Shown: one piece after another, positions 1-64,000 of the stretch
How positions within the stretch are numbered: position 1 is the first letter of the stretch
Layout: the number at the start of each line of letters is the position of its first letter
Notes under the pieces: model-generated
Databases searched by the model: none
What the model saw: only the letters and a program-made list of their open reading frames with translations
Told to the model about the DNA's origin: nothing
Made by a program: the position numbers and the translations under genes
Assembly: GCA_964606775.1 (NCBI GenBank)
Contig: CAZSGW010000002.1
Span: 16,129-80,128 of the forward strand
DNA length: 64,000 nt
Direction: 5' to 3'
From: Candidatus Woesearchaeota archaeon
Lineage (GTDB): Archaea; Nanobdellota; Nanobdellia; Pacearchaeales; GW2011-AR1

Positions 1-922
1 TTTCTCCTGAAAGCATAATAGCATCCGCACCAAGATAAATAGCATTAGCAACATCCGAAACTTCTGCCCTTGTAGGACGAGGATTTTCTATCATTGTATG
101 GAGCATTTGCGTTGCGACAATAACTGGTTTCTTTTTTTCAATACATTTCTCAATCAAGTGCCTTTGGATTGAAGGAATTTTTTGGGCGTCAATTTCAATT
201 CCTAAATCCCCTCTTGCAATCATTATCCCATAAACATTATCTAAAATCTCTTCGATATTATCTACTCCCTCTTGATTTTCTATTTTAGCAATTATTTTTA
301 TATTGCTATTTTTTTCATCCAATATTTTTTGTATTTCTTTAACATCTTCCTTGTTTCTAACAAAAGAATGTGCGATAAAATCAATATCATTTTCTATTGC
401 AAAATCAATATAACCCCTATCTTTTTTATTTAATGCAGGAAGATTCATATGCCTGCTCGGAACATTAACACTTTTCTTTCCTTTTATCTTCCCAGAATTA
501 TTTGCCTTACATTTTAGTTTATTATCTTCTTTGCAGACAATTTCTAATTCTATATCTCCATCATCTACTAGTATTTTATCTCCTTTCTCAACATCTTCTA
601 CAAATTTATCGTGAGTTAAATATATACATTTCTTTGAAGATTCTTTCTTGCAATCCCCTTCCATAATTATCTCTTGATTCTTATCCAACTCAATTTCTTC
701 AGAACATTTTGTTGTCCTTATCTCTGGACCTTTTGTATCTAACAATAATGGAATCTTGTTTGAAACTTTTTTGACATTCTCAATAATTCTTTTTGTTCCT
801 TCAAAATCTTGATGTGCAGTATTTAGTCTTACGACATTCATTCCCTCCTCATGTAACTCTCGTATAAATTCCTCAGAGCAATTCAAATCCGAAATAGTAG
901 CAACAATTTTTGTATTTTTCAT
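1..922 (-). CDS. pyk: pyruvate kinase, N-terminal part (C-terminus lies beyond window start)
   Basis: rc translation from ATG at 920-922 reads [12 protein letters not shown]...[12 protein letters not shown]...[11 protein letters not shown], the classic PK N-terminus; reading frame is open to window edge. Confidence 0.8.
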
Positions 923-963
923 TTGAACCATTACAATCTAAAAACTAGTTTATAAATTTTATC

Positions 964-1392
964 TTAAAATAAATCATTTACTATTTCATAACCTAAATTC
1001 TTTGCTTCTTTCTCAAATTTGAAAAATTTATTTTCTTTTTTTGCAGGACATCTGGGAGATATCTTTATTTTCTTACCTAAAATAAATATCGGGAAGTCTT
1101 TACAAGTTAAAGGTCTTTTATCGTTCCCATGAATCTTACAACGAAACTTCGAATCGAGTGCAGGACATCTTCCTATGCTATTCCCGAAATTTAATGTGAA
1201 TTTCCCATTCCACATTTCTTTAACAGAACCCTCTTCAAGAAGTTTTTCTCGAATATTTTTGGTGATTAAATTCAACTCTTCATCTTGAACAATTAAGTAT
1301 CCTTTACGACAACAATAAGCTTTGCATTCGTTGATACAAAAATCACTCAAACTCTCTCGAGCTTCCTTAGCAAGTTTTTCAATTTTTTTCAA
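964..1392 (-). CDS. Cys-rich YkgJ/UPF0153-like putative Fe-S/zinc-binding protein
   Basis: CxxCxxxCC motif (CINECKAYCC) plus further Cys pairs; 142 aa. Confidence 0.45.
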   Translation of the reverse strand: MKKIEKLAKEARESLSDFCINECKAYCCRKGYLIVQDEELNLITKNIREKLLEEGSVKEMWNGKFTLNFGNSIGRCPALDSKFRCKIHGNDKRPLTCKDFPIFILGKKIKISPRCPAKKENKFFKFEKEAKNLGYEIVNDLF

Positions 1393-1547
1393 GTGTATAA
1401 ATAAATCCTATTACAGAAAATATCTTAGAATTATTTGATTCGGGATTATTTAAATTATTTGTTTCAAAAAGACTTAACTTTCCAAATTGATTTATCAAGA
1501 AATTTACATCCCCTCTTCATATTTTTTAAATAAAGATTTTTTGATAA

Positions 1548-1787
1548 TTATCCCTTTTTATTTAGATATTTTTTATACTTTTCAATATCTTTTTGTACTT
1601 CATAAGCGTTCACCCCTTTCCAATAACCTTTTCCATTATACTTTAACAAATCTTCAAGTTTTGAAACAATATTTTCTGCTAACTCGTTGGAAGGTTTTTC
1701 ATAATACTCTTTCTGTAAACCTCTAACATCCTTAACAAGTTCAACTATTTTCGCATCTTTAAACACCGCACTGATCCCATCCGACAT
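1548..1787 (-). CDS. hypothetical protein
   Basis: 79-aa ORF, protein-like composition; overlapping + strand ORF looks spurious. Confidence 0.3.
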   Translation of the reverse strand: MSDGISAVFKDAKIVELVKDVRGLQKEYYEKPSNELAENIVSKLEDLLKYNGKGYWKGVNAYEVQKDIEKYKKYLNKKG

Positions 1788-1823
1788 AATTGGAATAAGT
1801 GATATGCCTTTTAATAATTTTTC

Positions 1824-2609
1824 TCAATTCAATAATAAATTTTTCAAGAAATCTTTTTTTCTAGATTTCAATTTCTCAATTCCCTCTTTTTTTAATTGTC
1901 TCACTCTTTCAGGAGTCTTATTCATATTTTCTGATAACTTTTTTAACCTCTGTTTTTCCTTGCCTAAAAGTCCATGGTAATTTATTATGACATACGCTTC
2001 CCTTTCATTAAGTATACTAAGTGCTCTCTCAAGGGTTTTACTTATATGTTCTGTTTCAATGACTTCATGAAAATCATTTTCAGTCCAAAAACCTTTTGAG
2101 GGATTTATTTCATCTAGTGGACAAAATTCCAATTTTTCGCCTGGATTATAGAGTTCCACAGGGAATAAATCTTCTTCATATAGGGCGACCCCTCTTTTAA
2201 GAAAATAATCCGAAATATTTTTTTTAATTTTCTTGCTTGGATTTACTTCAAAACTTTCTATTTGAGAATAATAGATTGGATGTATTCCTAATTTTTTTGA
2301 AATTTGATTAACATTCATATCTAAATTTCTTCTAGCCTTTTCAAGAATTTCATTTTTTCTTGTCTCTTTTTTATAAGAATCATACATTCTTTTTGAAAAC
2401 ACTTTTTCTTTTTCTATTTTAATATTTTTTTGCTCCAATTTCCGAGTTATTATTTCTATGGATTTATTTCCAGGAATACGATTCAATGTTTCATAGCAAA
2501 TATAATTGGTGCGATCAATCCCAAGGTATTTGGAAAATTCTGTAAGATTCATCCCGAGTTTTTCTCTAACCTTTACAAGATAAGGATTTCTTTGTTTTTT
2601 TATTAACAT
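1824..2609 (-). CDS. DNA-binding protein with two XRE-type HTH domains and a sigma-70 region-4-like C-terminus
   Basis: two HTH segments (LTEFSKYLGIDRTNY; NQISKKLGIHPIYYSQIE) and C-terminal ...NKTPERVRQLKKEGIEKLKS resembling sigma region 4.2. Confidence 0.5.
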   Translation of the reverse strand: MLIKKQRNPYLVKVREKLGMNLTEFSKYLGIDRTNYICYETLNRIPGNKSIEIITRKLEQKNIKIEKEKVFSKRMYDSYKKETRKNEILEKARRNLDMNVNQISKKLGIHPIYYSQIESFEVNPSKKIKKNISDYFLKRGVALYEEDLFPVELYNPGEKLEFCPLDEINPSKGFWTENDFHEVIETEHISKTLERALSILNEREAYVIINYHGLLGKEKQRLKKLSENMNKTPERVRQLKKEGIEKLKSRKKDFLKNLLLN

Positions 2610-2659
2610 GAAAATTAATCCAAAAGATTCTTTTTAAGAATTATCTCATTTCAAAATAA

Positions 2660-4822
2660 CTATTGATTCTCACTCAATCCTTTTCTTTCTCTAATCTTCT
2701 TAATTACATCGTCTTGCATACCTGATGGTATCTTTTCGAATTGCTGTTCCATTAGAGAAGAAGTCCCTCTCCCTTCTGTTGTTGACCTTAAATCATTGCT
2801 CCAACCAATCATTTCAGCTACTGGAATTTTTGCTTTAATTTGAGCAACTCCGCTTTCCTGATTCATATCAAGCATTTGCCCTCTCTTACTTCCAACTAAC
2901 TTTGTAATCGACCCCATAAAGTCCTCCGGAGCGTCAATCATATGAACCTGAAGTGGTTCGAATATAGCAGGACCCGCTTTGTTCATTGCGCCCTTAATAC
3001 CATCTCTAACCGCAGGATAAACCTGGGCAGGACCTCTATGGATCGCGTCCTCATGAAGCTTAATATCAACCAACGTAACTTTCATTTTCATACACGGTTC
3101 TCTTGCTAAAGGACCCTCGTCCATAACCATTTCAAAAGAATCCATAATCATTTCAATAACTTCTTGTATATGAACCTCTCCCCGAGTTTCATCCAAGAAC
3201 ATATTTCCTTTGTAAATATCTCTAACATTTCTAATCTCATCAGAACCCCATCCTAATTTTTCAGAAAGTGCTTTCGTAACCGCTTCGGATTTCTTCTTAA
3301 CTCTTCCCTCGGGCAAATCTCCCGACTTTATTAAATCATAGATTTCCTCTTCCAAAGGTTCAACCTTTATAAAAAATCCATTGTGTTTATTCGGAGACCT
3401 TCCTTCCGCAGGAGGAGATTCCTTTGTAACCGTTTCTCTATAAACAATAATTGGAGGCGAGGTCTTAACTTCTAAACCTTTCTCCGTCTTAATTCTATTC
3501 TCAATAATTTCTAAATGTAATTCTCCCATACCTGAAATTAATGATTCTCCGGTTTGTTCATTAATTGTAACCTTTATTGAAGGATCTTCTTTTCCAATTT
3601 GTTTTAATGTATCAACAAGTTTTGGCAAGTCCGCAGCTTTGGTTGGTTCAATGGATTTTGTAACAACCGGTTCAAACAAATGAGTAATGGCCTCGAAAGG
3701 GGTCATTTCTTGTTTTGAAACTGTCTCACCTGCAACAACATCTTTTAATCCAACAACTCCTACAATATTTCCAGCACTAACAGAATCAACAACAACTCTT
3801 TGCGCTCCCTTGTAAACCGAAACCTGTTGGACTCTCACGTTTCTCTTTGCAAGATTCATATAAATCTCATCACCCTGTTTAATTGTTCCTGAAAATAATC
3901 TTCCCGCAGCAATTTCTCCCGCGTGTTTGTCAATAACAATTTTAGTCGGAACAAAAACTGGCTCTCCATCGGCATCGCACTCCATTAAGTCTTTTCCAAT
4001 CTCGGTATTTTCATCTCCTCTCCAAATTCTTGGAATTCTATATTTTTGAGCTTCTAATGGATTAGGATGATGTTTAATACTCATATTTAAAACAACATCA
4101 TGAAGAGGAGCTTTTTTCGCTAACTCTTTGTGGTTGTCATTTTCATAAGCATCAATTATGTCTTTGAATGTAATATTATTTTTTTGCATATATGGGAAAC
4201 TCAAAGCCCAATTATGGAATGCAGAACCAAAAGCAACAGTTCCCTCTCCAACACCAACCTTCCACTTTTCTTTATATCCTTCAGGAGCAATTTGTTCTAT
4301 TAATCTATTAACATGATCAATAATAGAAATAAATTTCTTTTGCATTTCTTCTGGAGTTAATTTAACTTCTTTGATTAATCTATCAACTTTATTAATGAAT
4401 AAAACAGGTTTAACTAATTCCTTCAAAGCTTGTCTAAGAACAGTTTCTGTTTGAGGCATAACACCTTCAACAGCACATGAAAGAACAACACAGCCATCAA
4501 CAGCTCTCATAGCCCTTGTAACATCTCCTCCAAAATCAACATGCCCTGGAGTATCAATCAAATTTATCAAGTAATCTTCGTCGTTTAATCTATGAAGCAT
4601 CGAAACAGACGCCGAATCAATTGTAATTCCTCTTGAAGATTCATCTTCATGGAAGTCTAAAGCTCTTTGTTTTCCCGCAGTCTCTTCTGAGAGCATACCT
4701 GCACCAGCCAAAAGATTATCTGAAAAAGTAGTCTTCCCGTGATCGATATGGGCAGCGATTGCTATGTTTCTAATCTTCTCTCTGTTCTTCATTAATTTAA
4801 CAAAATCAATTTTTTCAGCCAT
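2660..4822 (-). CDS. fusA: translation elongation factor aEF-2
   Basis: AHIDHGKTT G1 motif, DTPGHVDF, diphthamide-site HRG motif (DAIHRGPAQ); 720 aa. Confidence 0.95.
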   Translation of the reverse strand: MAEKIDFVKLMKNREKIRNIAIAAHIDHGKTTFSDNLLAGAGMLSEETAGKQRALDFHEDESSRGITIDSASVSMLHRLNDEDYLINLIDTPGHVDFGGDVTRAMRAVDGCVVLSCAVEGVMPQTETVLRQALKELVKPVLFINKVDRLIKEVKLTPEEMQKKFISIIDHVNRLIEQIAPEGYKEKWKVGVGEGTVAFGSAFHNWALSFPYMQKNNITFKDIIDAYENDNHKELAKKAPLHDVVLNMSIKHHPNPLEAQKYRIPRIWRGDENTEIGKDLMECDADGEPVFVPTKIVIDKHAGEIAAGRLFSGTIKQGDEIYMNLAKRNVRVQQVSVYKGAQRVVVDSVSAGNIVGVVGLKDVVAGETVSKQEMTPFEAITHLFEPVVTKSIEPTKAADLPKLVDTLKQIGKEDPSIKVTINEQTGESLISGMGELHLEIIENRIKTEKGLEVKTSPPIIVYRETVTKESPPAEGRSPNKHNGFFIKVEPLEEEIYDLIKSGDLPEGRVKKKSEAVTKALSEKLGWGSDEIRNVRDIYKGNMFLDETRGEVHIQEVIEMIMDSFEMVMDEGPLAREPCMKMKVTLVDIKLHEDAIHRGPAQVYPAVRDGIKGAMNKAGPAIFEPLQVHMIDAPEDFMGSITKLVGSKRGQMLDMNQESGVAQIKAKIPVAEMIGWSNDLRSTTEGRGTSSLMEQQFEKIPSGMQDDVIKKIRERKGLSENQ

Positions 4823-4867
4823 TTTTATAGAAGTTAATTGAAAAATTAGTTTTTAAAGATTTTGGAG

Positions 4868-5482
4868 TTATCGAGCACTATCTGCCTGCGCCTCAGCTTC
4901 TTTTTTCTTTTTTACAGCTAAACTTTCACCATTCTCTTCAGAAGCCATAATTATCTCGTCCGCCAAAGCTTGAGCAATAGTTTTCTTTTTATTGAAAGCT
5001 TTATCCGATGAACCATGAACAATATGCTTCAAAGCCAAATTAACTCTTCTAATTGGAGAGACATCTACAGCTTGAGGATATCTTGCACCACCATACTCAA
5101 TTATTGTAACTTCATCTCTCGGAGCAGAATTCTCAATTGCTTTAACCAAAACTTCAACAGGATTTTTATTCGTCCTTTTTTCAATCATTTCAAAAGCATC
5201 AAGAACAATTTTCATATTTTTAGAATATTTTCCCGTAACATCTCCTTTCTCAATTTTGTGTTTCTTACCTCTATGTCCCGTATTAGAAAGTTTGTTCATT
5301 AATCTTTCAATGATATTAACTTTCGTCTTTCCAAACTTTTGAGCGTGTCTCCCAGAACTTTTAACAACTAACTTAGGTTCTAAATTAATGGCCCTTTTTA
5401 ATCCAGGATCTTCAACCTGAATCTGCGAAATATCATATTTATCAAATACTTTAAATTCCATTTTATCTTCTACCTTTCTCAA
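4868..5482 (-). CDS. rps7: 30S ribosomal protein S7
   Basis: sequence family recognition; position between S12 and EF-2 as in archaeal operon. Confidence 0.9.
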
Positions 5483-5885
5483 TCTTTCCAGAAGCTAATC
5501 TGTCAAGAGGTTGATCATTTACTTTAGTTACTTCGAATCTGATTCCAGGAATATCTCCTTTTGAACGTCCCTGCTTTCCACCAATTCTTTGAATCATAAC
5601 TTCATCGTGTTCGTCAATATATTTTTGAGCCAAGTTCCCTGGAATAAAAGCTCCCACCTGTCTTCCGTTCTTAGTTAACTGAATTCTACAACATTTTCTC
5701 ATAGCTGAGTTTGGCTGTTTAGCCTCTTTTTCAAATTTTTTCAAAACAATTCCTTTAGCTTGATTAGCACCTTCCAAAGGATCTGATTTAGCATAAAGAT
5801 TTAGAGTTTTCACTTTGAATTTTCTATCTTTCCATCTAAATTTCTTTCTATCTTTCAACTTTTTCGTAGCTGCTTTTAATCCCAT
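5463..5885 (-). CDS. rps12: 30S ribosomal protein S12
   Basis: [15 protein letters not shown]...IPG motif typical of S12/S23. Confidence 0.92.
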
Positions 5886-6011
5886 AGTAAATTAAATTGG
5901 AAATTGATTTAAAAACTTTTGGTAAGCTCAAAAATAAGGAACTCCTCTCACATAGAACAATATCTCTTAATTATATTCAATTTTATGCAAGATAATGATG
6001 AATTAAACTCA

Positions 6012-6425
6012 TCACGCAACAACAAAATCTTTGTTAAAAAAAGTCCCAATAATTTTTTTCATTTCCTTTAATCGTCTTTTCTCTCTTCCAATAAGAGTTG
6101 CTTTATTTGTTCTTGTTGCATCAACAACGATGGAATCACCATCAACTTTTAATTCATTAATTGTGGCCCCCGAAATTTTTTCAATAAACGGCTTCGCATC
6201 TTTGATTGTTTTAGGCTCACCAATTATTTTAACTCTCTTATTTAAAATGCTTCTAATCTTATTCAAGTTTTTCAAATCTTCTCCAAGAGCTTTATTGACC
6301 AACCTTTTTGGAACGGCAAAAAAAATCGTATTATTATATTCAAAACAATATTTTGTATTTACCCTCGTAATCTTTGAGAATAAATTGAGCTGCCTCAATG
6401 TTCTCATATCTATGGTACTTATCAT
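6012..6425 (-). CDS. nusA: archaeal NusA-like (KH domains only) transcription termination factor
   Basis: 137 aa KH-type protein between rpoA and rps12 as in archaeal operons. Confidence 0.75.
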   Translation of the reverse strand: MISTIDMRTLRQLNLFSKITRVNTKYCFEYNNTIFFAVPKRLVNKALGEDLKNLNKIRSILNKRVKIIGEPKTIKDAKPFIEKISGATINELKVDGDSIVVDATRTNKATLIGREKRRLKEMKKIIGTFFNKDFVVA

Positions 6426-6465
6426 AAATTGGTTATAGAAAAATGTTTTATAAACTTATCGTCGA

Positions 6466-9400
6466 TTATTTGTTGCTTTGTTCAACAACTTCTTTCTTTG
6501 CAGTTTTCTTTTCCTCTTCTCTTTTAATCAACGGACCAATAATATTAACCAACAATCCTGGTAGCCCAGTTCCTACTGGTACTGGTTGGTTTAAGATTAT
6601 GTTCTCGATAACACTAATTAATTTTTCTTTACTTCCTTTTATAGTTGCGTTAACGAATTGTTTAACCGGAGTCTCGAAAGTAGCTCTCGCCAAAATAGAA
6701 GACTTCTGAGCAATAATCCCCATTCTTGTAACACCTTTTATCTCTCCAGTATTTGTCATTGCATCTGCAATAAGTTTAAGATGTCTTATATTAATATCCA
6801 ACCCTTGAGTATTAAGAACATGCATTATTTCATCGACAATTAGCTGTCTAGCAGCTTCAATACCAAAAATAGAAGCTGTCTCATATAAATCATTTGAAAC
6901 AATTTTATCCTTATTAACTTCTTTAAACTTAATAGTTTCTTTTAAGTTAGTTCCAAGAGTGTGTATTATGAAATTGCCTTCTTTCTTAATAACTAATACC
7001 TGTTTAACTCCCTTAACACCAGAAATAATCGTTTGTTTCAACTTTTCTTTAAGCTTATAGATTTCTTTGAAGTTCATTTCAGAAGCATTTAATACTATTG
7101 AATTTCCTTTTTCCTTGGCACTAAAGTTTAACTCATTTAATCTATCAACAACTTTCTTTAAAGTTATATGCGTCTGTCTCAACGCCGATGAATCAACTTT
7201 AATCTCAATATTCTTAGAACCAAAGTCCAAGTTTATCTCTGAAGAAATCTCTTTTAGAGTAACTTCCTTAATTTTTTCTGCGAACACTTTAGCATCTTTT
7301 TCATTGTTCTTTTCCTTCTCTAAATAGATTTTCATTTGAGGAGAAGAGGGTTTCTTTCTTGCGTCGAATATTTCTATAAGCCTTGCTAAACCTGATGTAA
7401 CCTGCATTTCCGAAACACCTGCGAAGTGGAACGCATTTAATGCCATCTGTGTAGAACTTTCACCAAAAGATTGAGCTGTAACAATTCCAACTGCTTCACC
7501 CGAATCAAGAGTCCCATTAGTATGAAGCTTTGCAACATCTATGTTATCGTCCCCATATTTGAATTGGATTAAATTGTTGTTACCATCTCTAACTGTTCCA
7601 TCATATTCTGACCTCAAATCTTGTAATGCATTAGCTAATCTTCGATATAGATAACCCGATTTAGGAATTCTCAATGCACTATCCATAAGAGAATCTCTAC
7701 CTGTAATGGCGCCAAAGAAAAATTCATCAGGTCTTAACCCTTTAATTAGCGAATTATTTATGAAACCTCTTGACTTTGGAGACAAATCTCCTTTTTTGAA
7801 TGAAGATAATGTTCTTCCAGTGTATCCAAAACTAATTCTTCCACCTTGTATTGCTTGCTGTCCAACACAACATGCCATCTGAGTTATATTCAAAATATTT
7901 CCTCCACTTCCTGATTTAATCATACTATAAACAGGGTTTGTCTTCGGGAAATTCTCTTTAACAATTCCTCCAATCTTCGTTCTTACATCGTTCAACACCT
8001 GAAGTATTCTTATTTCTCTAGATTCCTCTAAATTCTTTCCAGGTATAAGTTCCAGTTCACCTCTATTCGCTTCTTCAACAATATCCTGAGTTTTTTTCTC
8101 CGCCTTCTTAATTATCTCTTCACCTTGTTCAACAACCTTTTTGTTTAAGTCAAAATCTTCTACTGAAATACTCAATCCTTTATCTGTCAAATAAGTCTTA
8201 CCTAAATCGAATGCCTTCTTAATAGTCTCGAATGTTACATTTCTTCCAACTTCTTTATCCAACGCTTTGATTAATTCACCATCTTCATCACTAAAAGTTG
8301 TTTTATCAATAACTCCTTCGGTAATCTGTCCATCCTTTATCTTTATTGAATCATTCGAAAAATTTATCTTCGGAAGAATCATAGAAAATAATTCCGAACC
8401 AGAAATATTTTTTTTCTTAACTTCGTACTCGGTCAATCCAGCTCTATTCAATAATTGGTTTGCATCTTCTTTCGAGAATTCATCTAGGCCAACAAAATAG
8501 TTTCCAGTATTTGAATCTCGAATACATCCAATCCAGTTTATATTATTTTTAGGAGACATTAAATTCCTTTTAACGTCTAACAATATCTTAGCCTCTGCTC
8601 TCGCTTCCTCAGTCTGAGGAGAGTGAATATTCATCTCATCTCCATCGAAGTCCGCATTATACGGGAAACAAGCCGCAGGATGTAATCTGAACGTTCTTCC
8701 AGGAAGAATTCTTGCAAAGTGAGACATTAAACTACCCCTATGAAGACTTGGGTGCCTGTTGAATAAAACTACATCTCCATCTTGAAGATGTCTCTCCACA
8801 ACATAACCTGGAACTAACTCACTAATTATTTCTTCTTTAAGTTCATCTGTAATTTTCTTTTTCTTTCCATCAGGCCTCACAACATAATTTGCACCAGGAT
8901 ACTCGTCTCCTTGCTGAATTAGTTTCTTTAACTTGTTCATGTTTATATCATTAGCAATTTCTGCAACTGTTACAACTTTTGCAATTTCATACGGAACTCC
9001 AATTTCATTTATTCCCAAAAATGGATCCGGAGAAATAACCGTCCTACCCGAATAATTAACTCTTTTACCTGCAATGTTCTTCCTAATTCTTCCTTCTTTA
9101 CCTTTAATTCTTTCAGTAATTGTTTTTAACGGTTGACCACTTCTATGTCTTGCTGGAGGTATCTTAGTAACAGTGTTATCAAAGAATGTTGTAATGTGGA
9201 ACTGTAATAAATCCCATAAGTCCTCAATAATAACTTCTGGGGCACCTGCGTTCAAATTCTCCCAAAGTCTCTGGTTAGCTCTTATAATATCTGAAAGTTT
9301 ATGAGTCAAATCATCTTCCGATCTTTCTCCTGATTCAAGAATAATTGAAGGACGAACTGTTGCAGGAGGGACTAACAACATTGTTAAAACTGCCCATTCT

Positions 9401-9957
9401 GGACGACAACTATCTGTATTAACCGCAGCTTTTCTCAATTCTTCGTTAGGTATTTTTACAAGCATCTCTCTAATTTCAGTGGGAAAAATTCTTGTTTTCC
9501 CTTTGTAAAATGAAGTCGGTTTATCCAATTTTATTTTTTCTTGAGCGGCTTCACAATGAGGACATTTCTTGCTATCTTTAGCTTTCTTAATCCTATTGGT
9601 AGGAGAATTTTTCTCAAGGTCTTTATCACTAATCATTAATTTTCCACAATCTTGACAGAAACATCTCAAACACATTTCTATTAACGGAATATATTTAAGA
9701 TGAATTACAGGTCTTGCTAAATCAATACTTCCAGGATGTCCCAAACATTCTTTCAATCTTCCCCCACAAGTTCTACATCTAACTCCTGGATCAATTGCAC
9801 CCAATCTCAAATCCATTAAACCACCATCTACAGGATACCCATCTATATCATATAATTCTGGTGTAACCACTTTCGCAGCCGATAGTTTCTTAATTTGTCC
9901 CGGACTAATCAAGCCGAAACTTATTTCTCCGATTTTTTTACTTACTGGTTTGTGCAT
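6466..9957 (-). CDS. rpoA: DNA-directed RNA polymerase subunit A (A' and A'' regions in one continuous ORF)
   Basis: N-terminal zinc finger, NADFDGDEMN active site, bridge helix (GRDSLMDSALRIPKSGYLYRRL), trigger loop (AQSFGESSTQMALNAFHFAGV), A''-type C-terminus; no stop between A' and A'' parts. Confidence 0.9.
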   Translation of the reverse strand: MHKPVSKKIGEISFGLISPGQIKKLSAAKVVTPELYDIDGYPVDGGLMDLRLGAIDPGVRCRTCGGRLKECLGHPGSIDLARPVIHLKYIPLIEMCLRCFCQDCGKLMISDKDLEKNSPTNRIKKAKDSKKCPHCEAAQEKIKLDKPTSFYKGKTRIFPTEIREMLVKIPNEELRKAAVNTDSCRPEWAVLTMLLVPPATVRPSIILESGERSEDDLTHKLSDIIRANQRLWENLNAGAPEVIIEDLWDLLQFHITTFFDNTVTKIPPARHRSGQPLKTITERIKGKEGRIRKNIAGKRVNYSGRTVISPDPFLGINEIGVPYEIAKVVTVAEIANDINMNKLKKLIQQGDEYPGANYVVRPDGKKKKITDELKEEIISELVPGYVVERHLQDGDVVLFNRHPSLHRGSLMSHFARILPGRTFRLHPAACFPYNADFDGDEMNIHSPQTEEARAEAKILLDVKRNLMSPKNNINWIGCIRDSNTGNYFVGLDEFSKEDANQLLNRAGLTEYEVKKKNISGSELFSMILPKINFSNDSIKIKDGQITEGVIDKTTFSDEDGELIKALDKEVGRNVTFETIKKAFDLGKTYLTDKGLSISVEDFDLNKKVVEQGEEIIKKAEKKTQDIVEEANRGELELIPGKNLEESREIRILQVLNDVRTKIGGIVKENFPKTNPVYSMIKSGSGGNILNITQMACCVGQQAIQGGRISFGYTGRTLSSFKKGDLSPKSRGFINNSLIKGLRPDEFFFGAITGRDSLMDSALRIPKSGYLYRRLANALQDLRSEYDGTVRDGNNNLIQFKYGDDNIDVAKLHTNGTLDSGEAVGIVTAQSFGESSTQMALNAFHFAGVSEMQVTSGLARLIEIFDARKKPSSPQMKIYLEKEKNNEKDAKVFAEKIKEVTLKEISSEINLDFGSKNIEIKVDSSALRQTHITLKKVVDRLNELNFSAKEKGNSIVLNASEMNFKEIYKLKEKLKQTIISGVKGVKQVLVIKKEGNFIIHTLGTNLKETIKFKEVNKDKIVSNDLYETASIFGIEAARQLIVDEIMHVLNTQGLDINIRHLKLIADAMTNTGEIKGVTRMGIIAQKSSILARATFETPVKQFVNATIKGSKEKLISVIENIILNQPVPVGTGLPGLLVNIIGPLIKREEEKKTAKKEVVEQSNK

Positions 9958-9958
9958 T

Positions 9959-12900
9959 TTATTCGTATTTGTTTTTTAATCCAAAGTTTGTAGTGATATG
10001 TAATCCTTGAAGCTCTTCAACAAGTAATTTGAACCCGTATGAAACTTCTACTGGTTCTACTTCTTCCGAACTACAAACCGGACATGAAATTTTATTTCGA
10101 ACGTTATCTTCAATAGCAATTGAACCACACTTAGTGCATATTGGTAATTCAACTTTATCTGAATCGTATCTTTCTTTTAATAATAGCGACGCACCATGAG
10201 CAACCAACGCTTGTTGTTCCATTTCACCTAATCTTAATGCTCCTCCACGAGCCCTACCCTCGATTGGTTGCCTTGTCAATAAAGCAACTTTACCCGAAGC
10301 TCTACCATGCATCTTGTTACCAACCATGTACTTCAACTTTAAGTAATATAGGTTTCCAATAAAAATCTTTGCCTGCATCTTCTTACCGGTGATAGCATTG
10401 TGCATCGTTTCCTTACCATCAAATCTAAATCCTAAATTTTTCATTTGTTCTTCCAAATTCTCTTTACTTTCACCGGAGAAAGAAGTACCGTCAACAACAT
10501 CTCCCTTCAAACAACCCAATTTCCCTGCTAACAATTCTAATAAATATCCAACTGTCATACGTGAAGGCAAACCATGAGGATTAAAAATTACATCGGGTCT
10601 AAGACCATTAACACTGAAAGGAACATCTTCTTCCGGAACAACCATTCCAATAACACCCTTCTGCCCATGAGATGTCGCAAATTTATCTCCTAATTCAGGG
10701 ATTCTGTGATCACGAGTTTTAACTTGAACAATCTTATTACCCTCATCATCAGCCGTAACAAAAACACTTTCAACCGTCCCTTTTTCTTCCTGTCTTAACG
10801 TAACACTTGATTCTTTCTTAGACTTAACAGAAATTTCTCTTGCTTCCGATAAGAACTTAGGAGGAGAAATTTTTCCAATAACTACTTCACCTTCGCCAAT
10901 ATCTTCTTCAGGAATAGTAATACCATCACTTTCTAAATGTTCATACAATTTTTCCATTTTATACCCTGAAGTATCTTTTTCAGGTATCTTTATTTCGTCT
11001 TTTAACCCTCCTGCATAATTCATTTCTATCGCAGAATAAGGTCTAAAGTAGAAACTTCTTCCAACACCTCTATCTACACTTCCTTTGTTCAAAATCAATG
11101 CATCCTCCATATTGTAACCTTCATAAGTCATTATAGCAACACTCAAATTCTGTCCCGCAGGATAGGTTTCCAAAGTATCATAAATAAAACTTCTAACGAT
11201 TGGTTTTTGAGGATATTGTAAAATACTTACATCAGTATCTAATCTACATAAATAATTAGCAGCATAAAGACCCAAAGCTTGCTTCTGAGTTTTCGAACCA
11301 CGATTCAATCTTGAACTCTGGTCGTGATTTCCATAAGGAACTAAACTTGTAATAACTCCAAATAAATCAATACTGTCAATTTCTAAATGAGTAGTTTCTG
11401 GAGTAACTTCGTCTTCGTATAATGCAATTAAGCAGTTCTCTTCTTCTGAAGCATCAAGATATTCAATTAAACCTTTCTTAACTAAATCATTCCATGTTAA
11501 TTCCCCCTGTTCTATTTGAATTAATTCCTCATTCTTTATTTTGGGAACTCCATTCTCAACAACAATTAAAGGTCTTAAAATTCTTCCAGCCTCACTAGAA
11601 ATCCAAACAGAATTAAACCCTTCATCTTTTCTAATACTTATTTGTCCAGGAAGTTCACCCGCTCTTCTTTTTTCTTTAAGCTTCCCCACAAACTCTTCTA
11701 TGTTTCCTACTGTTCCCACATATATACCATTAAGAATTACTTCATTCTCTTCTGAATTCTCATCAGCCATTCCTTCAGTTTTCAAAACTGCGATTATCTT
11801 ATCTTCACTCAAACTAACCCTTGTAGACACTTTACTCAAAAGCGCAAGATTTTTTCTTAAACCAATTTGAGTTCCTTCCGGAGTCTCAATTGGACAGAAT
11901 CTCCCATAGTGTGTTGGGTGCAAGGTTCTTGCTTTAAAATTTTCCTGGTCAGCAGGAAGCATACTCGATACCCTTAATAATTGAGACATTGTAGCCAAAT
12001 AATTTGTCTTATCCATGTTCTGAGTAATACCGCTTCTCTCACCAGTCCAAGAACCAGTTGCAATTGCTGATTCAACTCTGTGCGAAAATAAAGTAGACTT
12101 AGCTAAAACTTTAATTGAAAAATAATTTCTCCTCTTCGCTGATTTTTGCAAAGAATACTGAATATCTCTAATTAAAATACCCAAATTAACTCTAAATAAC
12201 GAAGCTAACAAATCACCAGACAATCTAACTCTCTTATTAGCGTAATGATCTTTATCTGTTTTTAATTCTGGATTTTCCTTCGCTATCAAATATCTTTTAA
12301 TTAATTTACAAAGAGTGATTGCCTTCTTCATTCTATCTTCTTTTTTATTTCCTATGTGTGGAAACAAATATGAATCAATTCTGTTTTTAACCCTATCTAG
12401 AATTTCTTTCTTTGTACCTTGAAGATTTGTCTTTTCAGCGATGTACATCATTGCATCTTCTTGAGTAGCTATGTCAACAAACTCATAAAGATTAACAATA
12501 ACACTATCTGTCTCTTTCCCAATATATTGTGCAATTTCCGATTCTTTTGTCAAACCTAAAGCTTTCAACATAATCACTGCCGGAGTATCCTTAAATCTGC
12601 TGAATGAAACATCAATTAAACCTTCTTTACTCTCGTTAATTGTTATTGGAATTCTATAAGTTCCTTTCAAAGAAAATAGTTTTAACAAAGGACCATTCTT
12701 ATCCTCGTCTATGAAAGCCTGATTTTCCGCTAAATCTTCGGCCATAATCATAACTCTTTCATTACCTTTGATAATAAAATATCCTCCTGGATCTTTAGGA
12801 TCGTTATAGTTAGAAATCAATTCTCCTTCATTCATTCCGTGAGTATTACAAACACTACTCCCAACCATAACAGGAATCTTTCCAATTTCTACAACCTCCG

Positions 12901-13207
12901 AATCTACTTGCCCGTCCTTCTTAACAGTAACTTCTAACTTAACTGGGGCCGCGTACGTTAAGTTTCTCAATCTTGCCTCGTTAGGAGTAATATGCGACGA
13001 ACTTCCATCAGCCTCAACAATCACCGGTTTCTCTACATCTATTTTACCTAACTTAATCTCAAAATCATCTGAGTCAATAGTTTCATTAACCTCGTCCACA
13101 ATCTCTTGCATTCTGTGATTAACGAAATTATCAAAAGAAGTAACATTAGATTCAACTAAAGAATGACTCTTCAAATAATCCTTTACAATTATGTGGTTAT
13201 CTCTCAT
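9959..13207 (-). CDS. rpoB: DNA-directed RNA polymerase subunit B (unsplit)
   Basis: 1082 aa, RNAP beta-like motifs, C-terminal zinc ribbon CTKCGS...CPVC. Confidence 0.95.
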   Translation of the reverse strand: MRDNHIIVKDYLKSHSLVESNVTSFDNFVNHRMQEIVDEVNETIDSDDFEIKLGKIDVEKPVIVEADGSSSHITPNEARLRNLTYAAPVKLEVTVKKDGQVDSEVVEIGKIPVMVGSSVCNTHGMNEGELISNYNDPKDPGGYFIIKGNERVMIMAEDLAENQAFIDEDKNGPLLKLFSLKGTYRIPITINESKEGLIDVSFSRFKDTPAVIMLKALGLTKESEIAQYIGKETDSVIVNLYEFVDIATQEDAMMYIAEKTNLQGTKKEILDRVKNRIDSYLFPHIGNKKEDRMKKAITLCKLIKRYLIAKENPELKTDKDHYANKRVRLSGDLLASLFRVNLGILIRDIQYSLQKSAKRRNYFSIKVLAKSTLFSHRVESAIATGSWTGERSGITQNMDKTNYLATMSQLLRVSSMLPADQENFKARTLHPTHYGRFCPIETPEGTQIGLRKNLALLSKVSTRVSLSEDKIIAVLKTEGMADENSEENEVILNGIYVGTVGNIEEFVGKLKEKRRAGELPGQISIRKDEGFNSVWISSEAGRILRPLIVVENGVPKIKNEELIQIEQGELTWNDLVKKGLIEYLDASEEENCLIALYEDEVTPETTHLEIDSIDLFGVITSLVPYGNHDQSSRLNRGSKTQKQALGLYAANYLCRLDTDVSILQYPQKPIVRSFIYDTLETYPAGQNLSVAIMTYEGYNMEDALILNKGSVDRGVGRSFYFRPYSAIEMNYAGGLKDEIKIPEKDTSGYKMEKLYEHLESDGITIPEEDIGEGEVVIGKISPPKFLSEAREISVKSKKESSVTLRQEEKGTVESVFVTADDEGNKIVQVKTRDHRIPELGDKFATSHGQKGVIGMVVPEEDVPFSVNGLRPDVIFNPHGLPSRMTVGYLLELLAGKLGCLKGDVVDGTSFSGESKENLEEQMKNLGFRFDGKETMHNAITGKKMQAKIFIGNLYYLKLKYMVGNKMHGRASGKVALLTRQPIEGRARGGALRLGEMEQQALVAHGASLLLKERYDSDKVELPICTKCGSIAIEDNVRNKISCPVCSSEEVEPVEVSYGFKLLVEELQGLHITTNFGLKNKYE

Positions 13208-13410
13208 ACTACAACTCTAAAATATATGTTAATATTTTTATCCTCCTTACGCTCTATCTTAATTATATCTCCCACTTCACACCCTTCTGGAAGCGCAGAA
13301 TCTTTCGAAGAAATTTTAGGTAATTGTGCACGAGAAACATTTAGTTTAGCAAGTATTTCTTCAGACTCCTTTTCATTAAGCTTCGTGTGTTTGGGTTGTA
13401 GTATGTGCAT
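13204..13410 (-). CDS. rpoH: DNA-directed RNA polymerase subunit H (Rpb5 homolog)
   Basis: 68 aa, HILQPKH...LPKI...DP...GDIIKIER, overlaps rpoB start. Confidence 0.85.
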   Translation of the reverse strand: MHILQPKHTKLNEKESEEILAKLNVSRAQLPKISSKDSALPEGCEVGDIIKIERKEDKNINIYFRVVV

Positions 13411-13512
13411 CTTCTGGTAGGTTACATAGTTACGAATGACTTTAATAACTGCGTAATAATAAAACAGACAAAAATTTGGTTTAAAAATGTTTCGTATATT
13501 TGAGAATTTCCC

Positions 13513-13911
13513 TTATTTTCCACTTAAAACGAATTTCTCTAAATCATCCAAATCTATCAAGTTATCCAGGTCTAATTTTGCTTCAGAATCCATTTTTATT
13601 TCGAGACATAATTTATTTGTGTTTGGTTTTAATTTGCATTTTGTTTTAGTTCCCTCATGAAAAAAATAATCCAAATTTCTGTTTGAAAAGAATTTTGTTC
13701 CAGCAGAAAAATTTTTTCTAAAAAAATATTTAGCTATATTCTCTTCAAAAATATACCTTGGATCATCTTCTTCTGGATCATAGGTTATTCTTTCCTCAAC
13801 ACTTTCCCTATTCTCTGAAGTAACCTTCTTTTTGAAGTCAAGTCTAACTCTCAGGGAACTATAATATCCTCTCTTTTTAAGTTTTGAACACTTTTTGTAT
13901 TTTGTAATCAT
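13513..13911 (-). CDS. hypothetical protein
   Basis: 132-aa ORF. Confidence 0.35.
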   Translation of the reverse strand: MITKYKKCSKLKKRGYYSSLRVRLDFKKKVTSENRESVEERITYDPEEDDPRYIFEENIAKYFFRKNFSAGTKFFSNRNLDYFFHEGTKTKCKLKPNTNKLCLEIKMDSEAKLDLDNLIDLDDLEKFVLSGK

Positions 13912-13957
13912 ACTTCTAAAAATATTTGACTCTTTATAATAATTATTATATTAAAAT

Positions 13958-14030
13958 GGTCCCGACGGGATTTGAACCCGCGACACCATGGTTAAAAGCC
14001 ATGTGCTCTACCAAGCTGAGCTACGGAACC
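13958..14030 (-). tRNA. tRNA-Lys (anticodon TTT), CCA not encoded
   Basis: rc gives GGTTCCGTAGCTCAGCTTGGTAGAGCACATGGCTTTTAACCATGG...GGGTTCAAATCCCGTCGGGACCA with cloverleaf; anticodon loop CTTTTAA. Confidence 0.85.
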
Positions 14031-14070
14031 TTATTAATTTAGTTAATAGAATTAGTTTATAAAATTATCT

Positions 14071-14382
14071 TTATAGATGAGAATTAATTTTATTCTCTAA
14101 TTCTTCCTCGGTCATACCGCCAGAAAATTGTTCAATTAAATTCCCTTCCTTTAACAAAACAAAATTTGGAATCGAACTTACATTAAACTTTTTAGCAATT
14201 TCTTCATTATCTTCAACATTTGCCTTTCCAACCTTTATCTTTCCTTTAAACTTTTCAGAGATATCTTCAACAATAGGACCCATCATAACACAAGGCATAC
14301 ACCAATCAGCATAAAAATCAATCAACACAATTCCTTCTTTAACAAATTCATCAAAAGTATTATTAGTTAATTCCTCTACCAT
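14071..14382 (-). CDS. trx: thioredoxin
   Basis: 103 aa, WCMPC active-site variant in thioredoxin fold context. Confidence 0.8.
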   Translation of the reverse strand: MVEELTNNTFDEFVKEGIVLIDFYADWCMPCVMMGPIVEDISEKFKGKIKVGKANVEDNEEIAKKFNVSSIPNFVLLKEGNLIEQFSGGMTEEELENKINSHL

Positions 14383-14487
14383 AAAATTACATAGAATTAT
14401 TATTTTTAAGAGTTTGGGTTATTCAAAATTATATATTCTCAAACCACCTCATAAAAATTAAACACAATCACTTTAAAAGAATTTATA

Positions 14488-15096
14488 TTATAAAATATCC
14501 CAACTATCAATAACTCCCCTTCCTTTTTGATATTCTTCATCGGACCAAACATCAAACTTATTCCATTTTCTGTGAATATCAATCTCCCAATATCTTTTCA
14601 AACTTAAATCCAATTGATTCACTTCAATTCCCAAATCTAAGAATTTTTTGAGCGTTCGTTCAAATTCTTTATCTGAATAATTTTTCTTAAATACAATTCT
14701 TTCAATTCCATATGGCTCTAAATTTTTTCCACAATTCCCACAAGGAAAAATCGTAGTATAAAGTGTCAACCCTTCAGAATTGTTTTTATTCAAATGCCCT
14801 GCAGCATTCATTTCAGAATGTATTCCAATACACTCTCCAGAATTAAGAGATTCTTCATAGTCTAATCCTTTATTTTCTTTGGCACATCCATTTTCTAAAC
14901 AATTTTTCTCATGTCTTGAAGATGCCCCATTATATCCTGATGCAACAATCTGATTATCGTATACAATTTTGCTCCCAGAACTAACAAACCAACAAGAAGA
15001 ACGTCTTGAACTTTTTATTGCTTCACTCATAAATATTTCATCCCAATTGGGACGGGTCCCAAGAGGACTTTCCTTAAGAGTTGTATATTCAGCCAT
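14488..15096 (-). CDS. dCMP/CMP deaminase family zinc enzyme
   Basis: HSEMNA...PCGNCG zinc-binding deaminase motifs. Confidence 0.75.
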   Translation of the reverse strand: MAEYTTLKESPLGTRPNWDEIFMSEAIKSSRRSSCWFVSSGSKIVYDNQIVASGYNGASSRHEKNCLENGCAKENKGLDYEESLNSGECIGIHSEMNAAGHLNKNNSEGLTLYTTIFPCGNCGKNLEPYGIERIVFKKNYSDKEFERTLKKFLDLGIEVNQLDLSLKRYWEIDIHRKWNKFDVWSDEEYQKGRGVIDSWDIL

Positions 15097-15192
15097 AAAA
15101 TTTCAATCTCTCCAGAGCTTTTAAGAATTATTGCAAAGAATTGATTACATTAGAAACCATTTTTTCTAAATCATTAAAAGTAATTCCAAGAA

Positions 15193-15618
15193 TCATTTCA
15201 AACCACTACTCCCAAAGCCACCTTCACTCCTCTCACTTTCAGCAAGTTCTTCAACTTCTTCAACTTCAACTTTTGGATAAGGCATAACAATCACCTGCCC
15301 AATTCTTTCTCCAATATCATAAACATTTTCTCCATCTTTTTTGAATCTCAATTTTAATTCGCCTCTATAACCTGAATCTAAAACTCCAACAGAATTTTTC
15401 AAAATCAAATCTTTATTCGTAACGCTACTTCTTGAAAAAACCAACATCACATATCCTTCTGGAACTTCAAAAGCCAAACCAGTTCCATACTCAATATATT
15501 TGTCAGTCAACTCTATAGAAGTAGAATAAACATCCATTCCCGCATCTCCAACTTTTGCATAACTAGGAATTTTTGCATTAGAATTTAATTTCTTTACCTT
15601 AATTTTCATCATCCACAC
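15193..15618 (-). CDS. dut: dUTP diphosphatase (dUTPase)
   Basis: 141 aa, trimeric dUTPase motifs incl. C-terminal GGFGSSG. Confidence 0.85.
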   Translation of the reverse strand: MWMMKIKVKKLNSNAKIPSYAKVGDAGMDVYSTSIELTDKYIEYGTGLAFEVPEGYVMLVFSRSSVTNKDLILKNSVGVLDSGYRGELKLRFKKDGENVYDIGERIGQVIVMPYPKVEVEEVEELAESERSEGGFGSSGLK

Positions 15619-18149
15619 TTACTAAAACCACAAGAACACTTCATACAACCTTCTTGATAAAGTAATTTTTGCTCTATTCCATTCTCTTTGCAATCTGGAC
15701 AAAGCTCTTTCGATTCAGCCCCATTAGGAATATATTTTCTTAACGCTCTCTCAACACCTTTTATCCAAGTGTTTATATTATCTTCTTTAACACTTAATGA
15801 AGAAACTATCTCAACAGCTTCTTGTGGAGGCATTTTGTATCTCAATAAACCAGAAATCAACTTAGAATAATTCCAAAATTCTGGATTGAATTGATGAGAT
15901 ATTCCCGGAACAACCGCATTAGGATATCCATGACTTGTTGTAAAGTGAAAGTCGTAATGTTTTCTTCCATCTTCATCTTTTTCTCTAACAATTTCGCCTT
16001 TTTCTACTTTCTTTGGGACAGCTAAAACATCTTCGTCTTGTTTTCCAGTAAAAATTTCATAAGGGGAACCATCTTCTCTTAAGCCAACAAAAGCAATCCA
16101 ATCTTCATCGTTATTTTTGAATCTCAAAACTTCTGCTTCTAAGGATTTCGGACGTTCAATTTTTTTATTTTTTTCTTTTCCAGTCAATAATACTCCGTCT
16201 CTGCAACCATCTCTATAAACAGTAACACCTTTACATTCAGCTTTCCAAGCTTCCAAATAAACTTCACCTACCAAATCTTTTGAAGCATCTGAAGGAAGAT
16301 TAACGGTACAACTTATTGAGTGGTCAACCCATTTTTGAATAGAGCCCTGCATTTTAACCTTTGAAATCCAATTGATATCATTAGCAGTAGCCCCATTGTA
16401 AGGAGATTTTTTTATCAATTCCTCGATTTCCTTATCAGAATATTTTTTTGAAGGATTGTGCCCATTTTTTTCCATCCAAGTTACGAACTTGTGATGAAAT
16501 ATATTATATTCTTCCCAGGAATCACCTACTTCATCAGTGAATGTAACTTCTACATCCTTATCATTAGGATTAACTTTTCTTCTTCTTTTATAAACTGGCG
16601 AAAAAGCAGGTTCAATTCCCGAAGTTGTTTGAGTCATTTGTGAAGTAGTCCCAGTTGGAGCAATAGTCAACAAAGCAATATTTCTTCTTCCATATTTTTT
16701 CATATCTTCGATTAATTGTGGGTCTTCCGCTCCCAATCTTTGAATAAAAGGATTATCTTTCTCTCTTTCAAAATCGTAAATCTCAAATGCCCCTCTTTCT
16801 TTAGCCAATTCTACCGAACCTCTGTATGCCTCAATTGCAAGTGTTTTATGAATTTCTGTTGCAAAATCAATAGCATCTTTACTTCCGTATTGTAATCCCA
16901 AAGCTGCAAGCATATCTCCCTCGGCGGTTATGCCCATTCCCATTCTTCTTCCAGTTTTTGCAGTTTGTTTTATATTTTCCCAAAGTTTTTTTTCTGTTCT
17001 TCTTGTTTCAGCGCTTTCAGGATCCTTTGAAATCTTCTCTAATATTCCTTCAATTTTTTCAACTTCCGCATCAATTATATCATCAGAAAATCTTTGTGAC
17101 ATCCGGACATCTCTTTTGAATTTTTCAAAATTGAATTCTGCATTTTTCTCAAAAGGATTTTCGACGTAACTGTATAAATTCATTGCTGTCAATCTACAAC
17201 TATCGTAGGGACACAAAGGAATTTCCCCACAAGGATTTGTTGAAACAGTCTTAAATCCCAAATCCGCATAAGAATCTGGAATAGACTCATTTATTACATT
17301 ATCCCAAAATAAAATTCCTGGCTCTGCGGATTTCCAAGCGTTATTCACTATTTTATACCATAGTTTATTTGCATCAATCTCTTTAGTTACTTCCGGATTT
17401 TCTGAATTAACTGGATATTGTTGAATATATTTTCCTCCGTTACACACAGCTTCCATAAATTCATCATCTATTTTTACGGAGATATTAGCTCCTGTAACTT
17501 TTCCCTGTTCTAATTTTGCATCAATAAAAGATTCTGCATCTGGATGTTTAATGGAAAGACTCAACATTAATGCTCCCCTTCTTCCATCTTGAGCAACTTC
17601 TCTAGTTGAATTAGAATACCTTTCCATGAAGGGAACAACTCCTGTAGATGTTAATGCAGAATTTAAAACAGGACTCCCTTTAGGCCTGATATGAGATAAA
17701 TCATGCCCAACGCCTCCACGACGCTTCATTAATTGTACCTGTTCCTCATCAGTTTTCATTATATTCGAATAAGAATCTTCTTCCCTCCCAATTACAAAAC
17801 AATTTGATAATGAAACAATTTGGTTGTCGTTTCCCATACCAGACATGGGTCCTCCTTGAGGAACAAAATAATCAAAATTTTTTATCAAATCATATATCTC
17901 TTTTTTCTGAACTGGATTTTCATATTTGCTTTCAATTCTAGAAATCTCTCCAGCTAATCTTTCATGCATTTGGTTTGGATTTGATTCATATATCTTTCCT
18001 TCTGAATCTTTTAATGCATATTTATTTACCCAATTTCTCGCAGCCATGATATCTCCTCCAAAATACTCGGTAGATTCTTTAACCGCTTCTTCAAAAGAGT
18101 AAATTTTCAAGTCTTTACTTACCTTTTTTTCCAAATTATTTTTAACCAT
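15609..18149 (-). CDS. nrdJ: class II (adenosylcobalamin-dependent) ribonucleotide reductase
   Basis: 846 aa, SNPCGEIPL active-site motif, C-terminal Cys zinc ribbon. Confidence 0.88.
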   Translation of the reverse strand: MVKNNLEKKVSKDLKIYSFEEAVKESTEYFGGDIMAARNWVNKYALKDSEGKIYESNPNQMHERLAGEISRIESKYENPVQKKEIYDLIKNFDYFVPQGGPMSGMGNDNQIVSLSNCFVIGREEDSYSNIMKTDEEQVQLMKRRGGVGHDLSHIRPKGSPVLNSALTSTGVVPFMERYSNSTREVAQDGRRGALMLSLSIKHPDAESFIDAKLEQGKVTGANISVKIDDEFMEAVCNGGKYIQQYPVNSENPEVTKEIDANKLWYKIVNNAWKSAEPGILFWDNVINESIPDSYADLGFKTVSTNPCGEIPLCPYDSCRLTAMNLYSYVENPFEKNAEFNFEKFKRDVRMSQRFSDDIIDAEVEKIEGILEKISKDPESAETRRTEKKLWENIKQTAKTGRRMGMGITAEGDMLAALGLQYGSKDAIDFATEIHKTLAIEAYRGSVELAKERGAFEIYDFEREKDNPFIQRLGAEDPQLIEDMKKYGRRNIALLTIAPTGTTSQMTQTTSGIEPAFSPVYKRRRKVNPNDKDVEVTFTDEVGDSWEEYNIFHHKFVTWMEKNGHNPSKKYSDKEIEELIKKSPYNGATANDINWISKVKMQGSIQKWVDHSISCTVNLPSDASKDLVGEVYLEAWKAECKGVTVYRDGCRDGVLLTGKEKNKKIERPKSLEAEVLRFKNNDEDWIAFVGLREDGSPYEIFTGKQDEDVLAVPKKVEKGEIVREKDEDGRKHYDFHFTTSHGYPNAVVPGISHQFNPEFWNYSKLISGLLRYKMPPQEAVEIVSSLSVKEDNINTWIKGVERALRKYIPNGAESKELCPDCKENGIEQKLLYQEGCMKCSCGFSKCG

Positions 18150-18150
18150 T

Positions 18151-18588
18151 TCACAACTCCCTTATTTCTTTTTTGAAATCTTTTAAATCTTCAAAGTCTC
18201 TGTAAACAGAGGCGAATCGTATATATGCAACCTTATCTAACCCTTTTATTCTTTTAGATACTAAATTGCCTATAATCGAACTCTTTACTTCCTTTTTACC
18301 TTTTTTTCTCAATTGTTCTTCGACTTCTTTTGCAAGTCTCTGAATTTTCTCAACCGAAATCGGACGCTTCTCAAAAGCTCTTTCAATCCCAGCAAGTAAC
18401 TTTTCTGGAATGAATTTTTCTCTTTTATCATCTTTCTTTATCACATACAAATCACCTCTTTCTATTCTCTCGTACGTGGTAAATCTTTTCTCACACTTTA
18501 GACACTCTCTTCTTCTCCGTATACCTGAAGGAGAGTCCCTTTTATCCGTGACACGAGATTTTGTATGTGAACAGTATGGACAATCCAT
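18151..18588 (-). CDS. nrdR: transcriptional repressor NrdR (zinc ribbon + ATP-cone)
   Basis: MDCPYCSHTKSRVTDKR...CLKCEKRFTTYERIE then ATP-cone; directly upstream of nrdJ. Confidence 0.85.
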   Translation of the reverse strand: MDCPYCSHTKSRVTDKRDSPSGIRRRRECLKCEKRFTTYERIERGDLYVIKKDDKREKFIPEKLLAGIERAFEKRPISVEKIQRLAKEVEEQLRKKGKKEVKSSIIGNLVSKRIKGLDKVAYIRFASVYRDFEDLKDFKKEIREL

Positions 18589-18601
18589 TATTTTAACCTA
18601 T

Positions 18602-18617
18602 ACACAATATCTTGTAT
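18602..18617. promoter_or_regulatory. candidate NrdR box
   Basis: ACACAATATCTTGTAT matches NrdR-box consensus acaCwAtATaTwGtgt at 14/16 positions, 14 bp upstream of nrdR start; weaker second site 18633-18649. Confidence 0.4.
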
Positions 18618-18744
18618 GTATGCTTCATCTTTACACCCAGTTATTGTATAATAAAAATTTTTAGACCAAATAGTATTTAAATATTTACAACCATCAAACA
18701 AAAGTAACAAGATTTTTAAATGAAATCTACTTTAGATTTAAAAG

Positions 18745-19053
18745 ATGGATGGATATTTAGCTGAACTTTCAGCACAATTGGGAATTTCTACTTGGTTATT
18801 AATTGTAATTTTAATTTGGACTGCAGTCTGGAAATTATATGGGATGTGGAAATCCGCACGTAAAGGACATATAGCATGGTTTATTATAATTGCATTCTTA
18901 AATACAGTCGGAATAATCCCGATTCTTTATATTTATGTATTTGCAGACAGATTAAAATCTTTGAAAAAAGAAAATACTAAAAAGAAGGCGATAAAGAAAA
19001 AATCTTCTAAGAAGAAAACTTCGAAGAAAAAAGTTAGCAAGAAGAAAAAATAA
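18745..19053 (+). CDS. small membrane protein with Lys/Ser-rich C-terminal tail
   Basis: two predicted TM helices then KKKSSKKKTSKKKVSKKKK. Confidence 0.45.
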   Translation: MDGYLAELSAQLGISTWLLIVILIWTAVWKLYGMWKSARKGHIAWFIIIAFLNTVGIIPILYIYVFADRLKSLKKENTKKKAIKKKSSKKKTSKKKVSKKKK

Positions 19054-19881
19054 TTATTCTACCAGTTGACATTTCTTACAAACTTTTCCTCTTGAAGGTT
19101 CTCCACAAATTTCACAATACTTAACTTCAGAACTTTTCATCCTCTCCAATCTAGGATAAACTCTTTCAAAATTTTTAACAATATTTTGTTTTTCTTTGTT
19201 TGAAACTGTATTCAAAAATTTTCTTAATTGAATCCTATAAGAATCCAGTGCACAAGGGCAACCTTCATAGTTAACCGGCAATTTTTTATCATGGGTGTAT
19301 TTTCTAATTTCATCTTCGGGAATAAAAAACAAAGGTTTTATTCGGGTAATGAATTTTTTGTCGTTTATATTCTTCGTTATCGGTCCAGTATTTGAACTTA
19401 AACTAGGACTCCCTTTAAGTATATTCAAGAGAAATGTTTGAGCTTCATCATCGAGATTATGCCCCGTTGCTATTTTCTTAAACTTTAATCTCCTTGCTTC
19501 TTTATTTAAAATCCATTTCTTAATAACTCCACAAATTGCACAATTTTTTATCTGACCTTTTGTATTTTTAGATTGGATAGCACTCCGAAGATAACACATA
19601 CTAGAACCCATCTCCTTCTTCATATCATATAAATGCAATTTAATACCTAACTCCTTGCAAAGTTCTTCAATTTTTATCTTGCACGTTTCACTATACTTTC
19701 CAATTTTTAAATCAATATGCAGGCCCTCTATTTTATACCCAAATTTTTTCAATAAATAAGCAACGAGCGTGGAATCCTTTCCTCCCGAAAGAGCTACAAG
19801 AATTTTTTCACCTTTTTTCAATCCAATATCTCTCAAAGTTTGTTTTACTTTTTTCTCAATTTCCATTTCTATAATCCTCAA
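19054..19881 (-). CDS. TtcA/NcsA-family PP-loop ATPase (tRNA thiolation)
   Basis: SGGKDS PP-loop, GHNLDDEAQT motif, Cys clusters incl. C-terminal CEICGEPSRGKVCKKC. Confidence 0.75.
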   Translation of the reverse strand: MRIIEMEIEKKVKQTLRDIGLKKGEKILVALSGGKDSTLVAYLLKKFGYKIEGLHIDLKIGKYSETCKIKIEELCKELGIKLHLYDMKKEMGSSMCYLRSAIQSKNTKGQIKNCAICGVIKKWILNKEARRLKFKKIATGHNLDDEAQTFLLNILKGSPSLSSNTGPITKNINDKKFITRIKPLFFIPEDEIRKYTHDKKLPVNYEGCPCALDSYRIQLRKFLNTVSNKEKQNIVKNFERVYPRLERMKSSEVKYCEICGEPSRGKVCKKCQLVE

Positions 19882-20224
19882 TAGCCTTTTTCAAAGTTTT
19901 AGTGGCCATAGCTGAGCAATGGAATTTTAATTGAGGTAATTCTCCAAGCTCTTTTACCACGTCTTTCATCGTAACTTTTTCAGCCTCTTCTAATGTCTTG
20001 CCCTTAACCATCTGAGTTAACATAGAAGTAGATGCAATTGCAGCCCCACATCCAAATGTCTGAAATTTTATGTCTTTGATTCTGTTATCTTTAACTTTAA
20101 TAAAAACTTTCATAATGTCCCCACAAGTAGGATTTCCCATCTCACCAACTCCATCTGGATTTTTTATTTCTCCCATATTTTTTGGACGAAGAAAATTCTC
20201 CATCACTTTTTTGCTATATTTCAT
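19856..20224 (-). CDS. iscU: Fe-S cluster assembly scaffold IscU/NifU-like
   Basis: NPTCGD, GCGAAIAS, HCS conserved Cys motifs. Confidence 0.88.
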   Translation of the reverse strand: MKYSKKVMENFLRPKNMGEIKNPDGVGEMGNPTCGDIMKVFIKVKDNRIKDIKFQTFGCGAAIASTSMLTQMVKGKTLEEAEKVTMKDVVKELGELPQLKFHCSAMATKTLKKAIEDYRNGN

Positions 20225-20436
20225 TTTTTATTCAATTCCTCAACTAATCCGTTTATTTCTTTATCACTTAAACCATGGGCTTTACAACCCTGTTCAATCG
20301 ACTCTCCAGAAGACATAGGGCAACCTACACACGCCATCCCTGCCTCAAAAAACTTTTCAGCAGCTTCTGGCTTTTCCTCTAAAACTTTTCCAATAATTGA
20401 TTTCTTTGTTACTTTCATTCTATTTCTTATTTGCAT
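20221..20436 (-). CDS. DUF1858-type small redox disulfide protein
   Basis: 71 aa, MACVGCP motif. Confidence 0.55.
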   Translation of the reverse strand: MQIRNRMKVTKKSIIGKVLEEKPEAAEKFFEAGMACVGCPMSSGESIEQGCKAHGLSDKEINGLVEELNKK

Positions 20437-20528
20437 TCTTCATCACATTCTACTTGCTCTTGAAGTTCTTTACAATCACACTCTTTGCCGTCACAAGAAC
20501 ACTTTTCTTCTTCTCTAAATTCTTCCAT
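20427..20528 (-). CDS. candidate 33-aa Cys-rich peptide (MEEFREEEKCSCDGKECDCKELQEQVECDEECK)
   Basis: unannotated small ORF between iscS and DUF1858 gene; 7 Cys in 33 aa. Confidence 0.2.
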   Translation of the reverse strand: MEEFREEEKCSCDGKECDCKELQEQVECDEECK

Positions 20529-20593
20529 TTTTAACCTCTGCCCCTAGTAATGATTTTAGTTAAAATCTTTCGGGGTACGCACATAGTGTGCAT

Positions 20594-21748
20594 TTAATTC
20601 ACTAACGGAGATAATCTCCGTAATTTAATTACTACCTTATTCAATTTATCCAAAACATAATCAATTTCTTCTTCAGTTGTATACTTACTTAAACTAATTC
20701 TCAATGAACTATTTGATTCTAACGCACTTAATTTCATCGCTTTCAAAACATGGCTAGACTTCAAAGTATTAGACATACAAGCACTTCCAGTCGACGCAAA
20801 AATTCCTTCTCTTTCCAAATAACCTCCGATTGCCTCGCCTTCAATATTCATAAAAGAAATATTAACATTATTACATAGTCTTTCTCGAGGACCATTTAAT
20901 TTTGTATCTTTAATCTCCAAAATCCCCTCGATTAATTTATCCCTTAAATTCTCCATTCTCTTAACATCTTTTGAACTTGCAACCTTCACAGATTCTGCAA
21001 AACCAACAATTCCCGGAATATTTTCAGTTCCACTCCTCAACTTATTTTCGTGTCCTCCTCCATGTATTAATGAATTTATCTTGATTCCATCCCGAACATA
21101 CAAAGCACCAATTCCCTTCGGCCCATGAATCTTGTGAGCGTTCAAAGTCATCAAATCAATATTTTGTTTCTTAACATTCAAAGGAACTTTTGTAAAGCTC
21201 TGACAAGCATCAACATGAAATAAAACACCTTTTTCTCTACACATTTTCCCAATCTTTTCTAAATCTTGAATTGTTCCAACCTCATTGTTTGCATGAATAA
21301 CTGAAACAACAATAACACTTTCATCTAACTCACGTTCTAATTGATTTAAGTCAACATAACCTTCTGAATCTACATCCAAGTAAATAACTTCAACCCCTTT
21401 TTTTCCGAGCCACTCACAAACTTTCAAAATAGAATCATGCTCAATTTTTGTCGTAATTATTTTTTTTCTTTCAGGATAATTTTCAAAAAACAAACCTTTC
21501 AATGCAAAATTATTTGATTCTGTTCCTCCCGAGGTAAAAACTATCTCCCACGACTTAGAATTAATTGCTTTGCTTATAACTTTCCTTGATTTATCTAAAG
21601 CTTGTTTTGCTTCCTGTCCAACCTGATGTTGAGATGACGCATTCCCAAATTTCCCGCCAAAATACGGAAGCATAGCTCTCAAAACCTCTTCATCAACTCT
21701 TGTCGTTGCCGCATTATCTAAATATACTTTCATATTCGCTCTCCACAC
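20594..21748 (-). CDS. iscS: cysteine desulfurase IscS/NifS
   Basis: 384 aa class V aminotransferase, PLP-lysine motif NAHKIHGPKG, active Cys SACMS. Confidence 0.9.
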   Translation of the reverse strand: MWRANMKVYLDNAATTRVDEEVLRAMLPYFGGKFGNASSQHQVGQEAKQALDKSRKVISKAINSKSWEIVFTSGGTESNNFALKGLFFENYPERKKIITTKIEHDSILKVCEWLGKKGVEVIYLDVDSEGYVDLNQLERELDESVIVVSVIHANNEVGTIQDLEKIGKMCREKGVLFHVDACQSFTKVPLNVKKQNIDLMTLNAHKIHGPKGIGALYVRDGIKINSLIHGGGHENKLRSGTENIPGIVGFAESVKVASSKDVKRMENLRDKLIEGILEIKDTKLNGPRERLCNNVNISFMNIEGEAIGGYLEREGIFASTGSACMSNTLKSSHVLKAMKLSALESNSSLRISLSKYTTEEEIDYVLDKLNKVVIKLRRLSPLVN

Positions 21749-22050
21749 TTTCTACTCCCACAACTTTTGCAGTCACAAAATGTTGAAGCATGTTTATCAA
21801 TCAATTTCAAGATAGGAACAATAGTTTTCTTATTCAAAGAATAAATTCTAGATTTTCCATTTTGTTTTGATTCAACAATTTTACATTTCTTTAAACAAGC
21901 CAAAGAATGAGATACTTTACTTTGCTCAATATTTAGCTTTTCACTTAATTCTCCGACAGAACTTGCCTTTTCTCTTAGAGCTGTAACTATATTAATCCTC
22001 AAAGGATTCGCCAAATTCTTAAAGAAAATATGATATGTCGATTCGAACAT
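21730..22050 (-). CDS. ArsR-family wHTH regulator with C-terminal Cys cluster
   Basis: HTH ArsR-like core, C-terminal CDCKSCGSRKC; head of isc operon. Confidence 0.65.
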   Translation of the reverse strand: MFESTYHIFFKNLANPLRINIVTALREKASSVGELSEKLNIEQSKVSHSLACLKKCKIVESKQNGKSRIYSLNKKTIVPILKLIDKHASTFCDCKSCGSRKCGERI

Positions 22051-22133
22051 ATGAAAAATATTTCATATAACTATTTAAACCTTTTCCTAACTTACTTGGA
22101 TAAATTTATAATCTTTAATATACTGATTATTTT

Positions 22134-22802
22134 ATGAACCACATTGATGTAAAAAATAGTTTGGGAAAACATATTTGTGTAGGATTTTTTTCAATAGGTC
22201 TAGCAATACTTCTTAATTATTTATTTTCAGTTGGATGGTCTACCTCTTTTGCAAGAGTTTCTTTTTTACTATTATTTTTTGTTTTAATAATTGGCCCAAT
22301 AATGAGATTAATAAAACCCAAAGAATCCTTTTCAATATTCAAATATCCTTGGACTTGGAGAGGAGAGCTTGGAATTTGGTTTGTTATAACAGGTTTATTG
22401 CATTTTTATTTTGCCATGAGTAAAGGTTTCATAAATTGGAATTTTCTTAATGCTTTAGGAGGAGGTATTGGCGGTGGAGGATTAGGTTTAGCAAATCTTT
22501 TAGGTTTAGTAGCTTTAGTTCTTTCATTAGTTTTAGCAGTAACATCATTCAACAAAATAATAAAGTTTCTAGGAATTGAATCATGGAAATGGGTACAGTC
22601 TTTTGCTTATGTTGTTTTCTATTTAGTAACAGCACATTTAATTTATTTCCAATTTTTCACAACACACGGGAGTGGACCTGACTGGTTTGGATATACTTCA
22701 ATAATAATATTTTTTATTATTTTAATTCTACAAATTTCGGCATTTGTAAAAACTGTGAATGAATCTAGGACAGAAAAACAAAAGAAAACAATCAAACACT
22801 AA
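22134..22802 (+). CDS. polytopic membrane protein
   Basis: multiple hydrophobic helices, Gly-rich loop. Confidence 0.55.
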   Translation: MNHIDVKNSLGKHICVGFFSIGLAILLNYLFSVGWSTSFARVSFLLLFFVLIIGPIMRLIKPKESFSIFKYPWTWRGELGIWFVITGLLHFYFAMSKGFINWNFLNALGGGIGGGGLGLANLLGLVALVLSLVLAVTSFNKIIKFLGIESWKWVQSFAYVVFYLVTAHLIYFQFFTTHGSGPDWFGYTSIIIFFIILILQISAFVKTVNESRTEKQKKTIKH

Positions 22803-22843
22803 ATATTTTTTATTAATGTCTCTTTTATATTTTATAATAAAAA

Positions 22844-22914
22844 TGGGCACGGAGGGAATCGAACCCCCAGCTGCCGGTCTGGAGCCGGCTATTTTACCAC
22901 TAAACTACGCACCC
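22844..22914 (-). tRNA. tRNA-Trp (anticodon CCA), CCA tail not encoded
   Basis: rc GGGTGCGTAGTTTAGTGGTAAAATAGCCGGCTCCAGACCGGCAG...GGGGGTTCGATTCCCTCCGTGCCCA; anticodon loop CTCCAGA. Confidence 0.85.
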
Positions 22915-22951
22915 GTTACTTATTAAACATTCATTTTCTTTTTAATATTTT

Positions 22952-23572
22952 CTACCTAAGAATAAAATAAAGAATTGAACCAAGAACAACAATCCCAAAT
23001 AATCTATAAAGTATTTTCAAAAAATTAATTTTCCTCAGTGGTTTTGTCCATTCAATTTTTGATACATGAACAGGATCTTTAACACCTTTAAATTCCATCA
23101 ATCCAACAAAAGAAAACGGAAACTCATTTTTATTCATCGCAAAATAAACAGCTTTCGTAAAATAGATATTAGTAGTAGGGGTTTTTCCAGCCAATCTTGA
23201 AACCAAATTTACCACGTCTCCGTAAATATCCTTCTCTTTAATCATAACCTCTCCAGTATGCAACGCAATCTTTATTTTCAATGGAATTTTTGGCTTAGTC
23301 TTCTTGTTATAATCCTTGAATTTTTTCTGCAATTCAATAGAACATCGCATCGCATCACTCGCAGACTTAAAAGTAACTAAAAAGGCATCGCCCATCTTTT
23401 TTATGATTTTTCCAGAGCACTCCTTGCACAAAGGTTTACACATAGAATCAAATTCATCATGCATTTTTTCAAAATCTTCTCTGCCTAAAATAGAAGAAAT
23501 TTGTGTATAATTAGTCAAATCAACAAACATAATTGTCAAAACTTCAGATTTTGTTTTTGCCATATATTTCAC
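22952..23572 (-). CDS. class III adenylate/guanylate cyclase catalytic domain protein with C-terminal TM anchor
   Basis: FVDLTNYT...GDAFLVTF...ALHTGEV cyclase core; hydrophobic C-terminus. Confidence 0.65.
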   Translation of the reverse strand: MKYMAKTKSEVLTIMFVDLTNYTQISSILGREDFEKMHDEFDSMCKPLCKECSGKIIKKMGDAFLVTFKSASDAMRCSIELQKKFKDYNKKTKPKIPLKIKIALHTGEVMIKEKDIYGDVVNLVSRLAGKTPTTNIYFTKAVYFAMNKNEFPFSFVGLMEFKGVKDPVHVSKIEWTKPLRKINFLKILYRLFGIVVLGSILYFILR

Positions 23573-23652
23573 ATTTATTCTTACTTTAAAAGCATTGTTG
23601 AATTAAATCTAAGTGTACAAATCTTTAAATAAAGAAACAACACTCAATAATT

Positions 23653-23901
23653 ATGGAAAAATACAATGTAATTGGAGAAGGTTTAGATTTGGGATATTTA
23701 CATAATGTTCTTTCTGCAATAGATAATCCTATAACTCATGTAAAAAAATCTCGAGGAAATCTAATAACTTATAAATCAAAAAACAAAGGCGATTTCACAA
23801 TCTCTCAAAACAATGAAAGTTTTGAATTATCTGGGAAAATTTCTACGGGCTTAGTAAAAAGACTAAAAGAATATGGGATAGAACTAAAGGAATCTAATTA
23901 A
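23653..23901 (+). CDS. hypothetical protein
   Basis: 82-aa ORF. Confidence 0.35.
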   Translation: MEKYNVIGEGLDLGYLHNVLSAIDNPITHVKKSRGNLITYKSKNKGDFTISQNNESFELSGKISTGLVKRLKEYGIELKESN

Positions 23902-24571
23902 TTTTCTTAATTTTCTCTATTTCTTCATTAGAAACAGCACAACCTTTAAACTTCAGGGCCCATAAAACAGCATCCAAAATTTTTGGACTCTTCCATCTAA
24001 ATAGTTTTTTCTTAAACGCAACATACATAAACTCACAAGAACGAATTACTTTAAATCCTCTAAAAAATTTAAAATTCTTCTGCTTCAATCTAACGTTAAC
24101 ATGCAATTTCTTAGATAAAAGTTTTTGCAAATTCTCTGGTTTTTCAATCAACATTCTAGTAGTTCTTTCATCAATACACAAAACATTTTCAACCCCTTTT
24201 TCATCCAAAATTCTACTCAATCCTAAACACGAAGCTTCACCTTTATGAATCATATTAACATTCTTTCCTCTACCAACAAACATAGAATTCGCTAAATCAA
24301 TAATTTCAGAAGTCTTCAAATCAATTTCCTCGCTTCTAACATCTAAAGAATCTGGCAATTCCAAAACCTTTTCTTCAATCAATGTTTTTGCTCTCAAAGC
24401 TTCAAACTCAAATCTCTTTGTCTTCAACGGCCTATCAATAACTTCATATTTCACATCTTCTGTAATAATAAATTTTCCATTAAAGTGTTCTTTTAATTTT
24501 TTAAACTCAGGTAACAAACCATTCATTGACATACTTATCAAACTACTTGAATCAAAAATTAATGCTTTCAT
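23894..24571 (-). CDS. PIN-like domain protein
   Basis: N-terminus MKALIFDSSSLIS resembles PIN; start overlaps upstream gene stop (ATGA). Confidence 0.4.
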   Translation of the reverse strand: MKALIFDSSSLISMSMNGLLPEFKKLKEHFNGKFIITEDVKYEVIDRPLKTKRFEFEALRAKTLIEEKVLELPDSLDVRSEEIDLKTSEIIDLANSMFVGRGKNVNMIHKGEASCLGLSRILDEKGVENVLCIDERTTRMLIEKPENLQKLLSKKLHVNVRLKQKNFKFFRGFKVIRSCEFMYVAFKKKLFRWKSPKILDAVLWALKFKGCAVSNEEIEKIKKIN

Positions 24572-25128
24572 TTAAAAAACCTCTCGGCTAATTTAACTCT
24601 CTGTTTAACATTCATGGTCCTGCTTTCTGGAACATCTGAAATTCCTGTCTTTCCCACGTAATCTGCAAGTTCATATTGAGTAATTCCTAACAATTTCGCA
24701 GTCTGTTCCATTGAAATTCCATGCTCATAAATACGGGACGCCTTGTTTATCGATGCTCTTCTAAAAACTTCCTGAATATACTCTTTCAATTTTCCAGACA
24801 ACTTTCCAATAGCTCTACGAATAGCTTCAAAATCCTGTCTAAATTTTTTTTCATCTTTTTTCTTAATATCTTCAATAGATTTTTTCAAAGAATTAATAAT
24901 AATTTTATAGAAATTATTCCAGCCTGGATATTTTTTATAACTCTCCCTTTCTAAAATCTTACTCAAAGAATAAACTCCTACGGCAACTAAAATATTGTCT
25001 GGGTCTTGGGTATATGAAGCAGTATTGATTGTTTGATTACTTAAAGTTTTAATCTCAGCAGGATCATCTCTTTCAACGGCTGCCTTTGTCTCCTCGAGAA
25101 TCCTTAAAATATTATCACTCTCCTTCAT
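24568..25128 (-). CDS. hypothetical protein with C-terminal HTH
   Basis: 186 aa; TAKLLGITQYELADYVG HTH-like. Confidence 0.4.
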   Translation of the reverse strand: MKESDNILRILEETKAAVERDDPAEIKTLSNQTINTASYTQDPDNILVAVGVYSLSKILERESYKKYPGWNNFYKIIINSLKKSIEDIKKKDEKKFRQDFEAIRRAIGKLSGKLKEYIQEVFRRASINKASRIYEHGISMEQTAKLLGITQYELADYVGKTGISDVPESRTMNVKQRVKLAERFFK

Positions 25129-25178
25129 ATTAAATCAAATAGAAAAGATTATTTAAATGTTAAGATACTTATTAAAAT

Positions 25179-25526
25179 ATGAAACAAGCAATCTTAGATA
25201 CAAACTTCATTTTAACTTGTGCAAAACAAAAAATAGATTTTTTCGAGGAATTAAAATTGCTGGGAATTAATCCAGTAGTTCCAAAACAAGTTATTCGAGA
25301 AATTGAAGGCATTAAAAAACCTGAAGCAGAACTTGCACTAAAAATATTGGATAAAAATAATTTTGATAAAATAGATTTTGGGAAAGGTCATGTAGACGAT
25401 AAAATTGTAAATTATCTCAAAGACAACAAAGAAATTCTTCTTGCAACGCTCGATTCAGCATTAAAAAATAGGGTAACCAACCCAAAAATAGTCATCAGAG
25501 GAAAAAAGAGATTAGAGATTATTTAA
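25179..25526 (+). CDS. PIN-domain protein
   Basis: MKQAILDTNFIL... acidic residues typical of PIN nucleases. Confidence 0.5.
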   Translation: MKQAILDTNFILTCAKQKIDFFEELKLLGINPVVPKQVIREIEGIKKPEAELALKILDKNNFDKIDFGKGHVDDKIVNYLKDNKEILLATLDSALKNRVTNPKIVIRGKKRLEII

Positions 25527-25569
25527 GAAAAGCTTTAAAAAGCAAATTTTATTCTATCTTTCAGATAAA

Positions 25570-26169
25570 ATGTTCTATTTAGCCGAAGTCGAAGACTATG
25601 TGAGAGTAGAGCCAAAATTGTTTGGTTTGCCTACTGCCGAAGCCGTTGAAAAACAGCTTAAAGAAACATATTCTGACTATTACAGCAAAGAGTTAGGAAA
25701 GACAATTTCTGTAATCGAGATTTTAGATATAGGGGAAGGAGTAATAATTCCTGGAGATGGTGCAGCTTACTATAATTCAAAATTCAAACTATTGGTTTGG
25801 AAACCAGAACTACATGAATTAGTTTATGGAGAAATATCTGAAATAACAAATTTTGGAGCATTTATAGACATGGGTTCAATTCGAGGGATGATTCACATTT
25901 CACAAACAATGGACGACTACGTTTCATTCTCAAAATCAAATTCTCTTGCTGGGAAAGCTTCAAATAGAACACTAAAAGTAGGCGACGAATGTCTTGCAAG
26001 AATTGTTGCTATCTCTCATAAAGGACAAGATTCAAAGATTGGTCTAACAATGAGACAACCAGGGTTGGGAAAATTAGAATGGATAAAAGAAGATGCTATT
26101 AAAAAACAAAAAGAAGCTGAGAAATCTACGAAGGCAGAAGCTAAATCAGCAAAGGGAGGAAAGAAATGA
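25570..26169 (+). CDS. rpoE: DNA-directed RNA polymerase subunit E' (Rpb7 homolog, S1 domain)
   Basis: MFYLAEVEDYVRVEP N-terminus, S1 domain GEISEITNFGAFIDMG. Confidence 0.85.
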   Translation: MFYLAEVEDYVRVEPKLFGLPTAEAVEKQLKETYSDYYSKELGKTISVIEILDIGEGVIIPGDGAAYYNSKFKLLVWKPELHELVYGEISEITNFGAFIDMGSIRGMIHISQTMDDYVSFSKSNSLAGKASNRTLKVGDECLARIVAISHKGQDSKIGLTMRQPGLGKLEWIKEDAIKKQKEAEKSTKAEAKSAKGGKK

Positions 26170-26414
26170 ATCTTCTTTACAATACAATGAAGACAATGGC
26201 AGTTATCCCTGCTTATACCTTTTCATTAGTTTCTGAAAAACTTTCCCTAGAAGAAAACGACCTTGAATTTAAAAGAAAATGTAGAAAAACTTTCGAAGGT
26301 ATTTTATACAACAATATAGGAAAAATATCTGGAAATCAAAAGCTTCAGAATAAAGGATTAAAAAAATTAAGTGAACTAGAACATTTACCTAAGGAGGAAA
26401 GAAGTAATGCCTAA
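26166..26414 (+). CDS. hypothetical protein
   Basis: 82-aa ORF between rpoE and spt4; uncertain. Confidence 0.25.
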   Translation: MNLLYNTMKTMAVIPAYTFSLVSEKLSLEENDLEFKRKCRKTFEGILYNNIGKISGNQKLQNKGLKKLSELEHLPKEERSNA

Positions 26415-26598
26415 ATCAAAAGCTTGTAGATTATGTAATACTATCTTTGAAGTTGGAGAAAAATGTCCTAATTGTGCGTCTAAGGAATATACTGACTCCT
26501 TCAAGGGAAGAATCGAAATTTTGAATCCAGAAAAATCTGAATTATCTGAAAAATTAAATTTAAAAGAAAAAGGAAATTTTGCAATTAAAACAAGGTAA
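26407..26598 (+). CDS. spt4: Spt4 / RNA polymerase subunit E''
   Basis: 63 aa C4 zinc ribbon CRLC...CPNC immediately after rpoE. Confidence 0.8.
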   Translation: MPKSKACRLCNTIFEVGEKCPNCASKEYTDSFKGRIEILNPEKSELSEKLNLKEKGNFAIKTR

Positions 26599-26603
26599 AT
26601 AAA

Positions 26604-27056
26604 ATGAATATAATTGAAGAAAAACAAAGCCCTTTATTCTCGAGAAAAGAATTAATATTAGAAATAGAAGAGAAGGTAATTCCAAAAAAAGAGGATGTAG
26701 AAAAGAGGGTTTCAGAAAAGTTTTCGGCTTCTCCAGACTCGGTAGTTATTAGAAAAATTGAGAGTAAATTCGGAACTCAAAAGTTTAAGATTTACGCGTA
26801 TATTTATGAATCTAAAGAAGAAAAAGATAATACTGAAACTAAAACCAAAAAACAAAGAGAGGCTGAAAAGAAAGCTGAAGAGGAGAGACTAAAGAAAGAG
26901 GCTGAAGAGAGAAAGGCTGCTAAAGAAGCTGAAGAAGCTGCAAAAGCTGAAGCCGAAAAAGCAGAAGAATCTCCTGCGGAAAGCGAGGAAAGTAAAGAGG
27001 AGCCTGCTCCTGAGGAAAAGTCAGAGGAACCTAAAGAAGAGGAGAAGAAAGAATAA
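26604..27056 (+). CDS. rps24e: 30S ribosomal protein S24e with K/E/A-rich C-terminal extension
   Basis: S24e core (SPLFSRKELILEIE...) then low-complexity tail. Confidence 0.85.
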   Translation: MNIIEEKQSPLFSRKELILEIEEKVIPKKEDVEKRVSEKFSASPDSVVIRKIESKFGTQKFKIYAYIYESKEEKDNTETKTKKQREAEKKAEEERLKKEAEERKAAKEAEEAAKAEAEKAEESPAESEESKEEPAPEEKSEEPKEEEKKE

Positions 27057-27298
27057 TGGCAAAGAAGAAGATTGTAAAAAAGGGAAAGAAAGCACACAAG
27101 AACAAACCCACTAGTAAGAAATATACAAAATACAAAATCGACGGAGACAAGATTACACGAGAACAATGTTGTCCAAGATGTGGTCCTGGAACTTTCTTAA
27201 TGATTTCTCAAGGAAGAAAATATTGTGGTAAATGTGGATACTCCGAATTCGAAGGTAAAACAAAATCTGAAGAACCTAAAGAAGAGAAGAAAGAATAA
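27056..27298 (+). CDS. rps27ae: 30S ribosomal protein S27a (S27ae)
   Basis: CPRCGPGTFLMISQGRKYCGKCGY zinc ribbon. Confidence 0.85.
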   Translation: MAKKKIVKKGKKAHKNKPTSKKYTKYKIDGDKITREQCCPRCGPGTFLMISQGRKYCGKCGYSEFEGKTKSEEPKEEKKE

Positions 27299-27859
27299 TT
27301 AATCAAAGTCTTCTGCACCAATTATTTTTTCTGGTAAATTGTAATAACAAGATTCAATCATTGAGGTAAGAGAAGAATTCCAATAAAATCTTCCAGGTTT
27401 ATTCTTTTCTACATATCTATCAAACAATCTTTTTGATTCTTCTGTATACGGATTGATTAAGAGCTCTGAACTTACACATGGTCTCAGTTCAATTTCTTTG
27501 TATCTATCATCATCAATCAACCTTCCAATAGCTTGTAACTCGTTGCCCTGCCTTATTTCAACATTCTTTCCCATTAGTTCCAAACCCCTTATTTTGTTTG
27601 ATTTATTCACTTCATAAAAATTAGATTCAACCATAGAAGTAATGTGGTCTTTGTAAAATCTTCCTACCTTTTCAAGTTTGGCATATTTCTCCAATAATTT
27701 TTTAGATTTTTCTGTATATGGCTTTCCAATTAAATCAACATGGACACAAGGACTCAATTCAATTTCTTTAAACCCATCATCTTTTACAAGAATTCCTACT
27801 GCTTGCAATTTAGAATATTGTTTGATTTCCACGACCTTATTACTTAGCTTTATTCCCAT
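27299..27859 (-). CDS. hypothetical protein with internal two-fold duplication
   Basis: two ~85-aa repeats (ELSPCVHVDLIGKPYTEKSKKLLEKY... / ELRPCVSSELLINPYTEESKRLFDRY...). Confidence 0.45.
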   Translation of the reverse strand: MGIKLSNKVVEIKQYSKLQAVGILVKDDGFKEIELSPCVHVDLIGKPYTEKSKKLLEKYAKLEKVGRFYKDHITSMVESNFYEVNKSNKIRGLELMGKNVEIRQGNELQAIGRLIDDDRYKEIELRPCVSSELLINPYTEESKRLFDRYVEKNKPGRFYWNSSLTSMIESCYYNLPEKIIGAEDFD

Positions 27860-28051
27860 TTAAATAAAATATTCAGTTACTTGATTATATATTGCCCCAT
27901 ATAATGAATTTTTTTGTTCTTTTTGTTTGCAGTAAGTTTTGAATAATTCCATAACTTCTCCACGAGGAAGCCTATTTTTAATAGCACTCAAAACTTTTTG
28001 TCCAATTTCATTCTCTAGTTTATTTATTTTATCCGCCATTTTATAGAACAT
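27860..28051 (-). CDS. hypothetical protein
   Basis: 63-aa ORF. Confidence 0.3.
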   Translation of the reverse strand: MFYKMADKINKLENEIGQKVLSAIKNRLPRGEVMELFKTYCKQKEQKNSLYGAIYNQVTEYFI

Positions 28052-28267
28052 GAACCCTGGGAGATTCTTCAGATCACATCAAATAGTAGACCTGAAGCCT
28101 CTCCTGGGGAAAAAGAGGTGATATAAAATTGATGCATCACTAGTATTTAAATGTTTCGATTATGTTACCTCTTGAGAATGACAAGCGCTATTCAACATAA
28201 AGTAGTAAATCCTTAGGACTACTATATAATTTATTTATACACTACATATTATTTCTTATACACTACA

Positions 28268-29104
28268 TTATAAATTATCTAAAGGGCTTCGAGTGTTGAT
28301 TAAATTCGGCGAAGCAATATGAGTATAAATTAAAGTTGTCTCAGGAGATTTGTGCCCGAGCATTGCCTGAACATTCTGAACATCATAACCATTTTCAACT
28401 AAATGAGTAGCAAAACTATGTCTTAATGTATGCGGATGAACGTTCTTTTTTATTCCTGCTTTTTTAGTCGCGTTTAAAACAATTTTCTGCAAACTTCTTA
28501 TATTGTACTTTGTCCCACGATTACTTTGAAACAAATAATCTTTATCTTCCAAATTTTCGATTTCAATCAAATTCTTTATTTTTTCTCTAACAATTTTTGG
28601 TAATGTGATTAACCTATCTTTTCCGCCCTTTCCATTTCGCACATATCCATAATTTTTATCCAGTTCCAAATCTTTGATTTTGACATTAGTTAACTCCGAC
28701 ACTCTTAATCCCGAACCATACAAAAATTCAATCATCAATCTGTGTTTCCAATTTGAAATGGCATTTAATAATTTTCTAACTTCTTCTTTAGACAAAACTT
28801 CAGGTAATTTTTTTGGAGTTTTAGAATATTTTATATCTATCCACATTCTTTTTTCTAAAACATTTTCAAAAAGGAATCTAATTGCCATATGGCAAGTATT
28901 CATTGTACTTCCAGCTAAATTTTTCTCAGACAAATATTCAAGAAACAAACGAACATCCTTTTTCGAAATATATCTTAAATCTTTTTTTGACCAATTCAAA
29001 AACGAATGAATGCAATGCAAATAAGTTTTAGCTGTTTTTGGAGATAATCTTCTCCTTTTACACTCTTTAATTATTTTAGAATCAATGTCTACAAAAGTCT
29101 TCAT
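28268..29104 (-). CDS. tyrosine recombinase/integrase (XerC/D/A-like)
   Basis: catalytic motifs R...HPHTLRHSFATHLVENGYD...LGHKSPETTLIYTH with terminal Tyr. Confidence 0.9.
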   Translation of the reverse strand: MKTFVDIDSKIIKECKRRRLSPKTAKTYLHCIHSFLNWSKKDLRYISKKDVRLFLEYLSEKNLAGSTMNTCHMAIRFLFENVLEKRMWIDIKYSKTPKKLPEVLSKEEVRKLLNAISNWKHRLMIEFLYGSGLRVSELTNVKIKDLELDKNYGYVRNGKGGKDRLITLPKIVREKIKNLIEIENLEDKDYLFQSNRGTKYNIRSLQKIVLNATKKAGIKKNVHPHTLRHSFATHLVENGYDVQNVQAMLGHKSPETTLIYTHIASPNLINTRSPLDNL

Positions 29105-29242
29105 AGTTATTATTTAAAATATATGTTTAAATATATATTTTGAAACTCTAGAATAAAAACAAAAAAGTTTGAGGCTGAACCAAAATTTACTTCTTTTAAC
29201 CAACTTAAATGCTCAAATTTAAAGGAGTTCGTTAAAAGTCTG

Positions 29243-29482
29243 TTATATTCAATTTTCCTTAACAGGAAAACTTTGCTCAAACATTTTTATAGTTAACTCA
29301 CAACTTTATGGAAGTCGCTCAGATTGACTTCGCTCCATTCTCAAAAAGGAATATAACACTGATTATATTCAATTTTCCTTAACAGGAAAACTTTGCTCAA
29401 ACATTTTTATAGTTAACTCACAACTTTATGGAAGTCGCTCAGATTGACTTCGCTCCATTCTCAAAAAGGAATATAACACTGA
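29243..29482. repeat. perfect tandem duplication, 2 x 120 bp, plus degenerate start of a third copy
   Basis: 29243-29362 identical to 29363-29482; unit contains palindrome GAAGTCgctcagattGACTTC. Confidence 0.95.
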
Positions 29483-29598
29483 TTAGTTTCAATTGCAAAT
29501 TCTCTAAATTGTTGAGTTTGAAAATAGGAGAGGACACTTTAAAACCCCGACCACCCACCCCTGTTAGGAGATGTGTGCTTGGTTTTATCTTCGATAAA

Positions 29599-29627
29599 AC
29601 AGATAGTCAAAACTTTCAGTTTTGAGA
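29599..29627. promoter_or_regulatory. 29-nt motif ACAGATAGTCAAAACTTTCAGTTTTGA with 8-bp palindrome arms (copy 1)
   Basis: identical copy at 34960-34988; each upstream of a + strand membrane/secreted-protein gene. Confidence 0.5.
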
Positions 29628-29800
29628 TTTAATTGAAATAATCTTCCCCCAAAAATTGAAAAAACTTCTTTTATCGGACCAGAAAAATCTCTCGAAATTT
29701 CTTCAAAATTTCGCCTAACAAACGATAAAAGGTTCGCTCTGCTCTCCCAAATTTTTTCAAAAATGAAAAGCTTTTTATATTATGCTTTTTAATATATATT

Positions 29801-31240
29801 ATGAAAAGATTAATGGTGTTAATGAGTGTAGTATTAATTTTTAGTATGGTTAGTTTGGTTTCTGCAGATACTTGTACAGATACAGATGGATTAAATTTAT
29901 ATTCAAAAGGGATGATTTCAGGATACGAAGATGAAAATTATGGAGAGTTTGAAGATAGATGTACTATTAATCCTGGTTCAGATTATACTGTTCTTCAAGA
30001 AGGCTATTGTAAAGAAGATGGAAGTTCTGCAATTTTAACAATTACTTGTTCTAGTGAATGTGTTGAGGGAACATGTGTTGGAGAACAACAAAGTGTACCT
30101 AGTTGTTCTGATTCTGATGGAGGATTAGATTTTTATGAAAAAGGTTCTATATCTGGACCAAAATTTACAGGCAAAGAAGAGGATATTGTGAGTTCAAAAA
30201 CTTATGAGGATAGTTGCACAACTAAAGGAGATATGAATCAATTAGAATATTATTGTGATAGTGGGTTAATTGTTTCAGTAAGTCATTGGTGTCCGCAAGG
30301 GTGTAGTGATGGAGCTTGTTTGCCTGAACCTGTTTGTTATGATTCAGATGGTTTAGACTATTATAATAAAGGGTATACTCAAAAAGATGATGACCCTAAA
30401 ACTTATGATGGATGTAAATCACCACATGACGGGACTCTTTATGAAAGATTTTGTAGGGATGACGGCATTCCGTATATTGAAGATTTTTATTGTGAGTTTG
30501 GTTGTAAGGATGGAGCTTGTTTAGAAGAACCTAGTGAAGAAAATGAAACCTGTGTGGAAACAGATAAAGGTAAGGATAGATATTTGAAGGGTAGAACTTA
30601 TATTGGAAAAGATACTCATACTGATTCTTGTTATCAAGATTCTTTAGTTGAGTATTATTGTTCTTTTGATTTAGAAACTCAAAAAGATTTTATTAAAAAA
30701 GATACTCTTGAGTGTACTCAAGGATGTGAGGATGGAGCATGCGTCCAATTAGAATGTTCTGAAACAGATAATGGGAAAGATGGTTTTGTTAAAGGAACAA
30801 CATGGATTGGAGAAGACACTCACACAGACGCTTGTTATAATAACAATGTTGTTGAGTACTATTGTTCTTTTGATTCTGAATTAGATAAACCTTTTATTAA
30901 AAAAGATGAGATAATTTGTGAAGCGGGATGTGAAGATGGGGCTTGTTTAAATAAAACAATAATAAAACCAGATTTAGATGAAGGTCCAGAAGAAATAAAT
31001 GACTTTAACAAATATTTTTGTTATGGGTGTTTAGTGGAGAAGTCATGTTATCCATTAGGATATAGAAAAGGTGGAGATTATTGTTCTGATGAAAATAATG
31101 AATTTATAGTTCAATTAGAAGCAGAATCTTCTTGCGAAAATAATTTTGAATGTGATAGTAATCTTTGTATAAATGATGAGTGTGTAAGTGGAAGCTTATG
31201 GGCTAAATTTATAAGATGGTTAAGTAAGATTTTTGGTTAA
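29801..31240 (+). CDS. secreted Cys-rich protein with five tandem ~70-aa repeats
   Basis: N-terminal signal/TM, repeats each ending GC(E/S/K)DGAC(L/V); C-terminal WAKFIRWLSKIFG motif. Confidence 0.7.
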   Translation: MKRLMVLMSVVLIFSMVSLVSADTCTDTDGLNLYSKGMISGYEDENYGEFEDRCTINPGSDYTVLQEGYCKEDGSSAILTITCSSECVEGTCVGEQQSVPSCSDSDGGLDFYEKGSISGPKFTGKEEDIVSSKTYEDSCTTKGDMNQLEYYCDSGLIVSVSHWCPQGCSDGACLPEPVCYDSDGLDYYNKGYTQKDDDPKTYDGCKSPHDGTLYERFCRDDGIPYIEDFYCEFGCKDGACLEEPSEENETCVETDKGKDRYLKGRTYIGKDTHTDSCYQDSLVEYYCSFDLETQKDFIKKDTLECTQGCEDGACVQLECSETDNGKDGFVKGTTWIGEDTHTDACYNNNVVEYYCSFDSELDKPFIKKDEIICEAGCEDGACLNKTIIKPDLDEGPEEINDFNKYFCYGCLVEKSCYPLGYRKGGDYCSDENNEFIVQLEAESSCENNFECDSNLCINDECVSGSLWAKFIRWLSKIFG

Positions 31241-31269
31241 AAAATTTTCCACCCCCAAGATTATTTCTT

Positions 31270-31290
31270 CTTCTTTTTAGAAAAAAGAAG
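31270..31290 (+). terminator. A/T palindromic hairpin with T-tract just after stop codon
   Basis: CTTCTTTTT-AG-AAAAAGAAG; same kind of element after stops at 33436-33454, 33475-33495, 36433-36451. Confidence 0.4.
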
Positions 31291-31750
31291 CAAAAAGACG
31301 CACACATCTCTTATTTAATGGGTTTTACAGACGGAACCCACCGTCCTAAAGTGTCCTCTCTAATTATATGACGAGAATTTGCAACTTTGATTTTTTGCCT
31401 TCGGCATCGTTGCACTAAAAATCAATCCTCACTTTGTTCGGAGAAACTAACAAGAATTCCCAGCGTCGATAAATCGACCAAATTTAAAATTTCATTTTTT
31501 GCCCACCCGACATAGGAGAAAAAAGCCTGCGTCCTTCGGGCAGATAGCTGAAACAAGTTTCAGAGAAAAACTTCTTTTACCCGACCGACGAGAAAACAAA
31601 CAAAATGCTTCGCACTTTGTATAACAAAGGGTAAAAGGTTTCACTCCGTTACACCCAAATTTTTCATTTAACTTGAGGGGTTCTTAGTCCTTCGGACAAA
31701 TTGTCGGCTCACGCCGAAATGATTAAAAGGTTTAAATTTTTTATTTTCTT

Positions 31751-32491
31751 ATGAATGAAAAAACTTCCCAAGAAGAATTGTTTAATTATATTCTTAACTT
31801 AACTCCAATAATTGAAATTGAAGAAGTAAAAAAAGATTTAACAACTTCAATGAAGAGAAGAGAATATATTAAAATAAATGGAAATAAAATTAATTTTTAT
31901 AATCTTAAAGCTCATTTAGATACAATACAAAGAAGAAAATATCTTAATAATTTCTGCCTTTATGAAATATCAAAAGATTGTGATAACAAAGATAATATAA
32001 CTAAAAAAGAAGTAGAATTTTTAGACAAAGAAAAAAATAATTATCTTCCAAACTTTCTTATTCAATGCGAATATTTTTTATTCTCAACAAAAACTATTTT
32101 TGATACAATTCTAAAAATGATAAATTACATTTTTCCAGAGGAATCTCAACCAACATCTTTTAGGAGAATGGAAAATTGGACAGATGAAATAAAAATTAAA
32201 TCTCTGATTTCTAGTAATTGGGATTGGTTTACTAAATTCAATGAATTAAGAAATAGCTTGACTCATGATGCTATTGCTGGAATAACAACACAAATAAAAA
32301 GCAAACCTCAAGAAGGAATAATTAATTATTCGAAGAGAAACCTAAAGATTTGGAATGAAAAAAGACAGGAGGAGGATATACTACAATTGCCCAATTATTT
32401 TGAAGAATGTTTTTCAAAAACTAAACAATTCATAAATAATTTTTATGAACTTTTACTAAAACAGAAAATAGAAGGAAATTCTATTTCTTGA
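31751..32491 (+). CDS. hypothetical protein (possible HEPN-like Rx4H motif)
   Basis: 246 aa; ELRNSLTHD motif. Confidence 0.45.
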   Translation: MNEKTSQEELFNYILNLTPIIEIEEVKKDLTTSMKRREYIKINGNKINFYNLKAHLDTIQRRKYLNNFCLYEISKDCDNKDNITKKEVEFLDKEKNNYLPNFLIQCEYFLFSTKTIFDTILKMINYIFPEESQPTSFRRMENWTDEIKIKSLISSNWDWFTKFNELRNSLTHDAIAGITTQIKSKPQEGIINYSKRNLKIWNEKRQEEDILQLPNYFEECFSKTKQFINNFYELLLKQKIEGNSIS

Positions 32492-32753
32492 TTAATTCTT
32501 TTGCGACCTTTTCACCTTCTTTTGTCCTCTTGTAAATCCTTCCCGTTCTATCTTCAGGATTTACAACTTCAACAAGTTTTTTATCTCTCAATTCAGATAA
32601 AGCACGAGAAACAAGATTAAAATAAGTGTTGCTGTTACTTTTGTAAATTTTCATAACTAATTCCGAAGGCATCATAGGTTTATCCAAATTCATAAAAACT
32701 TCTTTTCTATTTTTGCCTCTCTTTACAAAACCTATGGCTTTTAGCAATTCCAT
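32481..32753 (-). CDS. small winged-helix transcriptional regulator
   Basis: 90 aa wHTH-like. Confidence 0.5.
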   Translation of the reverse strand: MELLKAIGFVKRGKNRKEVFMNLDKPMMPSELVMKIYKSNSNTYFNLVSRALSELRDKKLVEVVNPEDRTGRIYKRTKEGEKVAKELIKK

Positions 32754-32846
32754 AGCAATCTATATACAAAGAAATTTAAGAAGCAAATTCAACAATCTAT
32801 TAGCAAAAGGAAAAGGTTTATAAAATAGTTTTCTCTATATTTTATT

Positions 32847-33425
32847 ATGGATAAAAAAGTGACTATTGGAATTGTTGTGGCAGTTATAGTTATCGTTGCA
32901 GGATATTTTATTTTCTTTAATCAATCATCTTCTACAATTTTACCTTCTAAACCTCAAACTTATAGCGGAGATGTTTCTAGTTTAGTTTTTAGTCTAGAAG
33001 AATTACCTGAAGGATACAAAATTGCCGAAAGAACTCCAAGAACAAAATCAGATGTTTCCGAAGAAGGTTTAAGTTGGGGATGGAGCGAAGGTTATTACAT
33101 AAGATATCTTAAAGGTGGAGAAGAAAGTTTATTTGATGTAAGCCGTATTGAGTTATATGTTTCAAGATATCCTTTAGAAAATGTAAGTAAGGGTATTGAA
33201 AATGGGGCTCCAGAATATGAAGGTTATACTATGGAAGAATTGCCAAATCCAAATATTGGCGAAATGTCTTTGGCGACAAGATACACAGATGATGATTTAG
33301 GTTTAAGAGAATATCAAATTGAATTTTATGATAAAGATATTTATATTACTCTTATGAATGGTGGTTCAGCAACAGATTATGAATTGTTAAAAGAACTCGC
33401 TAAAAAAATTGAAGGTAAGATTTAA
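32847..33425 (+). CDS. N-terminally membrane-anchored extracytoplasmic protein
   Basis: single N-terminal TM helix then soluble domain. Confidence 0.5.
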   Translation: MDKKVTIGIVVAVIVIVAGYFIFFNQSSSTILPSKPQTYSGDVSSLVFSLEELPEGYKIAERTPRTKSDVSEEGLSWGWSEGYYIRYLKGGEESLFDVSRIELYVSRYPLENVSKGIENGAPEYEGYTMEELPNPNIGEMSLATRYTDDDLGLREYQIEFYDKDIYITLMNGGSATDYELLKELAKKIEGKI

Positions 33426-33645
33426 TTCTGAAAACTTCTTTTAGAAAAAGAAGGCAAAATAAGAACCCCTCATTTTCTTTTTTAGAAAAAAAGAAACAAA
33501 AAAGGGCAGGCTTTTTTCTCTAATTATTTGGTCGTCGGAAACAACCATCCTCCTCCCCCACCCTAAAATGAAATTTTAAACTCACGAGGAAACTTTTTGT
33601 TTCAGCTCGTGCCCTTCGGGTCTGGGAACAGCAGATTAATTGCAA

Positions 33646-33820
33646 TTCTAAAACCTGCCTTTCTCGACGAGAAAGTAACCATAAATCCTAAAAGTTGTCG
33701 CCTTCGTTAAACGGACAAACGAGGAGAAAAAAAGAAATGCTTCGCACTTTCTTATAACAATCGTTTAACGGTTCGCTTCGCTCTCCCAAATTTTTTCTTG
33801 ATTGAAAGTTGGGGGGCTAA
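33646..33820. repeat. left arm of long imperfect inverted repeat
   Basis: TTCTAAAACCTGCC...AGTTGTCGCC...TTTTTTCTTGATTGAAAGTTGGGGGGCTAA matches rc of 34724-34830. Confidence 0.8.
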
Positions 33821-33822
33821 AA

Positions 33823-34059
33823 CTATTTTTTCCCAGACAGCCAAGAATTAATATGTTCTCTAACTTTTTTATTTGTGGCATAAAGAAAAATTCCTCCCAA
33901 TCCCACAATTACAGAACCAACATACGCAGGAACATCACCAATCAAAGATTTAATCACAAGAAAAACAACAACAATCATTATTGCTGCGACAATGATCAAT
34001 TTTCCTAAATCCAAAATGTCTTCTGTTAATTGTCTTGTTTCTCTGCTCATGTTAACCAA
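33823..34059 (-). CDS. small two-TM membrane protein
   Basis: 78 aa, hydrophobic core. Confidence 0.5.
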   Translation of the reverse strand: MVNMSRETRQLTEDILDLGKLIIVAAIMIVVVFLVIKSLIGDVPAYVGSVIVGLGGIFLYATNKKVREHINSWLSGKK

Positions 34060-34681
34060 ATACCTTTTTTAAGAATCCTTTTTTCTTAGGGGTAATTTTA
34101 GGCATACCATTCTCTTCCATTATCTTAATAACTGCTTCTGCCTGTGCTTTTGCCTCTTCTCCAATAAAGAGTTTTCCCAATTCGTTTATTTTTTCTTCAT
34201 ACCATTTACGTAAAGAAACGCCAAAAGCTTTCTTAGATAAATTTGGATTTTCAATTTCCATCTTTATTAATTTTTTTAATTCAACATCAATAAAAAATAC
34301 TTCTGCATAAACTATGTTAATCCTGTCTTTTTTATCTTCTCCTTTGTATGGAGTCCAAGAAATTGAAACTCTTTCGGGCAATTCATCCATTCTTCCAGCA
34401 TAAATCACATCTCTTAATATTGAAATTGCAAACCCATCAATTAAATCTCTTTTGTCCCTTAATTCTTCAGGACTACATTTCTTTCCTTTTGGGATTACTT
34501 TTATTTCAAACATCCTACTTCCTTCTTCGTTAATATGTCCTTTTTTATCTACATCTACATCCCAACCTAATTCCTCTGAATAATGGGATAATTCTTTTTT
34601 AGCATTAACAATCCCACTAGAAGTAGCACTAATTGTAAAATAGGTTTCAATCCATTTATAATTCTCTAAATCTTCTGCCAT
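34052..34681 (-). CDS. hypothetical protein
   Basis: 209-aa ORF overlapping downstream small membrane-protein gene. Confidence 0.5.
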   Translation of the reverse strand: MAEDLENYKWIETYFTISATSSGIVNAKKELSHYSEELGWDVDVDKKGHINEEGSRMFEIKVIPKGKKCSPEELRDKRDLIDGFAISILRDVIYAGRMDELPERVSISWTPYKGEDKKDRINIVYAEVFFIDVELKKLIKMEIENPNLSKKAFGVSLRKWYEEKINELGKLFIGEEAKAQAEAVIKIMEENGMPKITPKKKGFLKKVFG

Positions 34682-34723
34682 ATTATATAGATTAGAGAGA
34701 ACATATTTATAAAATTATCTATC

Positions 34724-34830
34724 TTAGCCCCCCAACTTTGTCTTTCAGACATTTAGTCTGCCTACGGCAGAGATATATAAAATCAAGAAAAAACTACGGC
34801 GACAACTGGATTTACGGCAGGTTTTAGAAC
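34724..34830. repeat. right arm of inverted repeat (shorter, deleted version of left arm)
   Basis: TTAGCCCCCCAACTT...GGCGACAACT...GGCAGGTTTTAGAA. Confidence 0.8.
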
Positions 34831-34959
34831 TTCTTCGGAAAACTTCGTTTTCCTCGACCACGCTGCGCTCTCGCCTTCGGCTCGGGGCAATTAACAGCGA
34901 TTATATTCAATCGTCGTGTAGATTTATTAAAAGGGGATTGCCGCCTTAGTCCCTTTGGG

Positions 34960-34988
34960 ACAGATAGTCAAAACTTTCAGTTTTGAAG
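34960..34988. promoter_or_regulatory. 29-nt palindromic motif copy 2
   Basis: identical to 29599-29627. Confidence 0.5.
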
Positions 34989-35035
34989 ATTTATTTACAA
35001 AGATTTTTATATCTCCATTTATATTTATATTCATA

Positions 35036-35515
35036 ATGGCAAGACATTATGATGACGGATATGAAATGTATGTTCCAGGAAAAAAGAAACATCATTCACA
35101 TCACTATTCCTCAAGAGGACATTTGAACTTTAAAAATTTCCTTAGAAGATATGTTTATTTTAGAATTCAAAATGATGTTGAACCCCATCTAAAACAATTT
35201 GGCATAATATTTATTATTGGACTTGTTTTGAATTATGTATATTATCAAACTCTTTCATTAAGATACCTCTTTATTGGAGGAGTAAATGAATGGTTTAATG
35301 TTCTAATGCCAACATTAAATTATGGTTTTGGGACAGGTTATAATTTATTTTATCTGATTATTAACGGAATTTTTTATGCCTATTTTTATTATAGTTTTAT
35401 ATTAGTTATTTACAATACGATAACTAATTTAGATGATAGAGATACATGGGTTATGATTGGATGGTTTGCATTAATAATATGGATAATAACAAAGATATTT
35501 CCGCAAATAATATAA
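35036..35515 (+). CDS. membrane protein, His-rich N-terminus (start placed at internal ATG)
   Basis: TATA-like ATTTATATTTATAT ~20 nt upstream of ATG 35036; ORF-track start 34955 would read through the conserved palindromic motif. Confidence 0.45.
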   Translation: MARHYDDGYEMYVPGKKKHHSHHYSSRGHLNFKNFLRRYVYFRIQNDVEPHLKQFGIIFIIGLVLNYVYYQTLSLRYLFIGGVNEWFNVLMPTLNYGFGTGYNLFYLIINGIFYAYFYYSFILVIYNTITNLDDRDTWVMIGWFALIIWIITKIFPQII

Positions 35516-35541
35516 ACAAATATTAACAATCAATTATAAAG

Positions 35542-36414
35542 ATGAAAGATAAAATCCTAAATCAAACAAAACATTTCTGTAAAAAGAAATGGAATCAGTT
35601 TACTTTTTGGTTTACAAAAAAAGAGCATCCAAGAAGTATATTAAATAAAAATGTGTTCTTTCATGATTTACTAAAAATTATCGGTTTAATTTTAGTATTC
35701 TTGATTGTTTATTCAAATGTTGATAAGCTAAATCAAATTGTTTTGATATTTATAAAAATAGGTTCACTATTACAACTCGTATTGCTTTTCTTTATTTTAA
35801 GAAAAGCATGGCATTTGACAATTAACTTGAAATACTTTTTTCGTGGACTAAACCATGGAACAAAAGCTATAATTGCTATCGCTTTGGTTTTATTACTCTT
35901 TATGGCTTTTCAAAATCAAGAAAAAGTAGTTGATTCGGTAGTTGAATCTTACGAAAAAGCAGAATTTCAAAAATTTAATCCTATTAATGCCAATCTAAAT
36001 TTATCTTCATTAAATCTTAAAGGAATAACAAAGCAACTTAACACTTGTCCACAAATTGATGTTCCTATTAATTTTCCTAAATATGGAGACCCTAATATCA
36101 AAAGTCAAACCTATGATGGATGGAAAGTTAAAGGAAGTGCAACTTGTAGAAAGGGAACAAAAGAAGGAGAAAATCTAAATAGATATTATTGTGGTGGATA
36201 TGAAAGTTTTATGGGAATAGGAAGTGTTAATGCTTATGTTGAAAAAACAACAATTTCTGATGACGGAGATATCGGAAAAACTTACAAATATGTTATATGG
36301 AATATTTATGATGAAGATAAAAACTTTGTAGAAACAAGATGTATCGGAGATCCTGACGAGTTTGATAAAAAACAAGCTGAAGCATTTTATAATGAAATGC
36401 TAAAATGGAGCTAA
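35542..36414 (+). CDS. membrane-anchored protein with Cys-containing extracytoplasmic domain
   Basis: N-terminal TM helices, C-terminal soluble domain. Confidence 0.5.
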   Translation: MKDKILNQTKHFCKKKWNQFTFWFTKKEHPRSILNKNVFFHDLLKIIGLILVFLIVYSNVDKLNQIVLIFIKIGSLLQLVLLFFILRKAWHLTINLKYFFRGLNHGTKAIIAIALVLLLFMAFQNQEKVVDSVVESYEKAEFQKFNPINANLNLSSLNLKGITKQLNTCPQIDVPINFPKYGDPNIKSQTYDGWKVKGSATCRKGTKEGENLNRYYCGGYESFMGIGSVNAYVEKTTISDDGDIGKTYKYVIWNIYDEDKNFVETRCIGDPDEFDKKQAEAFYNEMLKWS

Positions 36415-36633
36415 AAATCTAATTCTAATTTTCTTTTTTAAAAAAAAGAAACAAAAAAGGCGGCGGCAATCCCCAGAAAAAAAACTATACACACGACGAC
36501 TTTGAGTTTTCCCTTCGGGACGTTGCACTAAAACTCAATCCCTAACGGGAGAATATAACAAGGATTACATTCAATTTCTTCACTCCATTTAACAGCACAA
36601 AAGCAATAAAAACCCTCGACTCTTCACTCTTAA

Positions 36634-37437
36634 ATGGAAAAAGAAGTGAAACCAAATATAAAACAAGAACAAATTCACGACATTCTTTTCAATCGTGAAA
36701 TAGGTTGGCAAGAAATAATCTATGATTTAATCAACACTGAACAACTTGATCCTTGGGACGTAAATATTTCAATACTCGCCGAAAAGTATTTGGAAAAAAT
36801 AAAGGAACTTGAAGAGGCAGATTTCTTCGTATCTTCAAAAGTACTCCTCGCAGCTTCACTTTTACTAAGAATTAAATCCGAAATACTTCTAAACAAATAT
36901 ATCAAATCAATAGACGAAATACTTTTCGGAAAAGAAGAAAAAAAGAAATACGAAATGGAAAGGATAGAACTAGATGAACAAATACCCGAGCTAATACCAC
37001 GAAGCCCAATGCCCAGATTCAAAAAAGTTACTTTAAAAGAATTGATGGAGTCCCTAAATAAAGCAATATCAACAGAAAATAGAAGGATAAAAAAAGAAAT
37101 AATCAAGAAAAACGCATTAAGGGAATCCTCAATCTCTCTTCCAAAGAAAAATACAAGCATAAAAGACAAAATAAAAATAATCTACGAGAAAATAACAGGA
37201 CATTTTCTAAATAGCAAGACCCACAAAAAAGTACCTTATTCTCATTTGACTGGAGAAAAAAGAGAAGAAAGGATACACTCTTTCGGACCTTTACTACAAT
37301 TAGAAAACCAAAAGAAACTCTGGTTACATCAAGAAAATCACTTCGAAGAAATCCACATCTGGGAAAGAAAATCTTTTTGGAAACACAAAGGAGACCCTTT
37401 TGCAGATTTGCGTGAAGAGGAAGTTAAAAAAGAATAA
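36634..37437 (+). CDS. ScpA-like kleisin (segregation and condensation protein A), tentative
   Basis: N-terminal ...EQLDPWDVNISILAEKYLEKIKEL resembles ScpA N-terminal motif; 267 aa. Confidence 0.45.
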   Translation: MEKEVKPNIKQEQIHDILFNREIGWQEIIYDLINTEQLDPWDVNISILAEKYLEKIKELEEADFFVSSKVLLAASLLLRIKSEILLNKYIKSIDEILFGKEEKKKYEMERIELDEQIPELIPRSPMPRFKKVTLKELMESLNKAISTENRRIKKEIIKKNALRESSISLPKKNTSIKDKIKIIYEKITGHFLNSKTHKKVPYSHLTGEKREERIHSFGPLLQLENQKKLWLHQENHFEEIHIWERKSFWKHKGDPFADLREEEVKKE

Positions 37438-37467
37438 TCTTATAACCCTCTTTTTCTCATTTAAATT

Positions 37468-38139
37468 ATGAAACTAGCAGTTCTACTTTCAGGAGGAAAA
37501 GATTCAGTCTATGCAGCTTATCTAGCAAAAAAATACAAACACGAATTAGTTTGCAACATCTCAATATTCTCAGAAAATAAAGATTCCTACATGTTCCACA
37601 CACCTTCAGTAGAAAAAACAAAAAAGCAATCTGAAGCAATGCAACTGCCTTTAATAATTCAAGAAACAAAGGGAAAAAAAGAAATTGAACTAAAGGACTT
37701 AGAAAAAGCAATCAAAAAAGCAAAAAAAGAGTATAAAATTGAAGGAGTCATAACTGGCGCAATTCAATCTGTTTATCAAGCATCAAGAATTCAAAAAATC
37801 TGCAACAAATTAAAATTAGAATGTTTTAATCCACTTTGGCAGAAGGATGAAGAAGAATATTTAAAAGAATTAATTAAATCAAAATTCAAGGTAATTATTG
37901 TAGGCGTTTTCGCTTATCCTTTAAATCAATCCTGGCTCGGAAAAGAAATAAACAAAGATTTCATAAAAGAAATAACTGAATTAAATAAAAAATATCAAAT
38001 CCATGTGGCTGGAGAAGGAGGGGAGTTCGAAACATTTGTTCTTGATTGCCCTTTATTCAAAAAACCTCTAAAAATAAAATCCTTCAAAGATTCAAAAGAA
38101 GGCGAAAATTCTTTCCGAAGAGAGATAGAAATTCAATAA
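37468..38139 (+). CDS. diphthine-ammonia ligase Dph6-like PP-loop ATPase (MJ0570 family)
   Basis: LSGGKDS and GEGGEFETFVLDCP motifs. Confidence 0.8.
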   Translation: MKLAVLLSGGKDSVYAAYLAKKYKHELVCNISIFSENKDSYMFHTPSVEKTKKQSEAMQLPLIIQETKGKKEIELKDLEKAIKKAKKEYKIEGVITGAIQSVYQASRIQKICNKLKLECFNPLWQKDEEEYLKELIKSKFKVIIVGVFAYPLNQSWLGKEINKDFIKEITELNKKYQIHVAGEGGEFETFVLDCPLFKKPLKIKSFKDSKEGENSFRREIEIQ

Positions 38140-38197
38140 CTTCAATCGAAATTGAACTCTTCAAATCTTTTATAAATAATATTTTCTTAAATAATCC

Positions 38198-38785
38198 ATG
38201 GAAAATGATAACTATCTTTTAGTTTCGCTAGACGATGAAAAATCTAAATCAATAGCAGAGGTTCTTTCAAGTAAAACCTCAAAGAAAATAATTGAATATC
38301 TTTCAAATAACAAAGAAGCAAGCCAAAAAGATTTATCTGATGAATTAAAAATACCTCTAAATACAATAGGAAATAACATAAAAAAACTTTTGGCAGCAGG
38401 ATTCATAAAGAAAAGAAAAAACTTCTTCTGGAGTAAAAAAGGAAAGAAAATAATTATGTATGAATTATCAAAGAAGTCAATCATAATTTCGCCAAAAAAA
38501 TCAAACCTTAAAAAAATAAAATCAATCCTCCCTGCATTTATATTAACTTTGGCAGGAACATTTGCAATCGGAGTATTCCAAAAGATAAGAAATTCCTCTT
38601 CCAAAATACCTGAATCTCAAATAATGTATTCAATGGGGGATTCAGCAATAAAAACAGGGTCAATAATGCCTGAAGCTACACAAACTATTGCTTCATCAAC
38701 GGGAAACCCTCTCTGGCCTTGGTTTTTACTAGGCTCACTAATGGCAATAGCAATAATATCAATTGTAAATTGGAGAAAATTATAG
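38198..38785 (+). CDS. winged-helix regulator with C-terminal transmembrane segments
   Basis: ArsR/TrmB-like wHTH then two TM helices. Confidence 0.5.
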   Translation: MENDNYLLVSLDDEKSKSIAEVLSSKTSKKIIEYLSNNKEASQKDLSDELKIPLNTIGNNIKKLLAAGFIKKRKNFFWSKKGKKIIMYELSKKSIIISPKKSNLKKIKSILPAFILTLAGTFAIGVFQKIRNSSSKIPESQIMYSMGDSAIKTGSIMPEATQTIASSTGNPLWPWFLLGSLMAIAIISIVNWRKL

Positions 38786-38805
38786 AAATGAAAGGAGGAA
38801 ATAAA

Positions 38806-39555
38806 ATGAAAAAAGATAATAAAGCAATAATTATAACTTCAATTATTTCTGGAGTTATTTTGATTATTGCACTTCTTGCATTATCTGTCTTGAATCCAGC
38901 AAGCTCACAAAAGAACAGTGTTACTGTTCAAGGCCTCGCAGAAGTTCAGGTAGAGCCAGACTTGATGGGAATTTATTTCAACATTCAGACAACTGGAAAT
39001 ACTTCTTCTAAAGCAAAAGATGAAAACAATGAAATTTACAACAACCTTGTTTCAGAGCTTTCAATAGATGGATTTGATCAAAGTAGACTAAAAACACAAT
39101 CTTTCAATGTTTACCCCAATTATGTTTGGGAAGATGATGAAAGAATCGAAAATGGTTACCAAGCGAGTCACTCTCTAAAACTTGAACTAAGTTCTGATGA
39201 GTTTAATAAGGTAACAGAGGTTATTGATGCAGGTGTTGATTCGGGCTCTGGAATTAGTTACATAAACTATGAATTGTCTCAAGAATCTCAATCTGAATAC
39301 AAGGCCCAAGCTTTAGAACTAGCATCAAAGGACGCAAAAGTTAAAGCGGAAGCGGTTGCATCAGGTTTCAACAAAAAAGTTGGAAAATTGGTTTCAGTGC
39401 AAGTTAATGATTTCGGATACTATCCTTGGGTAGCTTATTCTGGAGGTTACGAAGATGGTGCTGTTGCAAGCGTAGCAAAAGAATCTGTTGCAGAATTCAA
39501 CCCTTCTGAACAATCTGTAAATGCAAGAGTAAGTGCAACCTACAAACTAAGATAA
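38806..39555 (+). CDS. SIMPL/DUF541-like secreted protein
   Basis: start chosen at ATG preceded by GGAGG; signal/TM then SIMPL-like domain ending ...VSATYKLR. Confidence 0.5.
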   Translation: MKKDNKAIIITSIISGVILIIALLALSVLNPASSQKNSVTVQGLAEVQVEPDLMGIYFNIQTTGNTSSKAKDENNEIYNNLVSELSIDGFDQSRLKTQSFNVYPNYVWEDDERIENGYQASHSLKLELSSDEFNKVTEVIDAGVDSGSGISYINYELSQESQSEYKAQALELASKDAKVKAEAVASGFNKKVGKLVSVQVNDFGYYPWVAYSGGYEDGAVASVAKESVAEFNPSEQSVNARVSATYKLR

Positions 39556-39596
39556 TTTTTAGTTAATTTTTTAACCTATTTTTTCTTTTTTATTTT

Positions 39597-40118
39597 ATGA
39601 TACTAATAATCAAAACAAATTCAAATGAATTACACGATTTGGAATTTGTAAAACCTATAGAAAATATTCTCAAAAAAGATTTCAAGACAGTTCACTACTC
39701 AAAACTTTCCAAAAAAGATCTTGAAATGGCAGAAAAGATAATAATAACTGGAACATCCTTACAAGATAATAAATTCCTAAAAAATATAAAACAGTTTGAA
39801 TGGATAAAAAATTTCAAAAATCCCATTCTAGGAATTTGTGCTGGACATCAAATTATCTCTTTAATTCACGGAGCAAAAATAAAAACAAAAACCGAAATTG
39901 GATTTTACAAAGAAACATTCAAAAAAGAATTTTTAGGACTAAAAGGAGAACAACAAGTTTACCACTTACATAATAACTATACAACTTTACCTAAAAAATT
40001 TGAAAAATTTACAAATTCAAAAATTCCTCAAGCAATAAAATACAATGAAATTTATGGGATACTATTCCACCCGGAAGTTAGAAATAAAGAATTAATTGAA
40101 AATTTTATAAACACCTAA
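39597..40118 (+). CDS. class I glutamine amidotransferase (possibly GMP synthase subunit A)
   Basis: GICAGHQ nucleophile-elbow motif, conserved His/Glu near C-terminus. Confidence 0.65.
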   Translation: MILIIKTNSNELHDLEFVKPIENILKKDFKTVHYSKLSKKDLEMAEKIIITGTSLQDNKFLKNIKQFEWIKNFKNPILGICAGHQIISLIHGAKIKTKTEIGFYKETFKKEFLGLKGEQQVYHLHNNYTTLPKKFEKFTNSKIPQAIKYNEIYGILFHPEVRNKELIENFINT

Positions 40119-40177
40119 CTTCATATTAAATAATTCAAAAGTTTATCCTAAAACAAAAGCTGGTAAAAATTACTAAT

Positions 40178-40666
40178 TTAATTCTTACTTATTTTAGATA
40201 GATTCAGCGCTCGGTCATAGACCATTTCCGTTATTTTATCTATCGCACGAATATAACTTCTTCTTGAAATATAATCTTTAGTATTCTTTAAAGGAATCTT
40301 CCCCCGATTTTCCCTCTGAATTCTCTTAACCCGAGAAATATATTCATCAAATTTTTCTCTCAATTCTTGATTACTTCTCTTATAGTTATAATTAGTTTCA
40401 GGCAATATCCTGCCTCTCTTAAAAAACATTTCATCAACTACTCCTTTCAGCTTAGACCCTCTAATTTCAATATTTTCTTGTAATGCTTTTTTAGAAAAAA
40501 TTTCGGGAGAATCCAAGTTTCTAGTAAAGGAATCATACGAGTATTTTAAAAAAAGATACTCGCTATCCAACTCTTTATTTCTCATTTCTTTCAACTCCCT
40601 AGAAAACGAATCTAGCATTTCTGTATTTCTTAATTTACACCTTTCTTTAAGATTAAAAATTTCCAT
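40178..40666 (-). CDS. hypothetical protein (paralog of next gene)
   Basis: RRSYIRAIDKITEMVYDRAL vs RHSYIERMKCLEKILHERFF. Confidence 0.4.
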   Translation of the reverse strand: MEIFNLKERCKLRNTEMLDSFSRELKEMRNKELDSEYLFLKYSYDSFTRNLDSPEIFSKKALQENIEIRGSKLKGVVDEMFFKRGRILPETNYNYKRSNQELREKFDEYISRVKRIQRENRGKIPLKNTKDYISRRSYIRAIDKITEMVYDRALNLSKISKN

Positions 40667-40707
40667 TACTTCTCGAGGGAAAAATACTTTATAAGAATTA
40701 TTATATT

Positions 40708-41169
40708 TCAGTATGTAAAGAATCTCTCATGCAGGATTTTCTCAAGACATTTCATTCTTTCAATGTAACTATGTCTAAGCTCCCCATCACTGCTACCTCT
40801 ACGAGGTATTTTTTTGTGTTTGTCCCAAAGTCTTTTTACTTCATTTGAAATGTACTTGTATCTACTAAGCAATTTTGCAGTCGGTTCTTTTACATTCTCT
40901 TTAATTTCAGGTATTTGACCGTTCCTATTAAAGCTCAAATATTCATAATAAAGTTCTTTCAGCCTAAAATTAGCTTCATTCGCCAATGTAAAATATTTTT
41001 TAGATATTCTCATGAAAGTTTGAATTCTACCTTTTTGTTCCACTTTAGATTCGGAGAGTATTCTGTTCTTTAGCTCAAAATTTTTAGAATAATAGTCATA
41101 TTTTCTCTTAATAACTACAAGTTCATTATCCAATTCTTTCTTATTTAGTTCAGAGTATTTCGTAACCAT
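40708..41169 (-). CDS. hypothetical protein (paralog of previous gene)
   Basis: see above. Confidence 0.4.
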   Translation of the reverse strand: MVTKYSELNKKELDNELVVIKRKYDYYSKNFELKNRILSESKVEQKGRIQTFMRISKKYFTLANEANFRLKELYYEYLSFNRNGQIPEIKENVKEPTAKLLSRYKYISNEVKRLWDKHKKIPRRGSSDGELRHSYIERMKCLEKILHERFFTY

Positions 41170-41208
41170 ATACTAAGGAATTTGCATTTATTTATAAGAA
41201 TTATTATA

Positions 41209-42378
41209 CTACTTCCTCTGGAAGATAACATTTTTCTTAGAGATTTTTTCTAAGGTTACAAATTTTTCTTTTCCTGTTTTCATATCTTTAACTTTAACTT
41301 TCTTCTGCTTAACTTCTTGCGCTCCAACAAAAATAACTTGCGCAACGTCATAAGAGTTTGCATAATCTAACGCTTTTGACGGCTTGCCATAAAAAATCAA
41401 AACCCTATTATCTTTATCTCTTAGCTTCTCAGCAATCTTAATAGCTTGCTTATCCTCATTCAAAGAAACCACTAAAATCTTATTTTTTTTATCTACAATT
41501 TTTGCCAAGGAACTCAATCTTTCCAAACCAAAACTAATTCCCGCACACTGAATATTATTAAATTCATAGCTTCCACCACCAACAATCGTCTCTTTCATTT
41601 CGGAAGTTTTAATTTCCCAAACATTTCCATTATAATAACTTAAACCTCTAACTAAAGAAGGTTGAAATTCAAATTTAATTCCATACATTTTACAATATCT
41701 TTCCAATTCTTTAACCTCTGAGAAAGCAGGATATTTTTCAAAATTCTCTTTCTTAAAAACATTCAGAATCTTTTCAGCACCATACCTTTTCAAATTATTT
41801 CTGACCTCCTTCTCGGACAATTTATCTAGTTTATCAATTTCTCTCAAAACTTCCTCCCTGTTTTTTACTCCTTGTTCTCCCAATATTTGATTAACTAATT
41901 TTCTATTTCCAACACAAATTTTAAAATCAATCTTTAAACTCCCTAAAATTTCTTTTACTAGTTTCAAAATCTCTGCCTCATCTTTTATCGAACTTCCAAC
42001 TATGTCTGCATCTGCCTGAAAGAATTGTCTAAATCTGTTTCCTGAAACTGGCTCATCTCTAAAAACAGGCCCAATTTGGTAACGTCTAAATGGAAGCTTC
42101 TTGTTTTGCATTAACCTTTTCAACTGAAATGTAAACTCATATCTCAATGCTAAATTTCTTTTACCTTTATCTTGCAACTTAAAAATATCTGAAATAACCT
42201 CGTCCCTCTTCTGTTCAGGAGAACCTTTCACAAATTCTTCATACTCTACAACAGGAGTCTCAACAGAATTAAAACCATATTTTTCAAAAGTCTCAACTAA
42301 TAATTTCTTAATCTCTGTTCGTTTATCAGCTTCTTCTCCAGCATAATCCTTGAATCCTTTCACCAAATCTGTTTTCAT
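41209..42378 (-). CDS. hisS: histidyl-tRNA synthetase
   Basis: class II aaRS motifs (RYQIGPVFRDE...RFRQFFQADADIVG), C-terminal anticodon-binding domain; adjacent tRNA-His. Confidence 0.8.
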   Translation of the reverse strand: MKTDLVKGFKDYAGEEADKRTEIKKLLVETFEKYGFNSVETPVVEYEEFVKGSPEQKRDEVISDIFKLQDKGKRNLALRYEFTFQLKRLMQNKKLPFRRYQIGPVFRDEPVSGNRFRQFFQADADIVGSSIKDEAEILKLVKEILGSLKIDFKICVGNRKLVNQILGEQGVKNREEVLREIDKLDKLSEKEVRNNLKRYGAEKILNVFKKENFEKYPAFSEVKELERYCKMYGIKFEFQPSLVRGLSYYNGNVWEIKTSEMKETIVGGGSYEFNNIQCAGISFGLERLSSLAKIVDKKNKILVVSLNEDKQAIKIAEKLRDKDNRVLIFYGKPSKALDYANSYDVAQVIFVGAQEVKQKKVKVKDMKTGKEKFVTLEKISKKNVIFQRK

Positions 42379-42438
42379 TTTATACCTCCTTTATTTTGAA
42401 ATTTATTAAAATTTCCGTTTGTAATTCATATTGTAAAG

Positions 42439-42511
42439 GGCGGAAGGAGGGAATTGAACCCTCTTCTCGCGGACCACAACCACACGTCATAACCATTAGA
42501 CCACAACCGCC
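42439..42511 (-). tRNA. tRNA-His (anticodon GTG) with genome-encoded G-1
   Basis: rc G-GCGGTTGTGGTCTAATGGTTATGACGTGTGGTTGTGGTCCGCGAGAAGAGGGTTCAATTCCCTCCTTCCGCC-C; anticodon stem TGTGG/CCGCG, loop TTGTGGT; G-1 pairs discriminator C73; two U-U mismatches in acceptor stem. Confidence 0.7.
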
Positions 42512-42617
42512 ATAATTTAATTCAGAAGCCAAGCTATTAAAACTTTTCCTAATGATGAATACATTGACCAATTTTAATCGCCATAATTTTTTCAAAGGAT
42601 AAGTATTTTTAAATGTT

Positions 42618-43763
42618 TCAATCCAAACTATTAACACTCTTTTTTACTAAATCCATTAAATCTTTTTTCTCATCTTCCAACCTTTTTTTTCTTTTTTCTT
42701 TTGAAACCCTTGTTTTTTCTAAACCTTCAATATCAGCTTCCTCTTTTTCAATTTCTTTGTAATGCATTTCTGTTTTATCTTCTTTGATTTTATTTTTTAA
42801 TTCTTCCAATAATTTCTCTTTTTTCTGAATTTCTTCTAATTTATTTTTAATCTCGGGAGTTTTAAGATTAGCTTCCGTCAACAAATTAATTATTTTATCT
42901 TTATTCTCATTGAAACTATCTAAAAAATTTTCCTTGTATTCCTTGATAATTTTAATTTTTTCAGGAAAAACATGCATAAAATTAGATAATTTCTTAAAAT
43001 CAATTTTTTCTTTTAGATTTTTAATAAGAATCTCCCGTTCCCTTTTTATAGAATAAACTTCCTTCTTTTTTTCCAAATTTTTTAAATAATCTTCAGATTC
43101 TTTAATCTCCTTTATTTTATCTAAGACATCTTGTTTTTTATTCTCTTTTTGCAATAATTTCTCCTGTAATTCTTTTAAATAATCTTCAATTTCTTTAATC
43201 TCTTTCTCAGATTCTTTTATTTTATCTAACTTTGGTTTTACAAAATCTATCTTCTTTGTTTTTTCAGCTAAGCTTCTATTTCCACTAAAAACATTTATAA
43301 TTTCCTTAGAAAATTCTCCCAAACTGTTTTTTATTTCATTCAATTCTTTCCCTATAAAATAATTTGCTTTTTGATAACTTTTATCTGTTTTTTTATAAAA
43401 ATCCGCAAAAAGTTCATTTATCTTACTCACATAATTTTCAAGATTATGCTCTTTTATATTTTTTATATCCGAAATTAATCTTTGTGTTTTTTCGATATAA
43501 TCTATTTTTCCTTGTTTTACAATTGATTTTTCTTTTTCGCCGGATTTGCAAGAATCTACATCAAAGTTACTTAAAACTTCTAATTTCTCTTTTAGATTTT
43601 CAGTAAATTTATTTGTTTTTTCATCAAGATTGCTTAGAATTTCTTTTTCAGGATTATTTTTTAATTCTCCATTAACCCAGTCTTCAATTTCAGAAAAATC
43701 TAGCTTCTTTTTGGTTTCTTCTTTAATTTTTTTCTTCTTTTTAAGAAAGTTAAACAACCCCAT
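42618..43763 (-). CDS. K/E-rich coiled-coil protein, N-terminus MGLFNFLKKKKK
   Basis: 381 aa, low-complexity heptad-like repeats. Confidence 0.45.
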   Translation of the reverse strand: MGLFNFLKKKKKIKEETKKKLDFSEIEDWVNGELKNNPEKEILSNLDEKTNKFTENLKEKLEVLSNFDVDSCKSGEKEKSIVKQGKIDYIEKTQRLISDIKNIKEHNLENYVSKINELFADFYKKTDKSYQKANYFIGKELNEIKNSLGEFSKEIINVFSGNRSLAEKTKKIDFVKPKLDKIKESEKEIKEIEDYLKELQEKLLQKENKKQDVLDKIKEIKESEDYLKNLEKKKEVYSIKREREILIKNLKEKIDFKKLSNFMHVFPEKIKIIKEYKENFLDSFNENKDKIINLLTEANLKTPEIKNKLEEIQKKEKLLEELKNKIKEDKTEMHYKEIEKEEADIEGLEKTRVSKEKRKKRLEDEKKDLMDLVKKSVNSLD

Positions 43764-43834
43764 GGATAATTTAAAAGAAGCAATTATATAAATCTTTTAG
43801 ATAGAATTTTAAATCAAGTTATTTTTTACTTATT

Positions 43835-45010
43835 ATGGAAAAACGAGAATTACTATCTCCCGCAGGAAATTTTGCAACATTGCAAACAGCAATAAACGCT
43901 GGAGCGGACGCAATTTATTTCGGATTAAAAGAATTCTCTCTAAGAGCTGGAGCAAAGAATTTTGAATTAAAAGATTTAGACAAGATAAATTCAATTTGTA
44001 AAGAATCAAAAATAAAAAAATATCTTACTTTAAATTCAGTGATTTACAATGAAGAACTAAAAAAATTAGAAAAAATATTTAAAAAAATAAAAGGAAAAAT
44101 CGACGCCGTGATTTGTTGGGATTTAGCAGTTATTCAATTATGTAAAAAACATAAAATTCCATTTCATATTTCGACTCAGGCTTCTGTTTCAAATTTAGAG
44201 TCCGCAAAATTTTATAAAAAACTCGGAGCGGAAAGAATAGTCTTAGCAAGAGAATTAACCCTAAAACAAATCAAAGAAATATCAAAAATAATTGATGTAG
44301 AATGTTTTGTCCACGGAGCAATGTGCATTGCAGTTTCAGGAAGATGTCTAACCTCCCAATTTCTTTTTAATAAATCGGCGAATAGGGGACAATGTATTCA
44401 CCCTTGTAGAAGAAGTTACATAGTAAAAGATAAACAAGAAGGTTATGAATTAGAAGTTCAAAATGACAAAATTTTATCTGCAAAAGATTTGTGCACTCTG
44501 CCTTTTATCGAGAAATTAAAAAAGGCGGGAATAGTCTCTTTCAAAATTGAAGGAAGAAATCGTGACCCTCGTTATATAGATACTATCACTCGAATTTACA
44601 AAAAAGCGCTAACTAAAAAATTAACAAAACAAGAGATAGAATCTTCTTTAGGAGAACTAAAAAAGGTTTACAATAAAGGATTTTCTTCAGGATTTTACCT
44701 TGGTTTACCTACCTCTGATGATTTATCAAAAGCAGAACACTCTCAAGCTATCGAAAAGAAACATTTTGTTGGAAAAGTAACACACTATTATCCAAAAATA
44801 AAAGTTGCAACAATTAAGTTAGTATCAGAACTAAAAACCGGAGATAAAATCATTGTAATTGGAAAAACAACTGGATTAAAGAAATCTAAAATTGAAAAGC
44901 TGGAAATAAAAAATAAGTCTGTTAAAAAAGCAATTAAGGGACAAGAAGTCGGAATAAAACTTCCAAACGTTAAGAAAAATGACGAGATTTATTTAATAAA
45001 GAAAAATTAA
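43835..45010 (+). CDS. peptidase U32 family protein
   Basis: N-terminal ELLSPAGNFATLQTAINAGADAIYFG... signature. Confidence 0.8.
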   Translation: MEKRELLSPAGNFATLQTAINAGADAIYFGLKEFSLRAGAKNFELKDLDKINSICKESKIKKYLTLNSVIYNEELKKLEKIFKKIKGKIDAVICWDLAVIQLCKKHKIPFHISTQASVSNLESAKFYKKLGAERIVLARELTLKQIKEISKIIDVECFVHGAMCIAVSGRCLTSQFLFNKSANRGQCIHPCRRSYIVKDKQEGYELEVQNDKILSAKDLCTLPFIEKLKKAGIVSFKIEGRNRDPRYIDTITRIYKKALTKKLTKQEIESSLGELKKVYNKGFSSGFYLGLPTSDDLSKAEHSQAIEKKHFVGKVTHYYPKIKVATIKLVSELKTGDKIIVIGKTTGLKKSKIEKLEIKNKSVKKAIKGQEVGIKLPNVKKNDEIYLIKKN

Positions 45011-45471
45011 AAATTTAAAGAACTTCCACCTTCACAAACATATTTATCTCCTTTCTCAGTAATAAAATAAACATGTATTTCAACTTGAGCAGGTGTAAAA
45101 CTAAATCCTGAAACATCGATATTTTTCAAAGTAGTTGTTGCAAGTGGCGCAATAGTATTATCCTTGTCAATTATTTCACTATTTTCATTATCAACATCTA
45201 AAAAAATCATTCTAATTCCATCAATTTCTCCACCAGAAGCACTTCGAGATAACGTAACTTGGCACATTCCCTCGTTACATGAAGCCTTGATGGGTTCAAC
45301 ACTTACCTCCATACATGATGTTCCATATTCAACATTACTCGCACTTTTTGAAACAGTATTATTAATCACAACCCAAACAACACCAGCCGCAACTAAACCT
45401 AATAAAATTACAATAAGAATCGTAACAATTCCACTCAACCCCTTCTTGTTTTTCATAGTTTCATTAGTCAT
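45007..45471 (-). CDS. archaeal type IV pilin-like protein (class III signal peptide)
   Basis: KKG-LSGIVTILIVILLGLVAAG prepilin-like N-terminus. Confidence 0.4.
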   Translation of the reverse strand: MTNETMKNKKGLSGIVTILIVILLGLVAAGVVWVVINNTVSKSASNVEYGTSCMEVSVEPIKASCNEGMCQVTLSRSASGGEIDGIRMIFLDVDNENSEIIDKDNTIAPLATTTLKNIDVSGFSFTPAQVEIHVYFITEKGDKYVCEGGSSLNF

Positions 45472-45480
45472 TTTTTATTT

Positions 45481-46701
45481 TTAAAGTTTGTTACAATTGT
45501 CCAATAAATAAAAATATTCTTTTTTATCTAAAATCTTATCACTCTCAGAAAGTCCAATATTCTCTGCAAGTTTCAAAAATGCCTCCGGCTTGTATCTCTG
45601 TTTTTTTAATGCTTGAATAGTCGGCAATTTTGAATCATCCCACCCAGAATATTTTCCTTCCTCAATTCCTTTCCTAAATTCACTCGTAGATAAAGTCAAA
45701 TCCTTAAAATGCAATCTTCCTAAAAATCCTGTCCAGGGAATTTTATTTTCAAATCCTAAAGCCTTGTAAATAATTTCCTGTCTCTTCGCATTATCTCTAT
45801 GGTCTTTCCCTCTGATAATATGGGTGATTCCCGTTTCTAAATCATCAATTGCAACAGATAAGTTCATCAATGGCCAGACTTTATGTTTTTCCTTAATATA
45901 TGGATGTTCTTCCTCATTTATTCTCGCCAAAGGAAAATCCCTCATTGCAGGATTCTTATGTTGCATCCCTCCCAAATCTTCGGGAGTCTTAATTCTTAGA
46001 ACAGCTTCGCCAGATTTAAATCCATCAGAAGCAATCATCTTTTCCCAATCTTGAATGTTCTCCTCAACACTTTTACTTCTACATGGGCACTCTTTTTTCT
46101 TTTTAGAAAACTCCCTAAAATCATCACCAGAACAAGTGCAAACATAAGCAGAATCTTTCTCAACCAATGAAACGGCATAACCATAATACAAATCCAATCT
46201 CTCTGACTGAACCATAATCTCAGCTTCTCCATTAGAAAGCCATTCAGAATCTTCTTTTAATAAATCATAAGCTTCAGTAAAAACATTTTCAGGATTAGTA
46301 TCTTCAATTCTAAAATACATCTTTCCTCCATACTTTCTAACATAAGCCAGATTCAAACAATAAACTAAAGCATGACCAATGTGCAAAGGCCCAGAAGCCG
46401 AAGGAGCAAACCTCATGACAACCCCTTTCTCAGTATTAGGTAATTCAACTAAACCTTCACGAACTTCTCTTTCAGAAATTAAATCACTAAATTTTTCAAA
46501 ATCCTTTTCTTGTTCTTCTAAAGATAACTTTTCAACTTCTTTAACTATTTCTTGGATTTTAGGCATAATATCTTTAACTTTATCTTTCTCCAACCCCTCA
46601 TTGAACAATGCAGAAACCACTGCTCCAGGATTTGCCTTTCCATTGTAAGCAATTGAATTTTTCAAAACATAAGCCCGAATTTTATCTTTTGATATCTCCA
46701 T
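45481..46701 (-). CDS. gltX: glutamyl-tRNA synthetase-like class I aaRS (short form)
   Basis: MRFAPSASGPLHIGH HIGH motif; 406 aa, apparently lacking the long C-terminal anticodon-binding region. Confidence 0.6.
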   Translation of the reverse strand: MEISKDKIRAYVLKNSIAYNGKANPGAVVSALFNEGLEKDKVKDIMPKIQEIVKEVEKLSLEEQEKDFEKFSDLISEREVREGLVELPNTEKGVVMRFAPSASGPLHIGHALVYCLNLAYVRKYGGKMYFRIEDTNPENVFTEAYDLLKEDSEWLSNGEAEIMVQSERLDLYYGYAVSLVEKDSAYVCTCSGDDFREFSKKKKECPCRSKSVEENIQDWEKMIASDGFKSGEAVLRIKTPEDLGGMQHKNPAMRDFPLARINEEEHPYIKEKHKVWPLMNLSVAIDDLETGITHIIRGKDHRDNAKRQEIIYKALGFENKIPWTGFLGRLHFKDLTLSTSEFRKGIEEGKYSGWDDSKLPTIQALKKQRYKPEAFLKLAENIGLSESDKILDKKEYFYLLDNCNKL

Positions 46702-46735
46702 AGTTAAACCCCGAAAAATGAGTTAATAAAATTAT

Positions 46736-47119
46736 CTAGAAAACTCCATAAGGAGTCTCTCCTGAAGTTCCAACACCACCTTTCTTTTCAAGAACCTCGA
46801 TTCTTTGTTGCAAATGATAAATTTGATTAGATAAATCTTCAATTTTTTCAGTCATATCACTTAACCTCTTTGCCAATCTTCTCCTTTTTTCATCAACATC
46901 CATAGTAGAATCGCCAGAACTATAATCTACATATCCCGATGTTTCAGAGCTACTCTCAGGAGTGTTGGAACCAGCATTAAAAAAATTACCAAAAGGGCTA
47001 GCAGGTTCTGAATTGCTCGCCATAGGCGTTTCATTTTTAGTGTCTACTCTTTTCCTAGGATACGCTCTTGTTAAATCAACAACTTCACTTCTCTTTTTCT
47101 TAAATAAACCCATAATCAA
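46736..47119 (-). CDS. hypothetical protein, N-terminus GLFKKK, C-terminal coiled coil
   Basis: 127-aa ORF. Confidence 0.35.
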   Translation of the reverse strand: MIMGLFKKKRSEVVDLTRAYPRKRVDTKNETPMASNSEPASPFGNFFNAGSNTPESSSETSGYVDYSSGDSTMDVDEKRRRLAKRLSDMTEKIEDLSNQIYHLQQRIEVLEKKGGVGTSGETPYGVF

Positions 47120-47192
47120 CTAACACAAATATTGTTTTTAAGGATTTCTAAGGTTACAAACATTTTTTAAAGATTAAAATATTTTCAATTGT

Positions 47193-48602
47193 ATGGAAAC
47201 AATTTCAGAAATAATTGAAAGAATAAGTCCATATTATAAAAAGAAAAAGGGGCCAGAAGGAGAACATAAACTTATTTATGACTCAGGTTCTGAGACTCTA
47301 GAACCAATTTATTTTTTCATCTTAGATTTAATGAGAGATTTTGGACTAAATGTCGATAAATTAGTTGACAATTTCACTTCATCTCCTGGTTCGGGGCACT
47401 TCGGGGAACTAGGACAGAAAGCAACTATGATGCAACAACAAGGTTCAAAACTTCTCGGAGACATGAATACCGTCCTAAGAAGTGTTCTGAATATTCTATA
47501 TGATTTAAAAGATTTCAAGATAAGATTGGACCATTACACGAATTTAAGATCAGATGATAAAAACAAACGCGAAGCAGCAAATCTATCTCTAAAACAAATA
47601 TGGATGGACAAAGTAGATATGCAAAAAGGAAACTCAGCACTTAAAGCAATGGCTTTCGGACAAGGAGGTTTTGTAACTTTAATCGATGCATTTCTAGCAG
47701 CAAAAGACGAAAAAGATGTTGAAAATTTAGACATCAATGACAGGGTTAAAAGAGTTTTAAGACCAAGACTACAAGAATACAATCTTTGGTTAAAAGAGTC
47801 AGAAAGAGAATTAAAAAAAAGATATGAACTAGAAAAGAATTATTTAAGAAGTCAGGTAAATAGTTTAGAAATGTACTCTCGTTGGGCAAAACCTTATCTA
47901 AAAGCCGCGTTCCAATTAGAACAAAAAGAGCAGGGAAGAAGCCCAGATTTAATTAAAACTTTTAACACAATTATTTTGGAGTTAACTATTTTAGGAAAAC
48001 AAAAAATAAAATTAAAAGATTCTGCAATCGCAGGAGATTTACCCAAAGAATTCTCCGATGAGAAATTCCTTAAAAATTTCAAAAGAGGTTACAATGTTTG
48101 TATTTTAGTGGACTTTAATTTTAGAGGCATCCCTCAAAAAATAAGTCAGAGAGGAGATTATTCCTTTGGAGGTAAAACCGAAGTAATCTTCAAAGCATAC
48201 GCTCTAAATGACGACGAACTAAAAAAACTAGACCAAGAATTAAAACAGTCAGACATCTCTAACGCATTACAATTGATTGAGGGAACAACCGAACAAAGCA
48301 TGAAACAAATACAAGACGAAATTAATTTCTATCTTGATGAAAAAGACGAATCTTCTGGAAGCGAAAAAAAAGAAAAAAGTGACTCATCAAACCCTTTCTT
48401 AGCTTTAATTGGAGGATACAATAAATCTTCTAAATCCAAACCAAAACCTAAAAAGAAAGACGAACCAATAAAAGAGATAAATAAGGACTCTTGGCTTGAG
48501 GCAAAACACATTCGTCCTCTTGCAGCAACAAATGCAGAAGATCTCACATTCAACCTATTTGATGTTTACAAAAAAAGCCACGGAATGGCAAGTTATACTT
48601 AA
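47193..48602 (+). CDS. hypothetical protein
   Basis: 469-aa ORF, coiled-coil segments. Confidence 0.45.
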   Translation: METISEIIERISPYYKKKKGPEGEHKLIYDSGSETLEPIYFFILDLMRDFGLNVDKLVDNFTSSPGSGHFGELGQKATMMQQQGSKLLGDMNTVLRSVLNILYDLKDFKIRLDHYTNLRSDDKNKREAANLSLKQIWMDKVDMQKGNSALKAMAFGQGGFVTLIDAFLAAKDEKDVENLDINDRVKRVLRPRLQEYNLWLKESERELKKRYELEKNYLRSQVNSLEMYSRWAKPYLKAAFQLEQKEQGRSPDLIKTFNTIILELTILGKQKIKLKDSAIAGDLPKEFSDEKFLKNFKRGYNVCILVDFNFRGIPQKISQRGDYSFGGKTEVIFKAYALNDDELKKLDQELKQSDISNALQLIEGTTEQSMKQIQDEINFYLDEKDESSGSEKKEKSDSSNPFLALIGGYNKSSKSKPKPKKKDEPIKEINKDSWLEAKHIRPLAATNAEDLTFNLFDVYKKSHGMASYT

Positions 48603-48664
48603 TGTTACTTTTATATAATTACAACAAAGTAAAGCTTTTTAAAGAAAATTCTATTTGATACCCT

Positions 48665-48964
48665 ATGAAAAAAGATTATTATATGTGCGATTGCCCAGAA
48701 CTAAAAAAACTCTACAAGCTAAAAAGATTGGTAAAAATAAGGGAAGAAAAATACGAAGGCCTACAAAAAGATTTTATTGAGAATGAAGTTTCCATAACCG
48801 CTCTTAATAGATACATGCACAGATTTGAAAATGCAATTAACTTTTACGAAGAAGAGCTAACAAATTTGGTTCACAAAAAAAACTTAGTTCTAGAAAAATC
48901 AGGATTAGAAACAAAAATTAATTGTGCAAATTGCAGTAAGAAAATTGATCTCCAAGAAGTTTAG
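48665..48964 (+). CDS. hypothetical Cys-containing protein
   Basis: CDC...CANC pairs. Confidence 0.35.
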   Translation: MKKDYYMCDCPELKKLYKLKRLVKIREEKYEGLQKDFIENEVSITALNRYMHRFENAINFYEEELTNLVHKKNLVLEKSGLETKINCANCSKKIDLQEV

Positions 48965-49416
48965 GCGTATAGTTTTTTGTAATCGTGATCTGAAATGTAC
49001 CTATCCAAAATTATGTCTCCTTTATACTTATCAAAAACAATCCTTCCCCCTTTTGAGGCTTTAATTGAGTATTTAGACTTGTATCCCTTTAGAGGATGTT
49101 CCTTACCTAAACCAGTTCCAATTTTTTCAACGGCTCTATTGATTGCATCTAATTCGCTTTTATGTTTTTTCAAGGACTTTCTGAAAGTTTTAGATCTTAT
49201 TATTTCTGGCTCTACTCTTCTTTCTAAACCCCCTTCATTTTCAACTAAAAATATCGTCAAACCTAACGCAACGAAAACCATCCCCAAAATCGAACCAATC
49301 TTTGCTTGACCTTCTGAGAAGATTACATTTCCTGTTATAGAAACCGCTGTAGCATTAACTATCAAAACAAATCCTAACAACAATAACAAAATTCCTGCAA
49401 ATCTCTCTTTTTTCAT
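48961..49416 (-). CDS. membrane protein
   Basis: two TM helices. Confidence 0.4.
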   Translation of the reverse strand: MKKERFAGILLLLLGFVLIVNATAVSITGNVIFSEGQAKIGSILGMVFVALGLTIFLVENEGGLERRVEPEIIRSKTFRKSLKKHKSELDAINRAVEKIGTGLGKEHPLKGYKSKYSIKASKGGRIVFDKYKGDIILDRYISDHDYKKLYA

Positions 49417-49449
49417 AATTTTTATATATTAGAGCAACTTATATATTTT

Positions 49450-49974
49450 ATGGAAAATGAAGAAAAACTAGAAGAAGCTATTTCTGAAGAAGAACAAGAA
49501 GATTCTGAAAACGAAGAAGAAATAAGAAACAAAGTAAGCGATAAAGATTTTGACTCGGTGGCTTTAGGTTGGAAGATGCAAAATTTCTCTCCAATTCTAA
49601 ATCAAATTGCCGAATCAGAAATAGTTCCAACAAGTCTTGAGACTTTTGTAGAAGATTCTCCAAATACCTCTGTAAATAAAAAAGAAGTAAATTCTTTCAG
49701 TTATCTTCCCTCTCAAGATGAAAACAACGAAGCACAATATATTTCTTCTGAAAATATTTCAACTCAAAATTTTCATACCCAATCTTTATTGGAACAGCAA
49801 AGAGCATTAATAGAAACAATGCCCTCTGCTCAAACTCAATTTAAACCCCCACAAAATTTCGAATCACAAACAATCGAAAAGTATGTCGCTCCAAAAAAGG
49901 TTTCAGAAAGAGATTTAGGTAAAAACCCTTTCGAACAAAAAACTTCTGAGATAAAATATACTCCCTCTAAATGA
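49450..49974 (+). CDS. acidic hypothetical protein
   Basis: 174 aa, E/D/Q/S-rich. Confidence 0.35.
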   Translation: MENEEKLEEAISEEEQEDSENEEEIRNKVSDKDFDSVALGWKMQNFSPILNQIAESEIVPTSLETFVEDSPNTSVNKKEVNSFSYLPSQDENNEAQYISSENISTQNFHTQSLLEQQRALIETMPSAQTQFKPPQNFESQTIEKYVAPKKVSERDLGKNPFEQKTSEIKYTPSK

Positions 49975-50895
49975 TTATTCTTTTATTCCTGTTTCATAAG
50001 TTTTAAACGGGTCTTTGATTGTAACTTCGTAAGCTTCTGCATCTCCAACACCAACATATAATTTTGCGTTCTCACCCTCTCTAATAATTCCTCCCGGAAA
50101 AATAACATTATACAGACCAGGAGTCTTAGCCTCACCTTCCGGAAGTTCCGCTCGTCTCAAGATAATTTTCAGGGGAGTCTTTTCCCACCTAAAATAATCA
50201 AAGCAGAAAACCACTGGATAATAAAATCTATTTTTCTTATCTTTCGAATATCTGGCTATATGTCCCAGAATTCCCAACTTTCCATTATCCAAAACCATTG
50301 CTTGATTAACTCCTCCCCACTCTCCCCGATAAAATTGTCCTCGTATTAGCTCCGCACTACTTAATTTTCTTGGAGTTAGTTTGCTTAAAGAATCTATAAT
50401 TGTAAAACCTATCTTCCCTCTCCTTCCTTTCTTGCCTTGGGGTCGTGTAAAAACTCCTATGCCATCATTGGGCAATTCTACAAGTCTTATATCTTTCATC
50501 CCCCACGGACCATAAGCAAATCTTTTCAATGAATGGATCTCCTTCCCTCTATAAAATGCAGTTCTATATCTAAGTTTTTCATTCTTCTTTTCAACTTCGA
50601 CACCTCCTAAGACAAATAAATCACCAATTGTAGTAAAAAAAGGATCTTCTAAAAAAAGTTCTTTAAATTTTTCATCAGGCACCCAATAGTTTTTTCTCTT
50701 TCTAAACAAAACAATCTTTGAATTAGGAAATTCATGAGGTTCTACTCTTCCGAAGAGATATTCTGTTTTTTTAATTTTAAATGGGGCGGTAATATTGTAA
50801 ACATCATTTCTTCCAATACCTCTAAACTTTAATTTTTTAGCTCTAATAAAAAATGCCGATTTATAATTTTTCAATAACTCTTTCACCCCTCGCAT
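49975..50895 (-). CDS. hypothetical protein
   Basis: 306-aa ORF. Confidence 0.45.
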   Translation of the reverse strand: MRGVKELLKNYKSAFFIRAKKLKFRGIGRNDVYNITAPFKIKKTEYLFGRVEPHEFPNSKIVLFRKRKNYWVPDEKFKELFLEDPFFTTIGDLFVLGGVEVEKKNEKLRYRTAFYRGKEIHSLKRFAYGPWGMKDIRLVELPNDGIGVFTRPQGKKGRRGKIGFTIIDSLSKLTPRKLSSAELIRGQFYRGEWGGVNQAMVLDNGKLGILGHIARYSKDKKNRFYYPVVFCFDYFRWEKTPLKIILRRAELPEGEAKTPGLYNVIFPGGIIREGENAKLYVGVGDAEAYEVTIKDPFKTYETGIKE

Positions 50896-50980
50896 AAATT
50901 TTCTAAAACACTCTAACTAATAAACTTTACTATAAAATGTCAAGAGTTAAATTAATAAATATCAATTAATTAAAATAATT

Positions 50981-52858
50981 ATGGAAAAAGAGGGTTATCA
51001 AATTAATGAAATTTATCAAGGAGGATATTCTTCTCTCGATCCAAATAAAGGTCACGGAACCCCATTTACAGGCTACCATACAAAATTTTCTGACATGGCT
51101 CTAACAACAGATCCTCGAAATGCAAATCAACTTAAAGAAACTTCAGATAAACTTTCAACAGGTGTCAAAAAAATAGAATTAGCTTTAGTTTCTCCCGAAA
51201 CTTTTGACGCAATGCCAAACACTCAACTAAAAGAAATAAATCAATTAAGTAAACTAACTGGAATCGATGTTTCTGTTCATGCTCCTGTTATGGATTCAGC
51301 TGGAATGTCTCAGCAAGGTTTTAGTGAAGTTGAAAGAAGAAACTCAGAAAGAAAAATAGCAAATGCAATTCTACGAAGCAATGAAGTTAACCCTTCTGGA
51401 AATGTACCTGTGGTGTTCCATTCCTCAGAAGGATTGCCAAGTTCACAACTAAAGAAAACAAAAGACGGAATTGGTTACGAAAAATTAATTGCAGTGAATC
51501 AAGAAGACGGAAAAATGATTCCCTTGGAAGAAGAACAGAGATTCAATGTTCAAAGATCCTTAAGACCAGAAATTCGTGAAAAGCTTCGTTCAGGACAAAT
51601 GAAACAATCTGAATTAAAAAAAGAACATTTAATGCCTCTCGAAAAGGGGAAAATATTGACCCCTCAAGAAAGACTTGATTCCTACAATCAGACACAATGG
51701 GACAACTCTCTTTCACAATTAATTTTCAATCAAGAAAGAGTCCAAGAAATAATGCAAAGAAGTGCACCTTTATTAAATCATGTAGAACAAGAAATAAGTG
51801 AAAAGATAAAAAAGGGAGAAGATTTAGATAAAATCAAATCTTCTTTTGAAAGAGACCCCGAACAAAAAAGAGCCTTCGAGGAATACAGGTTGGCCCGTTC
51901 TTATTTAGATGACATAGAACAAAATTTAAACAGTATTTTTAGTAACGCTTACAAATATGGAGACGATACACAAAAAGTTCAACTTAAAAAAATCTCAGAG
52001 AATTTTGAAAAAAACTTAGATAATGGAGGAGGATTAATGACTTCCGCAAATGCTCTTCAAGGATTATTGGGAGATTTAAAAAATCCTGCACTTGCTCCGG
52101 AACTTTTTGTTCCGGTTGAAGAATTTGCGGTAAAAAAATCTTCAGAATCCTTCGGTAATGCTGCATTCAAGGCATACCAAAAATATAAAGATAAAGCGCC
52201 TATTATTGCTATTGAGAATCCTCCTGTTGGTCAGGCACTATCTACTGGAGAAGATTTAAGAAATCTAGTTGTTGAATCCAGAAAAAAATTTGTAGAAAAT
52301 GCAGTTAATGAAGGATTAAGCAAAAAGCAAGCTGAAAAAACAGCCGAAAAATTAATCGGGGCAACTTGGGATGTGGGACATATTAATATGCTTAGAAAAC
52401 AAGGTTTTACAGACGAAGATATAATTAAAGAAACAGAAAAAGTAAAACCTTTCGTTAAACACGTGCACCTTTCAGATAATTTTGGATTTGAACATACTGA
52501 ACTTCCAATGGGAATGGGAAATGTTCCAATGAAAGAGATAATGGAAAAATTAGGGGAAAAAGGCTACAGCGCAAGAAAGGTTATCGAAGCTGCACAATGG
52601 TGGCAACATTTCAAAACAGCGCCTGTTGCAGAATCTGCAGAAGGGATGGGAAGCCCAATGTATCTAGGAGGAGGAGCTCCTTACTGGAATCAAAGAATGG
52701 GATTATATCAAGGCTATTCATCAGGAATGTCAGGACCATGGCTACCTCAAATTAATTATGAAACATTTGGTGCAGGATTTTCACAACTTCCAACAGAACT
52801 CGGAGGACAAAGACCTGGCGCACAAGGAAGCCGAATGTCTGGAAGAGGTATGGAATAA
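50981..52858 (+). CDS. xylose-isomerase-like TIM-barrel (AP endonuclease 2 / sugar-phosphate isomerase fold) protein with large insertion and G/M/Q-rich C-terminal tail
   Basis: HAPV..., VVFHSSEG, then after ~300 aa WDVGHINM and HVHLSDNFG metal-binding motifs. Confidence 0.45.
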   Translation: MEKEGYQINEIYQGGYSSLDPNKGHGTPFTGYHTKFSDMALTTDPRNANQLKETSDKLSTGVKKIELALVSPETFDAMPNTQLKEINQLSKLTGIDVSVHAPVMDSAGMSQQGFSEVERRNSERKIANAILRSNEVNPSGNVPVVFHSSEGLPSSQLKKTKDGIGYEKLIAVNQEDGKMIPLEEEQRFNVQRSLRPEIREKLRSGQMKQSELKKEHLMPLEKGKILTPQERLDSYNQTQWDNSLSQLIFNQERVQEIMQRSAPLLNHVEQEISEKIKKGEDLDKIKSSFERDPEQKRAFEEYRLARSYLDDIEQNLNSIFSNAYKYGDDTQKVQLKKISENFEKNLDNGGGLMTSANALQGLLGDLKNPALAPELFVPVEEFAVKKSSESFGNAAFKAYQKYKDKAPIIAIENPPVGQALSTGEDLRNLVVESRKKFVENAVNEGLSKKQAEKTAEKLIGATWDVGHINMLRKQGFTDEDIIKETEKVKPFVKHVHLSDNFGFEHTELPMGMGNVPMKEIMEKLGEKGYSARKVIEAAQWWQHFKTAPVAESAEGMGSPMYLGGGAPYWNQRMGLYQGYSSGMSGPWLPQINYETFGAGFSQLPTELGGQRPGAQGSRMSGRGME

Positions 52859-52898
52859 TTTTATAAACTAAAATATATATTATAATATATAAAAGAGT

Positions 52899-54077
52899 GT
52901 GATGATGGCAAAGAAAAAATCTTCCAAAAGAAAATCTAGTAAAAAGACCCCCCATAAAAAAAGTTCAAGTAATTCTAAGTCAGTTAACAAAGCAGACTTT
53001 GAAACATTTAAATTTGGAGTTGAGCGATTAAAGGAATTAAAAAAGGAACTAAATTCTTTAGATACAAAAGGATTCTCTTTGGAAGAGGAGTCAATAAAAT
53101 CGAAATTAAAAGATGTAACTCAAATACCTACGATTGAGAAAGAATTAAAACTACTTAAACAAAAAATAAAAAACAAACCAAAAAAATCTTCCAAAAAAAA
53201 GTCTAGCAAAAAATCTTCACATAAGAAAACTTCTAAAAAATTCACGTCTCACAAAAAATCAAAAAAGATTACAAAAGCGGACAAAGAAAAAGCACCAACT
53301 CTAAAATTAAAAACTGATGAAGATATAGCAAGAGATTTTGCAGTTAAGATTTCTCAGAAATTCAATAAAATCGTTAAATCAATAGTATTATTTGGTTCAA
53401 CAATTAAAAAAGACAAGGTTTCAGGTTCAGATATTGATGTAATGATATTGATTGATGATGCTTCAATAAAATGGGACCAAGAGTTAATTGCATGGTATAG
53501 AGAAGAACTTGAAAAAATACTAAGAGCAAACCCTTACAATAAGGAACTTCACGTTAACACCGTTAAACTAAGTACTTGGTGGGAAGATTTAATGAGGGGA
53601 GACCCTGTTGTAATCAACGTTTTAAGATATGGGGAAGCAATGGTTGATTTAGCAGGTTTCTTTAATCCATTAAAACATTTATTAATACAAGGAAAAATAA
53701 AAGCAACCCCCGAAGCAATTCATAGTTGTTTGCAAAGAGCTCCATTACATTTAACCAGAAGTAAAGCGGCGGAACTTGGAGCCGTAGAAGGTTTATACTG
53801 GTCAATGGTAGATTCAGCTCATGCAGCACTTATAGCAGCAAACGTGCTACCTCCTTCTCCAGAGCATATTTCTGAAGAATTAAAGAAAACTTTTGTTAGC
53901 AGAGGAAAACTCAATTCAAAATATCCAAAATGGTTTGGAGAATTGTTAGAGCTTCATAAAAAAATAGAACACAGGGAAATTTCTGACCTCAAAGGAGTTG
54001 AGATAGATGATTGGCAGAAAAAAACTGAAGACTTCATGATGGTCATGACAAAACTAGTAGATGAAATGGTTAGTTAA
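52899..54077 (+). CDS. Pol-beta superfamily nucleotidyltransferase with K/S-rich N-terminal region and helical C-terminal domain
   Basis: LFGSTIKKDKVSGSDIDVMILIDD NTase motif; paralogous to 56192-57973 product. Confidence 0.6.
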   Translation: MMMAKKKSSKRKSSKKTPHKKSSSNSKSVNKADFETFKFGVERLKELKKELNSLDTKGFSLEEESIKSKLKDVTQIPTIEKELKLLKQKIKNKPKKSSKKKSSKKSSHKKTSKKFTSHKKSKKITKADKEKAPTLKLKTDEDIARDFAVKISQKFNKIVKSIVLFGSTIKKDKVSGSDIDVMILIDDASIKWDQELIAWYREELEKILRANPYNKELHVNTVKLSTWWEDLMRGDPVVINVLRYGEAMVDLAGFFNPLKHLLIQGKIKATPEAIHSCLQRAPLHLTRSKAAELGAVEGLYWSMVDSAHAALIAANVLPPSPEHISEELKKTFVSRGKLNSKYPKWFGELLELHKKIEHREISDLKGVEIDDWQKKTEDFMMVMTKLVDEMVS

Positions 54078-54331
54078 TTGGTCATTCCTAGTACTTTGTC
54101 GTCTAAATTTCGCAAATGTTTCGGAAATTTTGAAGTATTAACTCCAAGTTCTTTCGCTTTCATTCTTGCGAATTCGTACCTTTTTTCACAAATTTCTTTC
54201 AAATTTTCATTTCCCTTTTCAATAGATTCAGCGTGCTTTTTCTGATAGAAATCAATAGCTATCTCTGCAGTTTCAGGTATGCTATAATTCAAACAATCTG
54301 TTCCTTTGTAATTTACAACTTTGTTCTTCAT
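54074..54331 (-). CDS. hypothetical protein
   Basis: 85-aa ORF. Confidence 0.35.
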   Translation of the reverse strand: MKNKVVNYKGTDCLNYSIPETAEIAIDFYQKKHAESIEKGNENLKEICEKRYEFARMKAKELGVNTSKFPKHLRNLDDKVLGMTN

Positions 54332-54939
54332 TTTTTCTTATCCTCTCCATTCGGATTATATTTTTTTCCTAAATCCTGAGCCATAGCGTTAACATCTGCA
54401 TAAGCTTGTTTATTCACCGAATTAAGAGTTACAGCTTTCCAAAATGTTTCATTAAGCAAACCATAATATTGAGCAACTCCTTTTTCAAAATTATTTAGGT
54501 CTTTCTCAGATTTTCCAGCAATAGAATATATTCCATGATCCTTCATAGCATCCGGAACTTCCACTTTTACGCCCGAAACATCCTTCACAATTTTTTCTAA
54601 ATCATTTAGAGTTAATATCTGCATATTTGAGCCAATTGATCTTGCAATTCTCAAAGAATAATCATTTAAATCTTCCCTACGCGCTTCACCGGGTAAACCA
54701 TATCTTTCAATATCTTCCTTCTCTTGATTATATCTCCCTTCTATATCTTTTTGAATTTCTTCATTTCCATTTAGAGATTCATACTGATAATCTGCAACTC
54801 CAGGATTAACTAATTGCGAAAATTTCTCAGAAGATTGTTTAACCCTCGCATTACCTAATACTTCATGATAAAGTTTGTGGCTAAGTGTCTTCTTTGCATT
54901 TTCTCTTTGTTCTTTTGATATTTGATTTTCGTCACCCAT
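54328..54939 (-). CDS. hypothetical protein
   Basis: 203-aa ORF. Confidence 0.4.
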   Translation of the reverse strand: MGDENQISKEQRENAKKTLSHKLYHEVLGNARVKQSSEKFSQLVNPGVADYQYESLNGNEEIQKDIEGRYNQEKEDIERYGLPGEARREDLNDYSLRIARSIGSNMQILTLNDLEKIVKDVSGVKVEVPDAMKDHGIYSIAGKSEKDLNNFEKGVAQYYGLLNETFWKAVTLNSVNKQAYADVNAMAQDLGKKYNPNGEDKKK

Positions 54940-54944
54940 TTATC

Positions 54945-55163
54945 TTATTCCTCAAATTTATTCGCTAAATTTTTTTTAGATTGTTCTTGTGCAACTGGAT
55001 CTTCCGAGTATACATACCCTTCTTTCAATCCATTCCAACTTTTATTTAAACCATTCCAAGTTTCATAATTAACTTTTCTTGGAGTGATTTGATTTGTTTG
55101 ATATTTTATTTTCATAGAAATTCTAAAAATCCAATGTTTATAAATCTTTCTATTTGTTACCAT
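54945..55163 (-). CDS. hypothetical protein
   Basis: 72-aa ORF. Confidence 0.3.
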   Translation of the reverse strand: MVTNRKIYKHWIFRISMKIKYQTNQITPRKVNYETWNGLNKSWNGLKEGYVYSEDPVAQEQSKKNLANKFEE

Positions 55164-55178
55164 TTTAAAAAAGTAACA

Positions 55179-55715
55179 TTATTTCTTTTCATAAAGAATT
55201 TTCGTTTTGCAAGGAAGCTTTGGCTTTATTTGCTTTAACGTATTTCTCACAAATGCCACAGACTTTTCATCCGCAACAGCTACGTGAAAAATAGTATCGC
55301 CTTCTTTCAATATAGCGGCTTTTCCAGAAGATTTACCGAAAGATAACTGCATACCAGTCTGCATTCTATCTGCACCTGCACCAGTAAGCATTTTGTTTTC
55401 TCTTTGAATATGGTGTGGAAATGGAACTACATTTAAAACAAAAATTCCGTTTAGTTCTTTAGCAATTTTTTTATTAACAAACTGACGACAAGCTTCCATT
55501 GCATTATGTCTTATCTGACATTTCTCCGAAGTAATAAGCCTCAATTCATGAGTAAGTTTGCCTGCATTATACATTGCTGGTTTGCCCATCGTAAATTTTA
55601 CAATTTTTTGTGGAGGAACCGTTTTAATAAACGACTTACTCCTTTTTTTAGAAACACGAGTAAACGGAACTACTTTCTTTTTTGAATAAGCTCGAGCTTT
55701 TCTTAACGCGGCCAT
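55179..55715 (-). CDS. rpl10e: 50S ribosomal protein L10e (uL16)
   Basis: MAALRKARAYSKKK...GAGADRM... family signature. Confidence 0.9.
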   Translation of the reverse strand: MAALRKARAYSKKKVVPFTRVSKKRSKSFIKTVPPQKIVKFTMGKPAMYNAGKLTHELRLITSEKCQIRHNAMEACRQFVNKKIAKELNGIFVLNVVPFPHHIQRENKMLTGAGADRMQTGMQLSFGKSSGKAAILKEGDTIFHVAVADEKSVAFVRNTLKQIKPKLPCKTKILYEKK

Positions 55716-55716
55716 T

Positions 55717-55893
55717 TTATCCCAAGTAATAATCAGAAAGTCTTGCTTCCTTTTCTAATTTATTTGTTGATTTTTCGTCCTTCACGTTTTCCTTCTTTTC
55801 TTCAATACAAGAAGAACAACTAACGTTATAATATATACAATCCATAGGACGTTCTTTCGAACTTACAAATTTTTGATAATCTTTACAACTCAT
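55717..55893 (-). CDS. candidate 58-aa Cys-containing small protein
   Basis: ATG overlaps L35Ae stop as ATGA; MSCKDYQKFVSSKERPMDCIYYNVSCSSCIEEKK...; below ORF-track length cutoff. Confidence 0.3.
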   Translation of the reverse strand: MSCKDYQKFVSSKERPMDCIYYNVSCSSCIEEKKENVKDEKSTNKLEKEARLSDYYLG

Positions 55894-56168
55894 TTTATTT
55901 CTACCTCTGTTGTAACCGCCTGCCCAGGAAGACCTTTTTCAAAAATAGCTCTAACAACTCCATTATTTCCATGAGCTCCAGAGACTTTTCCTTTAATTTG
56001 CTTCTTCTCCTTTCCTGGAGAAGTCCAAATAACCTCCTTCCCAACAAATTTTTCAGCAGCTCCTTTATCCGAAACTCCATCTATCTCAATTAACATATGT
56101 CTTTCTGTTATAGTATGTCTCCCACGTCTAAATTGTACAACTTTTCCTTTAACCATATAGAATATCAA
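55890..56168 (-). CDS. rpl35ae: 50S ribosomal protein L35Ae
   Basis: 92-aa family signature. Confidence 0.85.
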   Translation of the reverse strand: MIFYMVKGKVVQFRRGRHTITERHMLIEIDGVSDKGAAEKFVGKEVIWTSPGKEKKQIKGKVSGAHGNNGVVRAIFEKGLPGQAVTTEVEIK

Positions 56169-56191
56169 TAAAATTAGTTTAAAAAACTTTC

Positions 56192-57973
56192 TTAGATGAA
56201 AACTTCGTAATTCCCAAGTTCTTTTTTCAACAATTCGAACAATTTAGGGCTAATCACAACATCTTTATTCTTCTTTGAATCTTCAATTGCCTTAGAAAAC
56301 TCGTCCATATTACTCTCTTCAATATTATTTGTTAATTTGAAAATCTTTTTATCCTTAAATAAAAAAGCAACATCCTTAAAATTAACCAACTCGGCTTCCT
56401 TCGTATTTCCACCTTCTTTATATTTCAATCTCATTTTTCCTTTCTCAACCAGAGCTAAATCACATCTCTGATTATATTCAACTAAATCATTTATCAGGAT
56501 TCCGGCATTCTTACGTGCTTCATCAACTTTATGCGCGTTTAATTTTCCTTTCTTAAAATCTCCTCTCGCTGAAACAATATTTTTCAAAATCCTCAAATCT
56601 TGCGGAGAAAATTTATTTGAATTAATAAAATCTTTCTCAAAAGATTCAATAATGGCAACCTGCGACTTCTTTCCTGTTAAATCCTTCAATAAATTAAACA
56701 CATCTTTGTAAATCTCTTCAATAGTCTTTTCCTGAACCTTCTTCTCAATTTGTTCTCTCAATTCTTTCATCCTCTTTAAATAATCCTCCATATTGCTCAA
56801 CATCTTATCTATCTCCTTACCTGAAATCTCTTTTATTTTTCCATGCTCGTAATCTCTCCATGTACTAATAACATTTTCGATAAAATCAACATACTTCTTT
56901 TCGACCATTTTCGTGTTATAAAATTCTTTCTTAAAATGGTGAAGTAATTCTTTCTTCGCATTTGGGGGAGGCAAACCATAAAGCATCAGCAAAGCCTGTG
57001 CAGGCGTTGTAACGCCCCAAAATATGTTAGTAAAAACCTCAGATAATAACATTCTCTTACTTCGAGGAATAACTTCATCTCCCATAGACATAAACATATC
57101 AATCGCCTCTGGAGAAGGTTTCAATTTACCCATCTTTAAAAGAGATTTCCATGGCATGAAAGTTCCCCTATCGTAAATAGGAACACCATCACGAATAAAA
57201 GTAAACATTACAGGATGAGCATCTTTAACGGCATCCCAAAAATCGGTCAACAAATAAATCTGAGGCTCCAGTTTGTTTTTAACACCTGCTAATTCAGAAG
57301 CTTGAACAACATACTGGTAAATAATTCCTCTTAACCTCTCTTTTAATTCTAAACGAGGCATTCTTTTAACATCTGTATCATTAATAATCACAAAAACATC
57401 AACATCTGAAGTCTTAGTCGCATCTCCTCTAACCAAACTTCCCCCCATAACATAAGAAACAACATATTTCTCAAATTTTTGTAAAACTAAAGACTTATGG
57501 ATTTCCGCAACTCTCAAAGCCCCTAAAAATCCTTTATCATAAAGCGGATAAGACATAGCAATAGCAGAAGATAACTCAAACTTTTGGTCCAAACAAATTT
57601 CCCAAATTTCCGCAGGCGTTCTAATATGAAGCCAAACATTCTGTTTTGTTTTTTCAATTTCCGAAATTAATTCTTTCTTTATCTTAGGAATCTCTTTATC
57701 TTTATTATTCGGAACAATGACATTTAAATGTAGGGCCTTCTCCGATTCTTTTGGAACTTCCTCTTCTTCAATAAAAAACTTCAAAGACTGAGGAGGTAAA
57801 ACACCGATTGCCTGAACATATTTATATTTTTTAAGGATAAACTCCTTTAATTTCTCAACCTCTTTTTTAGTCTTCTCCATCTCTTTTTGAGCATCTTCAG
57901 GATTAGGGCTTTCTTGAGAAGATTTTTTGTAACTATCATTCAAATCCATACCAGGAATATTTTGCCCAACCAT
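56192..57973 (-). CDS. Pol-beta superfamily nucleotidyltransferase paralog (593 aa; CCA-adding enzyme candidate)
   Basis: YVMGGSLVRGDATKTSDVDVFVIIND NTase motif followed by helical region alignable with the 52899-54077 product. Confidence 0.55.
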   Translation of the reverse strand: MVGQNIPGMDLNDSYKKSSQESPNPEDAQKEMEKTKKEVEKLKEFILKKYKYVQAIGVLPPQSLKFFIEEEEVPKESEKALHLNVIVPNNKDKEIPKIKKELISEIEKTKQNVWLHIRTPAEIWEICLDQKFELSSAIAMSYPLYDKGFLGALRVAEIHKSLVLQKFEKYVVSYVMGGSLVRGDATKTSDVDVFVIINDTDVKRMPRLELKERLRGIIYQYVVQASELAGVKNKLEPQIYLLTDFWDAVKDAHPVMFTFIRDGVPIYDRGTFMPWKSLLKMGKLKPSPEAIDMFMSMGDEVIPRSKRMLLSEVFTNIFWGVTTPAQALLMLYGLPPPNAKKELLHHFKKEFYNTKMVEKKYVDFIENVISTWRDYEHGKIKEISGKEIDKMLSNMEDYLKRMKELREQIEKKVQEKTIEEIYKDVFNLLKDLTGKKSQVAIIESFEKDFINSNKFSPQDLRILKNIVSARGDFKKGKLNAHKVDEARKNAGILINDLVEYNQRCDLALVEKGKMRLKYKEGGNTKEAELVNFKDVAFLFKDKKIFKLTNNIEESNMDEFSKAIEDSKKNKDVVISPKLFELLKKELGNYEVFI

Positions 57974-57991
57974 AACTTAAAAATGATTCAT

Positions 57992-58576
57992 TCACTTATA
58001 AAAGTTTCTCATTTCCTTTAAAATTTTTTGTTTACTTCTCCACAAAATTTGTTTAACATTATCTTCCGAGATGTTAAGTTTCTCTCCAATTTCTTTGTAT
58101 TTCAATCCCTTCCAATGTCTTAATGAAAAAACTTCTAAACTTCTATTACTAAGTTTCTTAACTATGTTCTCTAATATCTCCTTTTTTTCTTTTTTGATTA
58201 ACAATTTTTCTGGGTTTTCATGATTTTTCAAATAGTTACTCTCAAAAGCCTCTTGTATAGAGGATTTAATTCCCCATCTCTTCAATTTTAATTTTTCCCT
58301 TCTCTTTTTATCAATAAGATGGTTTTTTGCAATGCCATATATCCAAGATTTTGCACAGGGATAAAAAGAATCATAATTTGAAATATTCTTAATTACTTTT
58401 ATGAAGGTGTCATGAATTATGTCCTCCCTTTCTTTTTCACAAGAAGTATATTTTTTCAAAAACCCTGAAAGACCTAAAAAATATTTTAAGTATAACCTTT
58501 CAGTTGCATTTTTTAGATTATTATTTTTCTGGGCATCAAAAATTATTTCTCGGTCTGTCAATCTAGATAAACCCAT
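57992..58576 (-). CDS. ECF-type sigma-70 family protein
   Basis: region 2 (DIIHDTFIKVIKNI...SWIYGIAKNHLIDKKRR) and region 4 HTH (LSNRSLEVFSLRHWKGLKYKEIGEKLNISEDNVKQILWRSKQKI). Confidence 0.7.
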   Translation of the reverse strand: MGLSRLTDREIIFDAQKNNNLKNATERLYLKYFLGLSGFLKKYTSCEKEREDIIHDTFIKVIKNISNYDSFYPCAKSWIYGIAKNHLIDKKRREKLKLKRWGIKSSIQEAFESNYLKNHENPEKLLIKKEKKEILENIVKKLSNRSLEVFSLRHWKGLKYKEIGEKLNISEDNVKQILWRSKQKILKEMRNFYK

Positions 58577-58626
58577 TAAATTTATTGTATGGCCTATTTT
58601 TTAAGTATTGTTATACTCCTTAAAAT

Positions 58627-59262
58627 TCACTTCCTCGAAATTTTATTTCTTAAACTATTTTCAAGTCTTTTTTTTCTAGATTTTAAAGTATTCTCATTTA
58701 TGTCTAATTTTTCCTGAACTTCCTTGTACTTCAATTCTTCTTTAATCACTAAATTATAAATCTCTCGGTACTTTTGTGGAAGTTTTTTTACCGCACTATC
58801 TAACGCATCAATTTTTTGTTTATGGATAAGAATTTCCTCTGGATTTTTAAAACCTCCATAGTCAATATGAGTTACTTCAATAGATTCATCAAATTTTATC
58901 TCTCTAATACTTTTTTCCAATTTCCTACTTTTAGAATTATCTCTTCTAAATTTATCTACTCCCCTATTATACGCCATTTTAAAAAACCAAGTACTTGGTT
59001 TAGAAAATTCCTTTTTATATTTTCCAATTTTTTCAGTAAAATTAATGAGAGTCTCCTGAACTATATCTTCTCTATCTTCTTTACTATAATTAAAAGATTT
59101 TATTAAAAACCCATTCAAATTTCTCTTATGTCTTTCATAAAATATTTGTATTGCTTTGTCCCGGAAATTCTTGTCCTTTGCTTTCTCAACTAAATCATAA
59201 TCATCTAATTCTTTCAAACCTTTATATCTCATATTTTCCATTTTAATTTTCGAAAAACCCAT
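58627..59262 (-). CDS. ECF-type sigma-70 family protein (paralog)
   Basis: DIVQETLINFTEKIGKYKKEFSKPSTWFFKMAYNRGVDKFRR (region 2) and LPQKYREIYNLVIKEELKYKEVQEKLDINENTLKSRKKRL (region 4). Confidence 0.75.
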   Translation of the reverse strand: MGFSKIKMENMRYKGLKELDDYDLVEKAKDKNFRDKAIQIFYERHKRNLNGFLIKSFNYSKEDREDIVQETLINFTEKIGKYKKEFSKPSTWFFKMAYNRGVDKFRRDNSKSRKLEKSIREIKFDESIEVTHIDYGGFKNPEEILIHKQKIDALDSAVKKLPQKYREIYNLVIKEELKYKEVQEKLDINENTLKSRKKRLENSLRNKISRK

Positions 59263-59320
59263 TATTTAAATTTTCCTAATTAATAACATTTAAAAATTAA
59301 AAAATATAACAATTATAATC

Positions 59321-59392
59321 GGTCCCATAGTCCAGTGGTTAAGACGATTCGTTTACACCGAATAAACCCAAGTTCGATTCTTGGTGGGACCA
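59321..59392 (+). tRNA. tRNA-Val (anticodon TAC), CCA not encoded
   Basis: GGTCCCATAGTCCAGTGGTTAAGACGATTCGTTTACACCGAAT...CCAAGTTCGATTCTTGGTGGGACCA; anticodon loop TTTACAC. Confidence 0.85.
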
Positions 59393-59394
59393 TT

Positions 59395-60132
59395 ATGACT
59401 TTTATTGACATTCATTCTCATTTAGATTTAATGAAAGACTTAGATTCAGTAATTGAAAATGCTTCTGTAAAAAATGTGCGAATTGTGACTGCCTCGACAA
59501 CTAAAAAATCAATTGGAAAAACGCTTGAAATTTCTAAAAAATATGAAAATGTGTTTTGCACGCTCGGATTATATCCGATAGATGCCCTTAAATTGTCAGA
59601 TTCAGAAGTAGATCAAGCGATAGAATTAATCAGGGAAAAAAAGAACTCAATAGCTGGAATCGGGGAAGTCGGTCTTGATTTAAAACACTCCTATGAACTG
59701 GAAAAACAAAAAACCAATCTAAAAAAATTTATAGAACTAGCTAAAGAACTAAATAAACCTTTAATTGTACACTCAAGAAGGGCAGAAAAAGAGGCAATAG
59801 AATATTTAGAATCATTCAATTATAATAAGATAATAATGCACTGTTTTTCGGGAAATTTCAAACTAGTGAATAGGATAATTGAGAATGGATGGTTTTTTTC
59901 AATTCCAACAAGCGTGAAAAGTTCGGAACATTTTCAGAAAGTGATAGAAATAACTCCTCTCGAACAATTATTTTGTGAAACAGATTCCCCCTACTTACAT
60001 CCAGATAGAAAATTTCCAAATGAACCCTCAAATGTTTTGGAGTCTTATAAAAAAATCGCAGAAATAAAAAATATCTCCTTAGAAAAAGTCGAGAAAAGAA
60101 TTGAAGAAAACTATAAAAATCTCTTTGAATAA
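59395..60132 (+). CDS. tatD: TatD-family metal-dependent hydrolase/DNase
   Basis: MTFIDIHSHLD N-terminus; start moved from 59335 because that ORF-track start lies inside tRNA-Val. Confidence 0.8.
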   Translation: MTFIDIHSHLDLMKDLDSVIENASVKNVRIVTASTTKKSIGKTLEISKKYENVFCTLGLYPIDALKLSDSEVDQAIELIREKKNSIAGIGEVGLDLKHSYELEKQKTNLKKFIELAKELNKPLIVHSRRAEKEAIEYLESFNYNKIIMHCFSGNFKLVNRIIENGWFFSIPTSVKSSEHFQKVIEITPLEQLFCETDSPYLHPDRKFPNEPSNVLESYKKIAEIKNISLEKVEKRIEENYKNLFE

Positions 60133-60142
60133 TGAAGAACAA

Positions 60143-60214
60143 GCGTGAGTAGTTCAGCGGTTAGAATACGTCGTTGCCAACGATGTGACCCGGGTTCGAT
60201 TCCCGGCTCGCGCA
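60143..60214 (+). tRNA. tRNA-Gly (anticodon GCC), CCA not encoded
   Basis: GCGTGAGTAGTTCAGCGGTTAGAATACGTCGTTGCCAACGATG...CCGGGTTCGATTCCCGGCTCGCGCA. Confidence 0.85.
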
Positions 60215-60373
60215 TAATAAGGGATGAAAACCCAGTAGTTAAACATTAAGAATTTCCGTCGGAAAACATGAAACATCAAAAGATAACTCCCCGATAATTA
60301 CATCAAATGTGTTTAACTCTGGAATAACAACAAAATAGAAAGATTTATAAACCCCTTTTTTCTACATCTAATC

Positions 60374-61909
60374 ATGAAACAAAACTCAAAAAACTTAATT
60401 CAAAAATTAGGAGACAGTAAGTTCGGAAGTGCTATGAAAAAAGCTGCACTATACACTGCAATTCCTTTCGCACTTGCAACAGGTTATTCACAAAAAGCTG
60501 ATGCTCAAGATATTGATTTTACAACATCTGGAAAGAAAGGAGGAATCAGTACATTGCCAGCAATCGTTGAACATGGAACTCCATATCTTTATCAGAATGT
60601 TAATACTTCAAATGATAACCCTCTTGGAATTGAAAAATACCCAGTAGACAAATTGAAAGGGAAAAGTCCAAGCGTTATTTATGAACCTTACGAAATGGAA
60701 GGAAATAAACTTATTTTTACAAATAATGGTGTTTTAGGGAATAAACCTGAAGACGATGAACCTTCATATAACATAAAAGATGCGGAAGATGTTATGGGAG
60801 GACAAATTGATGTTAAAGTAAAAGATTTCTCAAACTTATTCAAAACTCTTGTAATAAAAGGAAACGATGGATATAACGATACAATATATTACCCTCACTA
60901 CCCTCAAGGAACAGGAGAAAAACAAAATAGTGTTTGGTTCTACAAAGATGATATGTTAGAATTCGGAGTAACAGATGATGGAAATAACTACTATGTATTA
61001 TTGGATAAAAAAGGAGATTTCTATGGTTGGCAAATTGATAAAGATAGATCAACTGGTAGCGGAGATGGAATAGTAAATCCAAATTATCCTAAAGGCTATA
61101 AAGACCAATTAAAAGATAAAATAAATACTGGAGAAGTTGAAAAAATAATCACATCAGAGGAAGAAAAAGAACCCTCTTACGCAGTTCTTAGAGATACAAG
61201 AGTTTCTCCTTCAAGAAGAAGAGGAAACGGTCCAAACGTAAGATTGGAATTAGCTCTTGCTGGAAATATTCACGACTTTGAAAACTTAGAAAAAAATTCA
61301 GCAGACGCTATTGCATACTTAGGAATTGGAGACAACAAAGGAAATTTCCACGTAGGTCCAATGGCTTGGTACAACTTTACAAATTCTGGAATCAAAGATG
61401 TAGAAAGAACAAACGATTATTCTCTTGAAGAAATTTCAAATAGCACTACAGATTTAGGATACGGCGTTACAAGAACTAAACAAGGATTGGTTGAAGTTGA
61501 AAAAGACAAAGTAATTGAAACTATAAACAACTACTTGTGGGGTGCAGGACTTCAATTCGACTTTAAACTTGCAAAGGGTTTAGAACTAAAACTTGCAGGT
61601 GGACTTGCTGAAAAGAAATTCCAACAAGAAACGACTGAAAACAAAACAGAAACAGGTTATGATGTTGTAACTGTTCAAAGAGATGGAAATGTTTTGTTCA
61701 ATGATACTCTTACAAACACTTCTCACCACACTAATACAGATATAGAAAAATACGTTGTTGATTTTAAATCTGGAAAACTATTCTTCGGAGATATAAGTCT
61801 TGATTTTTACCCAACAAAAGAACTTGCAATCTCTTTAGGTGGAAGATTAATTGACAATAAATTTTACCCTAATCTTAAGTTCGGGGTTTCAATAAATAAC
61901 AAGGAATAA
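60374..61909 (+). CDS. secreted protein (N-terminal signal peptide), unknown function
   Basis: 511 aa; hydrophobic signal ...AALYTAIPFALATGYSQKADA. Confidence 0.5.
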   Translation: MKQNSKNLIQKLGDSKFGSAMKKAALYTAIPFALATGYSQKADAQDIDFTTSGKKGGISTLPAIVEHGTPYLYQNVNTSNDNPLGIEKYPVDKLKGKSPSVIYEPYEMEGNKLIFTNNGVLGNKPEDDEPSYNIKDAEDVMGGQIDVKVKDFSNLFKTLVIKGNDGYNDTIYYPHYPQGTGEKQNSVWFYKDDMLEFGVTDDGNNYYVLLDKKGDFYGWQIDKDRSTGSGDGIVNPNYPKGYKDQLKDKINTGEVEKIITSEEEKEPSYAVLRDTRVSPSRRRGNGPNVRLELALAGNIHDFENLEKNSADAIAYLGIGDNKGNFHVGPMAWYNFTNSGIKDVERTNDYSLEEISNSTTDLGYGVTRTKQGLVEVEKDKVIETINNYLWGAGLQFDFKLAKGLELKLAGGLAEKKFQQETTENKTETGYDVVTVQRDGNVLFNDTLTNTSHHTNTDIEKYVVDFKSGKLFFGDISLDFYPTKELAISLGGRLIDNKFYPNLKFGVSINNKE

Positions 61910-61911
61910 AG

Positions 61912-63345
61912 ATGAAAACTCAAAAACTAATCTTAACTTTTGCACTACTTTTCTTAGTTCTTGCCCCATTTGTTGCAGCAGACAATTCAGTTGCAGGTTT
62001 ATTAGTTTACGAAGATACAGATGATACTACTATAACAGTTGAAACAGGAGATTCAACAGGTTTTTTAGTATGGGGTTATGGATTTTTAGAAGATTATATT
62101 TTAGTAAGCGTTGATTTACTTGATGATTCAGGAAATCAAATAACAAATATTCATTCTGGAAAATACAACAGACAATCAGAAAACTATGATGTTGAATTTT
62201 CAGATACTTTATCTCTTTCAGCCGGAACTGCTGGAACATACACTCTTGAATTAACTGTAATTGGGGAGAGTGGAGCAAAAACAACTCACGATTTAACATT
62301 AATTGTTGAAAGCACTACAACTACAACAGGTTCAGCACCTACAATTGCAATAAGTAGCCCACAAAATGGAAATACTTACGACTCTCTTTCAACTCTTTTC
62401 TACTCTGCAAACGATGTAGATGGAGATTTAGACACTTGTTGGTATTCTGATGGAAGTACAACTTCAGACCCAGTATCATGTTCAGAAGGTTCAAACGCCT
62501 TTACAATAAATCCTTCAGAAGGTTCAAATACTTACACTGTTTACGCTCAAGATTTTGAAGGAAACACAGCTCAAGATGAAGTAACATTCACAATTGACTC
62601 AACAATGCCGGACACAACAGCGCCAGCAGTTTCAATTTCAAATCCACTAGAAGGAAATGTATACACATCAGAAATAACAAACTTATACTACTCAGCAACT
62701 GATGAAAATTTAGATACTTGTTGGTATTCAACAGATGAAGGAGAAACAAATTCAACACCAGTATCTTGTTCAAGTTCTTTCGCAGTAACTTCAGATGAAG
62801 GAATAAATATCTGGACTGTTTATGCTCAAGACACAGCTGGAAACGTTGGAAGTGACAGCGTTACTTTTGTGGTAAATACATTAGGAGATACAACAGCCCC
62901 AACAATCTCAATTGCTTCGCCATCTGACGAAGAAGAACTAGATTTCACGGAAGTAGATTTTAGAGTATATGTAAATGAAGATGTTTCAAGTGTTGTTTAT
63001 AGCATTAACGACGGAGAAAATAAATCAATGACTGAAACTTCAGCATGGACATACGAAGCTACTGAAGAATTAGAAGACGAATCAGATTACACTTTAACTG
63101 TTTATGCTACTGATATGTACGGAAACACGGCAAGCAAGACAATCACATTCACAATTGATGAAGTAGCTGATTCAGACGACGAAAGTAGAGCTTCAGTTAC
63201 GGTTGACGATAAAAAATGGAAAGAACAATTTGACCATAAAAAACCAAAAATAACACTAGAAGAAGACGATGAAAAGGAACTTAACTGGTGGCAAAAATTC
63301 ATCAACTGGTTATGTAGAGTTTTCGGATTAACAGAAATCTACTAA
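61912..63345 (+). CDS. secreted protein with tandem Ig-like repeats and C-terminal WQKFINWLCRVFG motif
   Basis: signal peptide; three or more ~95-aa repeats with (D/E)xxLDTCWYS...TVYAQD...GN...VTF. Confidence 0.6.
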   Translation: MKTQKLILTFALLFLVLAPFVAADNSVAGLLVYEDTDDTTITVETGDSTGFLVWGYGFLEDYILVSVDLLDDSGNQITNIHSGKYNRQSENYDVEFSDTLSLSAGTAGTYTLELTVIGESGAKTTHDLTLIVESTTTTTGSAPTIAISSPQNGNTYDSLSTLFYSANDVDGDLDTCWYSDGSTTSDPVSCSEGSNAFTINPSEGSNTYTVYAQDFEGNTAQDEVTFTIDSTMPDTTAPAVSISNPLEGNVYTSEITNLYYSATDENLDTCWYSTDEGETNSTPVSCSSSFAVTSDEGINIWTVYAQDTAGNVGSDSVTFVVNTLGDTTAPTISIASPSDEEELDFTEVDFRVYVNEDVSSVVYSINDGENKSMTETSAWTYEATEELEDESDYTLTVYATDMYGNTASKTITFTIDEVADSDDESRASVTVDDKKWKEQFDHKKPKITLEEDDEKELNWWQKFINWLCRVFGLTEIY

Positions 63346-63363
63346 AATTTCTTCTTTATTAAA

Positions 63364-63666
63364 ATGAAAAGTAACCAAGAACACTTGAACGCAGTAAAGG
63401 CATACGGAGAAATGATTAAGTTATACTACGAAAATCTGGAATCATTAGAAACTGCTCAAAAAAAATCTTTTTTTGAAAACTTAAAATCAAAAGTTGATAA
63501 TCATAAGAAAGTAATCCCTTCTTATCTTTTAGAGGACAAAGATATAAATTTTACTGTAAAACAACTTGATTCAAAGTTAGAACACGCACTAAAAAATCTT
63601 TCAATACCCGACGATAAATATCATTTATTAAAAGGGTATAATTCAAGAAACAAAACTAGGGAATAA
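63364..63666 (+). CDS. hypothetical protein
   Basis: 100-aa ORF. Confidence 0.35.
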   Translation: MKSNQEHLNAVKAYGEMIKLYYENLESLETAQKKSFFENLKSKVDNHKKVIPSYLLEDKDINFTVKQLDSKLEHALKNLSIPDDKYHLLKGYNSRNKTRE

Positions 63667-64000
63667 TTTCAGGACCAAAATATTTCTCATAACAAAAATC
63701 ATTTAAATCTACAATGTTACCTTTAATATATTCTTTTATTTCATTCATGCGTTCTTTTATTGAATCGATAAGATAAATAATAGTTTCACAAATTAATTTT
63801 TGCCCCTCTTCAGGCCAAAGTTTTGCATAATTCGAATACAAACATCTTCCGCCGCAAATATCTAAATGCTCACAAGAACTACAAGGCTCAATAACATCAA
63901 TTTCTTTAAGCTCATTGGAATTCAAATGCCCACACTGAAAATTCTTAATATTATTCATAATCGGACAAGCAACAATTTTTCCATTTGTAGTAATAGTATA
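63656..64000 (-). CDS. C-terminal part of a probable radical SAM/SPASM-domain protein (N-terminus beyond window end)
   Basis: Cys cluster CSSCEHLDICGGRC; reading frame open to window edge. Confidence 0.4.
   Translation of the reverse strand, partial: YTITTNGKIVACPIMNNIKNFQCGHLNSNELKEIDVIEPCSSCEHLDICGGRCLYSNYAKLWPEEGQKLICETIIYLIDSIKERMNEIKEYIKGNIVDLNDFCYEKYFGPEIIP

Follow-up and report, generated by a model that had tools for sequence, protein, structure and literature searches.

The 64-kb stretch of DNA analysed here (the window) probably carries a chromosomal array of gene cassettes, built at a dif-like site beside the xerA gene of a DPANN (Pacearchaeota-like) archaeon and parallel to an integron in function. 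In bacteria, integrons are the textbook means of gene capture, and the DPANN archaea have tiny genomes with little known mobile-element machinery. An earlier note on this DNA had proposed an integron-like platform in which a recombinase gene diverges from an array, and comparative sequence evidence bears this out for the most part. The features are collected in Table 1.

Table 1. Features of the xerA-adjacent cassette array, in window coordinates.
Feature	Position	Strand	Evidence
xerA, XerA-family tyrosine recombinase gene, 278 aa	28268..29104	-	Pfam, NCBIfam, PDB matches
xerA-proximal intergenic region, presumably the xerA promoter region	29105..29225	.	kept in relatives up to site 0
Site 0, primary dif-like 11-6-11 site, AGTTCGTTAAA-AGTCTG-TTATATTCAAT on the plus strand	29226..29253	-	
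Empty 120-bp cassette, copy 1	29243..29362	+	perfect tandem repeat
Second copy of the empty 120-bp cassette, 100 % identical to the first	29363..29482	+	hybrid cores 29346, 29466
Cassette M2a	29483..31456	+	own-arm match, P0 duplex, inverted matches
Leader module D+C, copy 1	29582..29760	+	alignments
Cassette M2b	31457..33635	+	arm pairing with own distal partner; leader/trailer matches
Cassette M2c	33636..34900	+	private helices, own arms, core 34884
Cassette M3	34901..36564	+	P0/P1 duplex, leader sharing, circle-junction fold
Distal right arm TTACATTCAAT, array end, presumably the original dif right arm	36565..36575	+	core at 36548

The minus-strand tyrosine recombinase reported previously is confirmed by its match to Pfam Phage_integrase (E 5.6e-45) together with a SAM-like N domain, and it holds the full R-K-H-R-H-Y catalytic set (R134, K159/162, H225, R228, H251, Y260). 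It passes the NCBIfam equivalog model for archaeal XerA (XerA_Arch, NF040815) with 228.5 against a cutoff of 220, and reaches 212 bits with the integron integrase model TIGR02249, below the cutoff of 265 and in a match split into two stretches. Its PDB matches are IntI4 (2e-43), XerA 5hxy (1e-41) and XerA 4a8e (3e-40). Residues 202-242 of IntI4 (2a3v) are unmatched in the alignment, indicating that the IntI-specific additional domain around patch III is missing. Canonical attC boxes were not found by inspection either; with neither this insertion nor recognisable attC R/L boxes, the array is probably distinct from canonical integrons, as the earlier note had suggested. That note also named, as a competing possibility, a chromosomal XerA acting at a dif site elsewhere; the enzyme is indeed XerA-like, yet the dif-like sites lie at this locus. 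Adjacency suggests both a housekeeping role for this XerA and its tie to the array, and the enzyme would then catalyse cassette integration and excision.

Located 136 nt upstream of the recombinase gene, site 0 has the format of an archaeal XerA/dif site, with 28 bp made up of two 11-nt inverted arms and a 6-nt spacer; it agrees at 18/28 positions with E. coli dif. Further 28-bp dif-like palindromes at 29346, 29466, 34884 and 36548 are the sole four hits of the position weight matrix (PWM) in 64 kb, compared with about 0.2 expected from shuffles, and all fall within the array in xerA orientation (scores of 38.8 for the core at 34884 and 33.1 for that at 36548); variant sites occur at 29226, 31440 and 33619. 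The several dif-like sites within the window and the 20-kb flanks covered are all at this single locus. Such palindromes, the key element, had been overlooked in the earlier note. Every array site is a hybrid that takes its left arm and spacer from cassette n and its right arm from cassette n+1, the spacer always staying with the left arm, and the cassette spacers (CANNNN) are unlike the site-0 spacer AGTCTG.

The relatives used for comparison are Pacearchaeota and Woesearchaeota contigs from metagenome assemblies (loci labelled L001 and so on). The left half of site 0, TTCG(C/T)(A/T)(T/A)AA-AG(T/C)CTG, keeps a fixed distance from xerA in >20 of them, and the right arm varies with the first cassette. 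Window positions 29103-29259 align at the same place upstream of xerA in L053, L009, L016, L017, L019 and L067 with 71-82 % identity, and the homology of the xerA-proximal region stops at the site-0 right arm. Across 16 related loci, the roughly 40 unique sites all lie upstream of xerA and on its strand, with one weak hit elsewhere. Site 0 is the insertion point, analogous to attI.

From site 0 to 36564 the array comprises six cassettes, namely two identical empty ones of 120 bp and four with 1-3 genes. On the plus strand each unit reads right arm (TTAnnnnnAAT), private end helix, leader, 0-3 genes in either direction, trailer, second half of the helix, structured element (roughly 60-80 nt), left arm and spacer (6-7 nt), with a total length of 0.12-2.2 kb, and a private inverted repeat of 12-15 bp links both ends of each cassette. 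Arms vary between cassettes and co-vary within one: the left arm is the reverse complement of the cassette's own right arm, with a mean of 6.6/8 positions matched against 4.5/8 for the adjacent right arm (p = 3e-6). Leader-trailer duplexes likewise average -24.0 kcal/mol for cognate and -13.1 kcal/mol for non-cognate pairs of the same array (p = 7e-10), although some cassettes have no clear private helix and the cognate pair is not top-ranked in 17/39. Given this arm relationship, an excised circle would hold one perfect palindromic dif-like core, which would sit at the tip of a long cassette-specific stem.

The empty cassettes form a perfect 120-nt tandem duplication (29243-29482) with unit borders exactly at spacer/right-arm junctions. 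Copy 1 runs from its right arm through a closed P0 hairpin (TTTTCCT-TAAC-AGGAAAA) and a degenerate structured element to the left arm AAGGAATATAA and the spacer CACTGA; an independent Logan unitig (L001) ends 30 nt inside the 120-bp unit. M2a contains a leader, a gene for a cysteine-rich secreted protein (29801-31240), a trailer, a structured element (31384-31439), the left arm (31440-31450) and the spacer (31451-31456), with private end helices at 29493-29504/31373-31384 and 29523-29580/31296-31360; its own-arm match, TTAGTTTC/GAAACTAA, was read off the sequence, and its circle junction is predicted to fold at -88.7 kcal/mol. M2b has a variant right arm TTCCCAGC, three genes (31751-32491, plus; 32481-32753, minus, a wHTH protein; 32847-33425, plus), the left arm GTCTGGGAA at 33620-33628 and a 7-nt spacer, CAGCAGA, at 33629-33635. 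Its arm and the distal partner from the same cassette pair at 7/8 positions, inverted matches join leader and trailer (31483-31530 vs 33506-33580), and in L005 this leader and trailer enclose another gene, which encodes a zincin. M2c, bounded by right arm TTAATTGC, left arm GGGGCAATTAA and spacer CAGCGA, has a type-2 structured element with GCTGCGC, two minus-strand genes (33823-34059 and 34052-34681) and private helices at 33646-33659/34816-34829, 33791-33803/34781-34793 and 33805-33820/34724-34739. M3 (right arm TTATATTC, left arm GGAGAATATAA, spacer CAAGGA) has two membrane-protein genes (35036-35515 and 35542-36414), leader helices at 34911-34945, trailer helices at 36461-36499 and a type-1 structured element at 36499-36547; its P0/P1 duplex of -40.9 kcal/mol ranks best among all trailers, and a cloverleaf is predicted for its circle junction (z about -10). 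Past the array end, scpA starts at 36634 (ORF 36634-37437).

This map accounts for much of what the earlier note had described and corrects the rest. The gene starts at 29801, 31751, 32847, 35036 and 35542 hold, and are joined by the minus-strand frames given above; the characterisation of the cargo as secreted, membrane or cysteine-rich suits 29801, 35036 and 35542, but 31751 encodes a protein without obvious membrane or secretion signal. The long spacers are real and correspond to cassette ends, but the first measures 696 nt, outside the range of 220-510 previously given, and each consists of a trailer, a hybrid core site and the next leader, so that the array of genes with structured sites stands and the idea of one site per spacer does not. 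The sequences said to be shared between spacers were recovered (31603-31618 is identical to 33735-33750, 29731-29758 matches 33770-33797 at 93 %, and 31384-31458 matches 36499-36566), and the mosaics exceed chance, local alignment scores being 14-19 sd above shuffles in direct orientation. Outside the array, the 64-kb window has no further copies of the shared blocks, and the spacer downstream of the recombinase (28052-28267) has nothing in common with the others and lies outside the system. One module had been described as inverted; its genes are reversed, but the sites of that cassette keep their polarity. All sites being direct repeats, the suggested shufflon or inversion model is rejected.

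Comparison with relatives, proposed as a check at the outset, revealed a locus that is neither syntenic nor invariant. The genes between sites and the flanking genes differ in every relative, and the spacers are conserved across genomes: their elements recur in other xerA-adjacent arrays with up to 76-88 % nucleotide identity, XerA protein identity being only 60-75 %, which sets them apart from ordinary promoters or terminators. One strain pair differs by exactly one cassette, in that L003 and L018 are 100 % identical in the xerA-proximal DNA and L018 has an extra 694-bp cassette exactly at site 0. L017 and L055, whose XerA proteins are 83 % and 57 % identical to that of the window, share an 888-nt cassette of 94 % identity that begins at the crossover and occupies the first array position in one of the two and the second position in the other. 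An M3-type leader follows five different upstream partners, directly after site 0 in L009 and after other partners in L003, L004 and L019. These comparisons show that cassettes are gained at site 0 by a crossover exactly between spacer and right arm. No flanking-gene synteny (S27ae, scpA, others) was found in the relatives, so an ‘empty site’ genome is not identifiable, and the structured-element motif is absent from more distant XerA clades (52-57 % identity). Cassettes of related loci are mostly 430-1650 nt long; some units span several kb with many genes, such as the 4.7 kb of L017, and may not be cassettes at all. Contig ends just upstream of xerA, considered as a sign of population variation, were uninformative (15 upstream vs 15 downstream).

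Within the structured element, 96 % of cells are paired and 9/12 pairs show compensatory changes, a level of pairing reached by 0/500 shuffles and with slid controls far lower. The motif G[CT]TGC[GA]C, present in 29/38 copies, reads on the xerA-sense strand as GCGNAGC, a DNA mini-hairpin (PMC13037366, PMC3201870). Triloops on the plus strand are C(TNC)G rather than C(GNA)G by 36 to 0, the corresponding window counts being 6:0 within the array and 1:2 outside it, and long-range helices on this strand have 34 A.C against 8 G.T oppositions. From the asymmetries of loops, wobbles and junctions we infer that the xerA-sense strand is the one folded and exchanged, with the counts (34 vs 8; 36 vs 0 loops) being moderate; a nearest-neighbour DNA model folds both strands equally well. 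The leader module D+C, which also occurs at 31530-31665 and, as C only, at 33702-33797, consists of hairpins parted by conserved single-stranded blocks and terminates in CCCAAATTTTTT; it is kept in L005, L010 and L019, and its helix CTTCTTTTATCC/GGATAAAAGG shows compensatory changes.

Since the arms co-vary per cassette, the site-0 spacer differs and the spacer stays with the left arm, we propose that structure rather than sequence would be recognised, that a single strand would be exchanged and that replication would complete the process, on the model of integron attI x attC recombination and CTX-phi integration. The strand that would fold and be exchanged is the xerA-sense DNA strand. Against this mechanism, a two-arm hairpin provides one duplex binding site only. 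The wider reading, that Pace- and Woesearchaeota have a second, independently built integron in which a housekeeping-type XerA captures and shuffles cassettes at its own dif through folded single-stranded DNA (a cloverleaf closed by the cassette ends, with GNA mini-hairpins), exchanging only the xerA-sense strand, seems to us evenly poised between right and wrong.

Cargo genes are oriented equally in both directions (27 plus and 27 minus), several with TATA-like sequences upstream, and by Pfam include methyltransferases, GNAT, NUDIX, PIN toxin, HAD, APH and surface or membrane proteins. This accessory character suggests a store of exchangeable adaptive genes.

The likeness to integrons extends to several features. 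A tyrosine recombinase gene, whose product resembles IntI4 and the solved XerA structures to a similar degree, diverges from a one-sided array of small cassettes, and insertion takes place at the site nearest the recombinase. The cassette sites form imperfect palindromes that keep their structure while their sequence varies, and their folding is probably strand-specific; the crossover lies immediately 5' of TT(A), cf. G/TTRRRY; and GNATs, toxins and methyltransferases abound in the cargo. Non-homologous central regions, common to both, imply single-strand exchange. Integron attC sites are imperfect palindromes (R''-L''...L'-R') of 57-141 nt at the cassette 3' end. The array core, by inspection, is a compact arm-6 nt-arm palindrome with TAAC...GTTA-like ends, the long palindrome being split to opposite ends of the cassette, and a separate structured element lies beside the core. 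The enzyme, unlike IntI, has no additional domain and passes the XerA model, and the primary site is dif-like. Integron cassette genes are promoterless and in one orientation, whereas here both orientations and some TATA-like sequences argue against dependence on a common Pc promoter. The few reported archaeal integrons use canonical IntI and attC; the work of Ghaly et al. (2022; PMC9668308) on archaeal integrons also lists a single Pacearchaeales MAG that has 3 attC hits but lacks IntI. Acinetobacter pdif or dif modules are also small gene modules between Xer sites, thought to be moved by Xer recombination (PMC12907356, PMC7399989), but they are mostly plasmid-borne and unlinked to xer genes, with sites alternating in orientation and without private end helices or structured elements. 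Archaeal XerA/dif dimer resolution shares the enzyme family and the 11-6-11 format, but dif is described there as a single-copy site (PMC2958812, PMC8371274) and here there are several; in some archaea, xerA/dif modules that place gene and site side by side have been described (PMC5357621). A literature search for XerA cassette arrays, archaeal IMEX or Xer-exploiting elements and DPANN integron-like systems found no description of such an array.

The units might alternatively be tandem IMEX-type parasites or satellites, selfish elements that hijack XerA to sit at dif, the array being their graveyard and not a host gene-capture platform. IMEXs (CTX-phi, TLC-phi, GGI) use host Xer and chromosomal dif and form tandem arrays at dif in Vibrio, and CTX-phi enters the chromosome as folded single-stranded DNA through a single strand exchange, the central region being non-homologous (PMC5357621). 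The cassettes likewise have no integrase of their own, are bordered by dif-like sequences and lie at the dif-like site beside xerA, and the conserved leader and trailer modules could help to maintain such elements. IMEXs, however, are bacterial phages or large islands that use XerC/D and bring replication or transfer genes, while the units here, beside the xer gene of an archaeon with presumably a single XerA, are just 0.12-2 kb long and carry ordinary accessory enzymes. Pfam gave no match to replication, capsid or transfer families among the tested cargo proteins, none of the functionally annotated phage families of PHROGs was matched by the window cargo (the one hit, to a family of unknown function, being on the wHTH protein), and a search of IMG/VR with two conserved motifs had no hit. 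We consider this alternative unlikely; it differs from the cassette-array reading in beneficiary and not in mechanism. A provirus or plasmid origin was rejected, since IMG/VR gave nothing and the PHROGs hit and two weak PADLOC hits are confined to the wHTH protein.

Still less probable, in our judgement, is an account in which the repeated structured blocks of a variable genomic island would be genes for non-coding RNAs or elements at transcript ends (terminators, insulators, small RNAs), the palindromes would bind proteins or act as terminators with no part in recombination, and the adjacency to xerA would be incidental. Strongly covarying hairpins, T-runs after genes and after module C, and the G-U pairs that RNAalifold places on the plus strand in module D+C would fit such a role. 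An Rfam search of the region, however, returned nothing at the gathering threshold and chance-level hits only at E <= 5, and no BHB (RNA splicing) motif was seen by eye in the end helices. A reading of the hairpins as RNA C(UUCG)G tetraloops was rejected, covariation and the hairpin census giving a TTC triloop closed by C-G, with no TTCG tetraloop among the common loops. Moreover, private helices span whole cassettes regardless of gene orientation, homology between genomes begins at the exact spacer/arm junction, and sites of dif format occur only upstream of xerA. The terminal inverted repeats on each unit could also recall MITE-like or transposon-like elements moved by a transposase encoded elsewhere and piled up near xerA by chance, but every unit has repeats of its own, beyond the recognition of any single transposase; target-site duplications were not seen, and all copies share one polarity and one locus, with insertion at the same site-0 nucleotide. 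This last account strikes us as scarcely credible.

If the cassette-array reading is true, DPANN archaea would have, in a XerA-type platform at a dif-like site, a dedicated means of exchanging genes. Structure-specific single-strand recombination would then have evolved, or persisted, outside the IntI lineage, and the descent of integrons from Xer/dif systems, long assumed, would gain a concrete intermediate. Should the wider reading hold as well, the array would show how integron-like platforms can develop straight out of a Xer/dif module. The site rules (hybrid sites that join left arm(n) and spacer(n) to right arm(n+1), end helices private to each cassette, and the GCGNAGC mini-hairpin on the xerA-sense strand) enable a systematic search of metagenomes. 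One locus of the more distant XerA clades, L036, has its own palindromic sites ~760 nt apart, upstream of xerA and on the xerA strand.

The spacers of the array contain dif-like palindromic sites, which the earlier note had overlooked. A palindrome, GAATATAA-N6-TTATATTC, lies where the two copies of a perfect 120-nt tandem duplication meet, and it occurs again in spacers S5 and S6; read on the strand of xerA, the tyrosine recombinase gene, it becomes ATTGAATATAA-TCAGTG-TTATATTCC, two 11-nt inverted arms around a 6-nt spacer, which is the published dif format (PMC2958812, PMC8371274). Such sites were used to build a weight matrix, which located four in the 64 kb (29346, 29466, 34884 and 36548), as opposed to about 0.2 in shuffled sequence, and all four are inside the array and in the xerA orientation. 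The left half of site 0, the dif-like site upstream of xerA and the proposed insertion point, is found at a constant distance from the gene in more than 20 relatives, with a variable right arm. That the enzyme might be a chromosomal XerA with its dif site elsewhere, an alternative raised in the earlier note, is at odds with the presence of dif-like sites at the xerA array itself.

The recombinase carries the Phage_integrase catalytic and SAM-like N-terminal domains (Pfam) and the full catalytic set (R134, K, H225, R228, H251, Y260), and it passes the NCBI archaeal XerA equivalog model (228.5 bits, cutoff 220). The lack of an IntI-specific insertion, noticed previously, was borne out: the integron-integrase model failed, aligning in two pieces, and the insertion is missing in comparison with solved structures, among which similarity is nearly equal for Vibrio IntI4 (2e-43), Thermoplasma XerA (1e-41) and Pyrococcus XerA (3e-40). 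Homologs of 60-86 % identity number in the hundreds and usually form one cluster per contig, a pattern that looks like that of a conserved chromosomal gene. The nearest come from Pacearchaeota, Woesearchaeota and Nanoarchaeota MAGs, and the host is therefore a DPANN archaeon. The window is AT-rich (GC about 31 %) and archaeal, with five tRNA genes, and genes for RNA polymerase subunit E', Spt4, S24e and S27ae directly left of the array region. Immediately 3' of the xerA stop codon, a long GC-rich hairpin (28055-28112, CCTGGGAGA...TCTCCTGGG) may be a transcript-end structure; it is missing from all relatives compared, its only match being a Logan contig of the same genome.

The open reading frames and all motif matches quoted in the earlier note were recovered in the window. 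Spacers S1, S2, S4, S5 and S6 contain similar blocks in direct orientation (local alignment 14-19 sd over shuffles), and these blocks are absent from the rest of the 64-kb window. Of the region proposed in that note, 28052-36633, the spacer at 28052-28267, downstream of the recombinase, is without common blocks. An Rfam search of the region gave zero family matches.

Features of the xerA array (window positions, + strand)
Feature	Position	Remark
Site 0	29226-29253	AGTTCGTTAAA-AGTCTG-TTATATTCAAT; 136 nt upstream of xerA
Spacer S1	29105-29800	
Spacer S2	31241-31750	
Spacer S4	33426-33822	
Spacer S5	34682-35035	
Spacer S6	36415-36633	
Empty 120-bp cassettes, two	starts 29243, 29363	right after site 0
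Cassette M2a	29483-31456	
Cassette M2b	31457-33635	
Cassette M2c	33636-34900	genes reversed, sites same polarity
Cassette M3	34901-36564	followed by distal right arm, scpA-like gene

On the + strand, a cassette, the unit between crossover points, starts with a right arm (TTAnnnnnAAT); at its end stand a structured element, a left arm (GGRnnnnnTAA) and a spacer (CAnnnn) of 6 nt, rarely 7 nt. In each long non-coding spacer, the trailer (end part) of one cassette is followed by a hybrid core and then by the leader (start part) of the next. The left arm is the reverse complement of the right arm of its own cassette, hundreds of bases upstream: it matches its own right arm at a mean of 6.6/8 positions vs 4.5/8 for the adjoining one (p = 3e-6), with perfect own-arm pairing in 24 of 41. 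What looked like a half-site in S2 appears as such because the M2b arm TTCCCAGC (31457) pairs with TCTGGGAA (33620). Just inside its arms, every cassette has an inverted repeat of 12-15 bp that is private to it, frequently lengthened by more helices; leader-trailer duplexes average -24.0 kcal/mol when cognate and -13.1 kcal/mol when non-cognate within the same array (p = 7e-10), the cognate trailer ranking best in 22 of 39 cassettes. Judged by its sequence, the 120-bp unit is a cassette without a gene, having the same architecture with its private helix closed by a 4-nt loop. The module previously described as lying in opposite orientation corresponds to M2c; the description is right for its genes but not for its sites.

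The type-1 element comprises a 9-bp stem around a small hairpin and the block ACGTTGCACT, with a second hairpin leading into the left arm. Across 15 copies, 96 % of cells are paired and compensatory changes occur in 9 of 12 pairs; the pairing score was equaled in 0 of 500 shuffles and was much lower in slid registers. Type-2 elements have CCAC-GCTGCGC-TCTC in place of this block. Folding of the predicted circle junction (trailer, core and own leader) gives a four-way cloverleaf closed by the private helices; an excised M3 circle would bear the junction ...GGGAGAATATAACAAGGA/TTATATTCAATCGTCGTG..., and this junction folds as DNA at -39 kcal/mol vs -13 for shuffles (z about -10). Only some cassettes, and the relatives' loci L005, L010 and L019, also have a conserved leader module (D+C) of about 150 nt, copies of which lie in the window at 29582-29760, 31530-31665 and 33702-33797. 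Its hairpins, with co-varying stems, alternate with the invariant blocks AGAAAAACTTCTTTTATCCGACC, TATAACAAAGGATAAAAGGTT and CCCAAATTTTT, and its possible roles are those of a small RNA, a priming signal or a platform for protein binding.

Evidence of movement comes, as throughout, from sequence comparison of metagenome assemblies. Two xerA loci from different Hainich groundwater wells, L003 and L018, share the 168 nt adjoining xerA at 100 % identity, and L018 has one further unit of 694 bp, placed exactly after the site-0 spacer (...AAGTCTG) and before the right arm TTTATTTCAAT, which in L003 directly follows site 0. The insert has its own right arm first and the matching left arm and spacer last, and it matches the product expected of circle integration at site 0. 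An 888-nt cassette starting at the crossover point is common to L017 and L055 at 94 % nucleotide identity, taking the first place in one array and the second in the other, while XerA identity to that of the window is 83 % in L017 and 57 % in L055; on this comparison, the common cassette is a case of horizontal transfer. The M3 leader directly follows site 0 in L009 and has four other, unrelated upstream partners (in the window, L003, L004 and L019). The 120-bp unit duplication ends exactly at spacer/right-arm junctions, and an independent k-mer assembly stops 30 nt inside the unit. In addition, a winged-helix gene with its promoter region (32506-32807) shares 83 % nucleotide identity with L062, whose XerA is 53 % identical, which suggests that this gene moves between distant genomes.

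Recombinase-based scans yielded 15 loci from genomes and 51 from metagenomes. Among those with a XerA identity of about 60 % or more, some 40 unique sites were found, all upstream of xerA and on its strand, and one weak match elsewhere; the distance between sites is mostly 430-1650 nt. In the clearest array, L008, six sites follow each other at distances of 620-880 nt with a single small gene to each, among them genes for a SAM methyltransferase, a NUDIX protein and a CYTH protein. The comparison with related genomes favored the cassette-like organization proposed earlier, in that spacers are kept (S2 vs L005, 76 % over 364 nt; S4, 86 %; S6 vs L004, 87 %) and inter-spacer genes and flanking housekeeping genes are not. 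Palindromic sites of other kinds were seen in more distant clades: in L036 (XerA 55 %; 6302-7845), ATTGAGCCTAA-TTATC-TTAGGCTC sites about 760 nt apart are likewise upstream of xerA and on its strand, and L050 has sites of the distant-clade kind, unlike those of the window, at 7817 and 8387. Site and enzyme thus seem to co-evolve. In L017 (array positions 170-4829), the one shared cassette is followed by a 3.6-kb run of seven co-oriented genes without detectable site (ArsR-like regulator, cysteine desulfurase, phosphatase and others), reflecting either degenerated sites or the end of the array. An scpA-like gene (36634-37437, assigned by eye from its translation) adjoins the end of the window's array, and the ancestral locus may have been a xerA-dif-scpA chromosome-segregation cluster; scpA was not beside xerA in the relatives' loci fetched.

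Arms vary between cassettes and co-vary within them, and recognition would therefore not be by arm sequence alone, a logic known from integron attC sites. The site-0 spacer is unlike every cassette spacer, and the spacer always travels with the left arm, as expected of a single bottom-strand exchange by a tyrosine recombinase. We propose that one exchange, of the bottom (xerA-sense) strand, would be carried out by the enzyme on the right arm and then be completed by replication. On the + strand, stable hairpins have a TTC, TGC or TAC triloop with a closing C-G pair; seen from the xerA-sense strand this is C(GNA)G, an exceptionally stable DNA mini-hairpin (PMC13037366, PMC3201870); their strand count is 36 to 0 over 49 kb of arrays, and in the window 6:0 within the array and 1:2 outside. 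Of 38 element copies, 29 have the conserved motif G[CT]TGC[GA]C, which reads GCGNAGC on the xerA-sense strand. In the long-range helices, would-be G.T wobbles number 34 on the xerA-sense strand vs 8 on the reverse (p about 9e-4, composition allowed for). These two independent asymmetries, of triloops and of wobbles, point to the same, xerA-sense strand, and from three concordant indirect signals we infer a strand-specific mechanism on single-stranded DNA. A role of the end helices at the mRNA level is argued against by the random orientation of cassette genes (27:27) combined with the fixed polarity of the elements.

By enzyme and site format the array belongs with XerA/dif systems. It is integron-like in that the recombinase sits next to a one-sided array, insertion is proximal, cassette sites are defined by structure and exchange probably involves a single strand, but it lacks two defining features of integrons, the IntI domain and cassettes that are promoterless and co-oriented. 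In logic it resembles IMEX arrays and the dif modules of Acinetobacter, although its units, unlike IMEXs, are tiny and without replication or transfer genes. Archaeal integrons with canonical IntI and attC have been described (Ghaly et al., 2022; PMC9668308), and the table of that study lists a Pacearchaeales MAG (GCA_001872325.1, contig MNVY01000022.1) with three attC matches and no IntI, which may be an instance of the xerA array picked up by IntegronFinder. Our literature search for XerA-linked cassette arrays or archaeal IMEXs found no description.

The cargo in relatives includes SAM and D12 DNA methyltransferases, GNAT, NUDIX, CYTH and HAD proteins, as well as an APH-type kinase, a PIN toxin, a nucleotidyltransferase and an MBL-fold protein. 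In the window it consists of a secreted cysteine-rich repeat protein, membrane proteins, a small winged-helix regulator and orphans, with zero functionally annotated matches to phage families and weak PADLOC matches for the wHTH protein only. The cysteine-rich protein (29801-31240), unmatched in a Pfam search, has internal repeats of about 200 nt (30557-30703 vs 30761-30907, 74 %) and a repeated GCxDGAC motif; the C-terminal part of its gene, together with the trailer, shares 80 % identity with a stretch of L004.

Follow-up and report, generated by a model that had tools for sequence, protein, structure and literature searches.

A perfect 120-bp tandem duplication upstream of a DPANN xerA gene, read as a probable mini-cassette copy among dif-like sites

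Why should 120 bp of DNA stand twice, without a single difference, directly upstream of a recombinase gene? The question arises in a window of 64,000 nucleotides (the whole stretch of DNA that was analysed here), which has 32% G+C, carries archaeal rpoE, S24e, S27ae and scpA, and is from a Pacearchaeota/Woesearchaeota-type DPANN archaeon. An answer depends on whether the repeat is real, on what bounds its units, on how a second unit could have come about, and on what the surrounding DNA is for.

The repeat and the recombinase gene beside it

The two units, at 29243-29362 and 29363-29482 (minus strand), agree in 120 of 120 bases in a unit-to-unit comparison, and TRF reports the repeat with a period of 120, 2.1 copies and a score of 490. 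This bears out the perfect tandem duplication that an earlier note on this DNA had described, as does its position: the note had put the units some 140 bp upstream of the recombinase start codon, and the measured distance from the repeat start to that codon (29104, minus strand) is 138 bp. The palindrome with 6-bp arms that the note had seen in each unit is present in both copies, as GAAGTC at 29311-29316 and GACTTC at 29326-29331 in copy 1 and again at +120 in copy 2; these arms form a GAAGTC-N9-GACTTC hairpin (29311-29331, second copy 29431-29451) beside the right arm of a site described below. The lack of any divergence had been taken to imply a very recent duplication or an active site, and perfect identity does point to a recent or ongoing event.

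Because the source is a MAG, and because 120 bp, although shorter than typical reads, is near k-mer scales, the second unit might be suspected of being an artefact of assembly, with a single unit falsely expanded or two strain variants merged. We consider this highly improbable. An independent Logan contig assembled at k=31 (L001, run SRR15425353; contigs and loci used for comparison carry L numbers throughout) includes xerA and ends after exactly 30 nt of unit 1. The first 30-mer of the unit is preceded by G at the proximal site (A) but by A where the two units meet (B), which gives it two left contexts. Such a contig end is a forced de Bruijn branch if the 30-mer has two left neighbours, which requires two left contexts in the reads and thus places the tandem junction in them; an error of a single assembler therefore does not account for the junction. 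A tandem architecture is also present in L015, a contig from another study, which starts inside a copy. Since more copies could collapse in short reads, the copy number in the window is best stated as at least two.

The neighbouring gene, xerA (28268-29104, minus strand), encodes a 278-aa tyrosine recombinase, as identified by NCBIfam, Pfam and PDB matches. The protein passes the NCBIfam equivalog model recomb_XerA_Arch (NF040815; 228.5 bits, cutoff 220), has the Phage_integrase and SAM-like domains of Pfam, and can be aligned along its entire length with the XerA structures 5hxy and 4a8e; its nearest homologues are in Pacearchaeota, Woesearchaeota or Nanoarchaeota MAGs. In the alignment with the integron integrase VchIntIA/IntI4 (2a3v), the match jumps from residue 201 to residue 243 and skips IntI 202-242, which means that XerA here is without the IntI-specific domain. 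TIGR02249 gives 212 bits, below its cutoff of 265, with the match split into two stretches, and the XerS model gives 90.5 bits against a cutoff of 267, so the protein is not a XerS. Downstream of xerA lies a 186-aa ORF (27299-27859, minus strand) that consists of two 90-aa halves, a tandem duplication of ~270 bp within the gene, and has no Pfam match.

The earlier note had offered, as one reading, that the repeat is a copy-number-variable promoter region of the recombinase. This reading is not borne out, as a conserved xerA leader and a proximal dif-like site, P (together 29105-29253), stand between the units and the gene. The leader or promoter region itself (29105-29225, minus strand, delimited by blastn) is 71-82% identical to the same position in L053, L016, L017, L019, L009 and L067, and its conserved blocks are also visible in the right flanks of the relatives' proximal sites; the 120-bp units fall in a stretch that is different in each relative. 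At 29193-29200 and 29231-29238 stands an inverted repeat, CTTTTAAC / GTTAAAAG, which shares bases with the spacer and right arm of site P and in relatives (L017, L008, L019) appears again ~35-45 bp nearer to xerA; it could be a regulatory or accessory binding site.

Several further candidates were tried and rejected. A small ORF running from ATG 29309/29429 across the unit junction enters DNA that is conserved as non-coding modules. CRISPR-like or replication-origin repeats were ruled out, there being two units only, no spacers and no orc/cdc6 gene nearby, and so was a tRNA-linked att site, the nearest tRNAs being more than 6 kb off.

Dif-like sites and the cassettes between them

Every boundary of the units is a predicted 28-bp dif-like XerA site, and a unit is exactly one cassette. 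Five such sites in one orientation (P, also called A, then B, C, D and E; 29226-36575) lie upstream of xerA, all given here on the minus strand. Site P (29226-29253) reads ATTGAATATAA-CAGACT-TTTAACGAACT on the xerA strand, with its left arm at 29243-29253, its spacer at 29237-29242 and its right arm at 29226-29236. Site B, the junction of the units (29346-29373), is ATTGAATATAA-TCAGTG-TTATATTCCTT, with perfect 8-bp inverted arms and 0 mismatches to the search pattern; on the other strand this junction reads …CACTGA-TTATATTC…. Site C (29466-29493, left arm 29483-29493) is ATTGAAACTAA-TCAGTG-TTATATTCCTT, with 2 mismatches to the pattern, site D (34884-34911) is ATTGAATATAA-TCGCTG-TTAATTGCCCC, and site E, at the distal end of the array (36548-36575), is ATTGAATGTAA-TCCTTG-TTATATTCTCC.

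Sites B, C, D and E each consist of two imperfectly inverted 11-bp arms around a 6-bp spacer and contain TAA-N6-TTA, which is the most conserved feature of archaeal dif sites, with a spacing rule of TAA(N)6-8TTA (PMC11840125). Compared with the experimentally used dif of P. abyssi, ATTGGATATAA-TCGGCC-TTATATCTAAA (PMC2958812), site B matches in 10 of the 11 bases of its left arm and in the first six of its right arm. Site P, which was spotted by eye, has TAA-N6-TTT, a non-canonical right arm, and keeps only the canonical left arm.

A pattern scan of the window returned five matches where 0.2 were expected by chance: B, C, D and E on the same strand, and the palindromic site B read on the reverse strand. 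With a PWM built from 22 sites, all in other genomes, and with shuffles as controls, D scores 39.9 bits, E 28.7, B 26.1 and C 25.4; the next match in the window reaches 11.3 and the best shuffle 12.2. A probable decayed site inside the array (31440-31467, minus strand; GACGCTGGGAA-TTCTTG-TTAGTTTCTCC), whose PWM score of 7.6 bits is not significant alone, has a right arm and a class-alpha flank hairpin homologous to those of site E. The left flank of site D, ...ccccttttaataaatctacacgacg, is kept in L009, L003 and L004. Contig L073 begins with a right arm and flank identical to those of site D, and the region of site E (36435-36575) is 91% identical to L019 1701-1838. A scan of viral contigs for the site gave five matches, none with the characteristic flanks, which we judged to be due to chance.

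The sites also bear on what the earlier note had seen at the edges of the repeat. The degenerate fragment of a third unit after copy 2 does exist as sequence, in that 10 of the 12 bases there (TTAGTTTCAATT) match the unit start, but it is actually the left arm of the next cassette's site C. The resemblance of the unit start to 36560-36592 is real (36563-36592) and corresponds to the left arm and spacer of the last site, and, as had been supposed, it marks the far end of the cassette region, site E. The suggestion of an attachment or recombination site holds insofar as a recombination site lies beside the recombinase, but this is not one att site. A proposed search for genomes lacking 29.2-36.6 kb, made through the flanking genes with tblastn and blastn over 75 related loci, found none, because synteny around xerA is not conserved at all: on either side of the gene no gene order is kept, and only xerA itself is syntenic.

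What do the sites enclose? The two units are the first two positions of the array. Sites C and D bound a block of several genes (cassette block 3, 29483-34900, minus strand, 5418 bp), probably fused cassettes, whose non-coding modules are common to arrays in L004, L005, L019, L025 and L055 (75-91% identity). Sites D and E bound cassette 4 (34901-36564, minus strand, 1664 bp), with two membrane-protein ORFs. In searches of Pfam, PHROGs and PADLOC, the ORFs of block 3 have no viral or defence matches save weak ones for a 90-aa HTH gene, and the cassette ORFs include no replication, capsid or transfer genes. There is no second recombinase between sites A and E, and Rfam, at gathering and E-value thresholds, gives no family across 29.0-36.7 kb.

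A few features of these cassettes may be recorded in their own right. The product of the first large cassette gene (29801-31240) is a secreted protein of 479 aa, rich in cysteine; the gene has 204-bp repeats within it, and fragments homologous to it lie upstream of xerA elsewhere (L004/L020 8065-8289, L034/L035 8547-9671). The 90-aa HTH gene with its promoter (32481-32807) is 83% identical in nucleotides and 87% in amino acids to L062 190-504, where the homologue sits upstream of a XerA merely 53% identical to that of the window; to judge from the sequences, this match suggests horizontal exchange of array cargo, and the shared segment has no recognisable bounding sites in the window. A repeated hairpin, ACAGATAG-TCAAAACT-TTC-AGTTTTGA, stands at the gene-proximal end of the non-coding leader in two cassettes (29599-29625 and 34960-34986, 89% identical), with a variant at ~31541-31567. 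At its far end the array (36575) stops 59 bp short of the scpA start codon (36575-36634), and the ancestral order was probably scpA, site P, xerA. Archaeal dif regions have been linked with Smc-ScpAB domain boundaries (PMC11840125), and that scpA adjoins the array end here may be a coincidence.

For comparison we used loci encoding relatives of this XerA, 15 from genome collections and 51 from metagenomes, with flanks of 10 kb, together with four contigs of the closest homologues; these data are MAG or metagenome contigs throughout and hold one clean before/after pair. A dif-like site lies ~150-175 bp upstream of xerA in 26 loci, where the half CAGRCT-TTTAACGAACT is nearly constant (1.70 bits per position in the spacer, 1.64 in the right arm) and the left arm varies (1.11 bits per position, 19 variants in the 26 loci) within a kept A-T-T...TAA frame. 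Distant XerA clades (52-58% identity) have a like layout with other constant halves, e.g. GTGTGT-TTAGACGAAGA, so that recombinase and site co-vary. Upstream of xerA, sites of at least 14 bits number 44 on the xerA strand and 0 on the other strand (235 kb); downstream, there are 0 on the xerA strand and 1, borderline, on the other (343 kb). Among the cassettes so delimited, 38 in number, the median length is 764 bp, and most hold a single ORF filling 60-84% of their length, with ORF strands mixed (20 vs 17).

How a cassette is delimited can be read from two contigs of the Hainich wells, L003 and L018, whose flanks are 96-98% identical and whose difference is exactly one 694-bp one-ORF cassette, made up of TCTGTG, TTATGTGCCCT, a structured leader, a 172-aa ORF and ATTGCACATAA. 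Its insertion point falls between the left arm ATTGAAATAAA and the constant CAGACT, with a 2-nt ambiguity and a flanking homology of merely AA. A cassette thus consists of its own spacer, right arm, body and left arm, and the crossover would lie at the boundary of left arm and spacer, the known XerA cleavage position. In the window, the unit boundaries coincide within 3 nt with the left-arm/spacer junctions of sites A and C, and XerA cleaves at spacer ends (review, PMC8371274). Furthermore, independent assemblies break at most 81 nt from a XerA site in L001, L002, L006/L022, L007, L015, L023, L073 (2 nt before the right arm) and L074/L075, as would fit either cassettes that differ between strains or repeats at these places. 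A proximal site and left flank that are alike in L004 (9688) and L006 (82) stand 313 and 160 bp from xerA, respectively, so L004 has ~150 bp extra between site and gene.

The arrays also share structured DNA outside the sites. Directly after cassette right arms comes a conserved module with a 9-bp stem around AGTGCAACG and a cCGAAg mini-hairpin (cUUCGg on the other strand), in which 6 of the 9 stem pairs covary across eight copies. It stands in the window at 36470-36547 and 31362-31439 (minus strand) and in relatives at L019 1712-1806, L008 841-935, L025 6897-6991 and 7846-7945, L016 9343-9442 and L003 5568-5667; it has no Rfam match and may act either as RNA or as DNA. A G-rich motif, GGSGGGTGGYCGGGG on the xerA strand, is often found 30-100 nt before left arms. 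A count over 61 loci gives 28 occurrences, all of them on the xerA strand and upstream of the gene, with none downstream or on the other strand. Its window copy, CCCCGACCACCCACCCC, is at 29545-29561, relatives with it include L003, L004, L019, L025, L036 and L042, and it could be an accessory-protein site or a G-quadruplex. The non-coding modules are 75-91% identical between genomes while the cargo genes differ.

Origin and meaning of the second unit

Copy 1 is laid out as spacer TCAGTG, right arm, body and left arm ATTGAATATAA, without an ORF. To begin with that spacer and end with that left arm is the cassette phase of the relatives, so the repeat is to be read as two copies of one ORF-less mini-cassette. 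Site A then joins the unit's left arm to the constant half, site B joins the unit's left arm to the unit's spacer and right arm, and site C joins the next cassette's left arm to the unit's spacer and right arm. The mini-cassette is without the AGTGCAACG hairpin module and the G-rich motif, both of which ordinary cassettes have, and its GAAGTC hairpin occupies the spot where normal cassettes have the covarying hairpin module. Homologous ORF-less mini-cassettes of 100 bp in L015 and 97 bp in L007 (a contig that starts 6 nt before the site) have spacer and arm blocks in common with it, and all three share a core, GTTGYGAG..TGTTTGAG(C)AAAGTT. In the closest relatives (85-86% XerA identity) the mini-cassette is absent and other first cassettes take its place, which argues for fast turnover at the first array position.

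A core kept in three genomes could also mean that the unit itself is selected, as a dosage-sensitive element (a promoter, a small RNA gene or a protein-binding platform) that the sites merely flank. The TATA-like TTTTTATA in the window unit and its fold z-scores of about -2 fit such an element, but the TATA-like box is not kept in L007, Rfam has no match, the homologues' z-scores are only -0.9 and -1.3, and those same closest relatives do entirely without the unit. Selection for dosage is, in our estimation, quite unlikely to account for the repeat.

We find it probable that the second unit is a XerA-mediated copy of the mini-cassette, made at the insertion site of an Xer/dif-based, integron-like platform, with XerA put forward as the catalyst of such cassette events. 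New cassettes would enter at site P, the putative insertion point, where spacer and right arm stay constant and each newcomer supplies the left arm. By the simplest route, P on one sister chromosome would recombine with C on the other in an unequal exchange, yielding junction B; a second route, in which an excised mini-cassette re-integrates a second time, would have the same outcome. Junction B indeed consists of the left arm of P with the spacer and right arm of C. With the arms and spacer of B repeated in C, further unequal exchange is to be expected, and an unstable copy number is predicted.

Several points weigh against this reading. The mini-cassette is without the two modules of ordinary cassettes, and the right arm of P departs from the canonical arm. 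The spacers are non-homologous (CAGACT in P against TCAGTG and others in the cassettes), so a full two-step Xer reaction is not expected, and we infer a single strand exchange that would then be resolved by replication. This is the route by which integron attI x attC recombination and the entry of CTXphi at dif1 take place. For excision, a circle of 120 bp would be close to the smallest feasible size, which for Cre is ~82 bp.

The same arms could have served without any recombinase, in replication slippage or in an unequal homologous exchange. Two left arms of 11-12 bp that resemble each other, TTATATTCAATT and TTAGTTTCAATT, stand 120 bp from one another; the overlap with the sites would then arise only because the arms are the sole short repeats available. 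Tandem duplications between short direct repeats are common in general, the arms have TTA and TTCAATT in common, and a duplication could equally be reached via 3-nt microhomology. The junction, however, speaks otherwise: the middle arm, at B, is fully A-type, so the exchange took place in or next to the 3-nt TAA, with at most the 3-nt TTA used. That the 7-nt block TTCAATT, the longer of the two, was passed over tells against slippage driven by homology. The insertion that separates L018 from L003 has the same cassette phase, with no more than AA to guide it, and tandem mini-cassettes appear again in L015. A slippage origin strikes us as improbable.

A copy made by XerA as proposed above could still mean something different biologically, if P is a plain chromosomal dif and the cassettes, the 120-bp unit included, are parasitic IMEX-like hitchhikers with no dedicated gene-capture platform. 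IMEX form tandem arrays at dif, and the XerA of the window passes a housekeeping equivalog model. A dif upstream of xerA has a precedent in haloarchaea (PMC11840125), and XerS/difSL (PMC2731167) provides another. On the other hand, the cassettes are 0.35-1.5 kb long, single-ORF and without replication, capsid or transfer genes, and they have common, polar, structured non-coding modules, much as integron cassettes share attC families. We see hitchhiking at an ordinary dif as a serious possibility, though an unlikely one.

Possible gene capture in DPANN archaea and its known counterparts

We put the chances at about even that Pacearchaeota/Woesearchaeota-type DPANN archaea carry an undescribed integron-like gene-capture platform built from Xer/dif, of which the 120-bp duplication would be a fresh product. 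If this is true, the parts of the platform are XerA, an adjoining half-conserved insertion site, polar arrays of mobile, mostly single-gene cassettes, and structured accessory modules; cassette capture would then have arisen from a Xer recombinase independently, in parallel with the origin of IntI. DPANN genomes are tiny, and gene gain and loss in them are poorly understood; a XerA-anchored array would offer these archaea a defined hotspot at which to take up surface, membrane and regulatory genes, and it would be an example of housekeeping Xer/dif serving as an integron-like platform without an IntI domain or folded attC, which bears on the evolution of integrons from Xer-like recombinases. 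The duplication, with three sites 120 bp apart, two of them identical, is a testable substrate on which XerA activity, strand-exchange order and spacer needs are measurable. We found no description of XerA-linked cassette arrays in the literature searched, the coverage of which was incomplete and hence gives no proof of novelty.

Among the closest known counterparts are the archaeal XerA/dif systems of P. abyssi, Thermococcus kodakarensis and Thermoplasma, which likewise have a single XerA-family recombinase and 11-6-11 sites with TAA-N6-TTA, the left arm here being nearly identical to that of the P. abyssi dif. The difference lies in arrangement: the dif of Thermococcales is single and does not adjoin xerA, whereas here several sites in the same orientation stand directly upstream of xerA and bound variable gene cassettes. 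Archaeal XerA/dif serves to resolve chromosome dimers at one site close to the replication terminus, and the GC skew within the 64-kb window is uninformative as to such a location. In the linkage of a single Xer to an asymmetric site immediately upstream, the locus resembles XerS/difSL of streptococci and lactococci (PMC2731167), but XerS/difSL has no cassette array and the protein here is not a XerS.

Integrons are counterparts in terms of organisation. In both, a primary site with a constant half adjoins the recombinase gene and receives new cassettes, and in both there are polar arrays of mostly one-ORF cassettes of ~0.4-1 kb, with shared structured boundary modules and cassette duplications. 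A canonical integron was nevertheless ruled out, as the IntI domain and attC sites are absent. The attC sites of integrons are imperfect palindromes of 55-140 nt (R''-L''...L'-R') that recombine as folded single strands with a crossover at G|TTRRRY, whereas the sites here, judged from their sequences, are 28-bp dif-like sites of a double-strand type, with a crossover at TAA|N and no GTTRRRY core, and the recombinase has no IntI-specific domain. The archaeal integrons of Ghaly et al. have the IntI domain and folded attC with a G|TT crossover (PMC9668308). Cassette genes here lie in both orientations (20 vs 17), which does not suggest a common Pc logic like that of integrons.

Among mobile elements, the IMEX (CTXphi, TLCphi, VGJphi and the gonococcal genetic island) are alike in being integrase-less DNA that uses a host Xer, has dif-like flanks and forms tandem arrays, and the non-homologous spacers here suggest a one-strand-exchange route as in IMEX. 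Unlike IMEX, the units here are tiny, usually single-gene and without replication or transfer genes, and they belong to an archaeon with a single recombinase. The pdif modules of Acinetobacter, too, are small gene modules bounded by Xer sites, and they are shuffled between replicons; their sites, which point in alternating directions, are found on plasmids and not near xer genes, whereas all 44 upstream sites here are direct repeats, anchored to xerA and chromosomal (rpoE, S24e, S27ae, scpA). Set beside all of these, the putative Xer/dif-based cassette platform seems a new version of site-specific recombination systems already known.

Follow-up and report, generated by a model that had tools for sequence, protein, structure and literature searches.

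The window, by which we mean the whole 64,000-nucleotide stretch of Woesearchaeota DNA analysed here, comes from an AT-rich archaeal genome that encodes rpoE', S24e, S27ae and ScpA, and its GC skew follows gene strand. Between a gene for a XerA-type tyrosine recombinase (28268–29104, − strand) and scpA (36634–37437) it contains an array of family-less ORFs separated by long, mosaic intergenic regions, and transcription of the recombinase gene points away from this array. The predicted protein scored 228.5 bits against the NCBIfam model XerA_Arch (NF040815; cutoff 220) and was aligned full-length and contiguously to the XerA structures 5hxy and 4a8e. Against the integron-integrase model TIGR02249 it reached 212 with a cutoff of 265, the match being split in two, and in the alignment to VchIntIA (2a3v) residues 202–242 were absent, which correspond to the 41-residue IntI-specific domain.

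Beside xerA we found a primary, attI-like site, GTTAAAAGTCTG|TTATATTCAAT (29231–29253, + strand). An equivalent site is present in the related genome L195 (GCATAAAGTCTG|TTAAATCCAAT, 4787–4812), and analogous sites of the form ..TAATAGnTG|TTAnnnTCAAT were located 100–175 nt from xerA in L090, L123, L148 and L011; overall, this conserved site lies 100–250 nt from the xerA start. Two identical, ORF-less mini-cassettes of 120 bp each come next (29243–29482, + strand), forming a 100 % tandem repeat bounded by cores at 29349 and 29469, and each opening with the right arm TTATATTCAAT and finishing with a left arm and its spacer, GAATATAAC-ACTGA. The first of these cores, GAATATAAC-ACTGA-TTATATTCAAT (29349–29373, + strand), is a perfect dif-like site; read with a 6-nt spacer it becomes GAATATAA-CACTGA-TTATATTC(AAT), and, as AAGGAATATAA-CACTGA-TTATATTCAAT (29346–29373), it resembles known dif sites in having inverted arms of ∼11 bp around a 6-bp spacer. 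The second copy (29469–29493, + strand) has the right arm TTAGTTTCAAT. Variants of the core also occur at 34887 and at 36551, the latter being the distal dif-like core GAATATAAC-AAGGA-TTACATTCAAT (36551–36575, + strand) with which the array ends just upstream of scpA. The minimal core of the window closely matches the P. abyssi dif site used experimentally, ATTGGATATAA-TCGGCC-TTATATCTAAA (Cortez et al. 2010, PMC2958812). A stringent search for perfect dif-like cores near xerA at the other loci mostly returned none, because the arms vary between lineages.

Two copies of a nested hairpin module, B and E, lie within the array, and both a covariance model and sequence searches identified these two only in the 64-kb window. 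Each copy consists, from 5′ to 3′, of a 9-bp A/T-rich outer stem that encloses a GC hairpin of 3–4 bp with a TTC loop (hairpin 1) together with the unpaired CGTTGCACT, followed by a second hairpin of 3–4 bp (hairpin 2) and a GA-nnn-TAAC box. Both sequences quoted in the sequence-only reading were found in the window as claimed, the exact bounds being 31384–31451 for B and 36499–36559 for E (both + strand, as are all of the parts that follow). In copy B the outer stem pairs 31387–31395 with 31417–31425, hairpin 1 pairs 31396–31399 with 31403–31406 around the loop TTC, the unpaired stretch TCGTTGCACT occupies 31407–31416, hairpin 2 pairs 31426–31428 with 31440–31442, and the left arm (R″), GAAACTAAC, spans 31443–31451. 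The corresponding parts of copy E are an outer stem of 36502–36510 with 36530–36538, a CCC/GGG hairpin 1 of 36511–36513 with 36517–36519, the unpaired CGTTGCACT at 36521–36529, a hairpin 2 of 36539–36542 with 36547–36550 (loop TAAC), and the left arm GAATATAAC at 36551–36559.

The compensatory changes that had been proposed for both stems are present: T31391–A31421 in the outer stem of B is replaced by G36506–C36534 in E, and G31397–C31405 in the inner hairpin of B by a C–G pair. An invariant single-stranded stretch had also been proposed; it exists as the 9 nt CGTTGCACT and not as ACGTTGCACT, the preceding base being T in B and A in E. Homology between the two copies reaches ∼25 nt further 3′ than had been claimed, to include hairpin 2 and GA-nnn-TAAC, and ∼100 nt further 5′. 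When the window was scanned with a covariance model (R1) made from eight foreign copies, B scored 73.1 and E 74.6 bits (E-value about 1e-15), and the next best match in 64 kb reached 12.5 bits, placing the similarity of the two sites beyond chance. Thermodynamic support from single sequences ranged from weak to moderate. When padded windows were folded as RNA by minimum free energy, alternative folds were preferred and the z values, about 0 to −1.8, were not significant; folding with DNA parameters and exact ends recovered the proposed structure of copy E in full (z −3.3 and −2.9) and, for copy B, the outer stem alone (z −2.1 and −1.8).

Homologues were collected by scanning metagenome contigs (at least 120 loci) and GTDB genomes (at least 120 loci) for an exact 18-nt pattern, and conservation of that 18-nt stretch is consequently overestimated. 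Nearly all of the pattern matches were genuine homologues, and on the listed loci the covariance model recorded at least about 255 copies in 240 public contigs, ∼15 of them without the 18-nt search pattern. The hosts among the listed loci were overwhelmingly metagenome-assembled genomes of Woesearchaeota, Pacearchaeota and Nanoarchaeota; in viral contigs the pattern had zero matches, and an element of viruses is thus not indicated. Contigs assigned to CPR bacteria (WJLL01000047.1 and MGFG01000022.1) may reflect either insertion across domains or chimeric assembly. As alignment with MAFFT and RNAalifold on raw flanks overlooked hairpin 1 owing to indels, a hand-specified seed model was used instead. 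Across 98 distinct homologues, 96.3 % of cells were standard pairs compared with 83.4 % in shuffles, and both sides had changed in 14 of the 17 pairs (171 cells); none of 500 shuffles scored as high. Sliding the 3′ partner by 1–3 columns as a control lowered pairing to 34–65 %. The pattern-independent copies had outer stems that were quite different and still complementary (CGAGATTTT/AAAATCTCG, CTAAAATTT/AAATTTTAG and TTGGATTTT/AAAATCCAA), and in these copies the unpaired motif varied mildly and kept its TTGCA core. The outer stem pairs poorly in some copies, namely that of L195 and ∼15 variants of the form 'ACTCTAAAATTTT...AAAAATCAA'. The covariation and the divergent, complementary stems together therefore confirm that the nested hairpin fold is conserved by selection, as had been suggested from copies B and E alone.

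The position of the module is equally constrained. Every copy is followed by GA-nnn-TAAC and a core, and the gap to the left arm is constant to the nucleotide; the core directly 3′ of the module has the form GAATATAAC-5 nt-TTATATTCAAT and resembles the dif site of Pyrococcus XerA. In each of the 25 multi-copy loci among those listed, the copies, which are 0.5–5 kb apart, point in the same direction. Where a listed locus also included xerA, the gene lay upstream and on the opposite strand in 17 of 18 cases, at a distance of 0.7–7 kb, as it does in the window; the remaining one was convergent. In a further 23 listed loci, each with ≥ 5 kb of sequence ahead of the element, xerA is absent, and there the arrays may be long, or elements may be located elsewhere too.

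With the cores and modules as boundaries, the array of the window divides into four further cassettes, all on the + strand. Cassette 1 (29483–31456) starts with a right arm at 29483–29493, carries an ORF for a Cys-rich repeat protein (29801–31240) and an A/T palindrome (about 31267–31290), and ends with copy B, left arm and spacer. Repeats near its 5′ end (29494–29504, 29528–29541 and 29568–29578) have counterparts near its 3′ end (31300–31310, 31347–31360 and 31373–31383); 31373–31383, directly 5′ of copy B, pairs with 29494–29504, the 9 nt next to copy B being the exact complement of the 9 nt that follow the right arm. Copy B is followed by a degenerate core, GAAACTAAC-AAGAATTCC-CAGCG-TCGATAAATCGACCAAAT (31443–31482, + strand), which is homologous to L195 7221–7260. 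Cassette 2 (31483–33763), whose bounds are less certain than those of cassettes 1 and 4, contains ORFs at 31751–32491 (+), 32481–32753 (−) and 32847–33425 (+), an A/T palindrome at about 33472–33495, and closing repeats at 31483–31498 and 31515–31530 (5′) and at 33506–33520 and 33565–33580 (3′). It ends in a different structured accessory region with the left arm CTTATAAC at 33751 and the spacer AATCG. Cassette 3 (33764–34900; 5′ bound uncertain) has a single ORF on the − strand (34052–34681), closing repeats that pair 33808–33820 with 34724–34736, and a type-2 accessory module (34826–34886, with CGCTGCGCT at 34861) that is also present at L195 6570–6646; its left arm, GGCAATTAAC, lies at 34886–34895 and its spacer is AGCGA. 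Cassette 4 (34901–36564), for which mobility is demonstrated below, extends from a right arm at 34901–34911 to copy E with its left arm and spacer, and has ORFs at 34955–35515 and 35542–36414, an A/T palindrome at about 36428–36452, and closing repeats that pair 34912–34919 with 36491–36498 and 34933–34945 with 36462–36474. As other cassettes carry other accessory modules, of type 2 in the window and of further types in L195, the nested hairpin is not indispensable and represents one of several interchangeable solutions. In addition, short-read contigs from the window's sample break ∼8 nt upstream of copy E (a Logan contig starts at ∼36491) and inside the 120-bp repeat; the closing repeats account for assembly breaks at such loci.

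Comparison with other genomes revealed that cassette 4 has been exchanged, with junctions at the boundary between spacer and right arm. Positions 34901–36566 of the window, comprising two ORFs and copy E, are 99.28 % identical over 1666 bp to 928–2591 of the metagenome contig L115; the identity begins exactly at CAGCGA|TTATATTCAAT and stops after GAATATAAC-AAGGA-TT|, and the flanks are unrelated on either side. The breakpoints of other shared blocks (≥ 90 % identical) fell repeatedly at GATGTT| or AGCGATT|. In L195, the XerA of which is 73 % identical, the xerA flank is held in common with the window and the intervening cassettes are entirely different; similarly, the block that follows copy B (31394–31758) is 76 % identical to L195, and its adjoining ORFs differ. 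The cargo comprises diverse accessory genes, e.g. DNA methylases, a restriction enzyme, transporters and regulators. Relative to the array, 61 cassette ORFs were co-oriented and 46 opposite, and the ORFs next to elements were near random in orientation as well (104 vs 82 upstream, i.e. 104/186 on the same strand, and 73 vs 83 downstream).

The pairing of cassette ends seen in the window proved to be a wider rule. In 67 of 178 testable cases, the 8–9 nt directly 5′ of the hairpin were the exact reverse complement of those directly 3′ of an upstream right arm, compared with 3 matches in a control in which the sequence was reversed and not complemented; both window copies obey the rule. The closing stem has a median of 13 bp, and the cassettes so delimited measure 343–5751 bp (median 931 bp). 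A reading of these ends as the terminal inverted repeats of a transposon was rejected, as the repeats vary between cassettes and are complementary within each. Because the two ends of a cassette are complementary, four helices would meet at one junction on a single strand, namely the stem of the closing repeats, the nested hairpin, hairpin 2 and the stem of the arms, and a four-way cloverleaf is predicted for single-stranded cassette DNA.

Most junctions continue beyond the left arm into a long form, which starts with A and a 12-nt L″ segment, proceeds through a hairpin looped by TTGCA and through CTCCAC-CCAAAT to one or more variable hairpins, and closes with ACTT, an L′ segment, GATG and the right arm. 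When 17 short long forms were folded to a consensus, 29 pairs were obtained, of which 18 had compensatory changes; this fold has an R stem with an invariant AAC:GTT, then a bulge of 2 nt, an L stem of 12 bp and a three-way (branched) tip. The junction G|TT lies inside the R stem, and the geometry is attC-like. After copies B and E the core is minimal or degenerate and the long form is missing. The nested hairpin itself is an extra module beside the attC-like part and not the attC-like hairpin; the motif TTGCA is found both in its unpaired stretch and, within the long form, in the loop of hp3. A full junction spans about 200–290 nt and comprises several helices.

The sequence-only reading had left a choice between an RNA and a single-stranded DNA recombination site like attC, and here the genomic evidence favours the DNA site, because of the core, the breakpoints, the link to the recombinase, the random orientation of genes and the loop motifs. 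We consider it probable that the nested hairpin acts at the DNA level, as a structural part of the composite recombination site with which small mobile cassettes end on their 3′ side, and that the neighbouring XerA-type recombinase inserts and excises these cassettes. The loops also bear on which strand is folded. Of 155 distinct copies, 94 have the hairpin 1 loop C-TTC-G and a few others have TAC or TGC; on the bottom strand the former reads as a d(cGAAg) triloop and all of them as d(cGNAg), and short hairpin 2 loops read on that strand as d(cGNNAg). Such d(cGNAg) and d(cGNNAg) loops are reportedly unusually stable DNA mini-hairpin loops. Read on the top strand, the loops depart from the UUCG and GNRA rules of RNA, and among the non-Watson–Crick cells of the top strand A·C outnumbered G·T by 66 to 28, in sequences that are related and thus non-independent. 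The loop types and the A·C excess favour folded bottom-strand DNA over RNA, in a manner that is suggestive and not decisive.

It is nevertheless conceivable, if unlikely, that the element is a structured non-coding RNA or part of one, transcribed from either strand, such as a cassette-borne small RNA or a cofactor that guides or regulates the recombinase. Functional RNAs typically combine covarying helices with unpaired nucleotides that are conserved, and the size and multi-helix nature of the full junction would suit one. However, searches of Rfam 15 with the window, the element region and foreign long forms gave no relevant match at gathering or at permissive thresholds (E up to 5), and a tRNA/tmRNA scan identified five ordinary tRNAs, all elsewhere in the window. 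No conserved promoter-like flank was detected, the 5′ flanks falling into many unrelated classes and pairing instead with the other end of the cassette. Orientation to the adjoining genes is random, the loops fit DNA GNA and GNNA types on the opposite strand, and homology breakpoints split the structure at the core, as would be expected of a DNA site.

A lower probability attaches to a DNA role outside the recombination site, in which the hairpin would be a single-strand origin or priming signal for single-stranded cassette circles, comparable to the sso of rolling-circle plasmids. Such a signal would account for a folded, orientation-specific structure of single-strand type, whose DNA mini-hairpins are ultra-stable and whose loop motif is conserved, and for panhandle-forming repeats at cassette ends. 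Against it, the distance to the left arm is invariant to the nucleotide in all copies, and the cassette cargo includes no Rep or relaxase-type genes; nor was a circular-contig signature seen among the contigs examined. Slightly less probable again is a double-stranded accessory sequence which, like cer or psi, is bound by host proteins and gives Xer recombination its directionality or topology. The module does adjoin one side of a Xer-type core, as cer/psi accessory sequences do, and has a conserved 9-nt motif, but protein-bound double-stranded DNA should keep its sequence, whereas these stems vary freely and remain paired, even within one array; the long-range complementarity and that of the cassette ends likewise argue against this role. 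Finally, although both window copies lie ∼90–145 nt after a + strand ORF, a transcription terminator or 3′-UTR stabiliser of the upstream cassette gene was rejected as very improbable, given the near-random orientation of the upstream ORF across loci (same strand in 104/186 only) and the A/T-rich palindrome with T runs between ORF and element, which is the better terminator candidate.

A cassette of this kind opens at its 5′ end with the right arm (G)TTAnnnTCAAT and a closing repeat; one or more cargo genes follow, oriented either way, and then an A/T palindrome. Next comes the closing repeat that complements the first, followed by the nested hairpin, by hairpin 2 and by the left arm GAnnnTAAC with a 5-nt spacer, and in many cassettes an attC-like hairpin (R stem, 2-nt bulge, 12-bp L stem and branched tip) comes after it. 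If the nested hairpin is indeed part of a recombination site, the folded form would be single-stranded DNA: one strand, most likely the bottom, would become unpaired during replication, during DNA uptake or in an excised circle, and would fold into a compact four-way cloverleaf that offers the arm duplex to XerA, the recombinase that presumably acts on these sites. XerA would then exchange one strand pair at the boundary between spacer and right arm (G|TT), as in integrons and CTX-phi, and replication would resolve the product. The spacers do differ between partner sites, and a mechanism of single-strand exchange would tolerate such differences. As for the specific biochemical role of the nested hairpin, it probably nucleates and locks the fold by virtue of its very stable GNA and GNNA mini-loops, displays the conserved TTGCA-containing stretch for recognition, and marks the side and the strand of the core in use.

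Many of these features are shared with integrons, which likewise have co-oriented arrays of small cassettes beside a divergent tyrosine recombinase of the Xer/IntI clade, with a site at the 3′ end of each cassette in which structure is conserved over sequence. The inverse boxes resemble those of integrons in terminating with ..AAC and starting with GTT..; AAC and GTT are invariant here and pair with each other, and junctions map to G|TT. The long form shares with attC an imperfect folded hairpin with an R stem, bulged or unpaired bases, an L stem and a variable tip. Unlike in integrons, the recombinase lacks the IntI-specific domain, the arms are 9–11 bp long and match the archaeal dif, an extra conserved module (nested hairpin plus hairpin 2) lies 5′ of R″, and the two ends of a cassette are complementary. 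Junctions are also formed by minimal double-stranded dif-like cores, and the sites of an array share one orientation that its ORFs do not follow. Furthermore, the RYYY and RRRY positions of the integron boxes RYYYAAC/GTTRRRY are often violated (e.g. ATATAAC / GTTATAT). A classical integron was rejected on two defining characters, the absent IntI domain and the ORFs that are not co-oriented.

The integrative mobile elements that exploit Xer (IMEX), such as CTX-phi, TLC-phi and VGJ-phi, are non-autonomous DNAs that integrate in tandem at dif by means of the host XerCD; CTX-phi does so through a folded, single-stranded attP, with one strand pair exchanged between sites whose central regions differ. 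The cassettes described here similarly lack a recombinase of their own and are bounded by dif-like cores, with xerA alone beside the array. They differ in being 0.3–6 kb in size, devoid of phage genes, arranged in long arrays, archaeal and presumably served by a single XerA, and where the CTX-phi type of attP is a forked hairpin of two attP halves, a multi-hairpin cloverleaf is predicted here. Acinetobacter pdif modules also offer a parallel, as they are discrete gene modules bounded by Xer-type sites and shuffled between replicons, as are the cassettes here, but they are bacterial and plasmid-borne, with sites of alternating orientation and no folded accessory structure. The cer and psi sites likewise have additional DNA on one side of a Xer core; unlike the nested hairpin, that DNA is bound in double-stranded form by PepA, ArgR or ArcA and does not show hairpin covariation. 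With the archaeal XerA/dif system (PMC2958812) there is agreement in the core, which is close to that of P. abyssi, and in the recombinase, which matches the XerA model. In Thermococcales, however, dif is single and does not adjoin xerA, whereas here several sites with structured modules are arrayed beside it. A more fitting description is that of a cassette system which is based on XerA/dif, has folded sites of attC-like form and resembles integrons and IMEX in its working. No description of it was found in Rfam or in the literature searched on archaeal IMEX, Xer cassettes, DPANN dif arrays, archaeal tyrosine recombinases and Xer systems, and these motifs were absent from the supplements of the archaeal-integron paper.

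The chances appear evenly balanced that DPANN archaea, and possibly some CPR bacteria, possess an undescribed, integron-like form of gene capture in which a housekeeping-type XerA without the IntI domain works on single-stranded cloverleaf sites, each composed of a dif arm duplex, an attC-like hairpin, the closing repeats of the cassette and the nested hairpin module. For further study, the junctions provide synthesisable substrates (about 65–250 nt) with which to ask how a Xer recombinase reads DNA structure, and the covariance model together with the closing-repeat rule allows cassettes to be delimited automatically in metagenomes. Integrons are the textbook case of structure-specific, single-strand gene capture, and IntI is thought to derive from Xer. 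If the proposed system is real, integron logic would have originated here independently, or else the system would be a relic of the transition from Xer to IntI; in either case it would show how such systems can emerge from chromosome-dimer resolution or exist alongside it. For the ultra-small DPANN archaea, in which horizontal transfer is poorly understood, it would supply a mechanism of gene flux.

The cassette array is flanked by the recombinase gene xerA (28268-29104) on one side and by scpA (36634-37437) on the other; a 2025 paper on Smc-ScpAB domain boundaries (PMC11840125) reportedly names XerA and dif many times. Near xerA we found a perfect tandem duplication of a 120-bp unit that contains no ORF (29243-29482). 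Because each unit spans from a dif-like right arm to a left arm and spacer, the repeat looks like an 'empty' mini-cassette that is present in duplicate through either two integration events or unequal exchange. In a homologous locus (L082, 5080-5116), Rfam CRISPR-DR2 gave a weak, sub-threshold match (E 0.9) over a right arm plus closing repeat (GTTAGTTTCAAT-TGCAAATTCTC), a stretch that probably resembles GTTTCAAT-type repeats only by chance.

Cassette 1 carries as its cargo a secreted, Cys-rich protein of 479 aa (29801-31240) built on ~68-aa repeats, with DNA repeats visible within the ORF at 30557-30703 and 30761-30907. No match to this protein was detected in Pfam or NCBIfam. In another homologous locus (L090, 8337-8690), the first cassette carries a single-repeat relative of 117 aa. 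An A/T palindrome, TTCTTTTTT-A-AAAAAAGAA followed by GCAAAAA, lies 5' of the accessory modules at 31267-31290, 33472-33495 and 36428-36452, and in many loci it marks where the conserved 3' module of the cassette begins; it is probably the actual terminator for transcription of the cargo genes. On the 3' side of copy B, the nested hairpin module that ends cassette 1, a non-coding block of ~300 nt (31458-31750) is 72-81 % conserved in L195, L159, L108 and L117, although the ORFs on its flanks differ. Several GC hairpins lie within the block, together with a second ...TATAAC-AAAGGG-TAAAAGG...CCCAAAT unit, which was also found at 29696-29768 and 33735-33807; these features may represent fossil or alternative junctions.

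True copies of the element were also identified on two contigs from bacterial MAGs, one assigned to Portnoybacteria (L136, WJLL01000047.1, 1950-2230) and the other to Uhrbacteria (L176, MGFG01000022.1, 4500-5296). Both contigs carry clearly bacterial genes, encoding DnaG (TIGR01391, 433 bits) in the former and MraZ and RsmH in the latter, where GC content rises from ~0.37 to ~0.55 in a step exactly at the end of GTTTAAC-AACGA. The element on these contigs reflects either a cassette inserted across domains or a chimeric assembly.

In a single copy of the element (L091, 1671-1742), the outer stem has its interior flipped with respect to hairpin 2 and the left arm, so that AGTGCAACG is followed by hairpin 1; this arrangement is a flip/flop-like inversion of the palindrome-bounded segment. 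A variant class, comprising L195 and ~15 other loci (e.g. L129, L132, L144, L171, L173 and L185), has the 5' half ACTCTAAAATTTT joined to the 3' half AAAAATCAA, such that the outer stem pairs poorly. The matching partner, AAATTTTAG, is present in other copies, and these variants are suggested to be recombinant or decaying modules.

Follow-up and report, generated by a model that had tools for sequence, protein, structure and literature searches.

The nested hairpin that occurs twice in the window (the whole stretch of DNA analysed, 64,000 nucleotides of a Candidatus Woesearchaeota genome, contig C2:16129-80128) belongs to a family of folded modules which run directly into short recombination sites, in co-oriented arrays that lie next to the gene of a Xer-like tyrosine recombinase. 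On balance, we favour the idea that these parts make up a widespread and so far unreported gene-capture platform of DPANN archaea (Pacearchaeales and Woesearchaeales), consisting of a XerA-derived paralogue, a recombinase-proximal site, and cassettes bounded by 8-6-8 sites (8-nt arms around a 6-nt spacer) with folded modules. The hairpin would then be the commonest folded module of that platform, which is part of the same joint reading.

The two copies, B and E, lie in the 7.4-kb stretch between the recombinase gene and scpA (36634), and their coordinates are collected in Table 1. In both, an outer stem (P1) encloses a short hairpin with a UUC triloop (P2) and the invariant unpaired stretch CGTTGCACT; a further hairpin (P3) and the conserved tail GAAAYTAAC form the 3′ part. 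The initial annotation had placed and quoted the two copies correctly, and the covariance model described below matches both. The compensatory changes it had pointed out are also real: a U-A pair becomes G-C in P1, whose arms are TTGATTTT/AAAATCAA in B and TTGAGTTT/AAACTCAA in E, and a G-C pair becomes C-G in P2, which reads (T)GCC-TTC-GGC(A) in B and (T)CCC-TTC-GGG(A) in E. All four substitutions between the 45-nt cores of B and E sit in these two compensated pairs; copy B has two additional T 5′ of P2. Two points had to be amended. The single strand is invariant over CGTTGCACT, but the base before it is T in B and A in E, and the hairpins are present as described, but the unit reaches further 3′, through P3 and the tail. 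Copy E is the final site of the array, with scpA beyond it. B and E are the only canonical copies in this genome (563 kb in nine contigs, 32% G+C), and a divergent one is found on contig C9.

Table 1. Coordinates of the recombinase gene, the sites, the modules and the cargo genes (numbering of the window unless a contig or locus is named)
Feature	Position	Strand	Description and basis
Xer-like tyrosine recombinase, 278 aa	28268-29104	minus	Pfam Phage_integrase and SAM-like N domain
Recombinase-proximal attI-like site	29231-29262	+	GTTCGTTAAAAGTCTG, then TTATATTC AAT
Two perfect 120-nt tandem units, no ORF	29243-29482	+	100% identity, repeat search
Core site S1, without hairpin module	29349-29373	+	GAATATAA-CACTGA-TTATATTC-AAT, regex scan
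Core site S2, without hairpin module	29469-29493	+	GAATATAA-CACTGA-TTAGTTTC-AAT
Cargo ORF	29801-31240	+	no Pfam/NCBIfam match
Module copy B	31381-31464	+	82.7 bits, E about 1e-18, covariance model from related copies
Copy B, P1	31387-31395 with 31417-31425		
Copy B, P2	31396-31399 with 31403-31406		triloop TTC
Copy B, unpaired junction	31407-31416		TCGTTGCACT
Copy B, P3	31426-31428 with 31440-31442		TCC..GGA
Copy B, left arm	31443-31450		GAAACTAA
Copy B, spacer	31451-31456		CAAGAA
Cargo ORF	31751-32491	+	no Pfam/NCBIfam match; 78% nt identity to G119:C83
Cargo ORF	32847-33425	+	no Pfam/NCBIfam match
Cargo ORF	34052-34681	-	no Pfam/NCBIfam match
Core site D	34887-34911	+	GCAATTAA-CAGCGA-TTATATTC-AAT; core-less hairpin variant before it
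Cargo ORF	34955-35515	+	no Pfam/NCBIfam match
Cargo ORF	35542-36414	+	no Pfam/NCBIfam match
A+T palindrome	36425-36467	+	TTTTCTTTTTTAAAAAAAAGAAAC and GGCGGCGGC, repeat search; opens the noncoding block after the upstream gene
Module copy E	36496-36572 (to 36575 with AAT)	+	84.3 bits, E about 1e-18, covariance model from related copies
Copy E, P1	36502-36509 with 36530-36538		
Copy E, P2	36510-36513 with 36517-36520		
Copy E, unpaired junction	36521-36529		CGTTGCACT
Copy E, P3	36539-36542 with 36547-36550		TCCC-TAAC-GGGA
Copy E, left arm of core site	36551-36558	+	GAATATAA
Copy E, spacer	36559-36564	+	CAAGGA
Copy E, right arm	36565-36572	+	TTACATTC
Copy E, AAT	36573-36575	+	
Divergent module copy	contig C9, L002:197-289	minus	27.9 bits
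5′-half-only copies	L066:18338-18421, L095, L122, L019, L022, L153, L073, L070, L181, L183, L062:6248, L023		

The covariance model, built on 19 copies, was used to scan this genome and its relatives. It matches 57 of the 151 genomes and 43 of the 84 genera of the order, with one to six copies each. A DNA search of 41 related genomes returns the 75-nt unit from many genera; the identity is 84-100%, and a genome often has two or three of them. In total, 146 non-redundant copies were gathered from Pacearchaeota and Woesearchaeota genomes. An exact 20-mer occurs in at least 119 stretches from species representatives, nearly all of them titled Pacearchaeota, Woesearchaeota or Nanoarchaeota; its occurrence in the chromosome of the flavobacterium Aequorivita nionensis was discarded as a chance match, in coding-like sequence which the model does not match. 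Some contigs that carry the module (L092, L113, L115, L132) are filed under Bacteroidales, Patescibacteria, Thioploca and Peregrinibacteria MAGs and "Methanosarcinales", which are probably binning errors or loose labels.

In 57 distinct aligned copies from other genomes, 92.2% of the cells are paired, compared to 75.2% after shuffling, in an alignment fitted to the model, which inflates the figures somewhat. In that same alignment, P1 is 93.5% paired, double changes are seen in 16 of the 17 pairs and 152 cells are compensated; none of 500 shuffles matches the observed values of pairing and covariation, and controls in which the partners were slid are at most 60% paired. RNAalifold, run on a plain MAFFT alignment, returns P1 and P3 with covariation. 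Across the family, P1 has 9 bp, P2 has 4-5 bp and a nearly invariant UUC triloop, the unpaired junction reads CGUUGCACU, and P3 has 4 bp and variable loops, before the tail GAAAYUAAC. P1 exists in at least seven mutually compensated versions, for example UUGAUUUU/AAAAUCAA, CUAAAAUUU/AAAUUUUAG, UUUACAUUU/AAAUGUAA and CUCGAGAUU/AAUCUCG. The idea that selection acts on the folded structure of the module, first proposed from two copies, is therefore strongly supported by sequence comparison, with covariation in three helices and more than 140 copies: compensatory change in the three helices, together with an invariant unpaired 9-mer, indicates purifying selection. The covariation of the module is strong and clear-cut, and its single-stranded CGTTGCACT is invariant across families.

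Two additional pairings were considered and rejected. A pseudoknot between the bases just 5′ of P1 (GCGAC-like) and GUUGC would have only 2-6 bp and is not kept across copies, and the pairing of GUUG with UAAC of the tail is broken in GAAC variants. The pentamer UUGCA recurs in unpaired spots: the core has it as G-UUGCA-CU, the following hairpin has it in its loop as C-UUGCA-G, and an alternative end has it as AG-UUGCA-AU.

The 3′ end of the module runs directly into the left arm of a core site, the conserved tail being this left arm. Core sites have an 8-6-8 form: GAAAYTAA, the 6-nt spacer CAGSRA and TTARTTTC, with AAT after it. Of 23 distinct short-form sites, 20 have a 6-nt spacer. A regex scan of 28-37.5 kb returns four short-form sites on the + strand (S1, S2, D and that of copy E), and none on the minus strand. 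In long-form sites, a 76-156-nt hairpin is located inside the spacer: AACA and 10-12 nt pair with a distal arm that ends in GA-TGTT, which gives a helix of 10-12 bp with a GA bulge and AAC...GTT flanks, and the sequences of its arms covary. The complementarity of the outer R″/R′ of long-form sites is weak, 2.4 of 4 for own pairs vs 1.9 for cross-pairs. A permissive genome-wide scan for AAC-hairpin-GTT gives 435 matches, most of them due to chance in an A+T-rich genome. The left and right arms are not co-inherited (5.26 for own vs 5.13 for cross-pairs), which fits the idea that they come from different cassettes. In copy B, the spacer is joined to a block that starts with CCCAGCG, and the same block also follows a long-form ...GATGTT end of the same genome, at C2:60-70. 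A 3′ module shared by three blocks, AUAACAAnnGnUAAAAGG-UUCnCU...CCCAAAUUUUUU (29696-29768, 31600-31675 and 33735-33807), looks like a left arm and a long-form hairpin reduced to its first half, with no distal arm.

The hairpin module is not required for a core site, since S1, S2 and D and the sites of the L257 family (see below) do without it; before D, there is a core-less variant that the model matches weakly (34839-34908, 15.9 bits). The left flank of the site can be dressed in several alternative ways, and the module is one of these. The attI-like site, proximal to the recombinase, has a left part (AGTTCG...CTGTTA) in common with G145 (L065:2826-2845), followed by the right arm and AAT. 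In many metagenome loci, there is a site 134-154 nt from the start of the recombinase gene.

The recombinase gene of the window is transcribed away from the cassette array. Its product scores 228.5 with the NCBIfam model XerA_Arch (cutoff 220) and 212 with the integron integrase model TIGR02249, which is under the cutoff of 265. The best PDB match is IntI4 (2A3V): residues 17-200 align to residues 15-201 of IntI4, and 201-277 to 243-319, so that residues 202-242 of IntI4, the 41-residue IntI-specific domain near patch III, have no counterpart. In a tree of 41 Xer homologues, the housekeeping or single-copy XerA proteins are all in one clade (SH-aLRT 97), and the array-adjacent recombinases (16 of 16) are outside this clade, in several long-branched lineages. 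The genomes have kept a housekeeping XerA elsewhere (in this one, at G000 C7:26932-27729). At least two Xer genes are present in about 30 of 57 module-positive genomes vs 12 of 94 module-negative ones, a tally in which related genomes are not independent. The module is within 8 kb of a Xer-like gene in about 18 genomes, always in the same divergent arrangement; as many MAG contigs break at the element, only about half of the genomes were open to this scoring.

In the array of the window, the noncoding blocks are unusually long (200-700 nt) and made of shared modules. The cassette formed by the two genes at 34955-36414 is also present in G098:C13, together with the block and the module that trail it; the ORFs have 77% nt identity, and synteny stops just past the site (...CAAT). 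Each 120-nt tandem unit extends from the right arm (TTATATTC...) to the left arm and spacer (...GAATATAA CACTGA), and the boundary between the units (29362/29363) is the spacer/right-arm junction; the tandem, which adjoins the recombinase gene, looks like a duplicated ORF-less mini-cassette rather than an assembly artefact. The A+T palindrome that opens a noncoding block is also found at 31262-31300 and 33469-33511 (33436-33511 in a wider delimitation), at L003:8120-8160 and in many relatives. The palindrome (TTCTTTTTTAGAAAAAAAGAA) recurs directly after stop codons and may be a bidirectional oligo-T terminator; the relative G019 has at least 15 copies on different contigs. More pieces of arrays of this kind are seen at contig ends of the same genome (C2:1-340, C2:1915-2290, the whole of the 3.3-kb C9, and C4:63100-63228), so that the assembly breaks in the repeats, and cassettes in addition to those of the window are probably present in the genome. 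The first cargo ORF (479 aa) has a signal-like N terminus, internal repeats of about 204 nt that carry a Cys-rich GCxDGACL-like motif.

The same organization is found in other genomes. Copies cluster at a spacing of 1-5 kb, and about 26 clusters are co-oriented while one is not. In 51 metagenome loci that were fetched with the recombinase protein alone, all 12 model matches lie 5′ of the gene of this protein, on the strand opposite to it, and the core motif is found 44 times in the predicted sector; the counts in the three control sectors, which are just as large, are 5, 4 and 10. Noncoding blocks that are 93-96% identical in five genomes start at the upstream stop codon and end with ...GATGTT, and their flanking genes differ. 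The cargo ORFs are in both orientations within arrays; they include a type I restriction-modification system, a nucleotidyltransferase, a methyltransferase and a thioredoxin-like gene, and most match no known family.

It is highly improbable, in our opinion, that the module is a selfish MITE-like miniature repeat, or the decaying debris of a mobile element, with no function for the host or the array. Such a repeat would be multi-copy, as the module is, and would break assemblies at contig ends; the identity of 84-100% across genera and the mosaics that the module forms with other modules are also what is expected. However, there are just one to six copies per genome, the 80-nt unit is surrounded neither by terminal inverted repeats nor by target duplications, and its three helices change in a compensated manner around a 9-mer that is invariant across families. 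The fixed position against the core site and the fixed orientation with respect to the recombinase also argue against this explanation.

Another explanation, which we regard as possible but rather doubtful, is that the module is a small structured RNA of the cassette-boundary block (regulatory or insulating, involved in termination or processing, or sequestering a protein by displaying UUGCA), which rides with the cassettes and takes no part in strand exchange. Many functional RNAs likewise combine covarying helices, three in this case, with a strictly conserved unpaired stretch, and the recurrence of UUGCA in unpaired contexts would be in line with this. The blocks open after the A+T palindrome, which could hold a TATA-like box, and many end with CCCAAAUUUUUU, a possible oligo-U terminator. 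In the long hairpin downstream, G·U mismatches outnumber A·C mismatches (19 vs 9), which leans to the + strand. On the contrary, G·U and A·C are equally frequent in the module itself (16/16 in P1, 4/4 in P2 and 11/13 in P3, 31 vs 33 in total, which are small numbers; single mismatches 8 vs 6), which means that the signature of an RNA strand is missing from P1-P3. No clear promoter-like signal was found at a fixed distance upstream of the module, and the register of the P2 stem, with its UUC triloop, excludes the stable C(UUCG)G tetraloop. The search of Rfam 15 at the gathering threshold returned only tRNAs, and nothing credible was found in 29100-36700 at E up to 5. The RNA folds of B and E taken alone, as single sequences, are not significant (z -0.5 and -1.75). 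None of the sequencing runs listed is of RNA; the best-matching DNA run is probably the source sample, and other metagenomes contain 5-18% of the words.

The neighbouring genes bear on the same question. The module is always intergenic, and the nearest ORFs are co-oriented with it in 67 vs 47 cases upstream and 58 vs 52 downstream, all four gene arrangements being observed. This absence of a tie to the orientation of neighbouring genes shows that the module is not their leader or trailer (UTR); it is what one would expect of an autonomous RNA gene, but the strict co-orientation within arrays and with respect to the recombinase is not expected of independent RNA genes. The genes that adjoin the module are highly diverse, and the recombinase is the sole recurrent one.

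A view of the site at work comes from two contigs of sister samples, L257 and L258, which are 99.9% identical except that L257 has 1971 additional nt about 0.9 kb from the recombinase start. The empty site of L258 reads GAACAC TTAG TTTCAAT. In L257, the proximal junction is GAACAC TTAG/CCAAAA... and the distal one is ...CCTAACATAA TTAG/TTTCAAT (with a longer flank, ...GAGCCTAACATAA TTAG/TTTCAAT). The insert therefore sits exactly where the spacer of the proximal site meets the right arm, with 4 nt in common, and it has its own left arm at the far end. The insertion site is homologous to the attI-like site of the window (29231-29262), and every cassette further along the L257 array ends in the palindromic GAGCCTAA-CATAA-TTAGGCTC. 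In this lineage, the recombinase is only about 57% identical to that of the window, and the sites have no canonical P1-P3 module. We infer that the crossover takes place about 15-25 nt downstream of the hairpin, at the spacer/right-arm boundary of the 8-6-8 site.

The initial annotation had suggested an RNA or an attC-like recombination site. The link to recombination has held, in view of the co-oriented arrays beside a tyrosine recombinase and of the insertion at the site that abuts the module, but the hairpin is not attC-like. We consider it unlikely that the recombination site is the nested hairpin as such, folded as an attC-like single strand and cleaved within or next to CGTTGCACT. Some hints in this direction come from incomplete and chimeric copies: at least 12 independent part-copies keep the 5′ arm of P1, P2 and CGTTGCACT and diverge within about 10 nt, just after CACTAAA..AATCA, and in the chimeric copy L024, a 5′ half from E meets, inside the invariant core, the 3′ half of a copy that resembles L013. 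No reciprocal copies with only the 3′ half were found. Moreover, the loops of the minus strand (GAA, GUUA and GAUA) are G...A loops, which are stable in DNA hairpins, and the minus strand of copy E folds with z -3.4 when DNA parameters are used. However, crossovers between the two arms of P1 would shuffle them, and the arms stay matched. The insertion, the boundary of the tandem units and the ends of conserved blocks are all downstream, at the spacer/right-arm junction. The conserved single strand lies between the two arms of P1, and an R″-L″...L′-R′ order is absent from the hairpin. Last, in integrons it is the extra domain of IntI that reads the extrahelical bases of the folded attC, and the recombinase here is devoid of this domain.

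We therefore return to the platform reading, in which we place moderate confidence, and according to which the module is an accessory folded arm on the cassette-side flank of the recombination sites of a Xer-derived, integron-like system. The recombinase would bind both arms of the core site and exchange strands at the boundaries of the spacer; it would excise cassettes and insert them at the recombinase-proximal attI-like site, in the manner of integrons. Since it has no IntI extra domain, recombination would probably take place on ordinary duplex core sites. As an accessory arm, the module could display CGTTGCACT in its junction to the recombinase or to a host factor, and it may label the side on which the cassette lies or give the reaction its direction, much like the accessory sequences of cer and psi. 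It may fold as DNA, in a single strand or in a cruciform, or as RNA; both a binding partner and an effect on recombination are presumed.

Like what we propose here, classical integrons consist of a tyrosine recombinase divergent from co-oriented sites that separate variable cargo. Their cassette ORFs are mostly promoterless and co-oriented, and are expressed from Pc. The attC sites, 57-141 nt long, have the organization R″(RYYYAAC)-L″...L′-R′(GTTRRRY) and fold with extrahelical bases. Further resemblances are the recombinase-proximal site, in which the new 1971-nt cassette of L257 is inserted, the cassette-end sites, which are alike within a lineage (GCCTAAC/TTAGGC of L257 resemble the R″/R′ consensus), and the AAC...GTT of the long-form sites around a long hairpin with a small bulge. 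Unlike integron integrases, the recombinase here does not have the IntI-specific domain and is below the integron-integrase cutoff; the majority of the sites have the look of duplex 8-6-8 sites and not of folded attC; the cargo is in both directions, and some genes seem to have their own promoter-like A+T boxes; the noncoding blocks are modular and 200-500 nt long; and nothing in attC corresponds to the P1-P3 module and its CGTTGCACT. The archaeal integrons described by Ghaly et al. 2022 (PMC9668308) have an IntI with the extra domain and canonical attC sites; the same study lists CALINs without IntI in the Pacearchaeales family GW2011-AR1.

The resemblance to Xer/dif systems, in which one housekeeping Xer and a single dif resolve chromosome dimers, lies in the XerA-like recombinase and in the inverted arms around a 6-nt spacer. 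The dif site has 11-6-11 arms and spacer (PMC8371274), and in Sulfolobales dif is close to xerA (PMC2958812). Here, on the contrary, the recombinase is a paralogue distinct from the housekeeping XerA, there are many co-oriented sites per array instead of one dif, and the arms have 8 nt instead of 11. Cargo modules bounded by Xer-type sites are also reminiscent of IMEX and of the pdif modules of Acinetobacter plasmids. The latter are flanked by inverted sites. The cer and psi sites also have a long conserved noncoding stretch on one side only of the core site; such a stretch could impose directionality or encode a small RNA. Their accessory sequences are protein-binding duplex DNA, and the Rcd RNA is encoded inside the cer site. 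Unlike these, the accessory part here is a covarying hairpin module; to our knowledge, no partner of the PepA, ArgR or ArcA type is known for it. Our search of the literature returned no description of the recombinase paralogue, of the 8-6-8 sites or of the module.

The genomes of DPANN archaea are tiny, and these organisms are dependent on hosts; the way they gain and shuffle accessory genes is poorly understood. If our interpretation is correct, a dedicated Xer-like recombinase with cassette arrays would be a concrete mechanism for gene gain in these organisms, and it would supply the recombinase that is missing from the attC clusters without integrase which were reported there. The platform would also be a second, independent path from Xer to an integron-like system, which bears on the origin of integrons from Xer-type enzymes, and a source of compact new recombinase/site pairs.

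Other loci deserve mention. In G084 (C1:36540-37367), the array-linked recombinase is a pseudogene with many in-frame stops, and a canonical module remains about 600 nt away. G140 (L229) has a recombinase that is 68% identical to that of the window and no canonical module; core-less variants (L229:5109-5165 and 6123-6212) are found beside this recombinase, with the same ACU...hairpins...UAACAGnnAUUA syntax. Last, in the window itself, 52914-53288 consists of lysine- and serine-rich low-complexity direct repeats within a coding region.
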